From the NCBI GenBank assembly GCA_934148995.1, contig CAKPDM010000004.1, positions 17,814 through 81,813 of the forward strand: a DNA stretch of 64,000 nt, written 5' to 3'. Below the pieces are notes generated by a model. That model ran no database searches. It saw only the letters and a list, made by a program, of their open reading frames with translations, and was not told the DNA's origin. This document shows positions 1 to 64,000 of the stretch, piece by piece (the stretch's first letter is position 1; each line of letters starts with the position of its first letter). The translations under genes were made by a program, and so were the position numbers. Origin of the DNA: an uncultured Bacilli bacterium (GTDB lineage: Bacteria; Bacillota_I; Bacilli_A; RF39; UBA660).

Positions 1-93
1 TTAATCGAAGTAACACCAAATAACATTAGACTTCGTAAGAAAATACTAAATACTGAAGAAAGAAAGAAATTTGATGCTAAAAAGAAAAAATAG
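1..93 (+). CDS. 3' end of an upstream gene (last 30 codons, Lys-rich tail), product unknown
   Basis: Frame is open from the window edge to TAG at 91-93, followed immediately by a hairpin terminator. Confidence 0.35.
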   Translation, partial: LIEVTPNNIRLRKKILNTEERKKFDAKKKK

Positions 94-120
94 GACTTTA
101 ACTTAAAGTCCTATTTTTTT
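91..120. terminator. Bidirectional rho-independent terminator between convergent genes
   Basis: Arms TAGGACTTTA (91-100) and TAAAGTCCTA (104-113) form a perfect 10-bp stem. A T7 run follows on the + strand and a T-rich run follows on the - strand. Confidence 0.7.
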
Positions 121-124
121 GTCT

Positions 125-544
125 TTAATTTTTTATATATTTAGCATCTTTTAGTTTATTATATAGTTCTTTATCACTGACAGCACCAACAATCTTATTC
201 ATGACCTCTTCATTTCCTTTTTTAAAGAAACAGACAGTTGGTGTTCCGGAAACTTCAGTTATTTCATATAACTTATTTTTTTCTTCTTCTGTTAAATTAG
301 AAAGATTAATTGAATAGCCAGTCAAATCATATTTATTTAAGACATCTCTAAATCTAGGTGAGAATTCTTCACAATGAGAACAACCGGTCTGAATAATTTC
401 TAAAATAAAAGTTTCCTTATTTTCAATCTTACTTTGTAAAGTGGCAAAGTCAATTTCCTTTACAGTATTTAAACTGTTTTTACATCCAGTAAGAAATAAA
501 ACACCTACTAATATAATCAAAAAGATAATTCTCTTTTTTTTCAT
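125..544 (-). CDS. Thioredoxin-fold lipoprotein (extracytoplasmic thiol-disulfide oxidoreductase candidate)
   Basis: Signal peptide with lipobox LTGC. CxxC active-site motif in TGCSHCEEF. GTP motif typical of the Trx fold. RBS GAGGTG. Divergent from the pilus/T4SS operon. Confidence 0.75.
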   Translation of the reverse strand: MKKKRIIFLIILVGVLFLTGCKNSLNTVKEIDFATLQSKIENKETFILEIIQTGCSHCEEFSPRFRDVLNKYDLTGYSINLSNLTEEEKNKLYEITEVSGTPTVCFFKKGNEEVMNKIVGAVSDKELYNKLKDAKYIKN

Positions 545-596
545 TTACTACACCTCACAAGTAATTATAACAACCAAAAATACTATTTGTAAATAA

Positions 597-625
597 TTTA
601 CAACTCAAAATATTTTTGCTATACT
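597..625 (+). promoter_or_regulatory. Sigma-A-type promoter of the pilus/T4SS supercluster
   Basis: TTTACA (597-602), 17-nt spacer, extended -10 TGcTATACT (617-625), about 30 nt upstream of the first gene. Confidence 0.55.
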
Positions 626-656
626 AAAAATGATAATAATAAGGGGCGTGAACTAG

Positions 657-2195
657 ATGATATTAAGAAAACCATATGCGTTTTTGATTCAGTATTTTCA
701 AAGAATACATCTTGTTTTGTTAGGACTTTGCTTTTATATCTTTTATAAAACAAGTACATTACGTACTTTTGTCAGTGAATTTATTAGAACAGAAAGCTAT
801 AATGCCGATTTAGAGCCGATAAAAAATTATATAGGATTTTTACCAATTATCGTGATATTACTGTGCCTTGGTATTTTTCTTATTTTGATGATTTTATTGC
901 GACATAAAAAGAAACCATGGAAAATTTATTTAGTACCATTCTTTAGTTATATTTTCCTTTTAGGAGTAATGCTTTATATAAGGAATTTTTTTGTAACATA
1001 TAATGATATCTCCGATATAACTAAAATAATGGCCGGTCGAGATTTATTACTGATCGCTTATTTATTACAATTTGCAGTTTTTCTACTATTAATTCTTAGA
1101 ACATTAGGAATAGATTTAAATAAATTTGGTTTTAAAAATGATCAAGAATATTTAGAAATTAAAGAAGAAGATAGAGAAGAATTTGAACTTAGTTTACAAT
1201 TTGATAAAGATAGAGTTAGACGAACAGTTAATAAACTTTTTAGAAACATTGGTTATGTATATCAAGAACATAGATTTATACTTAATACGTTAATGACGGT
1301 ACTAGTTGTTATTTTAGTCGGCTATACTTATTACTACTTTGGAATACTTCATAAAATCTATAAAGAGAATCAAACCTTTAAATCAAATTTTTATGAGGTA
1401 ACTGTTTTAGATAGCTACCTAACTAATCGTAAAGACAATGGTGATTTAATTGAAAAAAATTCTAAATATTCTTATGTTATAGTTAAGTTAAAAGTAAAAA
1501 ATTTAGCTGGTGAAAGAAATATGTACACAGATAGGTTCCATCTTATTAATAGAAGTAATGAGGCCGATAGAACACCACAGTATCAGACTTATTTTTCGAC
1601 TTATGGAAAAGTATATGATAACTCTTCCTTTGATTATAATGAAACAAAAGTATTTAACTTAATCTACCGTGTTGATAAGGATTGGAAAAGTAAATACTAC
1701 ACTTTATATTATCAAGGCCTAGACAATTCTTTCCTTTTAAGAAAAGTTAAATTAAAGGTAAAAGACTATCAGACACCTGTCAAGACTTCAACTAAAAAAT
1801 TAAATCAAGAGATGAAGATAGAGGATAAGGACTTTACTTTTATAAATTATCAAGTAAGTGATAGTGCTATTTATAATTCATATAAGTGTTTTGGAACTGG
1901 TTGTAGTATCAGTCCAAGTACAGTTACATCTTATAATAAAGCTATTTTAAAAATTGATTATATAAGTGAGTATTTTGAACCAAAAACTTTTGTTGACTTT
2001 TCAACTAAGTATGCTAAAATTAAATATGAAGATAAAGATGGTAAGACTAGCAGTATAGATTGTGTTAATGCAGTTTCTAAAGATTATACCGATAATTCCT
2101 TGTATCTTAAAGTACCACTTGCTGTGAAAGAGGCTAATAAAATAGATTTAGTTTATACTGTGAATGGTAGTAAATATACCTATCATGTAAAATAG
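657..2195 (+). CDS. Polytopic membrane protein with a large C-terminal extracytoplasmic beta-rich domain; first gene of the cluster
   Basis: About 5 hydrophobic helices lie in the first 230 aa. The later segment (VTVLDSYL...VIVKLKVKNLAGE...FHLINRSNE) looks like a DUF4352-type Ig-like domain from memory. No A24 peptidase motifs were seen. Confidence 0.5.
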   Translation: MILRKPYAFLIQYFQRIHLVLLGLCFYIFYKTSTLRTFVSEFIRTESYNADLEPIKNYIGFLPIIVILLCLGIFLILMILLRHKKKPWKIYLVPFFSYIFLLGVMLYIRNFFVTYNDISDITKIMAGRDLLLIAYLLQFAVFLLLILRTLGIDLNKFGFKNDQEYLEIKEEDREEFELSLQFDKDRVRRTVNKLFRNIGYVYQEHRFILNTLMTVLVVILVGYTYYYFGILHKIYKENQTFKSNFYEVTVLDSYLTNRKDNGDLIEKNSKYSYVIVKLKVKNLAGERNMYTDRFHLINRSNEADRTPQYQTYFSTYGKVYDNSSFDYNETKVFNLIYRVDKDWKSKYYTLYYQGLDNSFLLRKVKLKVKDYQTPVKTSTKKLNQEMKIEDKDFTFINYQVSDSAIYNSYKCFGTGCSISPSTVTSYNKAILKIDYISEYFEPKTFVDFSTKYAKIKYEDKDGKTSSIDCVNAVSKDYTDNSLYLKVPLAVKEANKIDLVYTVNGSKYTYHVK

Positions 2196-2207
2196 GAAGG
2201 AACGAAT

Positions 2208-4004
2208 ATGAAAAATAAAGAATTAATTAAAAAGATAATTTTAATAGTAGCTGTTTTTGTATTATTATTTCTTCTATGGAATTTTGTACTTTACCCATAT
2301 CAAATGTTTAAACATAATGAAAAAATACTAAGTGAAGCTGGAAAAAGATATTTTTCCATCAATAGACGAAATTTACCAACAGAAGAGGGACGTGTTTCTA
2401 CCGTTTCTCTTGAAGTGCTTATTAAGCAAAAATATTTAGACGAATTAAAAATAAAAAATAGTATTTGTGATATAAAAAACAGTAATGTAAAGTTAAAAGT
2501 AGAAAGTGGAAAAGATGAGTATTATACTCATTTACAATGTGGCAATAGACATAGTAATATCGACTATAAAGGGCCAGTTATTACACTCAATGGTAAGAAA
2601 AATATGACTGTTAGTCTTGGAGATACTTATACAGAACCTGGAGTTTTAAGTGTTAAAGATAAAACAGATGGTACTATTAATAATAATGAAGTAGTAATCA
2701 AAGGAACAGTTGATACTAGTAAAATTGGTACTTATGAAATTACTTATAAAGTTGCTGATAGCTTAGATAATGAAACTACTGTTAAAAGAACAGTAGAGGT
2801 AATAGAATCACTTAGTAAAGTGGTAACAGAAGATACTAAAGGTACTAACAACTATTATAAAGGTACAAGTTCTGATAATTATGTAATGTTTAATAATATC
2901 TTATTTAGAATGGTTAAAATAAATAGTGATGGAACAGTAACAATTGCTAGTGAAAATCCTTTAGCTAATATTGATTATGGAGCAAAAAATAATAGATTTG
3001 ATGGCAGTAACATGGATGAATGGTTAAATAATTATTTTTATCCACAGTTAAATAATAAGAGTAAGAAATTAATAGTTTCTTCTAAATGGTGTGATGATAT
3101 TTATACTGAAGGAAAAACAACATGTGATAGATATAGTAAAACTAAAAATGTAGGTATTTTATCTTTACAAGATTATGTAAATTCTTTAGATGATTTAGGA
3201 ATGAGTTATTTAGGAATAGTAGCAAGGGTTTGGTATAACAATTTTGATAGTAACAATCAAGTTTGGTCTGGAAAATCAAATAATCAAACAGCCTATAATG
3301 ATAATATTCTCCTTAACATTAGGCCGGCTATTACCTTAAAGAAGGACACAAAAATAACTAGTGGTTCAGGAACAAAAGAAGATCCTTATTTGATTGGAAC
3401 AGAACAAGAAGTAAAAAGGAACATGAAAGTTAATAAACTTGATATTGGAACAGTAATCAGTTACTCAGGTTATAACTTTGTGGTGGCAGGACATCAGGAA
3501 GATGGTACAACAAAATTAATAATGAAAAGTGTTTTAAGAAATGAAGAGCATGCTGCAATTCAAATTTCTTACGATAATGCTAGTAGTGTAAAAATTTATA
3601 ATCCTAAAGAAAAAGGAAATATTGCTTATCAGATAAATAATAATTTATCTAAATACATTGATACAAGTTACTTTGTTAAAAAAGATGTAGTTGTTCCTAT
3701 TTATGATAAGTTAGTTACTTATAAAGGAAAACATGAGACTAAAACATATAAATCAAAATTAAGTATTCCATCGGCTTTTGATTTATTTAGTGGAGCTACT
3801 AATAATGCTGGAGAACCATTCTGGTTGATTGAATCTTCTAAGGAAGAAGAAAATAAAACCTATGTAGATGCCGATGGAACAACACCTTTCTATTATAAAC
3901 ATGTTGGTAGAAAAGTTGGTGTTAAACTTAAGGTCTATCTTGATAAAGATGCTTATATTAAGAGTGGAAATTGTAGGCATGAGGATTGCACGATTGCAAA
4001 ATAG
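2208..4004 (+). CDS. N-terminally anchored surface protein: bacterial Ig-like (DUF5011-type) domain plus a C-terminal domain paralogous to 25682-26875
   Basis: N-terminal TM helix. GPVITLNG...VSLGDTYTEPGV...DGT...GTVDTSKIGTYEITYKVADSLDNETTVKRTVEV matches the DUF5011 pattern. DNYVMFNNILFRMVKINSDGT and the ...GSGTKEDPYLI motif are shared with the last gene of the cluster. Confidence 0.6.
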   Translation: MKNKELIKKIILIVAVFVLLFLLWNFVLYPYQMFKHNEKILSEAGKRYFSINRRNLPTEEGRVSTVSLEVLIKQKYLDELKIKNSICDIKNSNVKLKVESGKDEYYTHLQCGNRHSNIDYKGPVITLNGKKNMTVSLGDTYTEPGVLSVKDKTDGTINNNEVVIKGTVDTSKIGTYEITYKVADSLDNETTVKRTVEVIESLSKVVTEDTKGTNNYYKGTSSDNYVMFNNILFRMVKINSDGTVTIASENPLANIDYGAKNNRFDGSNMDEWLNNYFYPQLNNKSKKLIVSSKWCDDIYTEGKTTCDRYSKTKNVGILSLQDYVNSLDDLGMSYLGIVARVWYNNFDSNNQVWSGKSNNQTAYNDNILLNIRPAITLKKDTKITSGSGTKEDPYLIGTEQEVKRNMKVNKLDIGTVISYSGYNFVVAGHQEDGTTKLIMKSVLRNEEHAAIQISYDNASSVKIYNPKEKGNIAYQINNNLSKYIDTSYFVKKDVVVPIYDKLVTYKGKHETKTYKSKLSIPSAFDLFSGATNNAGEPFWLIESSKEEENKTYVDADGTTPFYYKHVGRKVGVKLKVYLDKDAYIKSGNCRHEDCTIAK

Positions 4005-4018
4005 ATGAGAGGTAAACT

Positions 4019-4798
4019 ATGAAGAAAAAACAGAGAGTTATTTGTTTAACTGTTATAATCTTTATTTTAGCTTTTATTCTTTACTTTGTTAGTACAAGAC
4101 CAAAGATAAGTAAATTTAAGTTAGAAGATAAGACAAAACAAATAGAGGAAGTTAAAAAATATGGTGATACCATTGTTGGCTGGGTCACAGTAGAAGGAAC
4201 TAATATTGATTTACCTGTTGTTCAAGATAATGATTTATTAAATATGCAAGCGAGAGATTATGATCATATTTCAATATATTCAATTCCTGGAAGCAACAGT
4301 AATCATGTAAGTTTTATTTCACACAATATCAGAAATGTTTCTAGAAAACCAATTATTCATGATGATACTATGGAGGGGTTTGAACAACTGGTAAGTTTTA
4401 TATATCCATCATTCACTGCTGAAAATCAATATATTGCTTATACAGATCGTGATGGAAATCAAGCTATGTATCGAGTTTATGCAGTGGCTCTTGTTAATTA
4501 TGATCAATCCGCATCATATAAAAATGTTTATACAGAAAAAGAACAAGAAGAATATATAATTAAATCAAAAAAAGAAAGTATGTATGACATGGATATAGAT
4601 GTATCAAAAGATGATAAATTGATTAGTTTACTTACTTGTACTAGATTCTATGGTGCAAAAGATATATACTCTTTTAGAGTAGATGCTAGAAAATTACGTG
4701 ATGATGAAAAACAAGAACTAGTTAAAGTTAAAACTAATAAGAATTATGAAAAGATTGAGAAGAGAATGAAAGAAGGTGATACAAATGAAGAAGCGTAG
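4019..4798 (+). CDS. Sortase family transpeptidase (class B-like)
   Basis: N-terminal TM anchor. GWVTVEGTNIDLPVVQ entry motif. His in FISHNIRN, catalytic Cys in SLLTCTRFYG and Arg in FRVDARKL give the His-Cys-Arg triad in the expected order. Confidence 0.7.
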   Translation: MKKKQRVICLTVIIFILAFILYFVSTRPKISKFKLEDKTKQIEEVKKYGDTIVGWVTVEGTNIDLPVVQDNDLLNMQARDYDHISIYSIPGSNSNHVSFISHNIRNVSRKPIIHDDTMEGFEQLVSFIYPSFTAENQYIAYTDRDGNQAMYRVYAVALVNYDQSASYKNVYTEKEQEEYIIKSKKESMYDMDIDVSKDDKLISLLTCTRFYGAKDIYSFRVDARKLRDDEKQELVKVKTNKNYEKIEKRMKEGDTNEEA

Positions 4799-7601
4799 AG
4801 TAGTGTTGGCAGTTACTGCTATTCTTCTTGTTTGTGTTATAGCAAATCCCTTAAGGACAAAAGCTGAAGACGGTGTTAACTGTCCAAGTAGAGAACAATT
4901 TTTGGAGGATAACTTTAGTGTTGTTAATACACTTAGTGATGGAACTAAAGTAGCATATACTCAAAATGGTAATACAATAACTTTATCTGAAAAGGCTGCG
5001 AATATGCCAGAAGTAAAGGTATATGTAAATGGTCGGTTAGTTACTACTGATGAACATGGTAACATAACAATTGACTTAACCGCAGAAGAAGCAGCTTCTG
5101 GTACCAGTACTACAACCTTAATTGTTTCTTTTTCAAGAGTAGTTAAGGAAGGAGAAAAACCATGTACTAATGAAATTAACTATAGTTTCAATACAATTAA
5201 AGAAGCTCCTGACGAACCAGATGATGATGAGACTAAAGAGATAGAAAGAGAACTTGGTACTTTGCCTAATGAATCATCACCCATTGATGATTTAGAAGAT
5301 GAAAGTTTTACTAAAGTCAGTGATCCTACAAAAAGCACTAGTTTAAGTTGTGAATATGGTAAAAATGATGGTAAAACAATTAAAAAGTATACGCACAAAG
5401 GTGTTGTTTCTGATACTGGTGATTGTAAAACTACTTGCCGTGAAGATGTAGTAGTAACATTAGATCCACCAGTTATTACCCAATCAGGAATGTGCTTTAG
5501 TTACGTTGCTGATATCAAAACAAAGACAGTTTGTTCTGCAAAATTTACTGGAGTAAAACCGACAAAAATAAAAGGTTGTATTGCTCCTACTAACTGTTCA
5601 AGTGGTACACATGAAGGTGGACCAAGTTCATCATTTGATACTTGTATAGATTCTTGTGATGGAGGAGAATATACTCAAAGTTGTATTAATAAGTGCTATA
5701 ATCAAGTTTATGGTAAATCAACTACAACAAAAAAAGTTAGCGCTACATCAAAAAAAGAATCAAGTGTTAAGTATCTTAATAGCTTGAAGGAAGATAATGC
5801 TATTCCTACACCAATGGCTAATAAATTAAAAACTGTTAAAGTCACCCCTGATAAGGAAGTAACTTGTTACACAGATGAATATTTTAAAAGTACAAGAAAT
5901 ATGAGTGCTGATGAGTTAAAGGCATTAGCTCAAAAAGTTTATGAATCTAAGAAATATTTACCTGGTGGTTATTATGGAACTGGTACAGAAAGTACTTGGA
6001 CTCAAAGCGCTGGCCATTTCTATTATAATACTAGTAAAGGAACATGGTCATGGAAAAAGAATGGTGGATGTTCAAGTGCGATAAACTATTATTATTTTAG
6101 TACAGTAGATGAAACATATAACACTATTAAAATGCTTAATGGCTCAATTAAGTCAACTTCACCTACTTATTCAGCACTAGGATATTATAGACAATATGAA
6201 TCATTTGACGGTTCTTTGAAAAGAGCAAGATATTTAAAATCTGATGGATCTATTGCTTTTGCAAGTGAATGCTCAGATACTTGTACTATTACTACTAACT
6301 GTTCTGAAAAAGTTAAAAACTATACTGATGATAAGAAGTACATTGTTACTAGTGCTCAAGGTAATATGATTTATAAGGCAGAACTTAAGGCATATAAGAA
6401 GGCCAAACAAGCATGCATTAAGACTGCTAATTCATGTAAAACAATAAATAGTAGTTATGTTATTAAAACAGATGAAACTAGTAAGAACACTGGTAATAAT
6501 TTGGGTCATGAGTATAATTCTTCTCAGAATATTAATCAAGCTTCTTCATCTTCAAATAAATCTACTAAATCTGGAAATTTCCCAAGTATGATCATCAATA
6601 CTAATGGATTATGTATAACTGGCGAATGTGAGAATGTAAATCAGGAATACTGTAGTAGTCTTAAACCAGAATCAGCTGAATATGAAGCATATTGTAAAGA
6701 TAAGCAATCTTGTAAGTCGGCTGGAATAGCTGCTTGTAAGAATGGAGATACTTGTTATGATTATCATACGACGATTTCATTCCCTAAAAATTATATCAAC
6801 GTTAAGACTGGTCAAACAAAAGTTGAAATATCTAAAGATAAATTACCTTATTATGTGGCAGTAGGGAATGCATATTGTACAAGTTTAACTACTAAAGATG
6901 TTAATATAAATTGGTATAATTATAAATTAGATGATACTAATACAGTTAGTAAACCTACAAAGATTAATAATTATAATATTACTGGTAAAATAAATAGTTA
7001 TGGTGTGTTTGGTTGGAATTTTGATTTCTCATGTTTCTTTGCAATTAAAAATCCATGTGTACAGGGTACTAAAAATTGTCCACCTGAAGAACCGGACAAT
7101 CCTGACACTCCTGATAATCCTGGCAATCCTGACAATCCTGACACTCCTGATAATCCATTAACTTCGAAAGTTAAAGTTCGTTCTGTAAATCTATCTAATC
7201 TATTCCCTAATAGAGCAGCAAGATTTAACTGGTCTGCAAATGCAACGAATAAAAATAATGTTAATTATAAAGTTGATCCAATAACACTTAGAAAAAATAT
7301 AGAAGCAACTGGAGATGCCGTTTATGACTCAGCTAATGAAAATAAATATTTAGATTATCATATTAAATTAACAAAATCAGCAATAACTACAATCAGAAAC
7401 TACAACAGTGGAAAAACTTATAATGATACAAGTGATGGAACAGGACTTAATAGACTATCTGGTCAAGGTACATGGGGGGTTACAGTTTATCGAAGTAAAC
7501 TTTTAGATCAACTAGGAACGTCAGTTATTACTAAACGTGGACTTATCGGATGTAACAACCAAACAAGTTCTACAACTTGTAATACAGAAGGAGGTAATTA
7601 G
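4785..7601 (+). CDS. Large secreted Cys-rich protein (about 938 aa) with a PDNP repeat; candidate adhesin or filament-associated protein
   Basis: Signal peptide MKKRRVVLAVTAILLVCVIANPLRTKA/EDG. Dozens of Cys residues are spread along the mature protein. PEEPDNPDTPDNPGNPDNPDTPDNP linker. No C-terminal sorting signal or TM helix. ATG 4785 was preferred over GTG 4776 because of RBS spacing. Confidence 0.6.
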   Translation: MKKRRVVLAVTAILLVCVIANPLRTKAEDGVNCPSREQFLEDNFSVVNTLSDGTKVAYTQNGNTITLSEKAANMPEVKVYVNGRLVTTDEHGNITIDLTAEEAASGTSTTTLIVSFSRVVKEGEKPCTNEINYSFNTIKEAPDEPDDDETKEIERELGTLPNESSPIDDLEDESFTKVSDPTKSTSLSCEYGKNDGKTIKKYTHKGVVSDTGDCKTTCREDVVVTLDPPVITQSGMCFSYVADIKTKTVCSAKFTGVKPTKIKGCIAPTNCSSGTHEGGPSSSFDTCIDSCDGGEYTQSCINKCYNQVYGKSTTTKKVSATSKKESSVKYLNSLKEDNAIPTPMANKLKTVKVTPDKEVTCYTDEYFKSTRNMSADELKALAQKVYESKKYLPGGYYGTGTESTWTQSAGHFYYNTSKGTWSWKKNGGCSSAINYYYFSTVDETYNTIKMLNGSIKSTSPTYSALGYYRQYESFDGSLKRARYLKSDGSIAFASECSDTCTITTNCSEKVKNYTDDKKYIVTSAQGNMIYKAELKAYKKAKQACIKTANSCKTINSSYVIKTDETSKNTGNNLGHEYNSSQNINQASSSSNKSTKSGNFPSMIINTNGLCITGECENVNQEYCSSLKPESAEYEAYCKDKQSCKSAGIAACKNGDTCYDYHTTISFPKNYINVKTGQTKVEISKDKLPYYVAVGNAYCTSLTTKDVNINWYNYKLDDTNTVSKPTKINNYNITGKINSYGVFGWNFDFSCFFAIKNPCVQGTKNCPPEEPDNPDTPDNPGNPDNPDTPDNPLTSKVKVRSVNLSNLFPNRAARFNWSANATNKNNVNYKVDPITLRKNIEATGDAVYDSANENKYLDYHIKLTKSAITTIRNYNSGKTYNDTSDGTGLNRLSGQGTWGVTVYRSKLLDQLGTSVITKRGLIGCNNQTSSTTCNTEGGN
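7095..7156 (+). repeat. In-frame direct repeat encoding the (DNPDTPDNPGNP) Pro/Asp/Asn linker
   Basis: GACAATCCTGACACTCCTGATAATCC occurs at 7095-7120 and again at 7131-7156, a 36-nt period. Confidence 0.8.
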
Positions 7602-7603
7602 TA

Positions 7604-8095
7604 ATGAGTAAAGCAATGGCTATAGTTGGAATTATACTTCTTGCTATATTTACCTTTGGAGTTATTAATATCGCATCTAGTTATCAAACAGGTAATGAAC
7701 TTGATTATTACTTATTAAAAGAAACAACAGAAGCAGCTATGGTAGATGCAGTAGATATTGGGTATTATCGTTTAAGCGGTGGATTATATCGAGTAGATAA
7801 AGAAAAATTTGTTGAAAGTTTTGTGCGCCGCTTTGCCCAAAACGTTTCTAATGATAGAGAATATGATATCAAAATTTATGATATTAATGAAACCCCTCCA
7901 AAAGTAACAATAAAGATTGATTCATATACAGCAGAAGGTTTTAGTGGAGACAATCTAGAAATCTCTAATAGAATTAGTAGTATTATGGAAACAGATTATG
8001 AAACAAATGAATTGATTACTAAAATGGTAAATAGTGGGCAGTTAGATTATAGTAAAATAGATGAGACTTATACGAGAGCATTAGCTGCAAGTTAG
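7604..8095 (+). CDS. Small N-terminally anchored protein; candidate minor pilin/pseudopilin
   Basis: Single N-terminal hydrophobic helix (AMAIVGIILLAIFTFGVINI) followed by a soluble domain. Position is just upstream of the CpaB/TadA genes. No diagnostic motif. Confidence 0.3.
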   Translation: MSKAMAIVGIILLAIFTFGVINIASSYQTGNELDYYLLKETTEAAMVDAVDIGYYRLSGGLYRVDKEKFVESFVRRFAQNVSNDREYDIKIYDINETPPKVTIKIDSYTAEGFSGDNLEISNRISSIMETDYETNELITKMVNSGQLDYSKIDETYTRALAAS

Positions 8096-8116
8096 AATAG
8101 AAAGGAAGATGTAGAA

Positions 8117-8938
8117 ATGAACAATATTAGTGTAGGAATCAAAAAATTTCTCGCCAACAAGAATACTGTTACAGTTGTTGGTGTAATACTAGCAATAATA
8201 GTTTTATATGTAGGATATAATATGCGTGTTAAAAATGCTATTAATCCTGTTAGTGTACCATATGCTTTAAAAACAATTAATCCAGGTACACAAATTACTG
8301 ATGAAATGATAGGAACAATGGAAATACCTCCTGCTATGTTAAAGGGAGATGTAGTTACCAAAAAGTCCAGTGTAGTTGATATGTATTCTGCTATAGATAG
8401 TATAATTCCAGAAGGTAGTTTATTTTATGGTAGAAGTGTCGTAAGTAAAGAATCACTTCCAGGTAGTATTATCTTAGATTACCCTAAAAATTATGTTTTA
8501 TATAACTTAGAAGTAGATATGGCAAGTACTTATAGTAACTCTATTGTACCAGGTAATTATATTGATATTTACTTAAAGGTTATGAACCATGTTGATAATA
8601 ATCAAACAGTAACTGAAGAAAATGATAAGATTATGGTTGGTAAGTTATTACAAAATGTTAAAGTACTAGGAGTATATGATAGCAATGGACAAAGTGTTTT
8701 TGCTAATAGTGAAGAGAACAGAACTCCAGCACAAATCATTTTTGCGGTACCAGAAGAGTATCATATCTTATTACGTAAAGCTTCTTACTTAAGAGCATAC
8801 GATTCTGAAATTATTCCAGTACCAACTAATGAAAGTCTAGAGAAAAATCCAGGTGAAGTTAAGCTTTCAAATGAAGACTTGAAGAACTTTATTAATAAGG
8901 TAACTGCAATGACAGAAGCAGATTTAGCAACACAATAA
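8117..8938 (+). CDS. CpaB/RcpC-like Flp pilus assembly protein (SAF domain)
   Basis: N-terminal TM helix, then a SAF-like segment (VPYALKTINPGTQITDEMI). Size and position immediately upstream of the TadA-like ATPase fit the family. Confidence 0.55.
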   Translation: MNNISVGIKKFLANKNTVTVVGVILAIIVLYVGYNMRVKNAINPVSVPYALKTINPGTQITDEMIGTMEIPPAMLKGDVVTKKSSVVDMYSAIDSIIPEGSLFYGRSVVSKESLPGSIILDYPKNYVLYNLEVDMASTYSNSIVPGNYIDIYLKVMNHVDNNQTVTEENDKIMVGKLLQNVKVLGVYDSNGQSVFANSEENRTPAQIIFAVPEEYHILLRKASYLRAYDSEIIPVPTNESLEKNPGEVKLSNEDLKNFINKVTAMTEADLATQ

Positions 8939-8959
8939 TATAGGAAAGAGGAAATAAAA

Positions 8960-10315
8960 ATGAATGGATCTATTTTTGATAAATTAGACTTTGGAGTTTT
9001 AAAACCATTATTAGACGATGATGATATAACAGATATCTCTTATTCTAATCATGGTCAAGTATGGATTCGTTCTTTAACATATGGTTCTAAGAGAGTAGAA
9101 GTAGAAGGACTTAATGATGCTTTTATGGAAAAACTTGCCTTTCAGTGTTCTAATGTAATGGGAACAACATTCAATAATGCAAAACCATTCTTAGACGCTG
9201 AAAGCGCAGAACTTCGTTTAAACTTTGTACATGAATCTATTGCTACTAATGGTATTGCTGCTGTTATTCGTAAAACACCAGCTAAGATTAGACTTTCTAA
9301 AGAAAAGCTATTAAAAGAGGATTATTTCACTGCTAATATTCACGATTTATTGATTAAATGTGTTGAAGGACATTGTAACATAATGGTTAGTGGTGAAACT
9401 GGTTCTGGTAAAACTGAGTTTGTTAAGTATTTGGCAAGTCATACAAAGGAAAACGAAAAGATTATTACAATTGAAGATACACTTGAACTTCATTTGGATA
9501 AAATATTTCCACATAGAGATATAGTAGCAATGAAAACTAACAATATTGCTAGTTATACAGATGTATTAGTTACTTGTATGCGTCAGAATCCAAAATGGAT
9601 TTTATTATCAGAGGTTCGTAGTGCTGAAGCAGTTACTGCTGTTCGAAACTCAATATCATCTGGACATAACATTTTATCAACAATACATGCTGATAAAGCA
9701 AGTGCTATTCCGTATCGTTTGTATTCATTACTAGAAACAGATATTGATGTTGATCAGTTCTTAAATACTATCTATCGTTATGTTCAATTGGGTGTTCATA
9801 TTAAAGCTTATTATAGTAAAGAATATGGAAAATTCCATCGTGAAGTAGATGAAGTAGTAGAGTTTTATGTTGATGATGAAAATAAGCCGATCGCTCATAC
9901 TCTTTATCAAAAAACTTATGGTAAAGCGCCAGTTCAAAATATGCCTAGTGATCACTTAAGAGAGTATTTGGAAAATCAAAATATCAATATAGATAATTTA
10001 TTAACTTCTAAAGGTGATTCATTACAAGATTTAGAAAATGAACTAGAAAAGATAAATACGGTAGAAGAAGTTGCTAATTCTAGTAATCAAGCAGTTCAAA
10101 CAGCGCCAGCTAATATGCAAGTGCCACAAATGCCTGAACAAGTACAGCAATCTAGTAGTCCAGTTTTTCAAACACCACAGACAAGTCCACAATATGTAAA
10201 TACGCAAAATTATAATACTGGTGTTAGCACTACTAATACGGTAGTAATGCCAACTGAACCAATAAAAGATGAAATGTCTTTACCAAAGATTCCATTTCCA
10301 AATGAGGTGTTATAG
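8960..10315 (+). CDS. tadA: TadA/CpaF-family (T2SS-E/VirB11 superfamily) secretion ATPase with a Gln/Pro-rich C-terminal extension
   Basis: Walker A VSGETGSGKTEF. MRQNPKWILLSEVR (Walker B/Asp box). His box GHNILSTIHA. The last ~100 aa are low complexity (QVPQMPEQVQQSSSPVFQTPQTSPQ). Confidence 0.8.
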   Translation: MNGSIFDKLDFGVLKPLLDDDDITDISYSNHGQVWIRSLTYGSKRVEVEGLNDAFMEKLAFQCSNVMGTTFNNAKPFLDAESAELRLNFVHESIATNGIAAVIRKTPAKIRLSKEKLLKEDYFTANIHDLLIKCVEGHCNIMVSGETGSGKTEFVKYLASHTKENEKIITIEDTLELHLDKIFPHRDIVAMKTNNIASYTDVLVTCMRQNPKWILLSEVRSAEAVTAVRNSISSGHNILSTIHADKASAIPYRLYSLLETDIDVDQFLNTIYRYVQLGVHIKAYYSKEYGKFHREVDEVVEFYVDDENKPIAHTLYQKTYGKAPVQNMPSDHLREYLENQNINIDNLLTSKGDSLQDLENELEKINTVEEVANSSNQAVQTAPANMQVPQMPEQVQQSSSPVFQTPQTSPQYVNTQNYNTGVSTTNTVVMPTEPIKDEMSLPKIPFPNEVL

Positions 10316-10329
10316 GAAGGAGGAAGCGT

Positions 10330-11223
10330 ATGGTACTTTTCTTATTAATATTAATTGGAGTAGGGGTACTTCTTTATAGAAACTATCAAGGTCAAAATGT
10401 TTCAAAATATATAACTTCTCAAGTACAAGTTATATATGACAAATTTGCTCCATATTCATTTAAAGTAGTTAGAGAGAAAGCCAAGGAATTAGGCCAAGAA
10501 TTTACACCACGTCAATATGCAATGCAGGTGGCTATATTAGGTGGTTTTGCCGGGCTAGTAACTTATTTATATTTTTATAATATTTTAGCCAGTATTCTTT
10601 ATATAGTAGCAGCTGTTGCTTCGGTACCTTATCTTGCTTATTTAAGATGTAAAAGAGTTTATAGTGAGTTCGTATTTGAACAAATTCAAGTTTATACAAC
10701 AAACGTTATTATGGAATTTGCTACCACTCAATCTTTTGTTAAATCTTTAGAGGGAGTAAGAGATTCAGGTATATTGGAAGACCCTGTTCTATCAGATGTT
10801 AATACCATGATCGAGATGGCTTATGAAAACGGTTCTATCGATGAAGCTATTAACTATATGAACGAAAAATATCCTTATTATATAGTAAAAAATATGCATC
10901 AATTATTCTTACAAATTACTAAAGAAGGTGCAAGAGATACTGGTGAAAGTTTGGAAAACATGCAGTTAGATATCGATACTTTAGTTGAAAGTGTTTATAG
11001 AGATAGAATGGATAGATCAAACTTTCATAAGAAATTTTTACAATATGGTGTTATTCTTTACTTGTTGGTTATGCTTGTTCAATATATGCTTGGTAGAGAA
11101 AATTATTTAGCATTAATTGATAAAAGGTATGTTAGGGTAATACTACATGGTATAATTCTTTTCAATGCCTATTTCCTTCTTAAAGGTGAAAAATATTATA
11201 ATGAGAATGTGGGGGCTGAGTAG
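10330..11223 (+). CDS. TadB-like platform protein (GspF/T2SS-F topology)
   Basis: N-terminal TM helix, a TM pair, a ~130-aa cytoplasmic helical domain and a C-terminal TM pair. Lies directly after the TadA-like ATPase. Confidence 0.55.
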   Translation: MVLFLLILIGVGVLLYRNYQGQNVSKYITSQVQVIYDKFAPYSFKVVREKAKELGQEFTPRQYAMQVAILGGFAGLVTYLYFYNILASILYIVAAVASVPYLAYLRCKRVYSEFVFEQIQVYTTNVIMEFATTQSFVKSLEGVRDSGILEDPVLSDVNTMIEMAYENGSIDEAINYMNEKYPYYIVKNMHQLFLQITKEGARDTGESLENMQLDIDTLVESVYRDRMDRSNFHKKFLQYGVILYLLVMLVQYMLGRENYLALIDKRYVRVILHGIILFNAYFLLKGEKYYNENVGAE

Positions 11224-11225
11224 AT

Positions 11226-12005
11226 ATGGAAGTAATTATTGTAGCAGTTATTATAATTGGTGTTCTACTTTACAATCACACAATTGATAAAGATAAATTT
11301 ATCAAAGATAATGCTAAATATTTTAATCTTTTAAGAGAAGATGATTATAACTTTTTAGTAGCTGCAAAATATGGTGACAAAGCTGATAGTGATGTATTAT
11401 TTCAAAAAAGAATTAATCTTGGTGTTTTAACAATTTTTTTTGTTATGTTTATACAGCTTAATTCATTAAGTCTTTTAAATATATTGTTAGCGGTAATAAT
11501 TGGTTTTTTAGCTTTTAAGTATCCTTATATGACACTTAAAAATTATTATAAAAAACATTTGCATGATATTGATGTAATGTTGCCATACTATTTAAAGGGA
11601 CTAGAAATTTTAATTCAACATTATACAGTTCCAGTTGCTATTGGTAAAAGTATTCCTGATGCTCCAGATATATTTAAACCAGGTCTTACTGATATGATAG
11701 AAAAAATTAATGCAGGTGATTCATCAATTCAACCATATATGGATTTTGCTAACGAATATCCAGTAAGAGATTCAATGCGAATGATGCGTTTACTTTATCG
11801 TTTAGGTATTGGTGGGCAAGAGAAGAAACAAGAAAGATTATTAATGTTTTCAAAAACGGTATCAAATTTACAAGCCAAGGCACGTGAGACTAAATATAAA
11901 GAACGTCTTGATCATATGGGAAATCAAACAATGATCATGTTAGTTGTTACTGGTGTTAGTGTTATGGTGGTAATATTAATTTCTATGATGTCTATGGTTA
12001 TGTAA
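11226..12005 (+). CDS. TadC-like platform protein (GspF/T2SS-F topology)
   Basis: Same topology as the preceding gene and tandem with it. Confidence 0.5.
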   Translation: MEVIIVAVIIIGVLLYNHTIDKDKFIKDNAKYFNLLREDDYNFLVAAKYGDKADSDVLFQKRINLGVLTIFFVMFIQLNSLSLLNILLAVIIGFLAFKYPYMTLKNYYKKHLHDIDVMLPYYLKGLEILIQHYTVPVAIGKSIPDAPDIFKPGLTDMIEKINAGDSSIQPYMDFANEYPVRDSMRMMRLLYRLGIGGQEKKQERLLMFSKTVSNLQAKARETKYKERLDHMGNQTMIMLVVTGVSVMVVILISMMSMVM

Positions 12006-12022
12006 AGAATCAAGAAAATTAG

Positions 12023-12050
12023 TTACAAATAAATAAATATTTGCTATAAT
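12023..12050 (+). promoter_or_regulatory. Strong sigma-A-type promoter in front of the small pilin gene
   Basis: TTACAA (12023-12028), 16-nt spacer, extended -10 TGcTATAAT (12042-12050). Confidence 0.55.
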
Positions 12051-12081
12051 GTTTATATGATAGGAAAGGAGAATGATATAA

Positions 12082-12237
12082 ATGAAAGAGGCAACAGGAG
12101 AGTTAAACATGACAGTAGTTACAATAGTTTTGATAGGAGTTATAACAGCTTTCTTTACAGCTTTTTGGCCAACTATCAGAACTAAGATTCAAACTACTTG
12201 GAATAAAACAAATAATACCCCTCAAAATTTACGTTAA
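12082..12237 (+). CDS. Flp-like (type IVc) pilin candidate, 51 aa; absent from the supplied ORF track
   Basis: RBS AGGAAAGGAG sits 10 nt upstream of the ATG. Translation is MKEATGELNMTVVTIVLIGVITAFFTAFWPTIRTKIQTTWNKTNNTPQNLR: a short charged leader ending in Gly, a ~20-aa hydrophobic helix and a short polar tail. It lies between the TadC-like and TadE-like genes. Confidence 0.55.
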   Translation: MKEATGELNMTVVTIVLIGVITAFFTAFWPTIRTKIQTTWNKTNNTPQNLR

Positions 12238-12251
12238 AGAGGTGAAGTACA

Positions 12252-12749
12252 ATGCGTGAAGCGATTGGTGGAGTATTTACATTACAAATTATCTTAGTGT
12301 TTGTAATACTGATAAATGGGTATATGGCATATTCTGTCAATTATACTCGCGCCTTTCGAGTTAAAAATAGTATAATAAATATTATCGAAGAACGAGAAGG
12401 TTTTTCGGAAGGATCAAAGGCTGCAGAGGAAATTAGTTCCTTAGTAAAAACGGCTGGTTATGGTCTTTCTTCAGTTCAACAACAAGCAGTAAGAAATATG
12501 AATCATCAAAATGGTTGGTATTGTAGCGGAGCAGATGGCTATTGTGTAAAGTGTATTGATAATACTGGTAATAATGCAATTAACGTTGACGATGCATCTT
12601 ATCGCGGAGTTTATTATACTGTTAAGACTTATGTAAATATGGATATTCCTATTCTTAATAGAATATTTACTGGTTTACCAGACTTCTTATCAGTAAGAGG
12701 AGATACTAAAACAGTATATGCTAAGAATGGATGTCAAGCTATGAATTAG
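12252..12749 (+). CDS. TadE-like pseudopilin candidate (Cys-rich extracytoplasmic domain)
   Basis: The N-terminus MREAIGGVFTLQIILVFVILINGY parallels the leader of the small pilin (M-[KR]-E-A-x-G). One N-terminal helix. 5 Cys residues in the soluble part. Confidence 0.45.
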   Translation: MREAIGGVFTLQIILVFVILINGYMAYSVNYTRAFRVKNSIINIIEEREGFSEGSKAAEEISSLVKTAGYGLSSVQQQAVRNMNHQNGWYCSGADGYCVKCIDNTGNNAINVDDASYRGVYYTVKTYVNMDIPILNRIFTGLPDFLSVRGDTKTVYAKNGCQAMN

Positions 12750-12764
12750 AAAGGAGGGAACGAC

Positions 12765-13742
12765 ATGTATGTAATAGTTGCAAATGAAGCTAAAGATATG
12801 TTATCCCGCCTTGATATTGATGTAATGAAGAGTGTTGAGGGAGTTCATACAGCAGAAGAGATTGTCTCTATGTTTAAGAACTTCTTTTATGCTAGAATGA
12901 TTCTTGATATTACAGCTATTCAGGATTATGATAATATCACTAATATTCAAAAGATTTCTATTGGTTTAGATGCAGAGAAGATAATTCTTGTTTTACCAAA
13001 TAACGAAATTTCAACATCTAGTAGCTATTTATCAAAAATTATATCAATGGGTATTTATAACTTTACTACTAATTTAGATGGTATTAAGTATTGCTTAGAA
13101 CATCCAAATACTTATAAGGATGTAGCACATATTCAACAGCTTAATACTTTATCTAGTACAATTAATGAGAAAGTTATGAGTGGTAACCAAATTATTGGTA
13201 TCAGGAATGTTACTGATCATGCTGGTTCAACAACACTGATTTATATGTTAAAGAAAGAGTTAGAGCAAACTTATGGAATGAGTGTCTTAGCTCTTGAAAT
13301 AAACAAACATGATTTTCTTTACTTCAATGATAAAAATATGATTTCAACGACAGATTCTAATTTAATGACAGAAATAGTTAAACATAAAGATGCTTCTGTT
13401 ATATTGATTGATTTAAATGATTCTGATAATGATGGCGTATGTAGTGACGTGCTATATCTATTAGAGCCATCTAGTATTCGTCTTAATAAATTAATGCGAA
13501 GAAATAGAAAAATATTTGAAGAATTGCGAGGAAAGAAGATAGTTTTAAATCAAAGTTTATTAACTAATAAAGATGTAATGGACTTTGAATATGAAGGAAG
13601 AACTAAAGTCTTTTATAATCTTCCCCCTTTGAACGATAGAGAGAAAAATCCAGTTCTTACCGATTTTTTAGCAAAATTAGGACTTTTAAGTAAAAATGAA
13701 ACTAAAGATGATGGTAAAATTTTTGGATTATTCAAACGTTAA
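12765..13742 (+). CDS. TadZ/CpaE-like protein (receiver-like N-domain plus ParA/MinD-like fold with a degenerate Walker A)
   Basis: The N-terminal ~110 aa have a CheY-like alternation. IIGIRNVTDHAGSTTLIYMLKKEL occupies the P-loop position but lacks the Lys. ILIDLND sits where a Walker B would be. The position fits TadZ. Confidence 0.35.
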   Translation: MYVIVANEAKDMLSRLDIDVMKSVEGVHTAEEIVSMFKNFFYARMILDITAIQDYDNITNIQKISIGLDAEKIILVLPNNEISTSSSYLSKIISMGIYNFTTNLDGIKYCLEHPNTYKDVAHIQQLNTLSSTINEKVMSGNQIIGIRNVTDHAGSTTLIYMLKKELEQTYGMSVLALEINKHDFLYFNDKNMISTTDSNLMTEIVKHKDASVILIDLNDSDNDGVCSDVLYLLEPSSIRLNKLMRRNRKIFEELRGKKIVLNQSLLTNKDVMDFEYEGRTKVFYNLPPLNDREKNPVLTDFLAKLGLLSKNETKDDGKIFGLFKR

Positions 13743-13745
13743 TAA

Positions 13746-13774
13746 TTGACAAATAATATGATTTTTTATATCAT
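13746..13774 (+). promoter_or_regulatory. Sigma-A-type promoter at the start of the T4SS half
   Basis: TTGACA (13746-13751), 17-nt spacer, TATCAT (13769-13774), followed by RBS GAAGGAG. Confidence 0.55.
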
Positions 13775-13798
13775 AGTAGGTGAGAAGGAGAAATTGGT

Positions 13799-14155
13799 AT
13801 GAATTTAGGTTTACAAATATTAGCTGATGTTGGTGAGCCAACTGAAACTTGTAAAGGTTTATTATTCTTAGTAAGAATTGTTCGTAAAGGTATATTTCCT
13901 ATTTTACAAATTGGTATTCCAATTATCTTAATTGTTTTAGGTACCTTAGATTTAGGAAAGGCAGTTATTGCATCAGATGATAAACAAGTTAAGGAAGCTC
14001 AAGGTAAATTAATTAAACGTTGTATTTATGCTGTTGCTGTGTTCTTTATCGTTACGCTTGTTAATGTTATTTTATCTATGGTGGCTACAACTGCTGGAGA
14101 TGAAGTAACGGGTATGACTGATTGGCGTGACTGTTGGAATGCTGCCGGTAATTAA
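13799..14155 (+). CDS. T4SS pilin-like (VirB2/TrbC-like, Firmicutes 'T4SS_pilin' type) small membrane protein
   Basis: Two hydrophobic helices flank the conserved loop LDLGKAVIASDDKQVKEAQGKLIKR. This is remembered as the hallmark of pilin-like conjugal transfer proteins in Firmicutes and Mollicutes. Confidence 0.55.
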   Translation: MNLGLQILADVGEPTETCKGLLFLVRIVRKGIFPILQIGIPIILIVLGTLDLGKAVIASDDKQVKEAQGKLIKRCIYAVAVFFIVTLVNVILSMVATTAGDEVTGMTDWRDCWNAAGN

Positions 14156-14259
14156 TATTTGGGAAATAGTAAATATAGAAATTGCTATTTTCTTTTTTTT
14201 TTGGTACAATTATTTTGATTAGCTTGTTTTTGAGAACATGCTTTCTTGGAGGAACCCTT

Positions 14260-15465
14260 ATGAGAAAAAAGAATGCTATTTATTTCGTTATTATTAGTTT
14301 AATATTTTGTGTGTTTTTGACTCCTAGTGTAGTAAATGCGGATGGCTCTTGTACATACAAATTAGATGTAGATTCTTTGGGATTGTCTGCAGCGTTGAAA
14401 TCTGCATCTTTTACCATAACTGTTAAAGATAATGGTAAAGTTACTAAGGGAAAATTAAAGTTTGTTAATATTAATGATACAAAGGAAGAAGCCGAATTAA
14501 CGTCAGGAGTTAATTTAGATGGCCAACATACTTTAATGTATAAAAAAATGTTTGATGACAATGGGGATTTTTATAAAGCTTATAAAAAGAGAAATAACTG
14601 TCCATCAATGCAGTTTATAAATCAAGATAGTTCCGGTATCTCAGCAATTAAGATGGTGTTAAATGGACAAGAGACTACTATCGATAATAGTAATTCGACC
14701 AGCACTCCAGAAAGCACTGATCCAAATAGAGCTCAAAAGAAAATTTATTGTAATAATATAGAGAAAGATATGCGTGATGTAAAATCTGGTAAAGTCTATT
14801 TTACTACTTATGAGGTAAATGGGGTAAAATTGTTTAGCGTAGTTTTAAAATCTAAAGGAAAAAAAGTTGGAGATGCTACTGATATTAATTATAATGCTAC
14901 TGCTAATATTCTATATGGTGGAACGAGCTTTAGCTTTCTTGTAAACTCTGCAGATTATGATACTTATTGGAGTACAAAATGTTCTGACACATCTACAAAT
15001 ATATATATGAAGGCGGATGGAGGTTCTGCGAGTACCACTAGAGTATTCCAAACTACGCTTCCATCGACAACTGAAAATGGTTCATACAATGCGGCGGAGG
15101 CAAAATATGATACTGGTAAATCAACAGCTCCGACATATAAAGATAAGTCTTCATTGAATGATTTAAACAAGAAATATGATCAATGCAGTCAAATAATAGA
15201 TATGTCTGAGGGAAAATTTGGATGGCTTCTTCAAAAAATATTAAATTATATAAAAATAGCTGGCCCAATACTAGTTGTACTTTTAAGTGCTCTTGATTTT
15301 ATTAAAGCGGTTGCTTCTAGCGATGAGAATGTGTTTAAAAAAGCTCAATCTAGACTTGTTATTAGGTTGGTTGCGGCACTTGCTTTATTTTTGGTTCCTA
15401 CACTTGTACAATTATTACTTGGTTTAATTAATGGTATAACTGATTCGTCGTGCGGACTTAAATAG
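14260..15465 (+). CDS. Secreted ~330-aa domain fused to a C-terminal T4SS pilin-like two-helix module
   Basis: RBS GGAGGA and ATG at 14260, with signal peptide ...SVVNA/DGSC. The C-terminus GPILVVLLSALDFIKAVASSDENVFKKAQSRLVIRLVAALALFLVPTLV aligns by eye with the 118-aa protein upstream. Confidence 0.55.
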   Translation: MRKKNAIYFVIISLIFCVFLTPSVVNADGSCTYKLDVDSLGLSAALKSASFTITVKDNGKVTKGKLKFVNINDTKEEAELTSGVNLDGQHTLMYKKMFDDNGDFYKAYKKRNNCPSMQFINQDSSGISAIKMVLNGQETTIDNSNSTSTPESTDPNRAQKKIYCNNIEKDMRDVKSGKVYFTTYEVNGVKLFSVVLKSKGKKVGDATDINYNATANILYGGTSFSFLVNSADYDTYWSTKCSDTSTNIYMKADGGSASTTRVFQTTLPSTTENGSYNAAEAKYDTGKSTAPTYKDKSSLNDLNKKYDQCSQIIDMSEGKFGWLLQKILNYIKIAGPILVVLLSALDFIKAVASSDENVFKKAQSRLVIRLVAALALFLVPTLVQLLLGLINGITDSSCGLK

Positions 15466-15481
15466 TAAGGAGTTGATATAA

Positions 15482-17554
15482 ATGAGTTCTAGTAGTACTG
15501 TGCCAGGTTTTTTTAAAGATGGTTTCCGAATTTTTTGTACAGTTTTTGATGGCATAGGGGTATCATTACTTGGTGGCATATATAAGGTATTTTATTTAGT
15601 TGCAAACGCTACTATTATAAAAGGTGACGTTTTAAAAGTTTTTTATTCCAGAATTCAATTGATTATAGGAATACTAATGATTTTCAAACTTGCCATGTCA
15701 ATTTTGAATATTATAATTAATCCCGATCTCGTTAAAGACCAAAAACAGGGGGCAGGAAAAATAGTGACAAGAATTGTTGTTGCTTTGTTTATGCTCACAC
15801 TTGTTATTCCGATTAATATTCCTGATGCAGAAGCTGGTAGTTTAAATGGCTATATTAATGATCATGGTATTTTGTTTGGCTTTTTATATAAAGCACAAGA
15901 TTCTATTTTATCAGAAAATATTATTGCTAAGCTTGTTCTTGGTATTCAATCTGATACCGAAGATAATTCTATGGATGTTAATAGTCTTAGTGATATTGGA
16001 AATACTATGGCTTCTACAGTTTTAAAGGTTTTTATAAGAATCAATGTAAAAGATGATACTCAACCAGCGTGTGATTATTCGTCTGATGATGATCCTTGTT
16101 CAAATACTCTTTGTCCAGCTGAGGTTAATGCATCACATTATGCCGAAGAAAATGTTGATCCTGTAATTATTTTAGATCATATAAATGAGTCTTGCAAACC
16201 TAATGGTGAAAGTGGAGAAAGATATGCCTTTGTTTATACTTTTCTTTTAAGTGGAATTGTTATGATAATCATGGCTCTTATTATCCTTGGGTTTACAATA
16301 GATATAGCCGTTCGTGCCATTAAATTAGCAGTTTTAAGGCTTATTGCGCCAGTACCAATTATTAGTTACATTAATCCTCCAAAACAAGGGGGCGGTGCTT
16401 TTGATAATTGGACAAAATCGTTAATTTCTACTTATGTTGATTTATTTGTGCGCTTAGCATTGGTTTATTTTGGCTTATTCCTAATTAGAACAGTAATAGA
16501 TACTGGTTTTGACATCTTTGGTGATCAAGCAGCACAGGGCTCGCTTTTCTACAAGGGAATAGCATTAATCTTTGTTATTTTAGGAATACTTGTGTTTATG
16601 AAACAAGCTCCAGCATTTATTAAAGATGTTTTAGGTATAAAAGGCAAACCAATGGGAAATGTCGGACTTTCTAGCGTACTTGCTGGTTCTGCTGCTTTCA
16701 TTGGTGGAGCAGGTTTATCTGGTGTAAGTACCGCAGCTTTCAGTACATTTAGAGCTGCAAGTGAAGCTGCTTCTCAAGGAAAACCTATGCCAGGTGGTTG
16801 GGGAGCAGGTCGTGATTTTGCTGCTCAACTCAGAACTGGTGATCCTAAGGCTAAGGGTGGTATCTTAAATAATTTGCAAGATAGTTTAGCTAGAAGGGCG
16901 AATATTAGAATGGCCAGAAATTATGGTGTAACAGCAGCTGGACTTGATATAGCCAAAGATAAATCATTAGCTGCAGATGCAGAGGCTGCAAAAACGAAGG
17001 ACTTTTATGAAAGATTTACTCAAGGCCATATGGATGATTATGAACGTGCTAAATATGTTAGTGCTAATGGTTTAACATTGACTGGTACTAGAGAAGAGCA
17101 AGATGAGATCATTAGAAATGATATGTATACTAAGATGAATAATGCAGCTGCTGAAGCATTTAAGGCTAAGAAGAAATGGGATGAAGGTAAAGAATATGCT
17201 AAAACTCATAGAATCAGTCCAAGTTTTGAGGAAGAGCATAGACCAAGTAGATTTGGTGAACGCCGTATGACTGATGATAAGAGAAAAGGAAGACCAGACA
17301 TGTATAATGCTAGGGGTAGAGGTGCAACTGCTCATCAAACTATGGCTGATAGAATTTATGGTAGTCATGATAAGTGGGATGATCCTACAACACCAAGAAC
17401 AGAAAACAGATGGAATCCTGGTAGTGCTAAAGATGTTGATAACGACACATATAATGATAGTCCATTTGGTCCACCTGGTGCAGGATCTGCAACTGGACGT
17501 GGGGGCCCATTTGGTCGTGGCGACCCAGGCCCTGGCGGCGGCCCTAGACCTTAA
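15482..17554 (+). CDS. VirB6/TrbL-like polytopic channel protein with a long charged, Gly/Pro-rich C-terminal tail
   Basis: Multiple TM helices occur through residue ~420. The position before the VirB3/VirB4 genes is typical of Gram-positive T4SS. The tail ends GRGGPFGRGDPGPGGGPRP. Confidence 0.55.
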   Translation: MSSSSTVPGFFKDGFRIFCTVFDGIGVSLLGGIYKVFYLVANATIIKGDVLKVFYSRIQLIIGILMIFKLAMSILNIIINPDLVKDQKQGAGKIVTRIVVALFMLTLVIPINIPDAEAGSLNGYINDHGILFGFLYKAQDSILSENIIAKLVLGIQSDTEDNSMDVNSLSDIGNTMASTVLKVFIRINVKDDTQPACDYSSDDDPCSNTLCPAEVNASHYAEENVDPVIILDHINESCKPNGESGERYAFVYTFLLSGIVMIIMALIILGFTIDIAVRAIKLAVLRLIAPVPIISYINPPKQGGGAFDNWTKSLISTYVDLFVRLALVYFGLFLIRTVIDTGFDIFGDQAAQGSLFYKGIALIFVILGILVFMKQAPAFIKDVLGIKGKPMGNVGLSSVLAGSAAFIGGAGLSGVSTAAFSTFRAASEAASQGKPMPGGWGAGRDFAAQLRTGDPKAKGGILNNLQDSLARRANIRMARNYGVTAAGLDIAKDKSLAADAEAAKTKDFYERFTQGHMDDYERAKYVSANGLTLTGTREEQDEIIRNDMYTKMNNAAAEAFKAKKKWDEGKEYAKTHRISPSFEEEHRPSRFGERRMTDDKRKGRPDMYNARGRGATAHQTMADRIYGSHDKWDDPTTPRTENRWNPGSAKDVDNDTYNDSPFGPPGAGSATGRGGPFGRGDPGPGGGPRP

Positions 17555-17575
17555 TCTAAGAAGGAGTGTGACTAG

Positions 17576-17890
17576 TTGATGAATTATTTAATACCGGCTA
17601 ATACTAAAAAAGGAGAGTTAATCTTAGGAATATTTCGTTTTTATGACTTAGTATTATTTGGAATTGGAATACTATTGACATTGATTCTGTTGGTTACTAT
17701 GCCAATGAATGATACTATGCAGGTGGTTCTTGTTATGCTACCTGCTGGTATCTGCACATTCTTAATAATTCCAGTACCAAATTATCATAATATATTAACT
17801 ATAATTTTAGAGTGTTATGCCTTTATAACAAATAGACAAAGATATATATGGAAGGGTTGGTGTGTATCAGATGGCAAAGAAAATAGGTAG
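17576..17890 (+). CDS. PrgI/VirB3-like small two-TM protein
   Basis: 104 aa with two adjacent TM helices, immediately upstream of and overlapping the VirB4 N-terminal ORF. Confidence 0.5.
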   Translation: MMNYLIPANTKKGELILGIFRFYDLVLFGIGILLTLILLVTMPMNDTMQVVLVMLPAGICTFLIIPVPNYHNILTIILECYAFITNRQRYIWKGWCVSDGKENR

Positions 17891-18419
17891 TGCTTATACA
17901 GAGGATTGGTTACCAGTTGAATCTATTCAAAATGGTATGATTGTCTGTAGTGATAAAAATAAAGTAACAGGAGTTAAAATTGCTCCGAGAAATATCTTTA
18001 TCTTGGATGCGCAAGCACAAGATAATGTCTTAATCAGTTTGAAAAACTTTTATAATATGATTGATTTTGAATTTTGGTTGGTAGTAGCAGATCGCCCTGT
18101 TGATATATCTGTTTATATGTCACAGCTACAACTTTTATATAATGACACGCCATCTCCTGCTATTCGTAAGATAATAATGCAAGATATCGAAAAGGGTAAT
18201 ACCTTTATGAATAATAGTATTGTTGATACTGAGTATTATATTTTATTTAAAGATAAAAATCCTGATAATCTTCAAAAGAGAATTCGTCTTTTGATAAATG
18301 GTCTTGCTAGTTGTGGACTTAATGCTTCACAGGTTAGTAATGATGATTTAAGATTAATTCTTGATAATTTCTTGAATGGGGGAAATACTACTGAGTTTGG
18401 GACGGTGATGCCATTATGA
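17862..18419 (+). CDS. virB4: VirB4-family ATPase, N-terminal domain encoded as a separate 185-aa ORF
   Basis: EDWLPVESIQNGMIVCSDKNKVTGVKIAPRNIFILDAQAQDNVLISLKNFYNMIDFEFWLVV resembles the N-terminus of Gram-positive VirB4 proteins (Tn916 Orf16/TcpF type). The stop codon overlaps the next ATG (ATGA). Confidence 0.6.
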   Translation: MYQMAKKIGSAYTEDWLPVESIQNGMIVCSDKNKVTGVKIAPRNIFILDAQAQDNVLISLKNFYNMIDFEFWLVVADRPVDISVYMSQLQLLYNDTPSPAIRKIIMQDIEKGNTFMNNSIVDTEYYILFKDKNPDNLQKRIRLLINGLASCGLNASQVSNDDLRLILDNFLNGGNTTEFGTVMPL

Positions 18420-20206
18420 GTATAAGTTTAAAAAGTCAAATAGCACCTAAGGGATTACACTTCAATCCAAGTGATTTCTTTATAAGTGATAAGTATGCTA
18501 CTATTTTATCAGTTGTATCTTATCCTAAATATATAGCACCTGGTTATTTATCAACTTTGACATCTATGAGTGGAATTAAAATTGTTATTAAACATATTCC
18601 GGTTCCATTTAGTATGATGTCTAAGATGATTAATAGACAGATTGCGGATTTAAGAGAAAAGTATCGTCAAGAAAAAGATCAAACTGCTAAGGAAAAGATT
18701 AGACAAGATGCTGAGAGTTTAGAGTATTTCGTTTCCATGCTTGCTTCTAGTCAATCTAAGATTTTTGATTTCCAAATGCATATTATGATTACAGCTGATA
18801 CAAAAGAAGAACTAGAACTTAAGAAAGTTAATGTTAAGAACTATCTGGATGCGATGGAGTTACGTGCTGTTTCCCTTCGTTTTGAACAAGAAAAGGTTTT
18901 AAAAAGTATTTTACCGATCTTTCCGTCACAAGATATTGAACAAAGGATTGGTACACCAATTCCTTCTCCAACAATAGCTGCTATGTATCCATTTATCTTC
19001 GATAGTATTAAAGATCCAGGACTATCTGTTTTATTAGGAGTAGATTTCTCTGGTGGTGTAATTTTATTTAATCAATTCTTATATCAAATTAGAAAAGAAA
19101 ATAATAGAAATAATGCTAATATGATAATACTTGGTACTTCTGGAAGTGGTAAGAGTACTGCTGCTAAGTTAGTATTAAGAAGCCATATTAGAAATGGTTG
19201 TCAGATAGTAGCAATTGACCCTGAAAACGAACTTGAAGAAATTACAAGAACTTTCGGTGGAGATACAGTTGATATTGGTAAAGGTGGTCAGTTTGGATTA
19301 ATTAATCCCCTTGAAGTTATTATTGATGCTGATGAAGAGGAAATTAAACAAGGACTTGGTTATACTGTTTTGACAAGAACTTTACAGTCATTGAAAGCTT
19401 TTATGAGATATTATGATCCATCTATTACAGAAGATGTTTTAACAATGTTTAGTGAAGTAGTACAAGATACTTACAAACGATTTGGTATTGATTTTGATAC
19501 AGATTTTTCACACTTTACTAGTAATGATTATCCAACATTTACTGATGTTTATGCTACTATTAAAGGGCGTATTTTATCAATGCCTGAACAAACTCATGAA
19601 AAGGATATTTTACAAAGATTACAATTAAAAGTTAAGCCATTAGTTACAGAACTTAAATTCTACTTTGATGGAAAAACAACTATTCGTAAAGATAGTGACT
19701 TTATGGTATTTAATATTAAAGAGTTGATGAACTCAGAAGGAAATACTAAGAATGCGTTGTTCTTCAATATTTTACGTTTTGCTTGGGGATTGTGTCTTGA
19801 TACTAGTGTAAATACAATATTGATGGTTGATGAAGCTCACGTATTGTTAGGTGCTAATAACGAATTAGGAGCTGATTTTTTAGCACAAGTACAACGTCGT
19901 GCTAGAAAATATAACACTGGTACAATAATTATTACTCAACAACCAAGTGATTTCTCAGATCCTGCAGTTATTACGCAAGGTAAGGCAATCTTTGATAACT
20001 CATCATATTACCTTGTTATGGGATTAAAGAAACAAGCAGTTGATGATTTATCATTGTTAATTGATTTGAATGATAATGAACGAGATAGTATTAAAAGGTA
20101 CTCTCAAGGTGAAGCATTGTTTGTCTGTGGAAATAGACGTATGCGTATAAATGTTGTTGTTACTAAAGAAGAATTAGAATCATTTGGTGATGGCGGAGGA
20201 TTTTAG
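18416..20206 (+). CDS. virB4: VirB4-family ATPase, middle and C-terminal ATPase portion (596 aa)
   Basis: Walker A ILGTSGSGKST. Walker B ILMVDEAHVLL. IIITQQPSD motif. The size of the two ORFs combined (781 aa) matches full-length VirB4. Confidence 0.8.
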   Translation: MSISLKSQIAPKGLHFNPSDFFISDKYATILSVVSYPKYIAPGYLSTLTSMSGIKIVIKHIPVPFSMMSKMINRQIADLREKYRQEKDQTAKEKIRQDAESLEYFVSMLASSQSKIFDFQMHIMITADTKEELELKKVNVKNYLDAMELRAVSLRFEQEKVLKSILPIFPSQDIEQRIGTPIPSPTIAAMYPFIFDSIKDPGLSVLLGVDFSGGVILFNQFLYQIRKENNRNNANMIILGTSGSGKSTAAKLVLRSHIRNGCQIVAIDPENELEEITRTFGGDTVDIGKGGQFGLINPLEVIIDADEEEIKQGLGYTVLTRTLQSLKAFMRYYDPSITEDVLTMFSEVVQDTYKRFGIDFDTDFSHFTSNDYPTFTDVYATIKGRILSMPEQTHEKDILQRLQLKVKPLVTELKFYFDGKTTIRKDSDFMVFNIKELMNSEGNTKNALFFNILRFAWGLCLDTSVNTILMVDEAHVLLGANNELGADFLAQVQRRARKYNTGTIIITQQPSDFSDPAVITQGKAIFDNSSYYLVMGLKKQAVDDLSLLIDLNDNERDSIKRYSQGEALFVCGNRRMRINVVVTKEELESFGDGGGF

Positions 20207-20230
20207 AAGTAGTTAGGTGGTGAAGAAGAG

Positions 20231-22606
20231 ATGAACCAAAATAATAATGGACAAAGTAATTTAGGAAATAATAGAGCAGGTCAAAATCCTAATCAAGGTG
20301 TTCCAAATAATGGTCAAAATGGTTCATCTTTTATTAAACCGACTAGAGAAAATTATCGACCTGGTCATTCTTCATCATCATTCCAAGATAGTTTATCAAA
20401 AAGACCAACAAGAATGAGTGATGATAAACCATCTGCTAAGGAGATGGCCCGGGATAAGATACTTGACTTTATACCAGGTGGTAGAAAAGCTAAGAAGGCA
20501 ATGGATTGGTCGCGTAAGGTTGGTAATGGTTTAGATAATATTAGAGCTAAAAGGGGTCCACAGATTCCTATTATTCCTCCTAATGATAATAATACTAACA
20601 ATAATAATCAAGCTCAATCTGCTAATAATAGAAATAATTTTTCAAATAATCAGAATGGTTCTGATCGAGTTTTAGATAGGCCATCGTTCTTGCCCAAAAG
20701 GCCTAATTTGTTAGGGAGTAATAGTGATAATGATTATAATGATGAAGATGGTGATCAAGAAGAAAAAAGACCTCGTAGCTTTCTAGGAGGTAATAAACAG
20801 AAGAATAATTCTAAGGGAGGTTTTTCTTTCTTAGGAAAGGGCTTCTTACAAATGTCACCAATAGTAAAAATTGTTTTATTAGTGCTGGTAATAATGCTTC
20901 CTTTTCTTTTCATGTTTATGGCATTATCTCCTTTACTGGTTTTAAATAGTACTAGTGCTATTGGAATAGCTGATGGCAATAGTGATTATAAAGCTAATGA
21001 AGAAGAGGAGAAATTTCAAGAAAGAATAAATGAAGTAAAACAGTCATATAGTAATGATGGAAAGAATTTTGAAGCTAAATATATTGGAGCAGTTTATACT
21101 GTCCTTTCCACTTATGGTGAAGGTTATAGTTATAAAAAGATGACTAAATCAAAGATTGAAGAAATTGCTGATTTAATGTTTGATGATAATGGTTCTTTTA
21201 GTGAAGAAACTTTTAAAAATAATTTGATTAATAAGTATTTTCCAAGTAAAATACCAGGTAAAGATGAGAAGACATATAAAAGATATGTGTCAGATATGTT
21301 TGAAATTCTAAAGTATTATAATGATAATAAAAATGGTACGACTGCTTCCTCTGGTACTACTGGTGATGTTTGTACTTATAAGATAAATGATGTTAATGCA
21401 GAACTTTATGGAACTGGTATTAAATCTTTAAAAATAACTGCTAGTGATATAAAAGTAAGATTAATGTCAGCTGGAGATATGTGTGGTGGAACCTATGGGC
21501 AACCATTGGAAGGGGAAGAACTTGTTCCATTTGAAAAATATATTTTAGGTGTTGCTTATAATGAAATTAATACTAATTATAAAGAGGCTGCTTTTAAAAC
21601 ACAGTTAATTGTTGCTAGGAGTTATGCACTTTCGATTGCTTCTGCTACTGCTAGTACTAATGGACGAAAATTAGTTGAAGAGGATGGACAATGGATATTA
21701 CAGATTCCTAACTGTGTAGTTGATATGGGTTATTGTGATCCTGATAGAGGTTGTAGTACGTACGGAGCAGCAAATGATCAGAATCAATTATATTATAGTG
21801 GAGTAGATACTAAACCAGTTAAACGTTTTGGACCACTTGCGGCTGATGCTCCAGAAAGACAGTGGGCTAAAGAAGTAGCCGGAAAAGTCGCTCTTGATAG
21901 TTCCGGTCGTGTTTATTTGACAAACTTTGTAAATACCGATCAGGAAAGATGGGAGGAATTGGCCCAACAGGGACTTGATTATACGCAGATTATTATGAAA
22001 CATTATCCGAATGTCTCTTCTATCGGTGATAGTGATTGTGTTGATAATGGCTCTGAAGGTACTGGCGAGTATACTGCTTGGAAACAATACGATAGTAAAT
22101 GGAGTAGTGTAGTATTAGGCGGTGGTAGTGATAGTTCTAGATCAATTAATAGTATTGGATGTTTAGCTACTAGTATTTCTATGTTAATAGAGAAGAGTGG
22201 TGCTTTAAATAACTTATCAATGGATGCTAATTTAAGAGATAACTTTAATCCAGGTACTTTTGTTGAAGCAATGAATAAAGTTGGTGGCTTTGATTCTGGT
22301 GGTCGTTTATATTGGGCGAAGGTAGGAGAAGTTGTTCCAGGATTTAATTATGATGAGTCTGAGAAAAAGGATCTTTCAGGATTACCAAAAATTCGAAAAC
22401 TTTCAGAAATTAAAGAAAGAACATCTAAAGCTAATACTTACTGTGTAGTAGAAGTTAAAGGTAATGAAGGACAGCACTGGGTAGCAGTCGATACTGTTAA
22501 TGAAGGTACAATTAAGATATTTGACCCAGGAAGTAATGCCACTAGTATGTGGGATGAATATAAATGGGGTAATACTTCTACTATTCAATGTTTTAAAAAA
22601 GGTTAG
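20231..22606 (+). CDS. Membrane-anchored peptidoglycan hydrolase (SpoIID/LytB-like domain plus C-terminal C39-like/CHAP-like Cys peptidase); VirB1/TcpG/PrgK analogue
   Basis: ~200-aa N/Q/S-rich N-terminus, one TM helix (IVKIVLLVLVIMLPFLFMFMAL), SpoIID-like FEKYILGVAYNE...AAFKTQLIVARSYAL, then C-terminal SINSIGCLATSISML...GQHWVAVD (Cys/His pair). Confidence 0.6.
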   Translation: MNQNNNGQSNLGNNRAGQNPNQGVPNNGQNGSSFIKPTRENYRPGHSSSSFQDSLSKRPTRMSDDKPSAKEMARDKILDFIPGGRKAKKAMDWSRKVGNGLDNIRAKRGPQIPIIPPNDNNTNNNNQAQSANNRNNFSNNQNGSDRVLDRPSFLPKRPNLLGSNSDNDYNDEDGDQEEKRPRSFLGGNKQKNNSKGGFSFLGKGFLQMSPIVKIVLLVLVIMLPFLFMFMALSPLLVLNSTSAIGIADGNSDYKANEEEEKFQERINEVKQSYSNDGKNFEAKYIGAVYTVLSTYGEGYSYKKMTKSKIEEIADLMFDDNGSFSEETFKNNLINKYFPSKIPGKDEKTYKRYVSDMFEILKYYNDNKNGTTASSGTTGDVCTYKINDVNAELYGTGIKSLKITASDIKVRLMSAGDMCGGTYGQPLEGEELVPFEKYILGVAYNEINTNYKEAAFKTQLIVARSYALSIASATASTNGRKLVEEDGQWILQIPNCVVDMGYCDPDRGCSTYGAANDQNQLYYSGVDTKPVKRFGPLAADAPERQWAKEVAGKVALDSSGRVYLTNFVNTDQERWEELAQQGLDYTQIIMKHYPNVSSIGDSDCVDNGSEGTGEYTAWKQYDSKWSSVVLGGGSDSSRSINSIGCLATSISMLIEKSGALNNLSMDANLRDNFNPGTFVEAMNKVGGFDSGGRLYWAKVGEVVPGFNYDESEKKDLSGLPKIRKLSEIKERTSKANTYCVVEVKGNEGQHWVAVDTVNEGTIKIFDPGSNATSMWDEYKWGNTSTIQCFKKG

Positions 22607-22618
22607 GGGAGATAAAAC

Positions 22619-23404
22619 ATGGCTGAAAAAAAGCAAAGATATTATGTACTAATTTTTCTCTTATTTGTTTATTTAGTATTGATGTTTATTTTCTTCCTTT
22701 ATCCTAGCTATAAAGATAAACATAACAAGACTTCAATAATAGTTGATAAAGATGCAAAGTGGTATTATGAAGATAGTAAATGGAAAGATATGACTAGCAC
22801 TAACCAGTATAACTGGCAGAAGTTTGATATATATCAAGATGGAAGTTATTTTGGTAATTATTCACTTTTATATAATGATAAATGGTATGCTTTTGGTGAT
22901 AATAGAACACCAATTACAATGGATGGTACTGAAATATTTGCTATAAAAACTAATCAAAAATATAAATATGGTAGTTTTATCTTAGAAGATATTAGTGAAG
23001 CTGATGAAAAATATGTAAGAAAAGTCTTAGAAGATAATGATATTACTGCTTTTACTTTCACAACCTTAAAAGAAGTAAATTTTGATTTAGATAGTGATGG
23101 TGAGGATGAAAAACTTTTTGTAGTTTCTAATATTTTTACTGATGAAACTGTAAGAGATATTTTTAACTTCATATTTACCGTCAAGAATGGTAAGATAACC
23201 ATAATCAAAAAAGATATAAACACCTACGATAATATGTATAGAATGTGTAAGGCTTACCTTTCACATTTAGTTGATATAACCGGGGATGGTAATTATGAAA
23301 TAATTACTGGTTGCGGTTATTATAGTGATAAAAAGCAATGTATTGAAATGTATCAAAAGAAACGTAATAAATACGTTAAGGTTAAATCGTGTGAAGAAAA
23401 TTAG
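22619..23404 (+). CDS. N-terminally anchored extracytoplasmic protein; positional candidate for a VirB8/TcpC-like component
   Basis: Single N-terminal TM helix. DxDxDG-like segments (DLDSDGEDE, DITGDGNYE). No diagnostic motif, so the call rests on position only. Confidence 0.25.
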   Translation: MAEKKQRYYVLIFLLFVYLVLMFIFFLYPSYKDKHNKTSIIVDKDAKWYYEDSKWKDMTSTNQYNWQKFDIYQDGSYFGNYSLLYNDKWYAFGDNRTPITMDGTEIFAIKTNQKYKYGSFILEDISEADEKYVRKVLEDNDITAFTFTTLKEVNFDLDSDGEDEKLFVVSNIFTDETVRDIFNFIFTVKNGKITIIKKDINTYDNMYRMCKAYLSHLVDITGDGNYEIITGCGYYSDKKQCIEMYQKKRNKYVKVKSCEEN

Positions 23405-23432
23405 GTGATACTAATTTTCTTTCTTTAACTGA

Positions 23433-23461
23433 TTGTGAGACATTATTTTCTATGATATAAT
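23433..23461 (+). promoter_or_regulatory. Sigma-A-type promoter upstream of the coupling-protein gene
   Basis: TTGTGA (23433-23438), 17-nt spacer, extended -10 TGaTATAAT (23453-23461). Confidence 0.45.
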
Positions 23462-23531
23462 TTAAATAGTAATTGTGTATTTTGCTTTTTTGATGTATAA
23501 TATGTTTCAAAAAAAGAAAGAGGGTTCTTAG

Positions 23532-25670
23532 ATGAAATTAAAAATTCGTGCAGATAAAGATGATTTAATTATATTTTGTGTCTTTGCTGTTTTCTTATTA
23601 TATATAATAGCAATTGGAATTGTTAATCTTCACACTTTTGCGACAGAAGGTGTTTTTAGTGGGTTAAATCCATTACCAGCTTTTGCGCCAGAGTTTTTAT
23701 GGATGACACTTATAATTTATTTTGTAGCTTTAATTGGCATGCTTTTAAGTGTTAAGTCTTATTTTTTTGAAATGGAAAAAGGTTTTGGAATAACTACAGA
23801 AAAGAAAGACAAAGGTTATTCAAGATGGGCTAAAGATAAGGAACTTCAAGAAGAGTTAAAAGAAGTTTCCCTAAAAGCAGATACTGCTACTGCCGGCGGT
23901 GTTCCTCTTATTTTAAAAGATGATGTTGCTTGGGTAGATAATAGCGAATACCATACTTTAGTAATCGGTGCTACTGGATCTGGTAAAACACAAACAGTTA
24001 TAAAACCAACAGTTAAGTTACTTGCTAAGAATGGTGAATCAATGATTATCACTGACCCTAAAGGTGAGATTTATGAAGGTACTGCTTCTATGTTACGTGA
24101 GAAGGGCTATGATGTACAGGTTTTAAACTTTCGTAATCCCCAAGCAGGTAGTGGTTGGAATCCATTAACATTACCTTATCATATGTATAAATCAGGTAAT
24201 CAGGATAAAGCGATTGAGTTACTTGATGACTTGGCTTTGAATATTTTGTATGATTCATCTAATGCTAATGCCGACCCTTTCTGGGAGAAAACCAGTGCTG
24301 ATTATTTTTCAGGAGTAGTTTTAGGGTTATTTGAAGATGCTAAAGAAGAAGAAATTAACCTTAACAGTGTTAGTTTAATGACTACTGTAGGAGAAGAAAA
24401 GTTTGGTGCTAGTACTTATATTAAAGAATACTTTGATGCTAAAGATCCAGCTAGTGCAGCAGCAATTAATGCTTCTAGTACCATATCAGCTCCAACAGAA
24501 ACTAAGGGAAGTATTTTATCAGTATTTAGACAAAAGATTAAGCTATTTGCTTCTCGTGAAAACTTATCAGAGATGTTAAGTCATAGTGATATAGATTTAG
24601 CTGGTATTGGAAAGAGAAAGACTGCTTTATTTATCGTTATTCAAGATGAAAAAACAACTTATCACCCATTAGTTACTATTCTTTTGAAGCAATGTTATGA
24701 AACACTTATTGATGTTGCCCAAGCTAATGGTGGAGCTTTACCAGTTAGAACTAACTTCTTATTAGATGAATTTGCTAATATGCCAAAGTTAAAAGATATG
24801 ACAACTATGATTACAGCTGCTCGTTCAAGACATATGCGTTTTACGATGATTATTCAAAACTATGCACAGTTAAATCAAGTATATGGTAAAGAGGAAGCTG
24901 AAACAATTCGTGGTAACTGTGGTAACATTATTTACTTAATATCTGCAGAAATTGCTGCTCTTGAAGAAATCTCTAAGATGTGTGGTGAGGTTAAGAGTAA
25001 AAAAGACGATAAGACAGCATCAACTCCTCTTGTTACTGTGTCAGACTTACAAAGAATGAAACAATTTGAAACAATTATTCTTCGTATGCGTAAACAACCA
25101 TTTAAAACAAAAATGACTCCAGATTTTAAAATTGATTGGGGAAAAACTTATCCGAAAGCAGTCTTTACTGAGCGTGAGAAAGTTCCAGTTCAAACTTTTG
25201 ATATAAAAACTTTTGTTAAGGAACAGAAAAAGCAAAAACTGCTTGAAATGATGAATTCAACTGGTCTTGGTAATTCTAGTGATGATGGTGGTATACCATC
25301 GTTTGTACCACCAAACTTATTTGCTAATAATAAAAGACCAGAACCTAATCCATTTACTATGGATATGGAAGCACCAACAAAACTACCAATTAATAAAGCT
25401 TTGGAACCAACTAAAAAGGAACCACCTATGCCTAGTTTTGATGTAGATGAGTTGGTTAAAAAGATAGATGCCAAGATTGCTGAACTTGAAAAAGAAGAAG
25501 CTTTGGCTAAAGAAAAAGAAGAGAAGGAGAAGAAAGAAGAAGCAACAAGAAAAGAAACTTCTCCTATTGCCGAGATTGTTAATCCTAATCCAAGATCTGA
25601 TATCAATTTGAACTTAGATGATAGTGATAATGAAAATGAAGATGATTTCTTTGATGACTTTTTTGATTAG
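23532..25670 (+). CDS. virD4: VirD4/TraG-family type IV coupling protein with an acidic C-terminal tail
   Basis: Two N-terminal TM helices. Walker A VIGATGSGKTQT. ITDPKGE motif. Walker B FLLDEFANMP. RSRHMRFTMIIQNYAQL. The tail ends DDSDNENEDDFFDDFFD. Confidence 0.8.
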   Translation: MKLKIRADKDDLIIFCVFAVFLLYIIAIGIVNLHTFATEGVFSGLNPLPAFAPEFLWMTLIIYFVALIGMLLSVKSYFFEMEKGFGITTEKKDKGYSRWAKDKELQEELKEVSLKADTATAGGVPLILKDDVAWVDNSEYHTLVIGATGSGKTQTVIKPTVKLLAKNGESMIITDPKGEIYEGTASMLREKGYDVQVLNFRNPQAGSGWNPLTLPYHMYKSGNQDKAIELLDDLALNILYDSSNANADPFWEKTSADYFSGVVLGLFEDAKEEEINLNSVSLMTTVGEEKFGASTYIKEYFDAKDPASAAAINASSTISAPTETKGSILSVFRQKIKLFASRENLSEMLSHSDIDLAGIGKRKTALFIVIQDEKTTYHPLVTILLKQCYETLIDVAQANGGALPVRTNFLLDEFANMPKLKDMTTMITAARSRHMRFTMIIQNYAQLNQVYGKEEAETIRGNCGNIIYLISAEIAALEEISKMCGEVKSKKDDKTASTPLVTVSDLQRMKQFETIILRMRKQPFKTKMTPDFKIDWGKTYPKAVFTEREKVPVQTFDIKTFVKEQKKQKLLEMMNSTGLGNSSDDGGIPSFVPPNLFANNKRPEPNPFTMDMEAPTKLPINKALEPTKKEPPMPSFDVDELVKKIDAKIAELEKEEALAKEKEEKEKKEEATRKETSPIAEIVNPNPRSDINLNLDDSDNENEDDFFDDFFD

Positions 25671-25681
25671 TGGGTGAAAAT

Positions 25682-26875
25682 ATGTTTAATAAATTTAATG
25701 ATTCTTTAAAAAAATTAACCGAAAAAAAAGAAAAGAAAGTAAGTGCTACGCCTACTTCTGATAAAGAAAGAGCAAGAAAAAAATTATTAAAAATAGTAGG
25801 AATGATTTCTGCTTTACTAATAGTTATATTCTTAATAATATTATTAGGTACTGTTTTGATTGGTACTAATTACTCATTTGATCAAATGGAGTTAGAACTA
25901 AAAAAGGCTGCTATAAAATACTACCAAGTTCAAGATGTCTTACTTCCTGCTGATGAAGGAGTAACTACTGAAGTTGATGATAGTACTTTATCAAGTGAAA
26001 ATTACAAGTTGATGAAACCACTTAATAAAATGAGAAAAAATGTTCAATGTACTGGTAAAGTAGTTGTTCAAAAAATAAATAATGAATATATTTATACACC
26101 TTATCTTGATTGTGGAAATAAGTATAAAACTGAAGAGTTGTATCAAGCAGTAAAGTCAAATAATAAAGCTGTTACTAGTGGTAATGGACTATATGAAATG
26201 AACGGTGAATATGTCTTTAGAGGTGATAGCGTAGATAACTATGTTAAGCTTTCTAAGGGACTATTTAGAATAGTAAAGATAACTAGTGAAAATAAAATAC
26301 TATTAATTCCAGAATTTGATGAATATTATTATAGTGTTTGGGATGATAGATATAATTCTACTATTGGTTATAGTACCGGTATTAACAACTATCGCTTGAG
26401 TAGGTTAAAAGATGATCTTTTCAATATCTATAATGATAATATAGAAAAATTTATTCTGTTGTCTAATACCGATAAAGAAAAATTAACTACTTTTTCATTA
26501 TGCATAGGTAAAAGAAGTGATGCAGAAACTAATAATACTGGTGCTGTTGAATGTGCTGATACTCTTGATAATCAAATGATTGGTTTGTTAACTGCATCTG
26601 ATTATATCAATGCTTCTTTGGATCAAAACTGTGTTGCTACTAATTCAAAAGCCTGTCAAAATTATAACTATTTGAAGATTAAAGATACTTCATGGTGGTT
26701 AATAACTTCATCAACAAAAGATACAGCTTCTGTTTATCGTGTGAATAATTATGGTTATATTGTTTCTTCTAGTGCTTCAACGCTTAGTAGAATTAGACCT
26801 ACTGTTATGTTAAATAACAATGTAATGATAAAGAGTGGTAAAGGAACTAAGAGTGATCCATTTATTTTAAAATAA
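25682..26875 (+). CDS. N-terminally anchored surface protein paralogous to 2208-4004 but lacking the Ig-like insert
   Basis: TM helix, a conserved Cys pair (VQCTGKVVV...YLDCGNKY versus ICDIKNSNVKL...HLQCGNRH), DNYVKLSKGLFRIVKITSENK and C-terminal GKGTKSDPFILK. GTG 25670 is an alternative start. Confidence 0.55.
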   Translation: MFNKFNDSLKKLTEKKEKKVSATPTSDKERARKKLLKIVGMISALLIVIFLIILLGTVLIGTNYSFDQMELELKKAAIKYYQVQDVLLPADEGVTTEVDDSTLSSENYKLMKPLNKMRKNVQCTGKVVVQKINNEYIYTPYLDCGNKYKTEELYQAVKSNNKAVTSGNGLYEMNGEYVFRGDSVDNYVKLSKGLFRIVKITSENKILLIPEFDEYYYSVWDDRYNSTIGYSTGINNYRLSRLKDDLFNIYNDNIEKFILLSNTDKEKLTTFSLCIGKRSDAETNNTGAVECADTLDNQMIGLLTASDYINASLDQNCVATNSKACQNYNYLKIKDTSWWLITSSTKDTASVYRVNNYGYIVSSSASTLSRIRPTVMLNNNVMIKSGKGTKSDPFILK

Positions 26876-26883
26876 TATTTGTT

Positions 26884-35507: not shown

Positions 35508-36164
35508 ATGAATATTTTACTAGTAGAAGATGCAGAATCAATTATTAAAGGACTTACATATTCCTTGGAAAAAAGTAATTATAAACTAGTTATTAAAACT
35601 ACAATAAAAGATACTAAAGAATACTTACTTTCTAATACAAATATTGATTTAATCATTCTTGATATTACTTTACCTGATGGTAATGGTTTTGATTTATTTG
35701 TAAATACTATTAAAAACTTAAAGATACCGACTATTTTCTTAACAGCAAAAGATGAAGAAGATGATATTGTTAAAGGTCTAGATATAGGAGCAGAAGATTA
35801 TATAACTAAACCTTTTTCTACTAGGGAAGTAATAGCAAGAATTAATCGAATATTATTAAGATGTAAAAAGAAAAGTATTATTAAGATTAAAGATATTTCT
35901 TATGATATGGATAAATTAGTTTTAATGAAAAATAATACTCCTATAGAATTAACAGCATTAGAGTTAAAACTAGTTAATCTCTTATTTGTAAATATAAATA
36001 AAGTTGTAAGTAGAAATGTTATCTTAGATAAGATTTGGGATTGGACTGGTAATTATGTTGATGACCATACAGTAACCGTTTACTTTAAGAGAATAAGAGA
36101 AAAGATAGGAACTAATATAATTACTACTATTAAAGGAATGGGGTATAGAATAGATGAAGAATAA
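35508..36164 (+). CDS. OmpR-family response regulator
   Basis: MNILLVEDA, DLIILDITLPDG and TAKD receiver motifs. C-terminal winged helix (TIKGMGYRI). ATG 35508 with RBS GAAGGGAG was preferred to the track start at 35490. Confidence 0.85.
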   Translation: MNILLVEDAESIIKGLTYSLEKSNYKLVIKTTIKDTKEYLLSNTNIDLIILDITLPDGNGFDLFVNTIKNLKIPTIFLTAKDEEDDIVKGLDIGAEDYITKPFSTREVIARINRILLRCKKKSIIKIKDISYDMDKLVLMKNNTPIELTALELKLVNLLFVNINKVVSRNVILDKIWDWTGNYVDDHTVTVYFKRIREKIGTNIITTIKGMGYRIDEE

Positions 36165-37377
36165 ACTTAGATTAAAACAATATATTACTTCTACCTTAAT
36201 TGTTTTTATATGTTTGTTTGTTATGTTTCTAATTTTAAATATCTATGAATATAAAACTTATACTAAAAACTTTAATAATAAAATTAGTGCTATTATAACT
36301 TTGGTTAAAGATAAGTATCCAGAAATAACTGATAAAGAAATTATAGAAATAATAAATAGTAACAAACAATCAGATGATTCTTTTTTCCTTAAATATGGAA
36401 TTGATATAGATAATAAAGCAGTACTACTAGAAAATGATAAGAGTTATCATACATTTTTAATTATTAATATGTCTTTTCTAATAATAACTATTGCTAGTTT
36501 ATGTATATTATATTTTAGATACAATTATAAAAGAAAAAATGATATAAAAGATATTATTAAATGTATAGAACAAATTAATAGAAGGAATTATGAATTAAAG
36601 ATAGATACAATTTCAGAAGATGAATTATCAATTTTAAAAAATGAAATATATAAGACTGCTGTAATGTTAAAAGAAGCAGCTTTAAATTCTAATAAAGATA
36701 AACTTAATCTAAAGAAGTCATTAGAAGATATCTCTCATCAATTAAAAACACCTCTTACTAGTATATTAGTGCTATTAGATAATCTTATTGATGAACCAGA
36801 TATGGATTCTAGTATTAGAAATGATTTTATTATTGATATAAAAAGGAATGTTATAAATATTAATTTTTTAGTACAAGCACTTTTAAAATTGTCTAAGTTT
36901 GATGCTAATACTGTCCACTTTATAAAAAAAGAAAATGATTTAGAAATGATTGTTAAGGAAGCAATTAAGAATGTTTCTACTTTATGTGATTTAAGAAATA
37001 TAAATATAAAATTAAATACTTTAGAAAATGCTAAAGTAAAGTGTGATGCTAAATGGCAAATAGAAGCAATAACTAATATAATAAAAAATGCTATAGAACA
37101 CTCAAAAGATAATTCAAATATAGTAATAAATATAGATAACAATAGAGTTTATTCTAAGATTGAAGTGATTGATTTTGGTGATGGAATATCTAAAAGAGAT
37201 ATTAAGCATATTTTTGAAAGATTTTATAAGGGAGAAAATGCCACATCTAATAGTATAGGAATTGGTCTTGCTTTAGCAAAAACTATTATAGAAGAAGATA
37301 AGGGAACTATAGCAGTAGAATCAAATGAATCTAATACTAAGTTTACTATTAAATACTTTAAACTTACATTTGAGTAA
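36154..37377 (+). CDS. Sensor histidine kinase
   Basis: Two TM helices. H-box ISHQLKTPLTSI. N-box NIIKNAIEHS. G-boxes DFGDGI and GIGLALAK. Confidence 0.85.
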   Translation: MKNKLRLKQYITSTLIVFICLFVMFLILNIYEYKTYTKNFNNKISAIITLVKDKYPEITDKEIIEIINSNKQSDDSFFLKYGIDIDNKAVLLENDKSYHTFLIINMSFLIITIASLCILYFRYNYKRKNDIKDIIKCIEQINRRNYELKIDTISEDELSILKNEIYKTAVMLKEAALNSNKDKLNLKKSLEDISHQLKTPLTSILVLLDNLIDEPDMDSSIRNDFIIDIKRNVININFLVQALLKLSKFDANTVHFIKKENDLEMIVKEAIKNVSTLCDLRNINIKLNTLENAKVKCDAKWQIEAITNIIKNAIEHSKDNSNIVINIDNNRVYSKIEVIDFGDGISKRDIKHIFERFYKGENATSNSIGIGLALAKTIIEEDKGTIAVESNESNTKFTIKYFKLTFE

Positions 37378-37383
37378 GTGAAT

Positions 37384-37849
37384 TAAAAAAAAATTCAGTT
37401 GATGAAGAAATACATAATACTGGTTGTTGGAAAAAGTATGAAAATAAACTAAGAAATATTGATTTAAAGTTAGCTTATCCAGATGAAGTTGATAATCTTA
37501 TGTTTAATTTACTAATGGACTGGAATGAACTTATAAATCCAACAATAGAAGATATAGCAAAGTTTCATTATCGTTTTGAATTAATTCATCCTTTTCAAGA
37601 TGATAATGGTAGAATAGGAAGATTTATAATACTAAAACAGTGTATTGAAAGTGATATTGATTTGATTGCAATTGATAATGGGTATGAAAAAAATATAAAG
37701 AAGCTTTATATAAAGCTCAAAAAATAGATGATGTTTCTTTTCTAGTTGATGTATTTAGTAAATGTCAAAAAAGATTAGATGAAAAAATGATAGACTATAA
37801 AAATACTATTGATTTAGTTAAGAGAGAAATTGAAAGTGAAGACAGATGA
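37384..37849 (+). pseudogene. Decayed Fic/DOC-family gene (frameshifted, N-terminally truncated)
   Basis: The central 75-aa ORF carries HPFQDDNGRIGRF, where the Fic motif HPFxxGNGR has Gly replaced by Asp. Fic-like sequence continues in other frames on both sides (…LAYPDEVDNL upstream; …KAQKIDDVSFLVDVFSKCQ…ESEDR* downstream). No RBS or start for a full-length protein. Confidence 0.55.
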
Positions 37850-37939
37850 TGACTAATGTCTTTTTTCGTATATAATGCTAAATTAATTTTAATTTTAGTC
37901 TTTCTTTGCTATAATATAGTAGAAATGTGGTGATTAAAC

Positions 37940-38959
37940 TTGAATATATATAATTTAACAAAAGAAGAGATGATTAGTTATGCTCTAGATAAAGGATATA
38001 AGAAGTTTTATGGGGAAGAACTATTTACTTGGTTATATCAAAAAAGAATTACTAATTTAGATGAAATGACTAATCTAAAAAAAGAATTTAGAGAAATGAT
38101 AAGTGAAGACTTTGTCTTTGGAACTGTTAAATTAACGGTAGTAGAAAAAGATAAGGATGTAGAAAAATACTTATTTACTTTAAAAGATAATGAACACATC
38201 GAAGCAGTATTAATGAAACATGATTATGGCTTATCATTATGTATTTCTTCCCAAGTAGGGTGTAATATGGGATGTAAGTTTTGTGAATCTGGTAGAAGAA
38301 AGAAACAGAGAAACTTAACAACAGGAGAGATGGTAGAACAAATACTTTTAATAGAAGATAACTGTGGTATGCGAATAAGTCATGTAGTAGTAATGGGAAT
38401 AGGAGAACCATTTGATAATTATGATAACCTATGTAATATGATAAGAATAATCAATGACCCGAAAGGACTTGCTATTGGAGCTCGTCATATAACAGTATCA
38501 ACTTGTGGTATAGTACCTAAGATTAAAGAATTTGCTGACTTTCCTTATCAAGTAAACCTTGCCATCTCTCTTCATGCCCCAACAGATGAATTAAGAAAAG
38601 AAATAATGCCGATTGCAAAAGCATATTCTCTTAGTGAGCTAATGGATGCTCTTAACTACTATATTAAAAAGACTAATAGAAGAGTAACATTTGAATATAT
38701 TCTCTTAAATAACGTTAATGATAGTGAAGAAAACGCTAAAGAATTAGTTAAGCTAATAAAAGGAATGAATGCTTATGTTAATTTGATTCCTTACAATGCA
38801 ACAGAACATTTACAGTTTAAAAGATCAAACTCTTTAAATATTGCTAAATTTTATGATATACTAAAAAAGAATAACATCTGTGTAACTATAAGACGTGAGT
38901 TTGGTTCGAAGATAAGTGCAGCGTGTGGACAATTAAGAAGTAAAAAGGAGGAAGTATGA
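37940..38959 (+). CDS. rlmN: 23S rRNA (adenine2503-C2)-methyltransferase, radical SAM
   Basis: CNMGCKFCESG radical-SAM cluster, GIGEP, C-terminal AACGQL. Conserved synteny with stp-prkC-rsgA-rpe. TTG start. Confidence 0.85.
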   Translation: MNIYNLTKEEMISYALDKGYKKFYGEELFTWLYQKRITNLDEMTNLKKEFREMISEDFVFGTVKLTVVEKDKDVEKYLFTLKDNEHIEAVLMKHDYGLSLCISSQVGCNMGCKFCESGRRKKQRNLTTGEMVEQILLIEDNCGMRISHVVVMGIGEPFDNYDNLCNMIRIINDPKGLAIGARHITVSTCGIVPKIKEFADFPYQVNLAISLHAPTDELRKEIMPIAKAYSLSELMDALNYYIKKTNRRVTFEYILLNNVNDSEENAKELVKLIKGMNAYVNLIPYNATEHLQFKRSNSLNIAKFYDILKKNNICVTIRREFGSKISAACGQLRSKKEEV

Positions 38960-39699
38960 AAACATTTTGTTTAACAGATCCAGGAAAAGTGAGAGATCAT
39001 AATGAAGACAGTGTTTTAATAATAAATAAAAAATCTGGTGAAGTTTTGTTAGCTATTGCAGATGGAATGGGAGGTCATTCTGCGGGGGAAGTAGCTAGTA
39101 ATATTGCAATTAGTTATTTAGGTAATCACTTTCAAGAAACATTTGAAAATAAAGATAAACTGCAAGCAGCGTCTTGGTTACGCGATAGTGTAGATGAAAT
39201 AAATGATTTAATATTTGAACATGAAAAAACACATCCTGAGAGTAAAGGAATGGGAACAACCTTAGTAACAGCTATAGTTACTAAAGATTATATTTTATTT
39301 GGTAATATTGGTGATTCATCTGGGTTTGTGATGAAAGATGGAACACTTCATAAAGTTACCTATGATCATACATTAGTTAATTTATTAGTATCAGCAGGAG
39401 AACTAACAGAAGAAGAAGCAAAAGATCACCCTAAGAAAAATGTTTTAATGAAAGCGCTTGGTGCTAATGAAAAAGTAGATATAGACATCTTTGATTGTGA
39501 TATGAATATAGACGAAATATTATTATCTAGTGATGGACTTACTAATATGCTAGAACCTAATCAAATAGAAGGAGTCCTATTAGAAGATATTGATATAGAA
39601 GATAAAGTTATTAAATTAATAAGAAAGGCTAATAATCGTGGTGGAACAGATAATATTTCTGTCGCATATATGCAATTAGAAGAGGGTGAAGAAAAGTGA
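38956..39699 (+). CDS. stp: PP2C-family Ser/Thr phosphatase
   Basis: RDHNEDS, ADGMGGH, GMGTT, SDGL and GGTDNIS motifs. 4-nt overlap with rlmN and with prkC. Confidence 0.9.
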   Translation: MKTFCLTDPGKVRDHNEDSVLIINKKSGEVLLAIADGMGGHSAGEVASNIAISYLGNHFQETFENKDKLQAASWLRDSVDEINDLIFEHEKTHPESKGMGTTLVTAIVTKDYILFGNIGDSSGFVMKDGTLHKVTYDHTLVNLLVSAGELTEEEAKDHPKKNVLMKALGANEKVDIDIFDCDMNIDEILLSSDGLTNMLEPNQIEGVLLEDIDIEDKVIKLIRKANNRGGTDNISVAYMQLEEGEEK

Positions 39700-41513
39700 T
39701 AACAAAGGGGCAAAAAATAAATAATCGTTATGAAATAATTCGCACTATTGGTGAAGGTGGAATGGCGAATGTTTATCTTGGTTATGATACTATCCTAGAC
39801 CGTAATGTAGCAATTAAGGTTTTAAGAGGAGATTTATCGAGTGATGAAAAGTTTGTAAGGCGTTTTCAAAGAGAAGCTTTATCAGCATCTAGTCTTTCTC
39901 ATCCTAATATAGTGGAAGTTTATGATGTTGGTGAAGATAATGGACTATATTATATCGTTATGGAATATATTGATGGGAAAACACTAAAGCAATTACTAAA
40001 GAAACGTGGTAGTTTAACACTTAGTGAAGCAATCGATATTATGTTACAGTTAACTGATGGAATGGCTCATGCTCATGATAGTTATATTGTTCATAGAGAT
40101 TTAAAACCACAAAATATAATGATTAAAGATGATGGTCAAATTAAAATTACAGACTTTGGTATTGCAATGGCTTTAAATGCCACGCAACTTACCCAAACTA
40201 ATTCCGTAATGGGAAGTGTGCATTATTTACCACCAGAACAAGCAGCAGGAAAAGGTGCTACTATTCAAAGTGATATTTATTCAATGGGAATTATCTTTTA
40301 TGAATTATTAACAGGAGAGTTACCATTTAAAGGTGATAGTGCTGTTGAGATAGCTTTGAAACAAATGAAAGAACCACTTCCTGATGTTCATAAATTAAAT
40401 AAAGATATACCCCAAAGTATTGAAAATATTATTTTAAAAGCTACGGCTAAGAATCCAAAGAATCGTTATCAAAATGTTAGAGAGATGTATCAAGATTTAT
40501 TAACTGCTCTAAATGATGATAGAATGAATGAAGAGCCTTATGTTTATCCTTATAAAGAGCATGAAATAGATGATGCTACTAAAGTAATGAAACCAATCGA
40601 AGAAGGCGAAGCAATCGCTACACCGATTGTTGATGATAACGTCAAAAAAACCAATAAATGGGTAAAGATATTAGCTGGTGTTTTAGCAGGTATTGCTCTT
40701 ATTTGTTTAACTGTTTTCTTTATTATTCCAGCAGTTACCACCGAACCAGATGTTATTGTTCCTGATGTTAGTGATATGTCTTTAACTAAAGCTGAAAAAA
40801 CATTACAAGATAAAGGGTTTGAAGTAGCAACTAAGATAAAAGAAGTATCTAGCGATAAGATTAAAGAAGGAAAAATAGTTAAAACTGATCCAGAAGCTGG
40901 TAGAAGTATTAAAAAAGGAACAACTATTACGCTTTATCGTTCTAAAGGTGAAGATAAATATACAGTTAAAGACTATACTGGTCAAAATTATATAGCTGTT
41001 CAAACAGAACTAGAAACAGTTTATGGTATTGATGTTAGTATTGAAAAGAAAGATGTTGATACTTCTCGTGAATATGATGAACAAGAAATAGTTGGTCAAA
41101 GTGTTAAAAAAGGGGAGAAACTTGCTAAAGGTGACAGTATAATATTATATATACCAAATATTAGTGAAGTTTATCCTGATATGCAATCAGAAGGTTGGAG
41201 CAAAGATGATGCGGATGCTTTTGCTACTAAGTATGGTCTAAATATTGTTTTCCAAGAAGAAGAAACAACAGCTTATGAAGAAGGAAAAGTAATAAGACAA
41301 AGTAGAGCAGCAGGAAGTCCAATCATTAAAAATGCTACTATTACGGTAACAATTGCTAAGAAACCAAAAGAACCAACAACTAATAATAACACTACTACTG
41401 ATAGTAATAAGAAAGATAATACAACTTCATCAGATAGTAATAATACTACAAATAGTGGTAATACTAGTAATAATCAAAGTCAAAGTGATAGTACAACCAA
41501 ACATAACAATTAA
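39696..41513 (+). CDS. prkC: Ser/Thr kinase with extracellular PASTA repeats
   Basis: GEGGMANVY, VAIK, HRDLKPQN, DFGIA and SVHYLPPEQ motifs. One TM helix. Three PASTA-like repeats. Ser/Thr/Asn-rich tail. Confidence 0.9.
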   Translation: MITKGQKINNRYEIIRTIGEGGMANVYLGYDTILDRNVAIKVLRGDLSSDEKFVRRFQREALSASSLSHPNIVEVYDVGEDNGLYYIVMEYIDGKTLKQLLKKRGSLTLSEAIDIMLQLTDGMAHAHDSYIVHRDLKPQNIMIKDDGQIKITDFGIAMALNATQLTQTNSVMGSVHYLPPEQAAGKGATIQSDIYSMGIIFYELLTGELPFKGDSAVEIALKQMKEPLPDVHKLNKDIPQSIENIILKATAKNPKNRYQNVREMYQDLLTALNDDRMNEEPYVYPYKEHEIDDATKVMKPIEEGEAIATPIVDDNVKKTNKWVKILAGVLAGIALICLTVFFIIPAVTTEPDVIVPDVSDMSLTKAEKTLQDKGFEVATKIKEVSSDKIKEGKIVKTDPEAGRSIKKGTTITLYRSKGEDKYTVKDYTGQNYIAVQTELETVYGIDVSIEKKDVDTSREYDEQEIVGQSVKKGEKLAKGDSIILYIPNISEVYPDMQSEGWSKDDADAFATKYGLNIVFQEEETTAYEEGKVIRQSRAAGSPIIKNATITVTIAKKPKEPTTNNNTTTDSNKKDNTTSSDSNNTTNSGNTSNNQSQSDSTTKHNN

Positions 41514-41527
41514 TTAAGGAGATCTCA

Positions 41528-42361
41528 ATGAAACAAGGACAAATTATAACTTTACAGAAAAATCAATATATTGTGAAAAGTGATGATTTAAAAGTTTCTT
41601 GTGTAATAAGAGGAAAAATCAGACAACAACAACTTCTTCCACGCGTGGGAGATTTTGTTTTGTTTGATGAAAATAAAAAAGTGATAGAAAAAATATTACC
41701 AAGAAAAAATAGCTTTTTAAGACCATTAGTAAGTAACATAGATCAAGCGATAATAGTAACAAGTGTTAAAGAACCAGACTTTTCTTTATCTCTTTTAGAT
41801 AGACTTTTAACTTTAATGGAATTAGCTAAAGTAGAAGGAATTATCTGCCTTACTAAACTTGATTTAATAAGTGATATAGAGAAAAAAGAGATATTAGAAA
41901 AGATGAATTACTATCAAGAATTGGGTTATAAAGTAGTAGTTAATACTGATTTAGATAGTATTAAAGAATTATTGAAAGATAAAACTAGTGTTTTTATTGG
42001 GCAGACGGGAGCAGGTAAATCAACACTATTAAATAAATTATCACCTGATTGGAATTTAAAGACAGGCGAAATATCTAAAGCTTTAGGAAGAGGAAAACAT
42101 ACTACTAGAACAGTTGAGTTATTTGAATTTTTAGATGGTCAAGTTCTTGATACACCGGGATTTTCGGCTCTTAACTTTGAAGGGTATAAAAGGGAAGATA
42201 TTAAAGAAGCTTTTAGAGAGTTTAAGTTATATACTTGTCCTTTTAAAGATTGTTCGCATACTAAAGAAGGGGAATGTGAAATTAAAAGACAAGTTGAAAT
42301 TGGTAATATAATGAATAGTAGATATCAAGCTTATTTACAGTATTTGAAGGAGGTAAAGTAA
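41528..42361 (+). CDS. rsgA: Ribosome small subunit-dependent GTPase A
   Basis: Circularly permuted GTPase: TKLDL, then GQTGAGKSTLLN, DTPGF and the zinc finger CPFKDCSHTKEGEC. Confidence 0.9.
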   Translation: MKQGQIITLQKNQYIVKSDDLKVSCVIRGKIRQQQLLPRVGDFVLFDENKKVIEKILPRKNSFLRPLVSNIDQAIIVTSVKEPDFSLSLLDRLLTLMELAKVEGIICLTKLDLISDIEKKEILEKMNYYQELGYKVVVNTDLDSIKELLKDKTSVFIGQTGAGKSTLLNKLSPDWNLKTGEISKALGRGKHTTRTVELFEFLDGQVLDTPGFSALNFEGYKREDIKEAFREFKLYTCPFKDCSHTKEGECEIKRQVEIGNIMNSRYQAYLQYLKEVK

Positions 42362-42996
42362 TGTTAGTTAGTGCATCATTTTTAAGTAGTAAAGATATTC
42401 CTAAGTTTTTAACTAAACTTAATGATACAGACATTAATTATATTCATGTTGATGTTATGGATGGCGTTTATGTTAAAAATAAAACAATGCCTTTTAGAGA
42501 AATGCGTCATATAAGTGATTATACTAGTAAGAGACTAGATGTTCATTTAATGGTTAAGAATCCATTAAAGTATATATCTGATTATGCTTCACTTAATACT
42601 GAATATATTACTATTCATAAGGATATAGAAGATGATTTATTAACTTGTCTTAAGGAGATAAAGAGTTATTATATAAAGACAGGAATTGCTCTTAAAGAAG
42701 AAGATGAAATCAAAGATATAATTTCATATCTACCTTATATAGATTTAATTTTGATAATGTCTGTAACACCAGGAGCAGGTGGTCAGAGTTTTCAAGATGA
42801 AGCCGTTTCTAAAATGAAAGAAGCACAAATCTTAAAGAAGGAATATAGTAAAGATTTCTCTTTTATTGTTAGTGTTGATGGTGGAATAAATGCCGATACT
42901 ATTGCAAAAGTTAATAACTATGTTGATATGGTAGTGAGTGGTAGTTATTTATCTAATTCAGCTAATTTACAAGAGACGATTGCTACTTTACGATAG
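42361..42996 (+). CDS. rpe: Ribulose-phosphate 3-epimerase
   Basis: SFLS...HVDVMDG, DVHLMV, MSV.PG..GQ.F and VDGGIN motifs. Synteny. Confidence 0.85.
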   Translation: MLVSASFLSSKDIPKFLTKLNDTDINYIHVDVMDGVYVKNKTMPFREMRHISDYTSKRLDVHLMVKNPLKYISDYASLNTEYITIHKDIEDDLLTCLKEIKSYYIKTGIALKEEDEIKDIISYLPYIDLILIMSVTPGAGGQSFQDEAVSKMKEAQILKKEYSKDFSFIVSVDGGINADTIAKVNNYVDMVVSGSYLSNSANLQETIATLR

Positions 42997-43040
42997 AAAA
43001 AAAATAGTTTATAATTGAAAGAGAATAGGGAGGGAAGCAA

Positions 43041-44021
43041 ATGAATAATAATGAAAATAATACAAATCAAGTAAATACTAGTCAGAACATAGTTCCTAGT
43101 AATAATGTAGTTCCAGTACCTGATAATACTGCTTCAAATTTAAATCAACAAGTGGCTCCTCAACAACAATTTGAAAAAACAGCTGAAATACCAGTTCTTA
43201 ATGGCAGTAATGAAGTTCAAAATCCAAGTAATATAAATACACAGCCGGTAATAAATCAGCAACCCCAACAGGTAGTTACTAATCCTCAAAATGTTACTCC
43301 GCAGACTAAAGTGGTTAAAGTGGAACAAGTAAAGGAAGTAGTAAAAGAAGTACCAGTGGCAAGTGTTAGTACCCCAAATGTATCACAGGTACAACAACCA
43401 ACTACACCTCCACAACCAGAGGTAACTCCAGAGGCTGCTAAAACAGAGGTAGTAGTTAAACAAAAATCAAGTAAATTCAGCTCATTTTTATTGATATTAT
43501 TTATCATTTTCTTATTTGCATTTGTTTATTATTTACCTGATATAAGTCAGTTCATTGAAAACTATAAGAAAGAAAAAAGTGGTATTGAAGATGGTTCTAT
43601 GAAGAGTGGAACTATGACTTGTACTCTTACTAAAGAAAACAATGGTGATTTAAGTACAACTTATGAAATGACACTTACCTACACTAAGAATAAATTGAAA
43701 AAGACTGATCAAGTAATTTCATATAAGTTAACTGATAATGCTAAAAGTACAGAGACACTAAGTGACTCACAAGCAACTTGTCAAAATTTAAAAGCTGCTT
43801 TAGATCCTGTAGAAGGTGTTGATGTTGCTTGTACAGAAACGGCAGTGTTACAAAAAACTACTCAAAGTATTGATTATACTAAGTTTAATGCTGATTCATT
43901 TGATACTAATGTAGCAGAGTATGAGGGGTTCTATCCTGAGTATCAATTAGATCAAAGTGCCGTTGCTATTAGAAAAAATCTAGAAGAAGCAGGTTATAGT
44001 TGTATAGCTAGAGAATATTAA
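43041..44021 (+). CDS. Membrane protein: Gln/Pro/Val-rich disordered N-terminus, one TM helix, and an extracytoplasmic domain bracketed by Cys residues
   Basis: Low-complexity first 150 aa. TM helix FSSFLLILFIIFLFAFVYYL. The C-terminal domain begins TMTCTL and ends GYSC, as in the lipoprotein at 51039-51500. Confidence 0.45.
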   Translation: MNNNENNTNQVNTSQNIVPSNNVVPVPDNTASNLNQQVAPQQQFEKTAEIPVLNGSNEVQNPSNINTQPVINQQPQQVVTNPQNVTPQTKVVKVEQVKEVVKEVPVASVSTPNVSQVQQPTTPPQPEVTPEAAKTEVVVKQKSSKFSSFLLILFIIFLFAFVYYLPDISQFIENYKKEKSGIEDGSMKSGTMTCTLTKENNGDLSTTYEMTLTYTKNKLKKTDQVISYKLTDNAKSTETLSDSQATCQNLKAALDPVEGVDVACTETAVLQKTTQSIDYTKFNADSFDTNVAEYEGFYPEYQLDQSAVAIRKNLEEAGYSCIAREY

Positions 44022-44052
44022 TTCATGAGTACTAAACTTATGAATTTTTTTT
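44022..44052 (+). terminator. Rho-independent terminator
   Basis: TTCATGAGT-actaa-ACTTATGAA stem followed by T8. Confidence 0.65.
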
Positions 44053-44145
44053 GATTGTAAAATGTCAAAAATACTGATATTTGATAAGATAGGAAGTGAC
44101 TGTTAGTAATGTATCATATTTCTTTAGTTAACTCAAAATTAACCT

Positions 44146-44154
44146 GGGGGGGGG
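44146..44154. repeat. G9 homopolymeric tract in the intergenic region
   Basis: aacctGGGGGGGGGtactt is the longest G/C run I noticed in this very AT-rich window. It lies ~110 nt upstream of ATG 44264. Confidence 0.9.
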
Positions 44155-44263
44155 TACTTATTAGTATTAAGTAGCAATACTACTTTCTTTCATAGTGTAA
44201 AAATAATGGAATAGGAATAATCTTATTCTGTTTTTTGTGTTTAAAGAAAGGAAAGGTAGTAAG

Positions 44264-45469
44264 ATGAAAAAGAAATATATTTTAATAATGAGTTTGATAT
44301 TAGTATTAATAATTATCTTAGGAGTAAGTTATGCATTATTACAAAAAAATATAGTAGGAGATAGTAATAAAGTTATTTATCAAGTAGGAGATTTAGAGGT
44401 TAAATTAGATGAAACTGGTTCTAAAGATATAAGTTTAGAGAATGCTCTTCCAACAGAAGATAGTGATGGATTAAAAAATAAATCATACAATTTTTCAGTG
44501 ATAAATAATAGTAAAACAGATTTATTATATACAATATATTTGGAAGATGATACTGACGCAAAGAGTAAATGTGGAAGTGATTGTGAATTGATGTCTAAAA
44601 ATTATATGAAGTATAGTTTAGAGCAAGCTGATAAAACAGTTGTTACTAGTAATTTATCATCAGATAAAATATATACTGGTATTATTGGTGGTAATGCTAA
44701 AAATGAATTTAAATTAAAGCTATGGTTATCAATCGATGCCGATAATAATGCGATGGGAAAATACTATTTTGGAAAGTTAAAAGTAGTGATAGAGCAAGTT
44801 GGAAAAGAGAAAATCAACCAATTATGTAAGGAATCAGGTGGGGATTTTGTTGTTGATTCTGAATGTAGAAAGTATTATGTTAAATTAAACAATTTTATTA
44901 AAAACTCTGATTTTTCGGATGGAACTAATGGTTGGGCGCTTAATGATGGAGCTGTTTTTAAGGAAGTCAGTAACTCTATTGTTAAGATTGATTGTTCAAA
45001 AGGGACAAGCTCTTGTGGTATTTATCAAAATCCGTTGGCACTTTCAACTTTAAACCATAAATACTATATTTATCAATCAATTAAAAGTACATCACCGACT
45101 AAATTTTTTGTTCTTGGTATAGAAAGTATTTATACACTATTAGCTGGTACCTTAAACGATAACGAATGGCATAATTTCTCACACATATTAACTTATGATG
45201 AAAATATGAAGAAAGTTGTTGACAGTAATGCTTATCATGCCTATGTAATTTATACTCAAAGTGAATTTTCTAAAGAGTTTTATACAAGAAATCCACTCTT
45301 TGTAGATTTAACTTTAATGTTTGGTGAAGGAAACGAGCCATCAAAGGAGTGGTGTGACAAAAACTTAAATAGTTATATTAAATATAATACTGTTGGAACA
45401 GAGGTTTCCATTAGTGATATAAACTATACTGGTAAGACTAGTTATTATGATGTAATTAATATTTCTTGA
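44264..45469 (+). CDS. Secreted or cell-surface protein, function unknown
   Basis: ATG 44264 with RBS AAGGAAAGG. N-terminal signal/anchor MKKKYILIMSLILVLIIILGVSYALLQ. Beta-rich mature sequence. Confidence 0.5.
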   Translation: MKKKYILIMSLILVLIIILGVSYALLQKNIVGDSNKVIYQVGDLEVKLDETGSKDISLENALPTEDSDGLKNKSYNFSVINNSKTDLLYTIYLEDDTDAKSKCGSDCELMSKNYMKYSLEQADKTVVTSNLSSDKIYTGIIGGNAKNEFKLKLWLSIDADNNAMGKYYFGKLKVVIEQVGKEKINQLCKESGGDFVVDSECRKYYVKLNNFIKNSDFSDGTNGWALNDGAVFKEVSNSIVKIDCSKGTSSCGIYQNPLALSTLNHKYYIYQSIKSTSPTKFFVLGIESIYTLLAGTLNDNEWHNFSHILTYDENMKKVVDSNAYHAYVIYTQSEFSKEFYTRNPLFVDLTLMFGEGNEPSKEWCDKNLNSYIKYNTVGTEVSISDINYTGKTSYYDVINIS

Positions 45470-45684
45470 AAAAATTAAAATTTTACTTTTTTAGGGTAGA
45501 TTTTGCAAATTCGGGTACTTGTTCGACCTGAATTTTTCATTTTGCCAACGAAATTTAGTAAATTGAGGGGTATATACTAGGGGAAAATACAAAATTTCTG
45601 ATTTGCTATTTGGTTTTGAACCTGTTAAGATGGTGTCACTTTTTCGAAAAAGCAAAAATAATCATCTTATGAAAGGAGCCAAAT

Positions 45685-46512
45685 ATGAACAATAATTTTA
45701 TTAGTATCTTATCGGATACAACTATGAAATATCTTATGAAAGAAGAAAGGACAAGAAATATCTATCTCGAGTTATTCAGTCATATAATTGGTATTGATTT
45801 ATCTAATTATAAGATTATTGATAATGAGTTAAATAGCGGCAATAAAAGAAAAGATTATCGTCTTGACTTATTATTAGAAGAAGGAGATATTATTGTTAAT
45901 GTCGAAATCAATAAATCGATGGAGAATTATACGACTGTAAAGAATCTTACTTATGCTTTTCGTCTGGCGGGTAGTAGATTAGAGCAAGGTGAAAAATATA
46001 CTACTAAAGAAGTAATTCAAATTAGTTTAAATAATGATAAATTTGAACATAATGATACCGTTTTAGAATATGAATTAATGAATAGAAAATATAATTTAGT
46101 AAAAAATGGTATCAAAATTTATGATGTATACCTAGTAAATTACAAAGACATTTGTTATACTGGAGCTAACGAAGACGAAATGCTATTAGCAATGTTAACA
46201 GCACAAACTGACGAAGAGTTAAAAAAGATAACTGGTAATAGTAAGAAAGGACTGGTCATAATGGATGAGATTGAAAAATTGAAACTTAATGATGAATTTA
46301 ATGCTTGGTATAATGCTGAAAAGGTAGAAGAAAAATGTCGAAACTCTGCTTATTCAGAAGGCGTTGATAATGGTATTATTGTTGGAAAAACAGAAACAAA
46401 ACTAGAAATAGCTAAACTAATGTTAAGTAACAATGAAAGTTTAGATAAAATTTCTACGTATACCGGACTTTCTATTAGTGAACTAGAAGAAATTTCTAGT
46501 AATAATAGTTAA
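45685..46512 (+). CDS. PD-(D/E)XK nuclease family protein (Rpn/YhgA-like, 'PDDEXK_2' putative transposase type)
   Basis: KRKDYRLDLLLEEGDIIVNVEINK (D...E.K core). Conserved layout, then a helical C-terminal tail. Confidence 0.5.
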   Translation: MNNNFISILSDTTMKYLMKEERTRNIYLELFSHIIGIDLSNYKIIDNELNSGNKRKDYRLDLLLEEGDIIVNVEINKSMENYTTVKNLTYAFRLAGSRLEQGEKYTTKEVIQISLNNDKFEHNDTVLEYELMNRKYNLVKNGIKIYDVYLVNYKDICYTGANEDEMLLAMLTAQTDEELKKITGNSKKGLVIMDEIEKLKLNDEFNAWYNAEKVEEKCRNSAYSEGVDNGIIVGKTETKLEIAKLMLSNNESLDKISTYTGLSISELEEISSNNS

Positions 46513-46516
46513 GCTT

Positions 46517-46790
46517 GAAAGGACTGGTCATAATGGATGAGATTGAGAAATTGAAACTTAATGATGAATTTAATGCTTGGTATAATGCTGAGAAAGTAGA
46601 GGAAAAGTGTCGAAACTCTGCTTACTAAGAAGGCGTTGATAATGGTATTATTGTTGGAAAAACAGAAACAAAACTAGAAATAGCTAAAAACTTACTTGCA
46701 TTAAATATAGATAAAAATACAATCATTAATGCAACCGGTCTTAGTCTTAATGAACTAGAGGATATTTCTAATAATAGTTCTATTTTATAA
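46517..46790 (+). pseudogene. Partial tandem duplicate of the 3' part of the preceding gene, with an internal stop
   Basis: 46517-46688 is near-identical to 46245-46416. TCA in the parent (gcttatTCAgaagg) is TAA in the copy (gcttacTAAgaagg). The tail is diverged and there is no start or RBS. Confidence 0.7.
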
Positions 46791-46792
46791 AC

Positions 46793-47383
46793 TTAATTTT
46801 CTTTCTTTAATTTTTTGTATAGATAATTTAATATTAAAAGAATAAGTAAAATAATTATAGGAAGCTTTAATTTCTTTACGAAACTATCTAATATTACCCA
46901 ATTGTTTCCTAGGGCATAGCCAACATAGACAAAAGCAAAAGTCCAGGGAATTGATCCTAAAGTTGTATATAAAATAAATCTTGGAAAGTTAACTTTACTA
47001 ATTCCCATTGGAAGAGATATTAATGTTCTAATAATTGGAAAGTTTCTTCCAAGAAAAGCTGCTAAAGGACCATATCGTTCAAACCAAATATCACATTTTT
47101 CAATATCTTCTTCCTTCATAAAGAAGAATTTCCCATACTTTTTAACAAATATTCTTCCCCCAAAATATCCAATTAAATAAATAATAATAGCACAAAAAAC
47201 ACTTCCTAAAAGTCCGACAAAGAAAGCCATCCAGAAAGAAAAAATACCTCTTCCTGCTAGTATTCCTCCAGTTGCTAAAATCACTTCACTAGGAATAATT
47301 ATAATAACTGCTTCTAATACCATTCCAAGAAACATTCCAAAATAACCAAAATTGGTCATTAAAAAAGTAACATAACTTTCCAT
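46793..47383 (-). CDS. DedA-family membrane protein
   Basis: GYFGMFLGMVLEAVIIIIPSEVILATGG and FLGRNFPIIRTLISLPMG motifs. Confidence 0.8.
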   Translation of the reverse strand: MESYVTFLMTNFGYFGMFLGMVLEAVIIIIPSEVILATGGILAGRGIFSFWMAFFVGLLGSVFCAIIIYLIGYFGGRIFVKKYGKFFFMKEEDIEKCDIWFERYGPLAAFLGRNFPIIRTLISLPMGISKVNFPRFILYTTLGSIPWTFAFVYVGYALGNNWVILDSFVKKLKLPIIILLILLILNYLYKKLKKEN

Positions 47384-47481
47384 TCTATCACCTTGTTAAA
47401 GTATATGTTTATAAAATATTGTCTATTAAAAATAGTTGCTAATCTATTTTATTATTTATATAATCAAGATAGGTGGAATGT

Positions 47482-48720
47482 ATGAAAAGAAAAATTATCG
47501 TGATTAGTTTATTAATATTAGGAGTAAGTTCGCTTTTACTTGGTTTTGCTTATCAAAATAAAGTTGAAGTAGAGCGAAAAAATAAGTTAGAGAAAGAAGC
47601 GGCCTTGAGAGAAAATGAAACTAAAAAGAAGATAAAAGAGGCATATAGTGAAAATGTGGTTATTAGTAAAGAAATAAATTTATATAAACTAGAAAATAAA
47701 AAATATATAAAGAGTGGTAAAGCTTTTAAGAATGTAATCTTTAATTTGGAAGATAATGATAATTTAGATGGGTATTATAAAATAAAGAATAGTGATTATT
47801 ATCTTTATTATACTGATTTTGTAGAAACTACTAATACTAATGATGATAGATATTCTAACTATATTTATTTTCCTAGTGAAATCACAACAAAGGAAGATAG
47901 TAAGTTTTATAATAGTGATGGAGTAGAGGTATTTACTTTAAAAGATGGTATTAAACTACAGGTGTTGGAAAATTTAGCTGATTCTTATGGAGTAGTATTG
48001 TTTGATAGATTAGTATTTATTAAAAAAAATAGTATTTCATCAGTTGATGAATTAAAAGATACTGCTGAAGTAGCAGAACAAGTACCTGTTTTAAACTATC
48101 ACTTTATTTATCTAGAAGGTGAAAGTTGTGATGAAATGATATGTCATCCAGAGAGTCAAATAAATGAACAGTTTGCTTATCTTTCTGCCAATAAAGTATT
48201 TACTCTTACTACTAAAGAGTTAGGACAGTTCATAAGTGGTGAAATAAGACTTCCAAAAAAATCTATTTTATTAACAATTGATGATGGTGCAAGAGCAGAA
48301 AAGTTTATTCCCTTTCTAGAAAAATATAAAATAAATGCTACTTTATTTCTAGTATCGTCTTGGTATCCAAAAGAAACTTTCACTTCTAATTATTTAGAAC
48401 TTGCTAGTCATACCCATGATATGCACACTAATGGTGTCTGTCCAATGGGTCAAGGTGGTGGAATAAGGTGTTTAAGTGAAGATAAGATACAAGCTGATTT
48501 AAAAGCTAGTAGAGAAACACTTAACAATACTGAAGCTTTCTGTTATCCTTTTTATGAATATAATGACTATGCCGTAGAACAAGTCAAAAAAGCTGGCTTT
48601 AAACTTGCTTTTATTGGTGGTAATAAAATGGTCACTAAAGATACTAATCCATACTTAATTCCAAGATATGTTATTTATAAAAATACTGGATTAGGTTATT
48701 TGAAAAATTTATTAAATTAA
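47482..48720 (+). CDS. Membrane-anchored polysaccharide deacetylase (NodB/CE4 family)
   Basis: LLTIDDGARAE (the TFDDG-type motif 1), HTHDMH, and an N-terminal TM helix. Confidence 0.75.
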   Translation: MKRKIIVISLLILGVSSLLLGFAYQNKVEVERKNKLEKEAALRENETKKKIKEAYSENVVISKEINLYKLENKKYIKSGKAFKNVIFNLEDNDNLDGYYKIKNSDYYLYYTDFVETTNTNDDRYSNYIYFPSEITTKEDSKFYNSDGVEVFTLKDGIKLQVLENLADSYGVVLFDRLVFIKKNSISSVDELKDTAEVAEQVPVLNYHFIYLEGESCDEMICHPESQINEQFAYLSANKVFTLTTKELGQFISGEIRLPKKSILLTIDDGARAEKFIPFLEKYKINATLFLVSSWYPKETFTSNYLELASHTHDMHTNGVCPMGQGGGIRCLSEDKIQADLKASRETLNNTEAFCYPFYEYNDYAVEQVKKAGFKLAFIGGNKMVTKDTNPYLIPRYVIYKNTGLGYLKNLLN

Positions 48721-48755
48721 ATCATCTAAAATCGTTAAAAGAGTAATCAAGCTGA

Positions 48756-50261
48756 TTACTCTTTAATTATGTCTTTTAAAGAACTTTTATATTCAGAAAT
48801 TTTCTCTTTATACTCTTCAATCTTATCCTTTAATTCTTCATTTTCAACTGTTAATTCATCATTTTTTTCTTCTAGTTCTTGAATAGTATTTTCATAACTA
48901 TCAATTTTTCTGTTATATTCATATTCTTCTTGTTCTAATTTATTAGCTTTCGTCTTTAATGTCTCGATATTACTACTACTTCCGTAAATAGTAACTGTAT
49001 AATCATAAAGTTTATTATAGTTATGAAGTTTCTTTTTAGTTAAATCAGAAATAACTAAATCTTTTATTTTCTTAAAATTATTCTTATCAACAGATGTTAT
49101 AAAGAAAGTATCATTATCAGGAGAAAAAGTAACCTTACTGAAATCACTATAGTATTTAACTTCTATTCTAAAGGTATCAGTAAGCGTTTCATCAACTTGA
49201 TAAGTTGTGTTGTAATGTGTAAGATAAGTTAAATTGCTAGTGGCACTAACAGTTTTAACAATCACACTTTCTTTTATAGAATCAGGTATCTTATCAGTGT
49301 AACTAGTATTAGCAATATCAACCATTAGAAGTCCAAAAGAAAGACCAAGTCCTGCAACAGATATAATGAAACAAATAGCTAATCGTTTAAATGCCAACTG
49401 TCTATTAAAAATAAACTCTAAAACTACTTCTAATACTACTAAACAAAATAAAATAGAAAAGATAAGTCCAAAAGTAATACTACTAAAAAATACTCCTCTT
49501 ATTATTAATAAGAAATTTAGAAGTAGACCTGTACATAGGAAGAAGAAAAATATTAAGATAGGGAAGCTTAGGCAGATAATAATAAATTTAATAAAACCAA
49601 TAATTACTTTTCCTAAAATACTAAAAAATACACTGGAAGAATTTTTATTATAAGTAATTATTGTTTCTTCTTTACTTTCTATTTCCTGAACCTTTGCTTC
49701 TTTAATAACTGTTTTATCTAAATAAATTATTTTAAATAGATAGATAAATAAAAACATAAAGATAAACAAATAAGAGGTTTCAAATATTAAATGAAATATT
49801 TCTTTAATAATATTTGCTATTTGTCCACTACCTATATGATAAATGACACTTCTAATATTATTTTCTAAAATCATAAATGGTACTTTTAATAGTATTAATA
49901 AAATAAAGATTATTCCCATTACAAATACACATTTAATAATATCTTTAAAAGACATTGCTCTAAACATTTGATAAGTTTTATTAACTAGTTCTAAAGTATT
50001 ATCAATAAAGTTATCAAAGTTTAGTTTTTTCTTATTTTCAAGGCCAATCTCTTTTATGTTATCATTTGTTAACTCTTCTAAGCTGCATTTAAATATTTTA
50101 CATAGAGAGAGTAGTTTATCCATTTCGGGATAAGTAATACCACTTTCCCATTTAGAAACAGATTGTCTTGTAACATCGAGCATACTAGCAAGTTCTTCTT
50201 GTGAAAGATTGTTTTTCTTTCTTAACATTTGGAGTTTTTCATTAAAACTCATTTTTATCAC
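48756..50261 (-). CDS. Membrane-tethered XRE-family HTH regulator with a C-terminal coiled coil
   Basis: N-terminal LRKKNNLSQEELASMLDVTRQSVSKWESG. Several TM helices. C-terminal heptad-rich EEYEYNRKIDSYENTIQELEEKNDELTVENEELKDKIEEYKEKI. Confidence 0.7.
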   Translation of the reverse strand: MIKMSFNEKLQMLRKKNNLSQEELASMLDVTRQSVSKWESGITYPEMDKLLSLCKIFKCSLEELTNDNIKEIGLENKKKLNFDNFIDNTLELVNKTYQMFRAMSFKDIIKCVFVMGIIFILLILLKVPFMILENNIRSVIYHIGSGQIANIIKEIFHLIFETSYLFIFMFLFIYLFKIIYLDKTVIKEAKVQEIESKEETIITYNKNSSSVFFSILGKVIIGFIKFIIICLSFPILIFFFFLCTGLLLNFLLIIRGVFFSSITFGLIFSILFCLVVLEVVLEFIFNRQLAFKRLAICFIISVAGLGLSFGLLMVDIANTSYTDKIPDSIKESVIVKTVSATSNLTYLTHYNTTYQVDETLTDTFRIEVKYYSDFSKVTFSPDNDTFFITSVDKNNFKKIKDLVISDLTKKKLHNYNKLYDYTVTIYGSSSNIETLKTKANKLEQEEYEYNRKIDSYENTIQELEEKNDELTVENEELKDKIEEYKEKISEYKSSLKDIIKE

Positions 50262-50364
50262 CTCGAGACAATTTTATTATAGAACGTCAGTTGCTATCTA
50301 CCAACTATAAGTTGTTTTTTGTAAATTTTCGGTTGCACTTATTATTTTATCAATAAAAAAACTC

Positions 50365-50964
50365 TTATTGTAGAGTTTTTTGCTTAACTTTAACTTCTTT
50401 TTGTTGTTTGAGTTTATCATCTAGATCATACATCATGTTTTCAACTAGTGCCCTATCATAAATAGTAGTAGCTACTTTCTTATTGTAATATGTTCTGGCA
50501 TTTGTTTCATAATGTTCAAAAGTTTTTCTAACACATTCTTTCAAGTTGTTATTTAAAATTAAATTGCCATACTCTTCTTTTATTGAATCTTTAACTTTAC
50601 ATATTTCATCTTCTTTTGCATCAATAGTAATTACTCCATCCATTAATCTATTGTAGAAATTTTGATTGCTTTCAAAAGATTCAATAATATAATTATCTGG
50701 TGTTAATGTAACCTCCTTATTTGTTATTAATTCAATTGCTTTTTCTTTTCCTAGATACTTAAAAATTAGTGGAATACTATATTTCTTAGGAAATAGTTTC
50801 CTCCATTCTTGACTTATCTTAATATTTTCAAAATGCCTTTTATCATCATCAAAAGCAAATCCTAAAAAATTAGGTTTATATTTATCGTGTTCAATAACTA
50901 CATATATAGCAAAATAATTACCAGCTTTTAATACCGTTTTATCATTATATTTTAATTGTTCCAT
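50365..50964 (-). CDS. Hypothetical cytoplasmic protein
   Basis: ORF with RBS AAGGAGGAG. No recognisable motif. Confidence 0.4.
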   Translation of the reverse strand: MEQLKYNDKTVLKAGNYFAIYVVIEHDKYKPNFLGFAFDDDKRHFENIKISQEWRKLFPKKYSIPLIFKYLGKEKAIELITNKEVTLTPDNYIIESFESNQNFYNRLMDGVITIDAKEDEICKVKDSIKEEYGNLILNNNLKECVRKTFEHYETNARTYYNKKVATTIYDRALVENMMYDLDDKLKQQKEVKVKQKTLQ

Positions 50965-51038
50965 TTATTTGGCTCCTCCTTTTCTAAGTATTATATAATT
51001 AAAACTTAGAAAAATAAATTAAAAAAAGCCTTAAAGGC

Positions 51039-51500
51039 TTATTTACAACTAGCACCAAGTTGTTCGTATAAACTCTTGACACTGCTTACTTTAACTTTTC
51101 CATCATTAATCAATTGACTATTAGCAGAATCAATTTTAATTAATTCATCAGTATCGATTTTCTCGTAATTGATATCAACAGTAGAAATTAATTTGTTACC
51201 ATCAATTGTAACATCATACTGATAGTATTTAACATCTTTATAAGGATTGTAAATTTTTTCTATCTGTTCCTTATAAGTATTAAGAGTAGAAGTATCACTA
51301 GTTTCGATCGATTCTTCGCTCTTTACACGAGTAACATAGTCACCTTTGTAAGAAATTTTGTAACTTAAACTTGTTTTCATTTCATTCTGATCCATAGTTC
51401 TAGAACAAGTCATTGTTTTTTCTTCACTATTAGAAGAACAACCTGTTACTAAAAACATAACAGAAATAATAACTGCCAAAAATAAATATTTTCTTTTCAT
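51039..51500 (-). CDS. Lipoprotein (DUF1307/YehR-like by pattern)
   Basis: Lipobox LVTGC. The mature domain starts KTMTCS and ends GASCK. Confidence 0.55.
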   Translation of the reverse strand: MKRKYLFLAVIISVMFLVTGCSSNSEEKTMTCSRTMDQNEMKTSLSYKISYKGDYVTRVKSEESIETSDTSTLNTYKEQIEKIYNPYKDVKYYQYDVTIDGNKLISTVDINYEKIDTDELIKIDSANSQLINDGKVKVSSVKSLYEQLGASCK

Positions 51501-51602
51501 AGATTTCCTCCTAGCATTACTTTATCATAAAACAAATACAATTTCCACACCTTTCGACAAATTAATTAATTGTTATTTGATAGATTAATATTGGTGATAA
51601 TT

Positions 51603-52052
51603 GTGAATAAAAAGTTTATATTTTCTTTAATAGTAGCAGTTGTTTGTGGAGCGTTTATTGGTCATACTTTATTTGAAAAATTTAGGAAAGAAGAAGAAAC
51701 TGTGTTCAGTGAAAATACTACACTTTATTTTTTAAGAGAAGGTGTCTATGATAATTTAAAGTATGCTTTAAATAGTGCTAATAAGTATGACACTAAAATT
51801 ATAGTAAAAGAAAAGGCTAAATATTACCTTTATCTAGCAATTTCTAAAAATGAAGAAACTTTGGCTGAATTTAAAAAGATTTATAAAAATAATTTTTTAG
51901 TAATAGAAGATAGAAAGGTTAGTAATGAAAGTTTTTTAACTGCCTTAGAACAGATGGAAAATTTACTTAAGAAAGCCACTAGTAATGAAGAAAAGGAAAC
52001 GATTGAGAAAGTAATTCTTGCTAATTATGAAGAATTGGTCTTAAAAAATTAA
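51603..52052 (+). CDS. Membrane-anchored protein with a possible SPOR-like domain
   Basis: GTG 51603 after GGTGA. One TM helix. YFLREGVYDNLKYALNSA...KYYLYLAISKNEE resembles the SPOR pattern. Weak call. Confidence 0.3.
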   Translation: MNKKFIFSLIVAVVCGAFIGHTLFEKFRKEEETVFSENTTLYFLREGVYDNLKYALNSANKYDTKIIVKEKAKYYLYLAISKNEETLAEFKKIYKNNFLVIEDRKVSNESFLTALEQMENLLKKATSNEEKETIEKVILANYEELVLKN

Positions 52053-52109
52053 TGGAACAGTATAAATTTTGTAGTTATTGTTTATAATTAAATTATAAGG
52101 AGAAAGTTT

Positions 52110-52790
52110 ATGAAAGTTAAAGAAATACCATCTAATGAAAGACCAAGAGAAAGGTTAGAAAATTATGGACCTAGTAATTTATCAACCTCTGATTTATTAG
52201 CAATTATCTTATCTAGTGGACTTAAAGGAAAGAATGTTACAGAGCTTTCTTTTGAATTATTATCTAAAGTTGATAGTGTTAAAGATTTAGCTAATCTAGA
52301 ATTAAAAGAATTATGTAAAGTAAAAGGAATAGGTAAAGCGAAGGCTACTACTTTATTAGCAGCGATAGAATTAGGAAAGAGAATTTATTTGTTACCTGAT
52401 GCTAAAAAAGTAAAATTAATTACAGCTGAAGACATCTTTTCTTATAGTAAGTATTTATTTTATGGAAAGAAACAGGAATGTTTTTATTGTCTATATGTAG
52501 ATAAATTAAGAAATTTAATTACAGCTAAACTTCTTTTCATGGGAACAATGGATAGAAGTAGCGTTCATCCAAGAGAAATATTTAAAGAAGCTTATAAAGT
52601 ATCAGCTACAGGAATAATCTGTATTCATAATCATCCATCAGGTGTATTGTTACCAAGTCCTAAAGATATTGAATTTACTAATGACTTAATAAGTCTTGGT
52701 AATTTTCATGGTATATATATACTTGATCATTTAATCGTTAATGAGCATAAATATTACAGTTTTGTAGAAAATAGAAATAAGAATAATTGA
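52110..52790 (+). CDS. radC: RadC-family JAB-domain protein
   Basis: N-terminal HhH (PRERL...LSTSDLLAIIL) and the JAMM motif HNHPSG. Confidence 0.85.
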   Translation: MKVKEIPSNERPRERLENYGPSNLSTSDLLAIILSSGLKGKNVTELSFELLSKVDSVKDLANLELKELCKVKGIGKAKATTLLAAIELGKRIYLLPDAKKVKLITAEDIFSYSKYLFYGKKQECFYCLYVDKLRNLITAKLLFMGTMDRSSVHPREIFKEAYKVSATGIICIHNHPSGVLLPSPKDIEFTNDLISLGNFHGIYILDHLIVNEHKYYSFVENRNKNN

Positions 52791-52841
52791 AAAAAAAATA
52801 GGTTTCAGATATACTAGATAAGGAAAGAAAGGGAGCAAAAG

Positions 52842-53636
52842 ATGTATCAAAAGAAAAAGAAAAGAAAAAAAATTATTATTATATTTGCTGCTATTTTTAT
52901 TTCATTTTTCCTTCTATTTTATTCTTTAACTTCTAATAGAAAAGTAGGTGCAATTGAAGGTGTATTAAAAGATGGAGCAACAATTATTTCTAAAATTGTA
53001 ATGACACCATTTACCACTTTGAATAAGGAAAAAGATAAAGATGCTAGTAAAAGTTATTTAATTCAAAAAAATATAAATGTTCATTTAGAAGAGGAAATAG
53101 AACAATTAAGAGATACTCTTAGTTTAAATCAAACTTTAACTGGTTATAATATTGTAAATGCTACTGTAATAAATAGGAATAGAAGCTATTGGTATCAAAC
53201 TTTAACTATTGATAAAGGTAAGAGTTCTGGTTTAAAAGAAAATATGATTGTTATAACTAAGAATGGTTTAATTGGTAAATTAGAAAAAGTTACTAAGTAT
53301 TCTGCTACAGTTAAATTAATAACTGCTAATGATGTTAATAATAAAGTATCTGTTTCTATTACTACTTCTAGTGGAGAAACTAATGCTATTTTAAGTGGTT
53401 ATGATAAGAAAAAAAATGAAATATTAGTTAGTGGTGTTGATAGTAGTATTGATATTAATAAAGGTGATGCCGTAACAACTAGTGGTTTAGGGGGAGTATT
53501 TCCACGAGGTATTTATATTGGTAAAGTAGAAAGTGTCTCTTTAGATAAATATGGTTTAAGTAAAACTTTAGCCATAAAAACTGACCAAAATTTTAATAGT
53601 ATTCACTATGTTACTATTCTAAAAGGAGAAAAATAA
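52842..53636 (+). CDS. mreC: Rod shape-determining protein MreC
   Basis: N-terminal TM helix and coiled coil. GLIGKLEKV, GGVFPRGIYIGKV. Followed by mreD. Confidence 0.85.
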   Translation: MYQKKKKRKKIIIIFAAIFISFFLLFYSLTSNRKVGAIEGVLKDGATIISKIVMTPFTTLNKEKDKDASKSYLIQKNINVHLEEEIEQLRDTLSLNQTLTGYNIVNATVINRNRSYWYQTLTIDKGKSSGLKENMIVITKNGLIGKLEKVTKYSATVKLITANDVNNKVSVSITTSSGETNAILSGYDKKKNEILVSGVDSSIDINKGDAVTTSGLGGVFPRGIYIGKVESVSLDKYGLSKTLAIKTDQNFNSIHYVTILKGEK

Positions 53637-53638
53637 CT

Positions 53639-54139
53639 ATGCTTTTTGTTTATATAACTGTCATTATTTCTTTTCTTTTAGATGGCGTTTTATCTAATTT
53701 TTTAAATTATATGTTGGGTGATATATCTATCTTTAATCCTTTATTAACTATTGTAGCAATAATAATGATTTATCCATATTTTAAGAAAGATGAAAATAAG
53801 TACTTTATTACTTCCTTTATTTTAGGACTTTTATATGATTTATTTTATACTAATTTATTATTTACAGATGCTATTTTGTTTTTACTACTAGCATTAATTT
53901 ATAGCTATTTATATAAAAAGTTAGAAGTAAATGTTCTAACGACAGCTTTTTCTATTTGTTTAATAATTAGCATTTATGAAATTATTTTAGCATTCTTATT
54001 ATTCATCTTTGATATTGTGCCAGTGACACTTTCAGAAGTTTCATATTTAATAGTTAATAGTTTGCTATTAAATGTCATCTATGGAGAAATATTATATCTA
54101 ATATCAAGAATAACAAAACGCAAAAGACGTCTAAATTAG
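53639..54139 (+). CDS. mreD: Rod shape-determining protein MreD
   Basis: 166-aa polytopic membrane protein directly after mreC. Confidence 0.7.
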   Translation: MLFVYITVIISFLLDGVLSNFLNYMLGDISIFNPLLTIVAIIMIYPYFKKDENKYFITSFILGLLYDLFYTNLLFTDAILFLLLALIYSYLYKKLEVNVLTTAFSICLIISIYEIILAFLLFIFDIVPVTLSEVSYLIVNSLLLNVIYGEILYLISRITKRKRRLN

Positions 54140-54178
54140 TCTTTTCTTTTTTTGATTTTTTTTCATATTATTTACTAG

Positions 54179-54778
54179 GTGATGATAATGGTTGAATCAA
54201 AGTTTTATAAAAATAGTAATAATAAGAAAAGTAAGAGTAATTTTTTTAAAAATATTCTTTCTAGAATTTTAATAACAGTTATAGTAACACTTCTATTATT
54301 AATTTGTTTTAAAATGAATAATAATTTTAAGAAAAGTTTTTATCATTATACTTATGAACAGAACTTTCCTTTTTCAGTCGTTAAAAACTTTTTACAAGAA
54401 AAATTTGGAACTAGCTTAACTTTTGATAAGATAGTGACAGATCAAGAAGTTTTTAATGAAAAGTTATCTTATAAAGATAAGAGTTTATATCATGATGGGG
54501 TAAAGTTAACAGTCAGTAGTGAATATATGGTACCATCTTTTGAAAGTGGAATAGTTGTATATATAGGTGAAAAAGAAAATTATAAACAAACTGTTATTGT
54601 GCAGCAGATGAATGGTGTAGATGTTTGGTATGGAAATATTAAGCAAGCGAATGTTAAGCTTTATGATTATGTTGAAAAGGGTGCATTGATTGGTCAAGTT
54701 AGTGATAAGACTTTGTATTTAGTATTTCAAAAAGAAGGGAAGTTTATAGATTATCAAAGCTATCTTTCAAAAAGTTAA
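54179..54778 (+). CDS. spoIVFA: SpoIVFA-like membrane protein with a degenerate M23/LytM domain
   Basis: TM helix plus a LytM-like C-terminus (GIVVYIGEKENYKQTVIVQQMNGVDVWYGNIKQANVKLYDYVEKGALIGQV) without the HxxxD/HxH metal ligands. Lies immediately upstream of spoIVFB, as in Bacillus. Confidence 0.55.
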   Translation: MMIMVESKFYKNSNNKKSKSNFFKNILSRILITVIVTLLLLICFKMNNNFKKSFYHYTYEQNFPFSVVKNFLQEKFGTSLTFDKIVTDQEVFNEKLSYKDKSLYHDGVKLTVSSEYMVPSFESGIVVYIGEKENYKQTVIVQQMNGVDVWYGNIKQANVKLYDYVEKGALIGQVSDKTLYLVFQKEGKFIDYQSYLSKS

Positions 54779-54818
54779 ATTTCATAAGTCTTGTTTACTA
54801 TTTCTATTTCTAGCAGTT

Positions 54819-55505
54819 TTGACGGGGCAATTTTATTTAATTTTTCTTTCTTTTTTATTATTATTTACACATGAATGTGGACATTTCTTTACAGCTTGTC
54901 TTTTTAAATGGAAAACTAAGGAGATAACGTTTTATCCTTTTGGTGGTATTGCTCGTTTTGCTTCAATGATTAACTGTCCCATTTTAGAAGAGTTACTAGT
55001 GTTAGTAATGGGACCTTTGGTTCAATGTGTTTTTTACTATTTTTTTAAAGATTTATTAATGACTCCATATCAAACAAAATTATTTACTACTATTCATTAT
55101 AATATTTTAGTATTTAATCTTTTACCAATTTATCCTTTAGATGGTGGTAGAATTATTGAAGTACTTTTGTGTTATTTTATGTCTTATCAAGATAGTTATA
55201 AAGTTACATTTTTAATTTCTTATTTATCACTTCTTTTAATTTTTATTTTCTTTTTAGTTTATCCGAGTACTTATTTTTTACTAATGTTTATTTTAATTTT
55301 ATTAAGACTTATTAAAGAAAAGAAATATTTAAAGTATTATTATGAACGTTTTCTACTAGAAAGGTATTTGAAAAAATTAGTTTATAAAAAAAGAAAAATA
55401 GTAAGAAGTGAAAAGAAGTTTCGAAGAGAATATTCGCATATTATTAAAAATGGCGATTGGTATCAGAGTGAGGAAGAGTATTTAAAAGATAAATATGTAA
55501 CTTAA
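54819..55505 (+). CDS. spoIVFB: Site-2 (M50) intramembrane metalloprotease SpoIVFB
   Basis: HECGHF (HExxH) in TM1. NLLPIYPLDGGR (NPDG-type motif). Synteny with mreCD and the spoIVFA-like gene. TTG start is uncertain. Confidence 0.75.
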   Translation: MTGQFYLIFLSFLLLFTHECGHFFTACLFKWKTKEITFYPFGGIARFASMINCPILEELLVLVMGPLVQCVFYYFFKDLLMTPYQTKLFTTIHYNILVFNLLPIYPLDGGRIIEVLLCYFMSYQDSYKVTFLISYLSLLLIFIFFLVYPSTYFLLMFILILLRLIKEKKYLKYYYERFLLERYLKKLVYKKRKIVRSEKKFRREYSHIIKNGDWYQSEEEYLKDKYVT

Positions 55506-55664
55506 ATACTAAAAAAATTCATACTTTTCTCGTACTATTATTTCATCTTGTTCTATTGTTATCTATCTATCTATATATTTGTTACTATTATTTCGGATAC
55601 ATTTGAAATATCAGGTGCTTTCCCTTCTATAAAATTTAAATTAAATAGAAGGGTGGTGATATTT

Positions 55665-55733
55665 ATGACAAAAAACCAAACATTTGTCGTAATATTACTT
55701 TTATTTTTGGTAATATTTATTATTATTTTATAA
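55665..55733 (+). CDS. 22-aa hydrophobic peptide (type I toxin-like), cassette A
   Basis: RBS GAAGGGTGGTGA lies 6 nt upstream of the ATG. Translation MTKNQTFVVILLLFLVIFIIIL. Conserved in cassette B with only conservative changes. Confidence 0.5.
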   Translation: MTKNQTFVVILLLFLVIFIIIL

Positions 55734-55821
55734 AAATAGCACCTGATTTCAACTTTTGTTGAATTCGGGTGCTAACCACAAAAAATTGGGAAGCATCTGA
55801 TTACCACAATCAAATGTATCC
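55731..55821 (-). ncRNA. Candidate convergent antisense sRNA of cassette A (~90 nt)
   Basis: On the minus strand there is a perfect -10 TATAAT (+ coordinates 55833-55828). On the minus strand the hairpin at 55773-55738 is followed by ATTTTTAT, an intrinsic terminator ending at the peptide stop codon. Confidence 0.25.
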
Positions 55822-56063
55822 TTTTTTATTATATGAAGTTTCCTTCATTTAGATACATCTTATCACAGAAATAATTTAATAACAATGTATCATTTATAAA
55901 AAAATTGTGTAGAGAAAAAGTTTATACTTTTCTCGTATTATTATTTCACCTTGTTCTATTGTCATCTATTCATATATCTGTTACTATTAGTTCGGATACA
56001 TTTGAAATATCAGGTGCTTTCCCTTCTATAAAATTTAAATTAAATAGAAGGGTGGTGATATCT

Positions 56064-56132
56064 ATGACAAAAAACCAAACTTTTGTTGTAATATTACTTT
56101 TATTTTTGATAATATTTATTATATTATTATAA
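56064..56132 (+). CDS. 22-aa hydrophobic peptide (type I toxin-like), cassette B
   Basis: Same RBS. Translation MTKNQTFVVILLLFLIIFIILL. Confidence 0.5.
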   Translation: MTKNQTFVVILLLFLIIFIILL

Positions 56133-56217
56133 AATAGCACCTGATTTCAACTTTTGTTGAACTCGGGTGCTTGTCCCAAACTTGGAGAGCATCTGATTAC
56201 CACAATCAAATGTATCC
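56128..56217 (-). ncRNA. Candidate convergent antisense sRNA of cassette B
   Basis: Same elements as cassette A: ATTATA on the + strand at 56224-56229, and the hairpin at 56136-56171 followed by a T-run on the minus strand. Confidence 0.25.
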
Positions 56218-56376
56218 TTTTTTATTATATGAAGTTTCCTTCATCTAGATACATCTTATCACAGAAATTATTTAATAACAATGTATCATTTCTAAAAATA
56301 CTAATATAAGAAAAAAATTTACTTTTCTCGTATTATTTTAAAATGTAGTTTTTAATTTCCAAGTGCAAAATATAAG

Positions 56377-56405
56377 TTTCAAAGTGCAATTTTTGCACTT
56401 TGAAA
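56377..56405. other. Perfect 12-bp stem hairpin in the degenerate third cassette
   Basis: TTTCAAAGTGCA-atttt-TGCACTTTGAAA, T-rich on both sides. AAGTGCAA-like words recur nearby. Confidence 0.6.
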
Positions 56406-56732
56406 TTATTTATACTATAAATTAAATAGAAAAGTGCGAAAATCTTCACACTTCTCTAGTAATATTTATAATACTATTCAAATAAAAAAAGACACCTAAT
56501 CCAACTTTTGTTGAATTTGAGTGACAAACCAAATCTTGGAAAAACACCTGATTATGGTCTATCAAATTTAGATCTCTTTAGCAAAGTTTTCTTTGCTAAA
56601 TACATATTACAACAAAGAATAAGAAATAACAATATCCTTTTCTAAAAAACACTATTCAAAGATAAAATTCACATATTTCTCGTATTATTATAGAGTTTTT
56701 ATTATCTAATTAAAGCATTCTAAAAAAAATAA

Positions 56733-56741
56733 TGCTATAAT
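56733..56741 (+). promoter_or_regulatory. Extended -10 element upstream of the BceR-like regulator gene
   Basis: TGcTATAAT lies 18 nt upstream of ATG 56760. Confidence 0.4.
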
Positions 56742-56759
56742 TATGGCGGTGAAGAAAAA

Positions 56760-57425
56760 ATGAATAAAAAAATACTAATAGTAGAAGACGATATCGGTAT
56801 GCAGGAGGAATTAAAAGCTTTATTAGAAAACACTTCCTATGAAGTATCGGTATTAAAAGACTTTGCAAATGCTAAAGAAATAATTTTAAATTCCAATGTT
56901 GATTTAGTATTATTAGATGTGAATATTCCTTATCTAAATGGAGAATTACTATTAAAAGAACTAAGAAAAGAAAGTAATATACCCGTTATAATTCTTACTA
57001 GTCGTGCTAGTGAATTAGATGAAGCTTTATCAATTTCTTATGGTGCTGATGATTTTATTACCAAACCTTATAATCCAACTATATTATTACTTCGTATTCA
57101 AAACGTCTTTAAACGCTTAAACCAAATAAAAGATAAAATTAAATATCGTGACTTAATAGTTTATCAAAATAAAGGAACATTAGTAAAAAATCAAGAGACG
57201 ATAGAACTTACTAAAAATGAAATGATAATATTTTTATATCTTTTAACCAATCAAAATAGAATAGTAAGTCGTGATGAGTTGATGAGTGAATTATGGAATA
57301 ACGAAGAATATATAAATGATAATGCTTTAACGGTAAACATCAGCAGATTAAGAAGTAAATTAGCAAGCTTTGGTTATAGTGAAGCGATTGAAACTAGAAA
57401 AGGACAAGGGTATATCTTATTATGA
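56760..57425 (+). CDS. OmpR-family response regulator (BceR-like)
   Basis: KILIVEDD, DLVLLDVNIPYLNG and TSRA receiver motifs. Winged helix ETRKGQGYIL. Sits in an RS-AB four-gene module. Confidence 0.85.
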   Translation: MNKKILIVEDDIGMQEELKALLENTSYEVSVLKDFANAKEIILNSNVDLVLLDVNIPYLNGELLLKELRKESNIPVIILTSRASELDEALSISYGADDFITKPYNPTILLLRIQNVFKRLNQIKDKIKYRDLIVYQNKGTLVKNQETIELTKNEMIIFLYLLTNQNRIVSRDELMSELWNNEEYINDNALTVNISRLRSKLASFGYSEAIETRKGQGYILL

Positions 57426-58453
57426 GACTTAAAAACTATTTAAAAGATAAAATACTTTCTATAATTATCTATTTTTTAGCTACAATATTAATAATTAGTA
57501 TCTTATTAGCATTTAAAATGTCTATCTACTTAGTATTAATAATTTCTACTATTCTTTTAGTAACTGGTATTAGTATTCTTCTCTTAGAGTATTTTCGAAA
57601 GAGAAACTTTTATCAAAACTTAATAACTAATCTTGAAGCTTTAGATAAAAAATACTTAGTTTTAGAAACTGTAACTACTCCTAATTTTTATGAAGGAAAA
57701 CTACTAAGTAAAATATTATATGATATAGATAAATCTATGATTGAAGAAATTAATAGATATAAAGCAAACTTAGAAGACTTTAAAGACTATATCGAAATGT
57801 GGATTCATGAAGTGAAAATGCCTCTAGCTACTCTTATTCTAATGACTCATAATAATAAAGACTTAGATAGAAAATACCTTTATCAATTAAAAAGATTAGA
57901 TAACTATCTAGACCAAGTATTATATTATGTACGTAGTAACTATTTAGAAGAAGACTTTACCTTTCAAGATGTTAGTTTAGATAAGGTAATTACAGCGATA
58001 GCTTTAAAAAATAAAGATGATTTATTAGAAAATAATATAGATTTTATCGTTGATACAAAAGGAATGAAAGTTACTACTGATTATAAATGGTTGGAATTTA
58101 TCTTGAATCAAATAATCAATAATAGTATTAAATATGCTAGTAAAACTAAAAATAGCTATATCAAAATAACAGCACATCAGTTAGATGATAAAGTTAGACT
58201 TAGTATTTTAGATAATGGTAAAGGAATTAGTAAAAGTGATTTACCCAAGGTCTTTAATAAGTCATTTACTGGTGATAATGGAATTTATAATACAAAATCA
58301 ACTGGAATGGGGTTATATATTGCTAAGAAATTATGTGATAAACTAGGTCATAAAATAGAAATTACCTCTTTAGCAAGTGAATATACCTTAGTAACTTTAA
58401 CCTTTGGTGTAAATAACTATTATAAAATACAAACTAATATTACAAAATTGTAA
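57422..58453 (+). CDS. Intramembrane-sensing histidine kinase (BceS-like)
   Basis: Two closely spaced TM helices with almost no extracellular loop. H-box WIHEVKMPLATL. N-box QIINNSIKYA. G-boxes DNGKGI and GMGLYIAKK. Confidence 0.8.
   Translation: MRLKNYLKDKILSIIIYFLATILIISILLAFKMSIYLVLIISTILLVTGISILLLEYFRKRNFYQNLITNLEALDKKYLVLETVTTPNFYEGKLLSKILYDIDKSMIEEINRYKANLEDFKDYIEMWIHEVKMPLATLILMTHNNKDLDRKYLYQLKRLDNYLDQVLYYVRSNYLEEDFTFQDVSLDKVITAIALKNKDDLLENNIDFIVDTKGMKVTTDYKWLEFILNQIINNSIKYASKTKNSYIKITAHQLDDKVRLSILDNGKGISKSDLPKVFNKSFTGDNGIYNTKSTGMGLYIAKKLCDKLGHKIEITSLASEYTLVTLTFGVNNYYKIQTNITKL
58438..58453 (+). promoter_or_regulatory. Inverted repeat ATTACAA-N2-TTGTAAT upstream of the BceA-like gene (candidate BceR-type box)
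   Basis: attacaaaattgtaat overlaps the kinase stop codon. A third TGTAAT half-site follows 4 nt later. About 70 nt upstream of ATG 58523. Confidence 0.4.
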
Positions 58454-58522
58454 TGAACTGTAATATTAAACAAACGACAAAGTAATTACTCTTCATCTAA
58501 AATGGTAACAGAGGTGAGAAAA

Positions 58523-59290
58523 ATGAATGATTTATTAAGAATCGATAATATTGAAAAGTATTATGGAACAAAATCAAGTTTAACAAAAGCTCTTGATGGT
58601 TTATCATTTTCAGTAGCAAAAAAAGAATTTGTTGCTATTATGGGAGCGAGTGGAAGTGGAAAGACAACGTTATTAAACTGTATTTCTACTATTGATAAAG
58701 TAACTTCTGGGCATATCTTTTTAGGAGATACCGATATTACTAAATTAAAAGGTGAAGATTTAAATAGTTTTAGAAGAGAAGAGTTAGGTTTTATCTTTCA
58801 AGACTTTAATCTTCTTGATACTTTGACGGGGTATGAAAATATTGCTTTAGCATTATCTATTCAAAATGTTCCTTTCTTAAGTATTGATAGTAGAATTAAG
58901 AAAGTAGCAAAAGAATTAGATATTACTAATATCTTAAATAAATACCCTTATGAGATGAGTGGTGGTCAAAAGCAAAGAATAGCAGCAGCTAGAGCAATAA
59001 TTACTAATCCTAAACTAGTTTTAGCAGATGAACCGACTGGTGCTCTTGACTCTAAAGCTAGTAAAATGTTACTAGAAAAGTTTAATTATTTAAATAATGA
59101 ATTAGATGCTACGATACTAATGGTTACACATGATGCTTTTACAGCTAGTTATGCTAAAAGAGTAATTTTTATTAAAGATGGTAAAATATTTAATGAATTG
59201 CATAAAGGTGATTTATCACGAAAAGAATTCTTTGATAAGATAATCAATGTTGTTACTGTCTTAGGAGGAGACTTGAACGATGCTTTGTAA
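58523..59290 (+). CDS. ABC transporter ATP-binding protein (BceA-like)
   Basis: Walker A GASGSGKTT, signature MSGGQKQR, Walker B VLADEPTG. ATG 58523 with RBS GAGGTGAG. Confidence 0.85.
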   Translation: MNDLLRIDNIEKYYGTKSSLTKALDGLSFSVAKKEFVAIMGASGSGKTTLLNCISTIDKVTSGHIFLGDTDITKLKGEDLNSFRREELGFIFQDFNLLDTLTGYENIALALSIQNVPFLSIDSRIKKVAKELDITNILNKYPYEMSGGQKQRIAAARAIITNPKLVLADEPTGALDSKASKMLLEKFNYLNNELDATILMVTHDAFTASYAKRVIFIKDGKIFNELHKGDLSRKEFFDKIINVVTVLGGDLNDAL

Positions 59291-61322
59291 ACTATCTTTT
59301 AAAAACATCAAGAAAAGTCTTAAAGACTATGCAATTTATTTCTTTACTTTAGTCTTAGGAATTAGTATCTTCTATCTTTTTAATTCTATTGATAGTCAAA
59401 CAGCAATGATGAATTTATCAGAATCTACTTCTTCTATCATTGAATTAATGACTAGAATGATGTCAGTAGTAAGTGTTTTTGTCTCCTTTATCTTAGGTTT
59501 TTTAGTAATATATGCTTCAAGATTTTTAATTAAAAGAAGAACTAAAGAATTTGCTATTTATCTGACGTTAGGAATGAGTAAGAGAAAAATATCACTAATC
59601 TTATTCTTTGAAACATTAATAATAGGTTTTTTTTCCTTAGGAGTAGGTTTGTTATTTGGTGTTATTTTATCACAACTGATGAGTGTTTTAGTAGCTAGTA
59701 TGTTTGAAGTTGATTTAACTAGTTTTAAGTTTGTTTTTTCAAGTAGTGCTTTTATAAAAACAATTATCTATTTTGGAATAATTTATTTAATTGTGATGTT
59801 ATTTAACACTATCATTATTAATAAATGTAAATTAATAGATTTAATTAATTCTAATGTAAAAAAAGAAAAACTTAAACTAAAAAGTCCCGTTTTATCTTTC
59901 TTATTATTTATAGTAGCAGTGATTATTCTTGGTTATGCTTATTACTTAGTTATCACTATTTTTGATAGGAATTTAAATGATTTAAATATCTTTCTCCCAA
60001 TTATTCTTGGAATAGTTGGTACCTTCTTAGTGTTCTTTTCTCTATCGGGTTTTCTTTTAAAAATATTAAATAAAAAGAAAAAGTTATATTATAAGGAATT
60101 AAATAGTTTTGTTATTAGAGGAATAAGTAGTAAAGTAAATACAACTGTTGTTTCTGTAACGGTTATTTGTTTAATGTTATTTTCAACTATCTGTATTTTA
60201 GCTAGTGCTTTATCGATTAGAAATTCCTTAAATAACTCTTTAATAAAGTATGCACCTTATGATATTGAAGTAAGTAAAACTTATAATGCACCGAAAGAGT
60301 TATATGGTTATACAGAAGAGCAGGCGAAAGATTCTTTTCTTACCATTAATGAGTCTTTTGATAATACTAATTTTAATTATAAAAAATACTTTACTGATGT
60401 AATTGATTTTACAATATATAGTGATGATAGTATAACTTTACAAAGTTCTCTAGGTAGTTACTATAAGATAGCTAAGAAAAAATATCCTTACTTAGAATAT
60501 GCTTCTAATGTCGAATTGATGAAAGTAAGCGATTATAACAAAATAGCTAAAGCTTTTAAACTAGATAGTTTAGCTCTTGATGATAATCATTATGCTTTGG
60601 TTGCTAATTATGAATCAATGAAAAATCTTAAAGAAGAAGCTTTAAAAAGAAGAGCAGTAATTACTATAAATAACAATGATTATTATCCTAAATATAGTTA
60701 TGCAATTGATGGATTTTACGAAATGGCTAGTAATGTTACTAATCTTGGTTTCCTAGTTTTACCAGATGAAGCTTTAGATAATGCTAGTCTTTATAAATAC
60801 TTTAAATTAGCAAATTATAAAGAAGATAAAGAAAAAACAGAAAAAATGATAAATAATCTTATGAAGACTGATTCTTTTTCTAATACTATTTTAAGTTTTA
60901 ATACTAAAGAAGATATTTATGCTTCTAGTATTGGTATTGGGGCATTGGTAACTTTTATTGGTCTTTATCTAGGAATTATTTTCTTAATATCTTGTGCTGC
61001 CATACTTGCTTTAAAAGAGTTATCAGAATCAAGTGATAATAAAATGCGCTATAACATTTTGCGTAAAATAGGTGCTAGTGAAGAGATGGTAAATAAAGCT
61101 TTATTTAAACAAATAGGTATTTTCTTCTTATTACCATTATCTTTAGCTGTTATTCATTCGGCCTTTGGTATTATGTTTTGCAATAAAATTCTTGTTTTAG
61201 TAGGGGCCAATGTTAAGATATTTTCTATTATCATAACGGCATTATTTATTGTTTTAATCTATGGAAGTTATTTCTTACTAACATATTATTGTAGTAAAAA
61301 TATTATTAAAGATAAAAACTAA
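59280..61322 (+). CDS. BceB-like FtsX-domain permease (10 TM, large extracellular loop)
   Basis: 680 aa. FtsX blocks near FAIYLTLGMSKRKI and YNILRKIGASEEMV. ~200-aa hydrophilic loop between TM7 and TM8. Confidence 0.8.
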   Translation: MLCKLSFKNIKKSLKDYAIYFFTLVLGISIFYLFNSIDSQTAMMNLSESTSSIIELMTRMMSVVSVFVSFILGFLVIYASRFLIKRRTKEFAIYLTLGMSKRKISLILFFETLIIGFFSLGVGLLFGVILSQLMSVLVASMFEVDLTSFKFVFSSSAFIKTIIYFGIIYLIVMLFNTIIINKCKLIDLINSNVKKEKLKLKSPVLSFLLFIVAVIILGYAYYLVITIFDRNLNDLNIFLPIILGIVGTFLVFFSLSGFLLKILNKKKKLYYKELNSFVIRGISSKVNTTVVSVTVICLMLFSTICILASALSIRNSLNNSLIKYAPYDIEVSKTYNAPKELYGYTEEQAKDSFLTINESFDNTNFNYKKYFTDVIDFTIYSDDSITLQSSLGSYYKIAKKKYPYLEYASNVELMKVSDYNKIAKAFKLDSLALDDNHYALVANYESMKNLKEEALKRRAVITINNNDYYPKYSYAIDGFYEMASNVTNLGFLVLPDEALDNASLYKYFKLANYKEDKEKTEKMINNLMKTDSFSNTILSFNTKEDIYASSIGIGALVTFIGLYLGIIFLISCAAILALKELSESSDNKMRYNILRKIGASEEMVNKALFKQIGIFFLLPLSLAVIHSAFGIMFCNKILVLVGANVKIFSIIITALFIVLIYGSYFLLTYYCSKNIIKDKN

Positions 61323-61340
61323 TTTATTACTAAAAAAAAT

Positions 61341-61369
61341 AGTCCTATCTATATCAAGTAGATAGGATT
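61341..61369. terminator. Bidirectional rho-independent terminator
   Basis: AGTCCTATCTA-tatcaag-TAGATAGGATT (11 bp, one G-U pair), with an A8 run before it and a T-rich run after it. Confidence 0.65.
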
Positions 61370-61427
61370 ATTTGATTTTAACTTTTTGATTAAGCATCAT
61401 ACTATTATCATATTCTTTACCAAGTAT

Positions 61428-61490
61428 TAAACTACTGATAAAGAAAAGAACTAAACCTAAAATGAAAATTAGTAAAAGTAATTCTAACAT
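61428..61490 (-). CDS. Candidate 20-aa hydrophobic peptide
   Basis: The minus strand reads GACAGGAGGTTTAAATG, then MLELLLLIFILGLVLFLSVV*. Strong SD with short 5-nt spacing. A terminator lies ~60 nt downstream. No convincing promoter found. Confidence 0.3.
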
Positions 61491-61700
61491 TTAAACCTCC
61501 TGTCATAATTATTATATACAGCGTGTTATCTTTTTATTCTTACTATCATTATAAAATTCTTGATTTACGAAATTTGTCAAAAGATGTCGATAAAATATGT
61601 TTTTTCTAAATCTTTCATTTTGGAATAAACAAAATCTACGATATACTAAAGTAGAATAGAACGAAAAGAATAGAAACTATTAAATATACTTAAATTTTAA

Positions 61701-61730
61701 TTGACAAGATGGTAGTATTAAGTATATTAT
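61701..61730 (+). promoter_or_regulatory. Sigma-A-type promoter of the capsule/EPS locus
   Basis: TTGACA (61701-61706), 18-nt spacer, TATTAT (61725-61730), followed by RBS GGGAGGGG and ATG 61757. Confidence 0.5.
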
Positions 61731-61756
61731 ATATAGCGACTGGGAGGGGTAATAAT

Positions 61757-62428
61757 ATGGAAGAAATCAATCTTATGGAGTTTTTTGACTATTATTTAGC
61801 AAGAGTTGTTTATGTTCTAGCAACTATTTTTGCATTTGTACTTTTAGGCAGTATTTACAGTTTAGTTATAAAAACACCATTATATCAGAGTAGTACAACT
61901 GTTGTTTTAGCAAGAGAAAGTGACGATACACAAAAATATACGCAAAGTGATGTTTTATTAAACCAAAACTTAGTTCCAACTTATAGTAACATCATTAAAA
62001 GTCGTAGTGTATTAAGACAAGTCATCAACAATGAAAAACTAGATTATACAACTGATGAATTATCTAGTTTAATAACTGTTTCAAGCGTTGAAAATACAGA
62101 AATAATTAAAGTAACAGTTAAAAACAAAGATAGGGAACTAGCTAAGAAAATAGCTAATGGTATTGTGCCAGTTTTCTCTAACAAAGTAAAAGGTTTCTAT
62201 AACATTGATAATGTAAGTGTACTGGATACAGCAGAACTAGCAAGTAAACCTTGTAATATTAACTATTCAAAAGATCTTGTTATTTATACAATGTTAGGAT
62301 TTGTACTATCTAGTGGTGTTATCTTTGTAATTTATTACTTTGATACAACTATCAAGAGTACATCTGATATTGAAGATAAGTTAAAATTAACTGTTTTAGG
62401 AACAGTACCAAAAGCGAATAGGGGGTAA
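61757..62428 (+). CDS. Wzz/CpsC/YwqC-like chain-length determinant (BY-kinase transmembrane modulator)
   Basis: Two TM helices flank a ~150-aa extracellular domain. Lies directly upstream of the BY-kinase gene. The track start at 61709 lies inside the promoter, so ATG 61757 was used. Confidence 0.75.
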   Translation: MEEINLMEFFDYYLARVVYVLATIFAFVLLGSIYSLVIKTPLYQSSTTVVLARESDDTQKYTQSDVLLNQNLVPTYSNIIKSRSVLRQVINNEKLDYTTDELSSLITVSSVENTEIIKVTVKNKDRELAKKIANGIVPVFSNKVKGFYNIDNVSVLDTAELASKPCNINYSKDLVIYTMLGFVLSSGVIFVIYYFDTTIKSTSDIEDKLKLTVLGTVPKANRG

Positions 62429-62433
62429 GTAAA

Positions 62434-63204
62434 GTGATATTTAAAAAGAAAGAATCTTTAAAACCAAAACAAGCTGATTTATTATTAAATTTAAATAAAA
62501 AGACTAGTTTTACAGAATCAATTAAAAGTATTAGAACCAATTTAGCTTTTTCGGAAGTAGATAAGAAAATGCAAGTAATATTAGTAACTTCTGCGCAACC
62601 AGGAGATGGAAAGAGTTTTATTTCTGCTAACTTAGCTCTTGCTTATAAAGATGAAGATAAGAAAGTATTATTAATTGATGCTGACTTAAGATGTGGTAGA
62701 CAAAATCAAATATTTAGAATTGTTAACTCTGCTAATAAAGGTTATTCTAACTTGATTTTAAATTATCAAGAAGCTAGTTCTAGTAAAAGCAAAAAATCAG
62801 TTGATAAAGCAGTAGATTTTGATATTAAAGATTACATAGTAAAAACAAAACAAGGAATAGATTTAATTCCTAATGGACCAACACCACCTAATCCAATTGA
62901 ACTATTAGCAAGTAATAATAATGAAAAGGTAATAGCACAATTAAAGAAAATGTATGACATTATTATTATTGATTGTACACCAGTTCTTGGAATAAGTGAT
63001 GCTATTGTTATGACAAAATATAGTGATGCAAACATCTTAGTAGTTTCTAATAAGAAGACAAAATTAGAATTAGTATCAAGAGTTGAAAAGATATTTAGCC
63101 AATCACATGCTAGCTTAACAGGAGTAGTAATTAACAAAGTTGATGTTAGTGAAGGTGGATATTACGGATATTATTCTAATAGTTATTATGGAGAATCTGA
63201 ATAG
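62434..63204 (+). CDS. Protein-tyrosine kinase (BY-kinase, CpsD/YwqD type)
   Basis: Walker A SAQPGDGKSF, Walker A' LLIDADLR, Walker B IIIIDCTP, and a C-terminal Tyr cluster GGYYGYYSNSYYGE. GTG start. Confidence 0.85.
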   Translation: MIFKKKESLKPKQADLLLNLNKKTSFTESIKSIRTNLAFSEVDKKMQVILVTSAQPGDGKSFISANLALAYKDEDKKVLLIDADLRCGRQNQIFRIVNSANKGYSNLILNYQEASSSKSKKSVDKAVDFDIKDYIVKTKQGIDLIPNGPTPPNPIELLASNNNEKVIAQLKKMYDIIIIDCTPVLGISDAIVMTKYSDANILVVSNKKTKLELVSRVEKIFSQSHASLTGVVINKVDVSEGGYYGYYSNSYYGESE

Positions 63205-63914
63205 TGAAAGATTTACATAATCATATTTTACCAGGTTTAGATGATGGGTGTAAAAGCGAAGAAGAAAGCTTGAAAATGTTAAATGACTTGATTAATAGTG
63301 GCATTAATGAAGTCGTTTTTACACCACATTATGTTTCTGGTACTAAATATACGGCGAATAATAAAGAAAAGAAAGAGGCTTTTCTTAAACTAAAAAAAGT
63401 CATTGAAAAGAATAAGTTACCGATTAAAGTTTACTTAGGTAATGAGATTTTATTCTGTGATAATATTTTAGAGTTACTTGCTAAGGGGGAAATATTATCT
63501 ATTAATAATTCTAAGAATTTACTTATTGAATTTCCAATGATGAATTTGCCGCATAATGCTAAAAATGTCTTTGATGAATTAATAAGTGCTGGTTATAATG
63601 TGATACTAGCACATCCTGAAAGGTATTATTTCGTAAGAGAAAACATTAACATATTAAATGAATTTGTAAGTATGGGAGTGCACTTACAAGGAAATTATAC
63701 GAGCCTATTTGGAAAGTATGGTAGGACAAGTAAAAAAATTCTTAAAAAGCTTTTAAAAAGAGGAATGATTGATATACTTGCTAGTGATACGCATCATGAA
63801 GTGATTGGAAATGAAGTAGCACTAAGAAGAAAGTTAAAATGGTATTTAAAAGAGGAAGAAATCAATCGACTTCTTTTTGAAAACTTTGATTTGATTGTTA
63901 ATAATAAAAAATAA
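63204..63914 (+). CDS. PHP-family protein-tyrosine phosphatase (CpsB/YwqE type)
   Basis: DLHNHILPGLDDG, FTPHY, AHPERY and ASDTHH metal-binding motifs. Confidence 0.85.
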   Translation: MKDLHNHILPGLDDGCKSEEESLKMLNDLINSGINEVVFTPHYVSGTKYTANNKEKKEAFLKLKKVIEKNKLPIKVYLGNEILFCDNILELLAKGEILSINNSKNLLIEFPMMNLPHNAKNVFDELISAGYNVILAHPERYYFVRENINILNEFVSMGVHLQGNYTSLFGKYGRTSKKILKKLLKRGMIDILASDTHHEVIGNEVALRRKLKWYLKEEEINRLLFENFDLIVNNKK

Positions 63915-63938
63915 GAACAGTAAAGAGGTATTAGGTAT

Positions 63939-64000
63939 ATGTATAAGTATGTAAAACGTGGTATAGATTTAGTGATGGCAGTGTTATTATTAATAATTTT
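63939..64000 (+). CDS. 5' end of a bacterial sugar transferase (undecaprenyl-phosphate glycosyl-1-phosphate transferase type), truncated by the window
   Basis: MYKYVKRGIDLVMAVLLLII matches the KR.iD......l.l start of the family. RBS AAAGAGG. Confidence 0.5.
   Translation, partial: MYKYVKRGIDLVMAVLLLII

Follow-up and report, generated by a model that had tools for sequence, protein, structure and literature searches.

A thioredoxin-fold lipoprotein as a probable accessory disulfide helper of a chromosomal Tad-like pilus/type IV secretion operon in gut Bacilli

In F-type type IV secretion systems (T4SS), the CXXC disulfide isomerase TrbB and TraF act beside the host DsbA/DsbC on the Cys-rich proteins TraN, TraU and TraH. 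In Bacillus subtilis, the competence proteins ComGC and ComEC depend on BdbD/BdbC for their disulfides. PedC raises the potency of pediocin, for which correct disulfide formation has been offered as a speculative reason (PMC4919988), and the conjugation cluster of Lactococcus lactis pNP40 includes a non-essential thioredoxin-like gene, tra09 (PMC8194271).

The window analysed here, a 64,000-nucleotide stretch from an uncultured Bacilli bacterium (presumably a gut anaerobe), contains a Tad-like/T4SS operon of about 26 kb and, divergent from it, the gene of a thioredoxin-fold lipoprotein, from here on the Trx lipoprotein (Table 1). The operon is a core trait of the family to which the bacterium belongs, gut Bacilli with small genomes; its CpaF-like ATPase was found in 126 of 149 family genomes and a VirB4 orthologue, at 64-92% identity, in 141 of 149. 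Relatives in the family bear the name Candidatus Onthousia. We consider the Trx lipoprotein probably to be an accessory oxidase or isomerase, an optional disulfide-folding helper of the Tad/T4SS machine. This type of helper is already familiar; its setting, a chromosomal Tad-like pilus/T4SS cluster with Cys-rich exported proteins, is new.

Table 1. Features of the Trx lipoprotein gene and the adjoining operon (window coordinates)
Feature	Position	Strand	Basis and remarks
Bidirectional hairpin terminator	84..120	both	Terminator-like sites; common to typA/bipA (+) and Trx (-)
Trx lipoprotein gene	125-544	-	139 aa, MKKKRIIFLIILVGVLFLTGC...; LTGC lipobox; Pfam Thioredoxin match
Divergent promoter region	545..656		Consensus scan and sequence; two back-to-back sigma-70-like promoters (predicted)
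First operon gene, 512-aa membrane protein	657..2195	+	ORF; weak DUF4352 match; extracytoplasmic domain
Bookend 1, 598-aa membrane-anchored Ig-like/DUF6273 protein	2208..4004	+	Pfam Bact_surface_Ig-like, 2.9e-21
Class-B-like sortase	4019..4798	+	Pfam Sortase; NCBIfam srtB-like below cut-off
Cys-rich secreted protein, 938 aa	4785..7601	+	Cys counts and Cys conservation; ORF 4776-7601, ATG at 4785
DUF5411 membrane protein, no Cys	7604..8095	+	Pfam, 7.3e-47
Tad-like module	8117..13742	+	Pfam
T4SS-pilin-type protein (VirB2/PrgI-like), 118 aa, two-helix	13799..14155	+	Alignment of divergent homologues
T4SS module	14182..26875	+	Pfam

The first-pass annotation had reported a lipoprotein with a CSHC thioredoxin motif upstream of the operon on the opposite strand, and this was confirmed. 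The protein has an LTGC lipobox (Cys21), an active site C55-S-H-C58, a buried Glu49 and a cis-Pro loop G100-T-P-T, and its Pfam Thioredoxin match reaches 42.8 bits, above the cut-off of 23.5. Eighteen congeners show no change in the lipobox, in the CXXC with the Glu that precedes it by six residues, or in the GTPT cis-Pro loop. Among relatives the dipeptide varies (CSHC, CPHC, CQHC, CIHC, CTHC), with His in each of these forms, and a His at this place is typical of oxidising and isomerising enzymes such as DsbA and PDI. The AF2 model (pLDDT 87.8) runs beta-alpha-beta-alpha-beta-alpha-beta-beta-alpha, shows no insertion of the DsbA or TlpA/ResA type, and finds its closest PDB folds among classical thioredoxins (TMt 0.77-0.80). 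By sequence, the closest PDB entries are PDI a-domains (CGHC; PDIA4, 6.7e-12), in an alignment that spans the active site, and the top NCBIfam matches are pdi_dom, PedC/BrcD disulfide isomerase and TrbB. In sequence and predicted fold the protein shows every trait expected of a working thiol-disulfide oxidoreductase whose C-x-H-C site is in the style of PDI/DsbA.

The Trx gene lies between typA/bipA, which ends at window position ~93, and the operon. It had been claimed that lipoprotein and operon have a common promoter region, and two back-to-back promoters are indeed predicted there, called by consensus match alone: TTTACA-18-TG-TATAAT for Trx on the minus strand (593..564, 11 of 12 matches; -35 at 593-588, -10 ending at 564) and TTTACA-17-TG-TATACT for the operon on the plus strand (597..625; -35 at 597, -10 ending at 625). 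The abutting -35 boxes make a palindrome, TGTAAATAATTTACA, and each -10 box is conserved in 18 congeners.

The 938-aa secreted protein, described at first reading as carrying dozens of Cys residues, has 34 (3.6%, against a crude genome mean of 1.04%), one in the signal peptide and 33 in the mature chain, and the strings then quoted (CIAPTNCSSG, CIDSCDGGEYTQSCINKC and CITGECENVNQEYC) are all present. No Pfam or NCBIfam family was found for it, and no PDB fold match for its model. No residue type is as well conserved as Cys in 21 genus orthologues of ~30% identity (0.78, versus 0.15-0.61 for the others), and about 24 Cys columns are invariant there; among 56 aligned sequences 12 Cys never vary and 9 further are at least 90% conserved, for ~21 near-invariant positions. 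Judged from these alignments, the conservation of Cys exceeds chance. Columns 923/932, 818/C-terminal and 134/insert, as well as a six-Cys module, are gained and lost jointly (phi = 1.0), and in 41 of the 56 homologues the Cys of the mature chain add up to an odd number. Four CX3C motifs occur, as does a predicted helical hairpin of the twin-CX3C kind (C287/C291 and C300/C304, numbered on the 938-aa protein). The AF2 model (pLDDT 71.9) has helices at 282-292 and 298-309, predicted to be antiparallel, in which the Cys positions give equal sums (C287 + C304 = C291 + C300), and the C287-C304 region, as modelled, fits a twin-CX3C stapled hairpin. The giant's start is overlapped by the stop of the sortase gene, whose catalytic Cys207 is invariant, and the DUF5411 gene follows the giant directly in all cases of synteny.

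Conserved Cys pairs are also found in four other cluster proteins and in the VirB2-like protein. The annotation had placed Cys residues in the TadE-like protein, in both T4SS-pilin-type proteins and in both bookends, and the counts (4, 3 and 8, 6 and 6, respectively) agree. In the 512-aa protein the pair C411/C416 is conserved at 97% for each residue among 32 homologues. Bookend 1 has invariant pairs 87/111 and 295/306 and a clade-specific pair 589/594; bookend 2 (25670-26875) has invariant pairs 127/148 and 278/295. The TadE-like protein (12252-12749), which contains YCSGADGYCVKCIDN, keeps C91 and C98 at 80-90%; C101 and C161 are not conserved. In the 118-aa VirB2-like protein, one homologue of which matches PF18895 (T4SS_pilin) weakly, conserved C18 (...TCKGL...) and C112 (...DCWN...) flank the helical hairpin. 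The Tad-like module otherwise comprises an RcpC/CpaB-like protein, the CpaF/TadA-like ATPase, two TadB/C-like proteins, a 51-aa Flp-like protein and a TadZ-like protein. The T4SS module opens with a secreted protein bearing a C-terminal pilin-type module, a VirB6/TrbL-like protein, a small membrane protein and a split VirB4, and continues with a SpoIID-domain wall hydrolase, a 261-aa protein, the VirD4 coupling protein and the DUF6273 bookend 2.

Whether the Trx gene is co-conserved with the cluster across genomes had been put forward as a check, and the answer is divided. Of the first 24 congeners sampled, 17 have the gene directly adjacent to and divergent from the operon, and in two more (G004 and G007) it is cut off at a contig end; four congeners seemingly lacking the cluster have assembly gaps at that place. 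Of 60 family genomes with Trx, 30, from 21 genera, have CpaF or VirB4 within 25 kb of it (median 8.6 kb), and where both are on one contig they are that close in 30 of 32 genomes, the chance expectation being about 9%. The adjacency persists with different flanking genes and in several architectures, including T4SS-only clusters and clusters with non-homologous Cys-rich giants (1064-1385 aa, 37-53 Cys), and it recurs in one genome of another family (G030); in G056 the gene is inside the cluster. Against this, in G096, G089, G067 and G118 the gene is located away from the cluster, and of 31 sampled genomes in which the 938-aa protein has a clear homologue, 18 gave no Trx homologue. These 18 include the congeners G005, G132 and G141, whose giant keeps 33 Cys, and the whole of genera g29 and g39; giants of the Trx-less set keep 23-39 Cys. 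Nor is Trx enriched alongside the giant, being present in 13 of 31 genomes with the 938-aa protein and 54 of 118 without it. The proposal that the lipoprotein is the dedicated oxidoreductase or isomerase of the apparatus agrees with its features, its recurrent adjacency and the conserved Cys, but not with the Trx-less genomes, the missing enrichment, the lineages in which Trx lies away from the cluster, or the other exported Trx-fold and Cys-rich proteins; in the strong sense, "dedicated" is not supported.

The genome encodes two further exported Trx-fold proteins, one of 188 aa (CHYC) and one of 239 aa (CPWC). The former is more widely conserved than the Trx lipoprotein, occurring even in Trx-less genomes, and looks like a housekeeping enzyme. 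Nor is the organism poor in Cys elsewhere: on contig C12, three pilin-like proteins are richer in Cys than the locus (4.2-7.6%), and no Trx gene lies beside these giants. Given such proteins and the extra exported Trx-fold proteins, the clients of the Trx lipoprotein need not be confined to the locus. No DsbB, VKOR or ordinary CcdA that could recycle it was found in the genome. The sole protein of DsbD type carries a fused heavy-metal domain and is encoded within a csoR-copA copper operon; four relatives without the Trx lipoprotein lack this fusion protein too.

It is possible, if rather unlikely, that the Trx lipoprotein is itself a general housekeeping oxidoreductase for the whole exported proteome, the C12 giants included, and that its position is historical, that of an ancestral gene on the typA/trmL flank with no specialisation for T4SS/Tad proteins. 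Several genera keep a DAGK-like gene, an ABC transporter, trmL and typA on the Trx side, and in G096 and G089 Trx remains near trmL with the cluster elsewhere; richer Cys exported proteins without an adjacent Trx, and a phyletic presence uncorrelated with the 938-aa family, point the same way. However, the adjacency is kept in at least five flanking contexts and once inside the cluster, which speaks for gene and cluster moving together. Moreover, the housekeeping role seems already to be filled by the CHYC paralogue, and the compact, conserved pair of predicted promoters suggests co-regulation.

Firmicutes are known to have surface lipoproteins of the Trx fold that act reductively, and a reductase comparable to ResA/StoA/CcmG or pneumococcal Etrx would repair oxidised residues or hold particular thiols outside the cytoplasm in the reduced state. 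Its targets could be Cys207 of the sortase and the one Cys of the giant left without a partner. We regard this as improbable. Its fold matches classical thioredoxins, which are reducing, the operon does encode a sortase with an essential thiol, and most giant homologues have one unpaired Cys; but no ordinary electron supplier of the CcdA/DsbD kind was found, only the copper-operon fusion, the TlpA/ResA-type insertion is missing, and the C-x-H-C site and PDI/PedC-like affinities point to oxidation or isomerisation. That there is no functional link and there are no disulfides, the cluster Cys binding metals or staying reduced in the anaerobic gut and the Trx fold serving an unrelated or non-redox, chaperone-like role as in F-plasmid TraF (a Trx-fold protein without redox activity), is very improbable: it would suit a genome without DsbB and VKOR and the many lineages without Trx, but conservation of CXXC, buried Glu and cis-Pro is strict, which is not so in TraF, the CX3C pairs and paired gain and loss without accompanying His/Asp ligand motifs are Cys patterns of the disulfide type, and the positional association is far above chance.

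We therefore favour, with moderate confidence, the Trx lipoprotein as an accessory disulfide enzyme for the operon's exported proteins, one that improves folding and is not essential. A minimal, lipid-anchored Trx-fold enzyme, predicted to be transcribed back-to-back with the operon, would sit on the outer face of the membrane. As operon proteins leave the Sec channel, its C-S-H-C site would form, or more likely proof-read and reshuffle, disulfides that we infer to exist. Candidate clients are the 33-Cys secreted giant, the conserved pairs in both Ig-like/DUF6273 bookends, the 512-aa first membrane protein, the TadE-like pseudopilin and the VirB2-like protein with its N-terminal/C-terminal Cys pair. 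Trx-less lineages presumably use other exported Trx-fold proteins, which here would be CHYC and CPWC.

Compared with described systems, the catalytic layout ...E-x5-C-x-H-C...(F/Y/T)-P-T... is that of PDI a-domains (PDIA4, PDB 3idv, 6.7e-12), a superfamily-level similarity only; unlike eukaryotic PDI, the Trx lipoprotein is single-domain, lipid-anchored and bacterial. BdbD/BdbC likewise represent a Firmicute oxidoreductase serving a type-IV-filament/DNA-transport apparatus, but BdbD is DsbA-like, with a helical insertion and the DsbB-type partner BdbC, whereas the present enzyme is a minimal thioredoxin in a genome where no DsbB/VKOR was found. Tra09 of pNP40, likened here by description only, is a thioredoxin-like gene product of a Gram-positive T4SS cluster whose non-essentiality matches the dispensability proposed here; it differs in being predicted without a membrane domain, in being plasmid-borne on a true conjugative element, and in having no Cys-rich giant described beside it. 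Membership of the PedC/BrcD family was rejected (35.3 bits, cut-off 120), as was that of TrbB/TraF (TIGR02738, 23.8 bits, cut-off 132; Pfam TraF, 20.3, cut-off 23). Outside the lineage, PedC/BrcD and the glycocin/sublancin-cluster oxidoreductases (TIGR01295; BdbA/BdbB-like) are nevertheless the closest relatives at 30-35% identity, the plasmid ones sitting in glycocin/bacteriocin clusters as dedicated oxidoreductases. They too are Trx-fold proteins of small size, either exported or tethered to the membrane, and their genes neighbour that of the exported, disulfide-containing substrate on which they act (PMC4919988); here bacteriocin, ABC exporter and glycosyltransferase are not nearby, and the presumed clients are large machine components rather than peptides. 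The F-type system differs from ours in its host, which here is monoderm, and in its clients, which are unrelated; a lipid anchor and the lack of a DsbA/DsbB background further set the present locus apart. As with TrbB/TraF, however, an accessory, non-essential Trx-fold protein is encoded with a T4SS that has Cys-rich extracytoplasmic parts.

The minus-strand gene heading the locus, here called Trx, encodes 139 residues and is, as the first-pass annotation read it, a divergently transcribed lipoprotein with a CSHC motif. Its predicted signal peptide ends in a lipobox, LTGC, at Cys21 (criterion [LVI][ASTVI][GAS]C), and congener orthologues have L(T/S)GC or a similar lipobox. The product passes the thioredoxin model PF00085 (42.8 bits, curated cut-off 23.5; confirmed on the genome), and its AF2 model (pLDDT 87.8) shows the beta-alpha-beta-alpha-beta-alpha-beta-beta-alpha order of a minimal thioredoxin fold, with the active site C55SHC58 at the start of helix 56-71, a cis-Pro loop G-T-P102-T and a buried acidic residue, Glu49. 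Classical thioredoxins are its best structural matches (TMt 0.77-0.80), and the nearest solved proteins by sequence are PDI a-domains (PDIA4, 6.7e-12), in which E-x5-C-x-H-C and the cis-Pro loop align. Congener orthologues retain QTGCSHCEEF(S/T)PRF and GTPTV. Among relatives the active-site dipeptide varies, with CSHC in 22, CSAC in six, CHNC in two, and CPHC, CQHC, CIHC, CTHC, CHYC, CHWC and CEYC once each.

NCBIfam ranks pdi_dom, the PedC/BrcD disulfide isomerase and TrbB highest for Trx, and each scores far short of its cut-off. Trx is a member neither of F-type TrbB (TIGR02738; 23.8 bits, cut-off 132), nor of TraF (PF13728; 20.3 bits, cut-off 23), nor of the PedC/BrcD isomerases of bacteriocin maturation (TIGR01295; 35.3 bits, cut-off 120). 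Since PF00085 is passed and all subfamily profiles fall below their cut-offs, Trx belongs to the thioredoxin superfamily without a curated subfamily. A DsbA/BdbD-type oxidase is not indicated, as the model has no inserted helical domain and neither this genome nor four relatives yielded a DsbB or VKOR partner. The N-terminal or central insertions of TlpA/ResA/CcmG/Etrx-type reductases are not seen in the model either, and the sole candidate for their CcdA/DsbD membrane electron donor is a DsbD_2 protein fused to a heavy-metal (HMA) domain in a copper operon. The nearest plasmid relatives, at 30-35% identity, are thioredoxin-family genes of glycocin/bacteriocin clusters and one PedC/BrcD gene, enzymes encoded beside the disulfide-bonded product that they mature (PMC4919988). 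The neighbors of Trx itself are typA and the Tad/T4SS operon, not a bacteriocin/ABC-exporter cluster.

The genome under study is 1.36 Mb long, about 28% GC and 95% complete, and the window covers 17814-81813 of its contig C4. Homologues of the proteins in the window come from gut metagenomes, one of them from Candidatus Onthousia faecipullorum, whose genus is known from the chicken gut and classed as Bacilli incertae sedis. Upstream of Trx are the housekeeping genes infC, rplT, rpsB, tsf and typA/bipA, assigned by reading translations, and spoVAC/AD/AE follow downstream of position 26875. No relaxase or integrase occurs among the proteins scanned in the block between them. Across 149 sampled genomes of the family, VirB4 has orthologues in 141, at 64-92% identity, and the CpaF-like Tad-type ATPase is found in 126. 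To judge from this distribution, the machine is no mobile island, and both ATPase genes are chromosomal, vertically inherited and almost universal in the family. In a related lineage (ENA scaffold L054, homologue P0048), the cassette of Ig-like protein, sortase, Cys-rich giant and DUF5411 is tandemly duplicated, and genome G056 carries a pair of giants (51 and 53 Cys).

Features of the Trx-cluster locus and of related loci (window positions unless a contig or scaffold is named)
Feature	Position	Strand	Content or remark
Predicted bidirectional terminator	84-120		between Trx and typA
Trx	125-544	-	139-aa thioredoxin-fold lipoprotein
Palindrome	586-602		abutting -35 hexamers
Whole block	657-26875	+	single co-directional block between housekeeping genes and spoVA genes
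Block front		+	membrane protein, Ig-like/DUF6273 protein, SrtB-like sortase, 938-aa Cys-rich protein, DUF5411
ORF1	657-2195	+	membrane protein
Ig-like/DUF6273 protein	2208-4004	+	first bookend protein
Giant	4785-7601	+	938-aa Cys-rich secreted protein
Twin-CX3C of giant	5640-5700	+	residues 287-304
Tad-like module		+	RcpC, CpaF-type ATPase, TadB/C-like proteins, 51-aa Flp-like gene, TadE-like, TadZ-like
CpaF-like ATPase	8960-10315	+	Tad-type ATPase
VirB2/PrgI-like protein	13799-14155	+	118 aa, two helices
Gram-positive T4SS		+	two pilin-type proteins, VirB6/TrbL, split VirB4, wall hydrolase, VirD4 coupling protein, second DUF6273 protein
VirB4	18416-20206	+	T4SS ATPase
Second DUF6273 protein	25670-26875	+	second bookend protein
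Segment missing in G001-like congeners	~100-18350		
Segment held by G001 beside spoVA	18356-26911		VirB4 99% identical
Duplicated cassette	L054:7399-19780		related lineage
CHYC Trx-fold protein	C7:16410-16976		188 aa
csoR-copA copper operon	C7:33167-36961		includes HMA::DsbD_2 fusion, 432 aa
CPWC Trx-fold protein	C11:23852-24571		239 aa
Prepilin-like giants	C12:8441-18034	-	three proteins, outside window
Multi-copy ~300-aa gene	G001:C29:5723-6973; G003:C9 end; G003:C35 start		between last cluster gene and spoVAC

A promoter region common to Trx and the operon had been proposed, and a consensus scan agrees, predicting two near-consensus extended -10 promoters in the 112-bp intergenic region; 18 congeners share both -10 boxes. 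The abutting -35 hexamers form the palindrome TGTAAATAATTTACA, a possible shared operator in this genome and its closest congeners.

The dozens of cysteines claimed for the giant are borne out. It has 34 (3.6%, against 1.04% genome-wide on a crude gene call), one of them within the signal peptide, and the motifs quoted for it are present. No Pfam or NCBIfam family matches the giant, and its AF2 model (pLDDT 71.9) finds no PDB fold at E <= 0.001. Among 21 genus orthologues, which are only about 30% identical, Cys is the best-conserved residue type (0.78, compared with 0.61 for Trp and 0.15-0.53 for the others), with about 24 invariant Cys columns. In an alignment of 56 proteins reaching down to 25% identity, 12 Cys are invariant and nine more are at least 90% conserved, and on the strength of these alignments the conservation is not chance. 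Cys are also gained and lost together: columns 923 and 932 are jointly present in 50 sequences and jointly absent in six, column 818 co-varies with a C-terminal column (21 vs 35), column 134 with an insert column, and a six-Cys module is found in 24 sequences, each with phi = 1.0. In the alignments this is the behavior of disulfide partners, though in part it reflects shared ancestry. Four CX3C motifs occur in the giant. Two of them form a twin, CIDSC-x8-CINKC, whose C287/C291 and C300/C304 lie on consecutive helices of the AF2 model (282-292 and 298-309) with equal position sums (287+304 = 291+300 = 591). From this register we infer an antiparallel, stapled twin-CX3C hairpin, which would resemble those of the small Tim/CHCH proteins. 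The mature protein has an odd number of Cys in 41 of the 56 homologues; parity therefore does not favor complete pairing and suggests a single leftover Cys, a thiol that is probably either free or intermolecular.

Cysteines are likewise present, as the same annotation had it, in the TadE-like protein (YCSGADGYCVKCIDN), the pilin-type proteins and both bookend proteins. Pairs C87/C111 and C295/C306 of the Ig-like protein and C127/C148 and C278/C295 of the second DUF6273 protein are 100% conserved, and C321/C329 of the latter co-vary. The pair C411/C416 of ORF1 is 97% conserved and C91/C98 of the TadE-like protein 80-90%. In the 118-residue VirB2/PrgI-like protein, one Cys stands just before the two-helix hairpin (C18 in ...TCKGL...) and one just after it (C112 in ...DCWN...), even in very divergent homologues. 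TrbC/VirB2 pilins undergo head-to-tail cyclization, and we speculate that an N-to-C disulfide in the VirB2-like protein would mimic this.

Trx had been proposed as the dedicated oxidoreductase or isomerase of a disulfide-stabilized surface apparatus. Comparison across genomes upholds this as regards genomic linkage, and fails to do so as regards phyletic co-occurrence with the giant. Of 24 first-sampled congeners, 20 have the cluster front genes and 17 have Trx directly adjacent and divergent, with a contig end cutting Trx in two others (G004 and G007). A Trx-type homologue is found at E <= 1e-8 in 67 of the 149 family genomes, 60 of these being clear matches. Trx lies no more than 25 kb from CpaF or VirB4 in 30 of the 60, spread over 21 genera (median 8.6 kb), and in 30 of the 32 cases where they share a contig; about 9% would be expected under random placement, although the relatedness of the genomes inflates any formal P value. 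The adjacency is kept despite differing flanking genes and extends to another family (G030). In four genomes (G186, G078, G168 and G054) Trx adjoins unrelated Cys-rich giants of 1064-1385 residues with 37-53 Cys, in three (G051, G045 and G087) it adjoins clusters with the T4SS half alone, and in G056 it sits inside the cluster, between two cassettes.

Co-occurrence tells otherwise. Trx is not enriched with the giant: 13 of the 31 genomes in which the 938-residue protein has a clear homologue also carry Trx, as do 54 of the other 118. In one congener (G005) ORF1 is only about 155 bp from typA and Trx is nowhere in the assembly, and two further congeners from a second sample (G132 and G141) have no Trx beside a retained cluster with a 33-Cys giant. 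Two genera (g29 and g39) lack Trx entirely while their giants keep 23-36 Cys, two more distant lineages have the cluster after greA and no Trx, and G096 and G089 have Trx near trmL and the cluster elsewhere. Because adjacency recurs across lineages, while many giant-bearing genomes are without Trx, the linkage is recurrent and positional, yet not obligatory. It is possible, if on the unlikely side, that Trx is a housekeeping enzyme and its place beside the cluster historical; the lack of enrichment with the giant and the copies near trmL would sit well with this, and the return of the adjacency beside differing flanking genes would not.

Four congeners lack ORF1, the giant and Trx. The order typA - repeat gene - spoVAC in G001, G003 and G013 was considered as an empty site without cluster or Trx and was rejected, cluster parts being present in G001 and G003. 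In G001 the distal part of the cluster adjoins spoVA, and its contig breaks off at VirB4; in G003 VirB4 occupies a contig of 1.8 kb. None of these assemblies, which are 66-92% complete, contains ORF1, the giant, CpaF, VirB6 or Trx, and homology to the genome under study ends exactly at the typA stop codon. The missing segment represents gaps in the assemblies, or replacements left unresolved, rather than relatives devoid of the cluster. Close relatives carry, between spoVAC and the final gene of the cluster, an inserted multi-copy gene of about 300 residues (MTKKFIKPLYDTTIKYLVK...), which accounts for assembly breaks at both cluster borders.

Beyond Trx, the genome encodes a cytoplasmic TrxA and two further membrane-anchored Trx-fold proteins, with CHYC and CPWC motifs. 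The CHYC protein is genus-wide, Trx-less genomes included, and narrowly passes the Pfam TraF cut-off. No DsbB (PF02600) or VKOR (PF07884) was found in this genome and four relatives, while control genomes gave matches. A DsbD_TM match absent from Trx-less genomes was tried as a CcdA partner of Trx and rejected, for it is the HMA::DsbD_2 fusion of the csoR-copA copper operon. That fusion is the only DsbD-type protein of the genome and is missing from four relatives examined. A reductase role for Trx is improbable; it would agree with the likeness to classical thioredoxins, and less well with the PDI a-domains as nearest solved sequences. That Trx has no redox link at all, which the genomes with a giant and no Trx might seem to allow, is highly improbable beside its retained CXXC site and cis-Pro loop.

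Outside the window, contig C12 encodes three giant proteins with type-IV-prepilin N-termini, KKGFTL(I/V)ELLAT..., and 4.2-7.6% Cys (1452 residues with 110 Cys, or 7.6%; 863 with 49; 660 with 28), adjoining comEA/comEC-like genes assigned by eye. They have no adjacent Trx, and the demand for oxidative folding in this organism is therefore not limited to the T4SS locus. Firmicutes are generally considered to avoid Cys in exported proteins, and the earlier remark was that Cys-rich ones are uncommon there. This holds mainly for aerobic species, in which 70% of exported proteins are without Cys, compared with 33% in anaerobic ones (PMC2823432).

With the housekeeping enzyme ranked ahead of the reductase, and the reductase ahead of no redox link, the reading we prefer, and to which we give an even chance, is that Trx is an accessory, putatively co-expressed extracytoplasmic oxidase or isomerase for disulfide-rich proteins of the Tad/T4SS machine, dispensable where paralogues substitute. 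A bolder picture, which we think rather improbable, has the machine as a disulfide-built extracellular apparatus in a presumably anaerobic monoderm without DsbB, VKOR or CcdA. The VirB2-like subunit would be closed to a pseudo-ring by its N-to-C disulfide, a chemical stand-in for TrbC/VirB2 cyclization. Some 16 disulfides would staple the 33-Cys protein, a fast-evolving tip or contact component, leaving one free thiol for an intermolecular bond, and the lipoprotein would act as a stand-alone oxidase/isomerase recycled by some acceptor.

A whole family of uncultured gut Bacilli has retained a pilus/T4SS machine on the chromosome, and conserved Cys are central to the build of the proteins that it exposes; a putative folding catalyst is encoded at the head of the machine in about half of the Trx-bearing lineages. 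If the accessory role is correct, the locus would offer a defined enzyme-client pair for work on oxidative folding in anaerobic monoderms with no DsbB/VKOR/CcdA recycling, a practical requirement for expressing these surface proteins, and a marker for finding variable machine proteins that probably contact a host or partner. To our knowledge, descriptions of Gram-positive T4SSs do not usually include disulfide-dependent parts. The general picture is unchanged, since Trx-fold accessory proteins have precedents in secretion systems and with bacteriocins. As an accessory, Trx would be comparable to the dispensable TrbB of the F plasmid and to Tra09 of pNP40, whose inactivation has only a minor effect on transfer (PMC8194271).

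Follow-up and report, generated by a model that had tools for sequence, protein, structure and literature searches.

The window (the whole stretch of DNA that was analyzed, 64,000 nt in length) contains a gene cluster in which a putative filament module with a 51-aa pilin-like protein precedes the core genes of a type IV secretion system (T4SS). The features that are relevant to the interpretation are as follows:

125–544, minus strand: lipoprotein thioredoxin (CSHC) adjoining the cluster (Pfam Thioredoxin, E = 5.5e-11; weak TraF)
7604–8095, plus strand: DUF5411 protein with an N-terminal TM helix (Pfam DUF5411, E = 7e-47; syntenic in 75 loci)
8117–8938, plus strand: CpaB/RcpC-like protein (Pfam RcpC, PF16976, 32.3 bits vs a cut-off of 28.8, plus SAF)
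8960–10315, plus strand: secretion ATPase of the PilT/VirB11 class, with FlaI and CpaF as its nearest relatives (Pfam T2SSE, E = 2e-27)
10330–11223, plus strand: 297-aa polytopic membrane protein, candidate platform protein (syntenic in 81 loci)
11226–12005, plus strand: 259-aa membrane protein, candidate platform protein (syntenic in 82 loci)
12023–12028, plus strand: −35-like hexamer TTACAA (direct reading)
12042–12050, plus strand: extended −10 element TGcTATAAT, after a 16-nt spacer from TTACAA (direct reading)
12063–12072, plus strand: ribosome-binding site AGGAAAGGAG, 9 nt 5' of the ATG
12082–12237, plus strand: 51-aa pilin-like gene (ORF read and translated)
12082–12099, plus strand: leader MKEATG, codons 1–6 of the 51-aa gene
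12103–12168, plus strand: hydrophobic helix, residues 8–29 of the 51-aa gene
Residues 30–51 of the 51-aa gene, plus strand: polar tail
12252–12749, plus strand: 165-aa protein with the leader MREAIGG, candidate minor pilin, alternatively a VirB8-like fold (leader, hhalign, and AF2)
12765–13742, plus strand: conserved 325-aa protein at the position expected for TadZ (syntenic in 86 loci)
13799–14155, plus strand: 118-aa T4SS_pilin/VirB2-like candidate (Pfam T4SS_pilin, E = 0.017, sub-threshold)
15482–25670, plus strand: T4SS core (Pfam matches)
15482–17554, plus strand: TrbL/VirB6-like protein (Pfam)
18416–20206, plus strand: VirB4-like protein (Pfam)
20231–22606, plus strand: SpoIID-domain cell-wall protein (Pfam)
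23532–25670, plus strand: VirD4 coupling protein (Pfam)

The small ORF is located in a 246-nt gap between the stop of the preceding ORF at 12005 and the start of the following ORF at 12252. Direct reading of the letters bears out a preliminary description of this locus with regard to the gap, the TTACAA-16-TGcTATAAT promoter, the ribosome-binding site, and the translation, which is exactly MKEATGELNMTVVTIVLIGVITAFFTAFWPTIRTKIQTTWNKTNNTPQNLR (51 aa) for positions 12082–12237. An in-frame TAA lies immediately 5' of the ATG at 12082. The gene had been described as unannotated, which holds for the ORF track supplied with the sequence but not for public gene callers, which do predict the ORF and always label it a hypothetical protein. 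An internal start at Met10, for which codons 5–7 provide AGGAG, was rejected because the peptide is conserved while this SD-like string varies, with ACT GGT GAA in many loci. An Rfam search of positions 11800–12500 gave no match.

This 51-codon ORF is a real gene with its own promoter, which is conserved across homologous loci. The family to which it belongs comprises 827 clusters at 50% identity by HMMER (364 matches by a word-seeded search) and is present in at least 505 species genomes of uncultured gut Bacilli; all of its members are unnamed and lack a Pfam domain. Strong purifying selection on the ORF is evident in codons 1–11 (pS = 0.63, pN = 0.014, pN/pS = 0.02), and pN/pS is 0.27 for codons 1–29, with synonymous sites saturated. 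Promoter-like hexamers are generally not enriched in the window (28% GC; 37 observed vs 47.5 expected). The TATAAT hexamer is found 15–60 nt upstream of the start in 81 of 90 homologous loci, compared with 230 of 1377 control ORFs (17%). The corresponding counts for TGnTATAAT are 62 of 90 and 83 of 1377 (6%), and those for a −35/−10 pair (TTACAA or a TTGACA-like hexamer 16–18 nt from TATAAT) are 48 of 90 and 10 of 1377. In a five-locus alignment, TTACAA is retained in four loci and the TG, T, A, T, A, A, and T columns of the extended −10 element are invariant. Moreover, GGAG is present 5–14 nt 5' of the start in 87 of the 90 homologous loci.

The preliminary architecture is supported: the leader is short and ends in Gly, and a single hydrophobic helix and then a polar tail follow. 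The members share an invariant head, MK[EA]A[TS]GE[LV][NS][ML]T, in which K2, A4, E7, and T11 are found in 262 of 262 members and G6 in 261, with position 5 being variable (T/S/M/A/P). About 22 residues after the head (roughly residues 8–29, LNMTVVTIVLIGVITAFFTAFW) are kept as hydrophobic columns. The tails are hypervariable, and the protein length ranges from 46 to 141 aa with a median of 57 aa. The cysteine count in the tail is 0, 2, 4, or 6 in 260 of 262 members and odd in the other two. In seven loci, divergent paralogs that share this head are arranged in tandem. As for the conservation in syntenic loci on which the preliminary description depended, the gene order is fixed in 75–87 loci, where the small ORF is accompanied by the ATPase, CpaB, both membrane proteins, and a leader-sharing protein of 127–179 aa. 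An invariant N-terminus, a hypervariable and often disulfide-capable tail, tandem paralogs, and a dedicated promoter together form a pattern that is typical of major pilins. The possibility that KEATG is a sortase site was rejected, given that position 5 varies, the motif is N-terminal and cytoplasm-facing, and the downstream gene has I, F, or V there. A comparison of the small-ORF profile with PDB sequences yielded TM-like noise only (e.g., anoctamin).

The proposed module joins a FlaI/CpaF-clade secretion ATPase with CpaB/RcpC, a pair of polytopic membrane proteins, and proteins that resemble pilins. Among the neighbors of the small ORF, only the FlaI/CpaF-like ATPase and CpaB/RcpC have solid identities. 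Compared with PDB entries, the ATPase matches FlaI (1.2e-21), CpaF (5e-18), and VirB11 (5e-14); its matches to the NCBIfam models of VirB11, TadA, and FlaI are all under their cut-offs, as is the match of the CpaB/RcpC-like protein to TIGR03177 CpaB (E = 4e-9). The labels TadB, TadC, TadE, and TadZ are without statistical support, and the terms "TadC-like" and "TadE-like" used previously for the two flanking genes gain none from HMM, profile, or fold comparisons. When 30 diverse members of each neighbor family were compared with Pfam at permissive thresholds, no T2SSF, TadE, or CpaE was detected. In particular, T2SSF (PF00482) matched none of 59 members of the 297-aa and 259-aa families (29 of them from the latter). 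The 297-aa membrane protein has no Pfam match and, in sequence and profile searches, no PDB match; its family is collinear with a pLS20-type gene-38-like protein over 201 columns in a weak hhalign match (E = 0.022). The 259-aa protein has 7094 relatives, with no Pfam label among those listed, and likewise no PDB match in sequence and profile searches. Its AF2 model is of low confidence (pLDDT 64.6), and a Foldseek search with this model found only a weak match to the OutF/GspF cytoplasmic domain that is not significant (E = 3.3, TMt 0.46). When the two families were aligned by hhalign as a test of TadB/TadC-type paralogy, the probability was 2.7%.

The gene downstream of the small ORF has the leader M[RK][DE][AS][IFV][GS][GQ] in 86 loci, and 36 of these 86 leaders end in G-Q. 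The 165-aa protein aligns with the small-ORF family by hhalign in register over residues 1–29, which cover the leader and the TM segment (E = 3e-4, probability 39%). In its AF2 model (pLDDT 74), residues 2–47 form a long helix that leads into a small alpha/beta domain. A Foldseek search of PDB with this model found no significant fold and no pilin, the weak matches being VirB8. TadE (PF07811) did not match any of 30 members of the 165-aa family, and the shared leader and the modeled long helix may be compared with TadE/TadF minor pilins as analogies only. The 325-aa protein has no Pfam or NCBIfam match and, in sequence and profile searches, no PDB match; it shows no detectable TadZ/CpaE signature. 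Weak matches to Spore_III_AB and Spore_III_AF were observed on module proteins.

For the small ORF, the preliminary description had proposed an Flp-like pilin, which does not hold in the sense of family membership. Flp_Fap (PF04964) matches 0 of 34 family members at E ≤ 1. The absence of the Flp motif G/xxxxEY, which had been pointed out for this one sequence, extends across all 262 members: E7 follows directly after G6, position +5 is Thr in 262 of 262, and position +6 is Val, Leu, or Ile. The size of the protein (51 aa as a pre-protein and 45 aa after the putative cut at G6) falls within the Flp range, as Tad-type pilins have 44–68 aa (PMC6916266). By the definition of class III signal peptides (IPR012902, as given in PMC6916266), MKEATG is a hydrophilic leader of at least six residues that ends in Gly, and it is followed by about 21 mostly hydrophobic residues. 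The Glu that this definition places at +5 is replaced by an invariant Thr, and the sole nearby acidic residue is the Glu at +1. The net charge of the leader is approximately zero, not positive. Judged by these sequence characters, the small ORF is not a canonical member of the Flp family.

The top Pfam match in 20 of 34 members is Pilin_N (PF07790), the N-terminus of archaeal type IV pilins, although all of these matches are sub-threshold (17.2 bits vs a cut-off of 25.2; the best E among members is 0.0013). The match is lost in five of five variants with only residues 2–11 scrambled, and the shuffled controls gave unrelated matches at similar E; this leader-dependent similarity is suggestive only. 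VirB2/TrbC/T4SS_pilin models (PF04956 and PF18895) do not match the small ORF, which has one TM helix and no two-helix hairpin. A prepilin peptidase near the gene is not supported: a six-frame search for the A24 motif (GxGDxK / Gx[GA]DxK) over the 64-kb window and 91 loci found nothing credible, and none was present in the ±10 kb around the gene in any of 90 loci. In Tad systems, prepilin peptidases are often encoded away from the pilin genes (PMC6916266, PMC6668835).

Comparison with known systems reveals partial likenesses to several of them. Flp/Fap Tad (type IVc) pilins, such as Caulobacter PilA, Aggregatibacter Flp1, and Bifidobacterium breve Flp, are also tiny one-helix subunits with a short leader ending in Gly. 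Their loci have a CpaF-clade ATPase, CpaB/RcpC, and two membrane proteins nearby, may include tandem paralogs, and can have the peptidase elsewhere. However, the small ORF differs from these pilins in lacking the Flp_Fap match and G/xxxxEY, with Glu at +1 and Thr at +5, and in having a 6-aa leader that is shorter than typical Flp leaders. Furthermore, its neighbors are without detectable T2SSF, TadE, or TadZ signatures and its locus is within a T4SS cluster. Tad machinery has two paralogous platform proteins with one T2SSF domain each, and is thought to be derived from archaeal Epd-like pili (PMC6668835).

For archaeal systems, the likenesses are the leader-dependent Pilin_N similarity, which is the best that the small ORF has in Pfam, and FlaI as the best solved relative of the ATPase. 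EppA substrates have Gln at +1, with which the G-Q-ended leaders of the downstream gene (36/86) may be compared. Glu5 is not known to be required in archaeal pilins. The differences are the sub-threshold scores, the bacterial hosts, and that no archaeal-type peptidase was found nearby. In type IVa pilins (PilA/PilE), the leader M-K-x-x-x-G has six residues, and a stretch of about 21 hydrophobic residues begins directly after it (e.g., MKAQKG|FTLIE). The leader length and register are equal to those of the small ORF, whereas Glu5, a match to the N_methyl motif, and a globular head domain are absent in the latter. In addition, DUF5411 has been noted in predicted, uncharacterized operons with CpaF and PilC-like genes in gut Clostridia (Roseburia, Ruminococcus, and Eubacterium), and that report names neither a small pilin nor a T4SS linkage for these operons (PMC9523054). 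The co-occurrence of a DUF5411 protein with a CpaF-type ATPase is shared with the present locus, although the genera differ.

The cluster is chromosomal and contains a T4SS. The small ORF therein belongs to a Gram-positive type IV secretion cluster, in contrast to the stand-alone Tad adhesion locus envisaged previously. An integrative and conjugative element (ICE) was considered and rejected, as no relaxase or integrase was found among the ORFs scanned and housekeeping genes are located on the flanks of the cluster. A megablast search of positions 8000–14200 against plasmids and phages gave no match. The 118-aa VirB2-like candidate is similar to residues 353–416 of the 427-aa protein that the next gene (14182–15465) encodes (BLASTP, E = 2e-13). 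The thioredoxin lipoprotein is the same neighbor in three further loci (L092–L094) and may be an extracytoplasmic disulfide oxidoreductase.

In its gene content, the cluster appears to resemble distantly genes 36–41 of plasmid pLS20. The modules are laid out alike: next to an adhesin and a T4SS, a TM protein and a VirB11/CpaF-like ATPase are joined by a pair of membrane proteins (about 250–270 aa), a TM protein of about 120 aa, and one or more tiny single-TM proteins. By hhalign, the 165-aa family matches a pLS20 gene-40-like protein (76% probability), and the small ORF matches a gene-41-like 47-aa protein with residues 1–41 in register (54% probability, E = 1.3e-4). However, the ATPase identity is only 32–36%, no CpaB gene is annotated in pLS20, and pLS20 is a plasmid-borne conjugation system with a relaxase. 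The small gene and the 120–165-aa gene stand in swapped order, although their position in the module is equivalent. The plasmid proteins also lack the MKEATGE head and the conserved Gly6; the presence of Asp or Gly at this position in possible relatives argues against a universal peptidase site. The function of gene 41, which encodes a 47-aa single-TM protein, is unknown, and no pili have been reported in the pLS20 literature (PMC8557374). The T4SS family that is considered below would include chromosomal, apparently relaxase-less clusters of at least 505 gut Bacilli species and, distantly, genes 36–41 of the pLS20 plasmid family.

The best explanation (probability about 0.55) is that the 51-aa protein serves as the major structural subunit of a module that resembles type IV filaments but is highly divergent, and that lies in a chromosomal Gram-positive T4SS cluster. 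Under this explanation, the internal extended −10, sigma-A-type promoter would provide extra transcription of the small gene and of those downstream. The pre-protein would be inserted with the head MKEATGE in the cytoplasm and the variable tail outside, a topology that is suggested by the even cysteine counts of the tails and the adjacent thioredoxin lipoprotein. At slightly less than even odds, a prepilin-type peptidase whose gene lies elsewhere would cut off the six-residue leader behind Gly6, so that the mature protein would have Glu at +1 in place of the usual Glu5; alternatively, the head may be retained and provide the motif by which the machinery docks. Subunits would then be pulled out of the membrane by the ATPase together with the membrane proteins, and their hydrophobic helices would be stacked to form a short piston or a thin filament, with the leader-sharing 165-aa protein acting as a minor or priming subunit. 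Speculatively, the filament might aid the adjacent T4SS in spanning the cell wall or making cell contact. Counting for a filament module are the selection on the gene, its conserved promoter, the pilin-type conservation pattern, the tandem paralogs, the fixed synteny, the leader-dependent Pilin_N match, and the leader and long helix of the downstream protein. In addition, the ATPase is closer to FlaI and CpaF than to VirB11, RcpC exceeds its Pfam cut-off, the VirB2-like role appears to be filled already by other genes (13799–14155 and the C-terminus of 14182–15465), and the small size and the lack of a peptidase nearby are known from Tad systems. Counting against it, there is no significant pilin-family match, no Glu5, no nearby A24 motif, and no positive charge on the leader. 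Moreover, the two membrane proteins are without demonstrated T2SSF platform identity or mutual paralogy, and the predicted structure of the 165-aa protein has no pilin fold match and only weak VirB8 matches.

An alternative is that the 51-aa protein is an unprocessed small integral-membrane subunit of the ATPase/T4SS complex that does not polymerize (a fixed stator, assembly, or channel component), comparable to SpoIIIAC/AD with the SpoIIIAA ATPase or to pLS20 gene 41. The lack of a significant pilin-family match, the failure to find a peptidase nearby, and the unproven platform identity of the neighbors are consistent with such a subunit. So are the hhalign link to the pLS20-type 47-aa protein, the head of which has no conserved Gly, the weak Spore_III_AB and Spore_III_AF matches on module proteins, and the pLS20 literature, in which no pili appear (PMC8557374). 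However, hypervariable tails with disulfide-type cysteine pairs, tandem divergent paralogs, and a dedicated strong promoter are unexpected for a fixed component, and the Gly-terminated leader in common with the next gene and the leader-dependent Pilin_N signal also argue against it. Overall, a fixed subunit is less likely than a filament subunit but is the most probable of the alternatives.

A VirB2/TrbC-type T4SS pilin, with biogenesis by the VirB11-like ATPase and VirB4, would agree with the location of the gene inside a T4SS cluster and with Gram-negative systems, where VirB11 and VirB4 drive pilus biogenesis (PMC12857230). However, this explanation is highly improbable given the single TM helix instead of a two-helix hairpin, the lack of PF04956 and PF18895 matches, and the T4SS_pilin-like domains in the two other genes named above. 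Slightly less probable still, and largely refuted in terms of family membership, is a genuine Flp/Fap (Tad, Tfpc) pilin that a TadV peptidase would mature: the small size, the gene order after two membrane proteins, and the CpaF-like ATPase and CpaB neighbors fit, but none of the 34 members matches PF04964, Thr and Val/Leu/Ile occupy +5 and +6 in place of the G/xxxxEY residues, and T2SSF, TadE, CpaE, and TadV signatures are all missing from the locus.

An exported peptide with a leader (a bacteriocin, pheromone, or exclusion factor) and no tie to filament assembly would also be small, with a Gly-containing N-terminal motif and a variable C-terminus. It is as improbable as the Flp/Fap pilin, as the leader has just six residues before a TM helix of 22 residues, the adjacent genes include neither a C39 peptidase nor an ABC exporter, and the gene has an invariant place inside an ATPase/membrane-protein operon in 75–87 loci. 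A double-glycine bacteriocin leader in particular was rejected, since 6–7 residues are too short and there is no C39 exporter. Finally, promoter-like hexamers are common in this AT-rich DNA, but a chance ORF in an AT-rich spacer is already refuted by the 827 clusters, the at least 505 species, the pN/pS of 0.02–0.27, and the conserved ribosome-binding site.

Returning to the filament module, a broader and more tentative possibility, less probable than the role of major subunit itself, is that it represents a previously unrecognized pilus or piston of the type IV filament kind. Its pilins would form a new class, defined by the six-residue leader and by Glu at +1 without Glu5, and the filament would be integral to a widespread Gram-positive T4SS family found in at least 505 species and, distantly, in pLS20. 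According to recent reviews, Gram-positive T4SSs "universally lack VirB11 homologs," have no pilin genes, and rely on adhesins (PMC12857230, PMC12102498, PMC8557374). If true, the possibility above would contradict the statements that these systems are without VirB11-type ATPases and pili. The present cluster, which occurs in hundreds of uncultured gut species, combines a T4SS with a FlaI/CpaF-type ATPase, CpaB, and a strongly conserved pilin-like mini-protein that has its own promoter. Should a filament be assembled by the module, this would account for genes 36–41 of the pLS20 family, reveal a pilin signature that current pilin finders miss, and provide a route for a T4SS through the thick cell wall. 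In a conservative reading, the small ORF defines a large family of small proteins that has no name yet and in which the 11-residue head is unusually invariant, which is a target for annotation and experiments.

Between the end of the 259-aa ORF (12005) and the start of the following long ORF (12252) lies a gap of 246 nt. The promoter, ribosome binding site (RBS), and 51-aa ORF that the preliminary description placed in this gap, together with the translation, all match the sequence exactly:

12023-12028, + strand, -35-like hexamer TTACAA, read in the sequence
12042-12050, + strand, extended -10 element TGcTATAAT, with a 16-nt spacer after TTACAA
12063-12072, + strand, RBS AGGAAAGGAG, read in the sequence
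12082-12237, + strand, small ORF with an in-frame TAA just before its ATG; product MKEATGELNMTVVTIVLIGVITAFFTAFWPTIRTKIQTTWNKTNNTPQNLR

The gene was described as unannotated, which holds for the ORF track supplied at the time, whereas public gene callers do call it. At 12094-12111, codons 5-7 (ACA GGA GAG) form an AGGAG string that precedes the in-frame ATG of Met10 by 8 nt. An internal start at Met10 is unlikely because this string is not conserved among the other loci.

The small ORF is a genuine gene, and it is conserved. Word seeding recovered 364 relatives of 49-69 aa, all of which are unnamed or annotated as "hypothetical protein" and lack a Pfam domain. Without seeding, a HMMER profile run against 1.84 billion representatives recovered 827 clusters at E <= 1e-3, of which 258 reached E <= 1e-10. 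Furthermore, when one genome was scanned per species, the small ORF turned up in at least 505 genomes. Among the genomes listed, the carriers are almost all uncultured Bacilli of the gut that bear the labels 'Tenericutes', Mollicutes, or Erysipelotrichaceae, and include Candidatus Onthousia and Clostridium sp. CAG:451 and CAG:762. Among 90 sequences (the window and the fetched loci), synonymous sites in codons 1-11 are saturated (pS 0.63) and pN is 0.014, a value biased downward by the choice of species-scan loci through N-terminal peptide patterns; pN/pS for codons 1-29 is 0.27. The combination of saturated synonymous sites and very low pN indicates that the peptide, not the DNA, is under constraint. 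The same invariance of the N-terminal head is found in the best 150 hits of the unseeded search.

The promoter of the small ORF is also a conserved feature. One good-looking promoter alone proves nothing, since a consensus scan of the window (GC content of 28%) gave no excess of promoter-like sites over shuffles (37 vs 47.5). Across the 90 homologous loci, the claim that this gene has its own promoter is borne out by comparison with 1377 control ORFs from the same loci. TATAAT is present 15-60 nt upstream of the start in 81/90 loci (230/1377 control ORFs), TGnTATAAT in 62/90 (83/1377), and a -35/-10 pair in 48/90 (10/1377); GGAG is found 5-14 nt before the start in 87 of the 90 loci. In a five-locus alignment, the extended -10 columns (TG, T, A, T, A, A, T) do not vary and four loci retain TTACAA; the spacer around these elements diverges. 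Given that no terminator-like sites were found in 7000-15000 and that 14 nt separate the stop of the small ORF from the start of the 165-aa gene, this promoter would drive the downstream genes too.

The small ORF occupies the same position in homologous loci, with synteny fixed in every locus that has long enough flanks (75-87 loci per gene):

Genes 1-3: DUF5411 protein, CpaB/RcpC protein, ATPase
Genes 4-6: 297-aa membrane protein, 259-aa membrane protein, 437-aa gene (some loci only)
Genes 7-10: small ORF, 127-179-aa protein, ~325-aa protein, T4SS genes

In one sub-lineage (8605-9918 of the comparison loci L001-L003), the 437-aa gene, which has no Pfam match, separates the 259-aa gene from the small ORF, which retains its own -10 element despite the insert. 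The sequence-based assignments of the ATPase (Pfam T2SSE, 2e-27; best solved relatives archaeal FlaI, 1.2e-21, CpaF, 5e-18, and VirB11, 5e-14) and of the CpaB/RcpC protein (32.3 bits vs a cut-off of 28.8) are solid. The C-terminal ~100 residues of the ATPase (8960-10315) form a long Q/P/N/T-rich low-complexity tail, the length of which varies among loci (total protein 409-505 aa). The 259-aa neighbour had been labelled TadC-like, and this label has no statistical support. T2SSF was absent from 59 diverse members of the 297- and 259-aa families, neither protein matched PDB, and hhalign gave 2.7% probability between the two families. The AlphaFold2 (AF2) model of the 259-aa protein has a pLDDT of only 64.6, and its sole thematically relevant Foldseek match is the OutF (GspF-family) cytoplasmic domain at E 3.3. 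The 325-aa protein had no match in Pfam or PDB-profile searches.

When 262 family members were put in register, the head read M1, K2 (262/262), E/A/D3, A4 (262/262), T/S5, G6 (261/262), E7 (262/262), L8, N/S9, M/L10, and T11 (262/262). Hydrophobic columns reach approximately residue 29, and an amphipathic stretch follows a W-P-x-I-x-x-x-I-x-x-x-W pattern; the tail lacks conservation, and total length is 46-141 aa. Cys is essentially missing from the first 40 residues, and the tails have zero (203 members), two (40), four (12), six (5), or an odd number (2) of Cys. Such even counts would be expected of disulfides in an exported segment. Seven loci have two tandem copies (~10001-10540 of L066, L067, L069, L070, L074, L075, and L085), with the MKEATGELN-T head on both and divergent, Cys-rich tails; the second copies contain 6-8 Cys and terminate in C-x-[WY]-K-G. 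Taken together, the invariant head, the hydrophobic helix, tails that are hypervariable and presumably exposed, the tandem copies, and a promoter dedicated to the gene make up a major-pilin pattern.

Nevertheless, classifying the product as an Flp pilin is not warranted. None of 34 family members matched Flp_Fap at E <= 1, and the canonical G/xxxxEY motif is absent, as was already recognized; Glu5 of class III signal peptides is absent as well (both defined in PMC6916266), with an invariant Thr at +5 and an acidic residue at +1 after Gly6. The sequence observation of the preliminary description stands, whereas its interpretation is only partly supported. The top Pfam match is archaeal Pilin_N, for which the window protein scores 17.2 bits, below the cut-off of 25.2; sub-threshold matches occur in 20 of the 34 members (best E 0.0013). 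This match was lost in 5/5 variants with residues 2-11 scrambled or replaced, as well as in full shuffles and the reversed sequence; leader-scrambled variants kept composition-driven matches (Brr6, DUF4083). Because scrambling residues 2-11 alone abolishes the match, the similarity must be seated at the leader/helix junction. It is still weak, since shuffles gave unrelated matches at E 0.005-0.009. Against PDB sequences, the small-ORF profile gave membrane-helix noise only.

The next gene begins with M-[RK]-[DE]-[AS]-[IFV]-[GS]-[GQ] and continues into a hydrophobic helix (86 loci), and in hhalign the small-ORF and 165-aa families align in register over residues 1-29 (39% probability, E 3e-4). 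If the two adjacent genes had a processing or docking step in common, such a shared leader would be expected. The AF2 model of the 165-aa protein (pLDDT 74, pTM 0.65) has a 46-residue N-terminal helix and then a small alpha/beta domain, which is broadly how a pilin is shaped. Foldseek found no significant match for this model, with weak ones to VirB8. The TadE-like label of this neighbour was not upheld, as no TadE match was found in 30 members of the family.

The nearest annotated relatives of the ATPase (32-36% identity) are on pLS20-type plasmids of Bacillus and Paraclostridium. Their neighbourhood includes a thioester adhesin, a ~126-aa TM protein, 'VirB11', ~268- and ~243-aa proteins, a ~120-aa TM protein, one or two 47-aa single-TM proteins, and then VirD4. 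In hhalign comparisons, the 165-aa family matched gene-40-like proteins (76% probability, E 2e-5) and the small ORF matched gene-41-like proteins (54%, E 1.3e-4, in register over residues 1-41); the 297- and 259-aa proteins are collinear but weak matches to gene-38-like (E 0.022) and gene-39-like (E 0.0067) proteins. In the plasmid loci L090 (10235-10638) and L091 (8781-9147), one or two single-TM mini-proteins of 47-65 aa follow the ATPase and two membrane proteins; those of the Paraclostridium plasmid are a near-identical tandem duplicate. The only annotation of these mini-proteins is as hypothetical. The pLS20 genes 36 and 38-41 are given as 'Unknown', and Gram-positive elements are said to form no conjugative pili (PMC8557374). 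A 2025 review states that Gram-positive T4SSs 'universally lack VirB11 homologs' (PMC12857230), and CpaF + PilC-like + DUF5411 operons of gut Clostridia were flagged as an uncharacterised secretion-related system (PMC9523054).

We favor, with a probability of roughly 0.55, the reading that the product of the small ORF is the subunit that polymerises in a type IV filament-like module, one that is very divergent and is attached to a Gram-positive T4SS; the topology, the polymerisation itself, and any part played in contact between cells or in crossing the wall are putative. The main alternative, that the product remains unprocessed as a small membrane subunit of this machine, is less likely. With regard to processing, the A24-type GxGDxK motif was found neither in the 64-kb window nor in the ±10 kb around the gene at any locus. 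Processing is not refuted by this, because the Tad peptidase of B. breve is encoded elsewhere and MSH loci lack any (PMC6916266, PMC6668835). Cleavage after Gly6 is a putative step, and the idea of a universal peptidase site is weakened because the plasmid mini-proteins, which lack the MKEATGE head, have Gly or Asp at position 6.

As for the T4SS, the cluster contains two VirB2-like domains:

13799-14155, T4SS_pilin-like domain, 118-aa protein
14182-15465 (C-terminus), T4SS_pilin-like domain, 427-aa protein; homologous to the former (E 2e-13)

The 118-aa protein is homologous to the C-terminal ~65 residues of its 427-aa neighbour, in which the domain is fused to a large N-terminal extracellular-looking region. 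The cluster also holds TrbL/VirB6, VirB4, a SpoIID-domain wall protein, and a VirD4 coupling protein. Upstream in the same genome (1-10000 of contigs L092 and L093) are RecO, GlyRS, IF3, L35, L20, S2, EF-Ts, and BipA, and downstream are SpoVAD and a sigma factor. Given these housekeeping flanks and the lack of a relaxase or integrase among the ORFs scanned, the cluster (600-27000) appears to be a chromosomal T4SS that possibly has no relaxase, similar to reports from Patescibacteria, and not a classical ICE. Its first gene (657-2195) encodes a conserved protein of 509-512 aa, which is multi-TM in its N-terminal region and has a weak DUF4352 domain. A class-B-sortase-like gene (4019-4798) lies between those for a 598-aa Ig-like surface protein (2208-4004) and a 941-aa Cys-rich protein (4776-7601), the ends of which have no LPXTG-type sorting signal by eye. 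Finally, a lipoprotein thioredoxin (125-544, minus strand; lipobox LTGC, active site CSHC) with weak TraF and PedC-like matches adjoins the cluster, as it does in other contigs, and may be a disulfide maker for its many Cys-rich exported proteins.

Follow-up and report, generated by a model that had tools for sequence, protein, structure and literature searches.

The window analysed here is a 64,000-nt stretch of DNA from an uncultured Bacilli bacterium, and its largest interval without an open reading frame (ORF) of at least 90 aa runs from 55506 to 56759 (1254 nt; the runner-up measures 562 nt), as a first reading of the letters alone (hereafter, the sequence-only reading) had pointed out. 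Standard annotation calls zero genes across this 1.25-kb gap, which is flanked upstream by an M50 (SpoIVFB-like) gene and downstream by bceR. It holds two ~92%-identical cassettes, cas1 (55505-55907) and cas2 (55908-56302), a diverged third unit without the ORF, cas3 (56303-56654), as well as, before bceR, a boundary motif that is the fourth of its kind in the gap. Each intact unit comprises five parts: an extended -10 promoter, a predicted mRNA of ~232 nt, an anti-Shine-Dalgarno (anti-SD) hairpin, a 22-codon hydrophobic ORF, and a predicted RNA gene on the minus strand. After the reading favoured below, we refer to the mRNA and ORF as the toxin half and to the minus-strand gene as the antisense or antitoxin half.

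Related units, ~40 in all, were found in ~30 genome and metagenome contigs, every host being an uncultured metagenome-assembled genome (MAG). By one protein, the nearest named relatives of the host group belong to Candidatus Onthousia. After blastn, 4 of 7 pattern-scan matches in genomes and 20 of 40 in metagenomes were dropped as chance, as were two matches in viral_contigs, since they showed no further similarity; a blastn search of the cassette in 'distant' mode against plasmid and phage collections matched nothing. An nhmmer profile of the unit, run against 575 kb of collected sequence, found no extra copies elsewhere in the window and none at the loci of a clade with 55% M50 identity. The units occupy two unrelated genomic contexts. 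In the first, they follow the M50 gene in the conserved order radC-mreC-mreD-M23-M50; in the second, they follow a gene for a PMCA-type P-type ATPase (loci L062, L069 and L071), with a tRNA or ABC-F gene next. They lie in the intergenic region, not in a prophage, as tandem arrays of 1-3 units (the window, L006, L007, L010, L040, L051, L031, L071 and L069).

These contexts bear on a link to BceRS-AB envelope-stress sensing that the sequence-only reading had suggested. The array does lie directly upstream of bceR in the window, with a boundary motif ~46 nt upstream of the bceR -10 element, as would suit a cis-regulatory leader, attenuator or other accessory of the downstream BceRS-AB module. Synteny contradicts such a role, however, because cassettes of this family are also found at loci lacking a bce module (L011-L014) and after the ATPase gene, with the tRNA or ABC-F gene next. 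In L010 a GNAT gene separates the units from bceR, and every unit ends in its own terminator-like structure. The suggested link is therefore unsupported, and we consider an accessory function of this kind extremely improbable.

The cas1 toxin promoter is predicted at 55556..55588 on the plus strand (TTGTTA, 21-nt spacer, TGT-TACTAT) and is probably weak, because an extra CTAT repeat makes the spacer 4 nt too long; in L006, from the same species, the spacer measures 17 nt. The cas2 promoter (55959..55987, plus strand; TTGTCA, 17-nt spacer, TGT-TACTAT) has canonical spacing. With ends placed from promoter and U-tract, the predicted plus-strand toxin mRNAs would span 55595..55828 (cas1, ~232 nt) and 55994..56224 (cas2). 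In the former, 5' GGAUACAUUUGA...AUCAGGUGCUUU pairs with 3' GGGAAGCAUCUGAU...UCAAAUGUAUCC, after which U6 follows. This agrees with the fold-back proposed in the sequence-only reading: the leader GGATACATTTGA...TCAGGTGCT (55595-55619) is complementary both to the segment after the stop codon and to 55792-55821, which T6 follows. Placement of the mRNA 3' end is uncertain, because intrinsic terminators do not usually have, as here, a long-range helix as the stem preceding the U-tract. Within the transcript, the ribosome-binding site GAAGGGTGGTGA was found at 55648-55659 as described before, with a second copy in cas2. An anti-SD hairpin (55622..55653, plus strand; CCCUUCUAU / AUAGAAGGG) sequesters the 5' half of this SD (GAAGGGUGGUGA, 55648-55659) in the predicted fold. 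The local hairpin noted earlier after the stop codon (55738..55773) is likewise present in the minimum-energy fold; it can form on both strands, and the mRNA leader shows complementarity to its 5' arm as well.

Folding of both toxin transcripts returned the predicted fold-back and anti-SD structures, with minimum free energies of -85.5 and -84.9 kcal/mol compared to -37 +/- 4.6 kcal/mol for dinucleotide shuffles (z = -10.4 and -10.3). Given these z values and the recurrence of homologous units in ~30 independent contigs, we do not regard the structure as a product of chance. The closing helices and both hairpins (anti-SD and post-stop) recur in a consensus fold of 21 distinct homologues, and of the cells in another alignment, made from 17 distinct sequences, 94.8% were paired, versus 34-43% when the partners were slid. 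Compensatory C-G to U-A changes occur in the anti-SD hairpin of L010u2 and L040b (pairs 29-58 and 33-54). Formal covariation support, an analysis that the sequence-only reading had recommended, is modest: double-sided changes affect only 5 of 49 pairs, a number that 19 of 500 shuffles also attain, and the score for covariation comes to 0.065 versus 0.056 (11 of 500 shuffles), while most pairs are invariant. The invariance of the 3' closing strand is partly an ascertainment effect, because this strand belonged to the homologue search pattern.

The peptide ORFs of cas1 (MTKNQTFVVILLLFLVIFIIIL, 22 aa; 55665..55733, plus strand) and cas2 (MTKNQTFVVILLLFLIIFIILL; 56064-56132) are both present where they had been reported. 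Intact units encode 12 distinct peptides of 22-27 aa that are variable in sequence yet hydrophobic, with a polar or basic N-terminus (MTK+), 16-19 consecutive hydrophobic residues and, in many cases, an aromatic-plus-basic pair at the end; the A-type peptides are without the charged C-terminal tail that many type I toxins have. The A type measures 22 aa, the B and D types 23 aa and the C type 25 aa. An hmmscan of four peptide types against Pfam and NCBIfam (E up to 10) matched no toxin family. We estimated pN/pS at 0.34 for the A/B/D types and 0.45 for the C types. Differences by codon position numbered 155/84/294 and 162/54/158, respectively, second positions varying least, and between the B-type ORFs of L069 and L007 there are 3 synonymous and 0 non-synonymous changes. 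Synonymous and non-synonymous changes in an unconserved ORF, had they been equally frequent, were named by the sequence-only reading as evidence against its proposal; instead, the ORF is under purifying selection.

This selection weighs against regarding the units as a structured non-coding RNA or repeat element with an incidental, never translated ORF, a reading that could account for the very strong predicted structure, the non-coding stems conserved above the ORF in sequence and the many copies without an ORF. Such an element would not explain why a near-consensus SD stands 7-8 nt 5' of the ATG in all intact units, why second codon positions are the most conserved, why intact ORFs differ in length by whole codons, or why the peptide chemistry is kept over 12 distinct peptides. 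We thus consider it very unlikely.

About equally improbable is that the ORF specifies the precursor for a short, hydrophobic signalling peptide, as in the SHP/Rgg or PrgQ/iCF10 systems. SHP and PrgQ precursors, 21-23 aa long, begin with a basic N-terminus, continue into a hydrophobic tail and are matured by an M50 protease, so that the peptides here resemble them in size and charge, and in one context the gene for an M50 site-2 protease lies immediately upstream. The M50 neighbour, however, follows from the conserved gene order radC-mreC-mreD-M23-M50, and the ATPase context has no such gene. According to Pfam annotation of the flanks and the ORF list, no Rgg/RRNPP-type regulator is adjacent in either context, the sole HTH_3 gene lying ~4.5 kb away in L010, and an mRNA architecture that would block translation, together with recurrent ORF inactivation, is unsuited to a signalling gene.

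The sequence-only reading had located no antitoxin. On the minus strand, convergent with the toxin promoter, we identified a putative promoter followed by a 5' hairpin and a predicted terminator. For cas1, the predicted promoter (55857..55885, minus strand) consists of TTGTTA (55885-55880), a 17-nt spacer and TGA-TAAGAT (55862-55857), and would drive an RNA of ~120 nt (55728..55850, minus strand) with a 5' GNRA hairpin, a central hairpin and a terminator. The predicted cas2 counterpart, promoter included, occupies 56127..56281 on the minus strand (-35 at 56281-56276, -10 at 56258-56253, start at ~56246, terminator hairpin at 56136-56171). Since AUUUUU follows the post-stop hairpin on the minus strand, this hairpin is the predicted antisense terminator, and in the alignment of promoter regions a T-run follows the minus-strand hairpin in units that keep it. 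The predicted cas1 antisense RNA folds with z = -7.4 and is fully complementary to the final ~95 nt of the toxin mRNA (duplex, -170 kcal/mol).

Across homologues, a footprint of conservation lies on both promoters. All 15 distinct versions of the antisense promoter region preserve the -35 hexamer, the TG and the -10 hexamer, with free variation in the first half of the spacer. Of these versions, the 14 with a 17-nt spacer conserve the -35 hexamer at 0.93-1.0, TG at -15/-14 at 1.0/0.93 and T1, A2 and T6 of the -10 element at 1.0, compared to just 0.36-0.71 for spacer positions 2-9. The antisense 5' hairpin occurs at the same place in at least 5 different sequences (ATGAAG/CTTCAT, GCAAAG/CTTTGC, CAGATGAG/CTCATCTG and others); these variants were folded individually, and the MAFFT alignment, being out of structural register here, was not used for pair counts.

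The third unit gives a further view of the antisense half. The sequence-only reading had described two near-identical cassettes and a decayed third; the former description stands, but cas3 is not simply decayed, as it keeps the whole 3' (antisense) half. It derives from a 'B-type' cassette, of which L007 carries an intact example; the SD, start codon and N-terminal codons are gone, and a long hairpin (56353-56408) stands in place of the 5' part. Its predicted orphan antisense RNA and promoter (56480..56632, minus strand; TTGTTA 56632-56627, 17-nt spacer, TAATAT 56609-56604) includes the 5' hairpin AGCAAAG/CUUUGCU, and its predicted duplexes with the cas1 and cas2 mRNAs reach -77 and -74 kcal/mol versus -35 +/- 4 kcal/mol for shuffles. 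Elsewhere, the toxin start codon and -35 are deleted (L003/L056), the toxin ORF is deleted (L010u1) or frameshifted in an A-run (L012, L057 and L071u2), its ATG has become ATA (L040b), a deletion extends from leader to hairpin (L031u2), and 'u0' remnants on six contigs consist of the 3' half only. The antisense promoter, by comparison, is kept in 38 of the 39 distinct 3' regions retrieved, the exception being the fragment L034, and among the units retrieved no complete intact toxin unit is without it. The toxin half is thus inactivated repeatedly and the antisense half retained, although frequent ORF loss is a pattern that a dispensable non-toxic gene would likewise give.

A non-toxic function is, in our assessment, unlikely. 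The peptide could be a small membrane protein that modulates, for instance, a neighbour in the membrane such as the P-type ATPase or the site-2 protease, with a structured leader and a cis-antisense RNA adjusting its expression. P-type ATPases are known to be regulated by small hydrophobic peptides, the ORF is under the purifying selection that such a modulator would experience, and both contexts place the units directly behind genes for polytopic membrane proteins (M50 protease and PMCA-type ATPase). On the other hand, one family stands behind two unrelated genes with a separate promoter and terminator for every unit, and the units are tandemly amplified and often pseudogenised with the antisense half retained. 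At the single locus recovered, L003/L056 and L012 are without an intact copy, and it is this frequent loss of intact copies that disfavours a housekeeping modulator.

In front of each unit stands the boundary motif of ~28 nt (core ACTTTTCTCGTAYTAT; consensus aAAAtTyryAyTTTTCTCGTAsTAt), which also closes most arrays and is found at two unrelated chromosomal sites, each time immediately following a stop codon. Plus-strand copy 1 (55505..55552; core ACTTTTCTCGTACTAT, 55523-55538) directly follows the M50 stop codon, copy 2 (55908..55955; core 55926-55942) precedes cas2, and copy 4 (56655..56702; core 56673-56689) stands alone upstream of the bceR promoter with its extended -10 element TGCTATAAT (56733-56741). 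In L010, the motif, a cassette-like promoter and an SD front the GNAT acetyltransferase gene. The motif is not the toxin promoter, since ~45 nt further downstream there is an extended -10 promoter of canonical form, and by eye it did not fit the consensus sequences of ECF-sigma, sporulation-sigma, CodY, CcpA, Spo0A or BceR boxes. Rather tentatively, and with low expectation, we raise the idea that the units are discrete cassettes delimited by this direct repeat and competent for recombination or insertion, or else that the motif is a binding site for a common regulator that joins toxins and neighbouring genes in one regulon; if true, this would give type I modules a new route for spreading and for capturing genes. 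The cassette-free nearest relative of the ATPase locus (L072, 71% identity) carries different genes and no motif, which makes the comparison uninformative about an att-like origin.

Taken together, the anatomy of the units, their predicted fold stability, selection on the ORF, the promoter footprints, the conserved antisense hairpin and the loss of the toxin half point to type I toxin-antitoxin-like modules with convergent, 3'-overlapping transcription that form a new family, a reading to which we assign a probability of roughly 70%. The central proposal of the sequence-only reading, a multicopy type I-like family with a membrane peptide encoded on a fold-back mRNA, was supported by all computational tests run. 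Traits that define type I loci and guide searches for them are a small hydrophobic peptide, SD sequestration, a 5'-3' long-distance interaction, tandem duplication and an intergenic position (PMC2887945; PMC8594479), and the arrays here are indeed tandem within a single intergenic region. Type I toxins are hydrophobic, shorter than 60-70 aa and contain a potential transmembrane stretch (PMC2887945); by inspection, the peptides satisfy the criterion set by Fozo et al., under which >=10 residues in 15 are I, V, L, F, C, M or A. At 22 aa they are long enough for a toxin, as IbsC (19 aa) is still toxic when shortened to 15 aa (PMC8309996). The toxin mRNAs of such systems measure 150-400 nt and sequester the SD by an anti-SD stem-loop and/or a 5'-3' interaction (PMC8594479), both of which are predicted in the ~232-nt transcript. 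Rfam, which includes 13 type I families (PMC8594479), yielded nothing at gathering scores in the whole window, and a permissive scan of 54500-57500 (both strands, E up to 10) returned no type I antitoxin RNA and only chance microRNA-like hairpin matches.

We propose that an extended -10 promoter (TTGNNA, 17 nt, TGT-TACTAT) would start the ~232-nt toxin mRNA at the G of GGAUAC. This mRNA would be translationally closed, its first 27 nt pairing with the last 30 nt before the U-tract and the anti-SD hairpin (CCCUUCU:AGAAGGG) covering half of a very strong SD. The minus-strand extended -10 promoter (TTGTTA, 17 nt, TGn-TAAnAT) would make the putative ~120-nt antitoxin RNA, in which two stem-loops, one 5' and one central, precede a terminator formed by the minus-strand version of the post-stop hairpin. 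Perfectly complementary to the 3' UTR of the toxin mRNA, including the 3' strand of the closing helix, this RNA may form a duplex that RNase III would degrade and/or that holds the mRNA in a form closed to translation, by analogy with bsrG/SR4 and txpA/RatA. By the same analogy, the peptide would be made when the antisense RNA is absent, insert into the membrane and arrest growth.

If confirmed, the modules would constitute a new type I toxin-antitoxin family from a group of uncultured low-GC gut Bacilli in which, to our knowledge, no type I system has been described, with toxins (22-25 aa) that would rank with the shortest known from Gram-positive bacteria. Intact units, promoter-spacing variants, A-run frameshifts, ORF-less units and orphan antisense genes form a natural variant series that offers material on silencing by fold-back mRNAs, divergence of antitoxin specificity and toxin gene decay, at loci that are invisible to standard annotation.

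In their predicted layout, the units resemble bsrG/SR4, bsrE/SR5, txpA/RatA and yonT/SR6 of B. subtilis and sprG/SprF of S. aureus, in which a convergent mRNA and antisense RNA overlap at their 3' ends. The toxins of these Gram-positive 3'-overlap systems are 29-59 aa long, versus 22-27 aa here, and neither the peptide (Pfam, NCBIfam) nor the RNA (Rfam) shows sequence similarity to them. In further contrast, the predicted antisense RNA ends at the toxin stop codon without ORF overlap (as is also true of Fst/RNAII and SprA1), a 5'-3' long-distance helix is predicted to close the mRNA, and the units do not lie in prophages. The Gram-positive layout places the antisense gene on the 3' side, convergent with and partly overlapping the mRNA (PMC8594479), and here ~95 nt at the 3' end of the mRNA (55595-55828) would be covered by the predicted antisense RNA (55850 to ~55728); an antisense RNA of ~100-200 nt with stem-loops and a partly sequestered SD would be shared as well (PMC8594479; PMC8309996). 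The par system (Fst/RNAII) of Enterococcus faecalis pAD1 likewise has convergent RNAs with a bidirectional terminator in a Firmicute host. It differs in pairing via 5' direct repeats outside the overlap and in a 33-aa toxin with a charged tail, and we found no Fst/Ldr match in Pfam, no RNAII match in Rfam and, by blastn, no homologue in the plasmid collection.

Several near-identical units per intergenic region and very short hydrophobic toxins recall ibs/Sib, ldr/Rdl and zorO/OrzO of E. coli (IbsC, 19 aa; ShoB, 26 aa; PMC8309996, PMC2887945). Sib, however, spans the ibs ORF entirely, OrzO is divergent without overlap, and these systems belong to another phylum, with no homology detected. With hok/Sok and aapA1/IsoA1, the units share a full-length mRNA predicted to be held shut by base pairing between its 5' end and its 3' end, and alternative leader pairings, here with the post-stop arm or the leader's own 5' hairpin. 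Chromosomal copies of the hok/aapA1 type are, like the present units, often mutationally inactivated (PMC8309996). Those systems are Gram-negative, carry the antisense RNA on the 5' side or across the ORF and show no sequence homology; hok needs the overlapping mok frame. Overall, the modules look previously undescribed, yet not like a new kind of system.

The largest gap in the window without an open reading frame (ORF) of at least 90 aa spans 55506-56759 (1254 nt; the runner-up measures 562 nt), in agreement with the sequence-only reading, which had called it the largest non-coding stretch. It is flanked by the gene of a 228-aa SpoIVFB-like M50 site-2 protease on one side and by a bceR-bceS-bceA-bceB-like operon on the other. 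Repeat analysis and alignment resolved three tandem units in the gap: cas1 (55505-55907), cas2 (55908-56302; ~92% identical to cas1) and cas3 (56303-56654), which can be aligned only over its 3' part, at about 65-70% identity. The ribosome-binding site, the two 22-codon ORFs (55665-55733 in cas1, 56064-56132 in cas2), the complementarity between leader and 3' end, the T6 run and the post-stop hairpin were all found as first noted. The 5' part of cas3 is swapped for a long near-perfect hairpin (56353-56408; 18-nt arms, 94% complementary) that scores as terminator-like on either strand and is kept at ~99% in L006, L061 and L063, three other loci. The M50 gene closes a cluster at 52110-55505, in the order radC-mreC-mreD-M23 peptidase-M50 protease, which resembles the mre-spoIVFA-spoIVFB region of Bacillus subtilis; because of this gene order, the M50 neighbour would reflect conserved synteny, not a functional link to the cassettes. 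The window has a further Bce-like module at 32206-37939 (identities to the genes at 56760-59290: ABC ATPase 46%, response regulator 33%, kinase 27%), and the second-largest ORF-free gap, 37378-37939, comes after it.

Intact units from all loci encode 12 distinct peptide sequences of four types: A (MTKNQTFVVILLLFLVIFIIIL and close variants), B (MTKNQTFVVVLLLFIVIFTLLFK), D (MTKKQ[ST]FVVILLLFIIIFTLLYR) and C (MAKRELFLYVIIFLLLIENFILLFK, MTKREFFLYVIIFLLIIENLIFLFH, MTKREHFLCLVILILFIEVFILLFK, MTKREISLYIIIVLQFIVVFILLFK and MSERKSFLYVIIFLLIIKNLIFLFN). Nei-Gojobori counts give a pN/pS of 0.34 for A/B/D and 0.45 for C, ratios that are indicative rather than exact, being derived from pairwise, phylogenetically non-independent counts. 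Differences at codon positions 1/2/3 number 155/84/294 (A/B/D) and 162/54/158 (C), so that the least variable position is the second, the one that sets hydrophobicity; between L069 and L007, the B-type ORF shows just three changes, all of them synonymous. The ORF thus passed the conservation test set beforehand, since both the ratios and the codon-position pattern speak against an unconserved frame. Judged by these substitution patterns, the 22-codon-class ORF is a real coding sequence.

The plus-strand promoter predicted for the putative toxin (TTGNNA, 17 nt, TGT-TACTAT, separated by 6 nt from GGATAC) is conserved across units except in cas1, whose spacer is 21 nt long because of an additional CTAT. 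The sequence-only reading had proposed that the mRNA folds back on itself, and RNA folding predicts such a 5'-3' closure, with minimum free energies of -85.5 kcal/mol at 55590-55830 (z = -10.4) and -84.9 kcal/mol at 55989-56226 (z = -10.3), compared with about -37 ± 4.6 for dinucleotide shuffles. Four elements recur in the predicted fold: a bipartite closing helix (GGAUACAUUUGA with UCAAAUGUAUCC, AUCAGGUGCUUU with GGGAAGCAUCUGAU) immediately followed by the U-tract, an anti-SD hairpin (CCCUUCUAU/AUAGAAGGG) masking the 5' half of the Shine-Dalgarno sequence (SD), intra-ORF hairpins that are unconserved between peptide types, and the post-stop hairpin. Two further pairings are predicted for the leader, one with the post-stop hairpin's 5' arm and one inside a small 5' hairpin of its own (CAUUUGA/UCAGGUG), which leaves room for alternative or co-transcriptional folding.

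The closing helices reappear in an RNAalifold consensus, as do the anti-SD and post-stop hairpins. Covariation across copies had been suggested earlier as a check: over 17 distinct sequences, pairing is kept in 94.8% of cells (34-43% with the partners slid), but 32 of the 49 pairs are invariant and only five change on both sides, a number equalled in 19 of 500 shuffles; the covariation score (0.065 vs 0.056) was reached by 11 of 500. The clearest compensatory changes are C-G to U-A in two anti-SD pairs (L010u2, L040b), with another in one post-stop hairpin pair. The invariance of the 3' strand partly stems from the metagenome search pattern, which lay in the 3' closing strand. With few covarying pairs and this ascertainment, the structure is backed mainly by thermodynamics and by conserved stems against variable loops and linkers, with little contribution from covariation.

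Downstream of every unit's U-tract sits a minus-strand promoter, TTG(T/C)TA, 17 nt, TGn-TAAnAT. Among the 14 of 15 distinct versions with a 17-nt spacer, on which conservation was scored, values are 0.93-1.0 for the -35 hexamer, 1.0 and 0.93 for the TG at -15/-14, 1.0 for -10 positions 1, 2 and 6, and 0.36-0.71 for spacer positions 2-9, as would be expected if this is a functional sigma-A promoter. The antisense RNA predicted for cas1 would start at ~55850 with a 5' hairpin, a feature formed at an identical position by at least five different sequences (four at -6 to -10.8 kcal/mol, one mismatched version from a 'u0' remnant at -3.2); it would then span the complement of the mRNA's 3' closing strand and end at the post-stop hairpin, which in units retaining it is followed by a minus-strand T-run. 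The 126-nt RNA of the window forms three predicted stem-loops (z = -7.4). Its central hairpin requires a G-U pair where the plus strand would have a C-A mismatch, a hint that this hairpin is under selection on the minus-strand RNA. Even the orphan antisense RNA of cas3 is predicted to form a duplex with the cas1 and cas2 mRNAs at -77 kcal/mol, compared with about -35 ± 4 for shuffles.

The putative toxin half has been disabled in many independent ways: loss of start codon and -35 (L003/L056), a deletion inside the ORF (L010u1), ±1 frameshifts in the A6-A8 run just after the ATG (L012, L057), a +1 frameshift in an A-run further along (L071u2), ATG to ATA (L040b), a leader-to-hairpin-arm deletion (L031u2), and 'u0' remnants (L010, L040, L042, L047, L051, L053) in which the 3' half alone stands immediately behind M50. 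The third cassette of the window, described earlier as decayed, is so only in part: derived from a B-type unit, it has lost the SD and the N-terminal codons but retains its 3' antisense half. Among 39 distinct 3' regions recovered, the antisense promoter persists in 38, the exception being a contig-end fragment (L034), and no retrieved unit has a complete intact ORF without it. A toxin that is dispensable and often killed beside a retained antitoxin is what a toxin-antitoxin system is predicted to yield, and chromosomal hok copies, likewise, are frequently mutationally inactivated (PMC8309996); a gene that is simply dispensable would fit the decay pattern as well. Simple-repeat slippage affects the toxin half, in the CTAT of the cas1 spacer (55562-55582) and the A-runs of L012, L057 and L071, and could represent on/off switching or simply frequent inactivation.

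A genome-collection scan with a hairpin pattern returned true matches in three MAGs only (L003, L006, L007), labelled 'Bacilli bacterium' or 'bacterium' and sharing one locus behind M50. Homologues of the M50 protein are 99%, 81%, then at most 58% identical; through them we reached the syntenic contigs L010-L014, with units ~74% identical, and found no unit in the clade with 55% M50 identity. The metagenome scan added 20 true loci and homologues of a P-type ATPase three (L069, L070, L071). Plasmid and phage collections held no match to the cassette, and the only two hits among viral contigs were judged chance. The units belong to uncultured gut Bacilli of low GC content (25-28%), the closest named relative by ATPase being Candidatus Onthousia (68% identity). 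Units occur in two mutually unrelated contexts: immediately past the M50 stop codon, or immediately past that of an 872-aa PMCA-type ATPase gene, followed by a tRNA or ABC-F gene. L069 carries an intact B-type unit behind the ATPase gene (5694-5930; peptide identical to that of L007 cas2), then a diverged unit whose ORF is cut short at 18 codons (6139-6273); together with the B-type origin of cas3, this places B-type units at both chromosomal sites. Downstream of the M50-associated units lies bceRSAB, or in L011-L014 a 39-aa gene and wzz without the bce module; this synteny, with the units behind the ATPase, contradicts the suggested functional tie to BceRS-AB. A conserved 39-40-aa ORF, MLELLLLIFILGLVLFFISSLILGKEYDNSMMLNQKVKIK (minus strand, window 61368-61490 and L011 6164-6283), stands between wzz and bceB (or the cassette); with an N-terminal hydrophobic helix, a charged tail, its own terminator hairpin and no matching Pfam family, it might encode a further small membrane protein or represent a toxin-like gene.

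Each unit in both contexts is preceded by a ~28-nt boundary motif, conserved as a direct repeat (core ACTTTTCTCGTAYTAT, also given as TTTTCTCGTA), which in most arrays also follows the last unit. Its core matches four times in the window (55523-55539, 55926-55942, 56321-56337, 56673-56689; 0.07 expected by chance) and nowhere else there; further copies lie in L062 (5436 and ~5806) and L010 (5941/6578/6915/7235), and none was found away from unit boundaries in the 575 kb searched. The motif stands ~41-51 nt upstream of the plus-strand -10 elements of the toxin genes, bceR and a GNAT acetyltransferase gene of L010, and could act as a site for a regulator or mark a boundary for recombination. That GNAT gene (5930-6541) lies within the cassette array behind a motif copy; its promoter (TTGCTA, 17 nt, TACCAT) is homologous to the toxin promoter and its leader and SD resemble the cassette leader minus the anti-SD part; this may represent promoter capture. 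One strain (L019) carries an IS200/IS605 insertion (Y1 transposase and TnpB/OrfB; 1150-2900) immediately past the motif behind M50, and a glycosyltransferase gene replaces the cassette and downstream genes.

The coding signal, the conserved antisense promoter, the 3'-overlap organisation known from Gram-positive systems and the decay pattern support the original interpretation of a multicopy type I toxin-antitoxin-like family. Rfam, with its 13 families of type I antitoxins (PMC8594479), gave no match on either strand, and neither Pfam nor NCBIfam matched any peptide. From sequence comparison, the cassettes are best regarded as a new family within a known class, predicted type I toxin-antitoxin systems, whose attraction lies in its anatomy and in the natural variants available for study. 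As in the Gram-positive families, the predicted antisense gene is 3'-sided, convergent and overlapping (PMC8594479), and the nearest mechanistic models are bsrG/SR4 and txpA/RatA (PMC8309996); the tiny peptides and tandem arrays resemble those of ibs, shoB and zorO (PMC2887945, PMC8309996), and the 5'-3' closure of the mRNA that of hok and aapA1.
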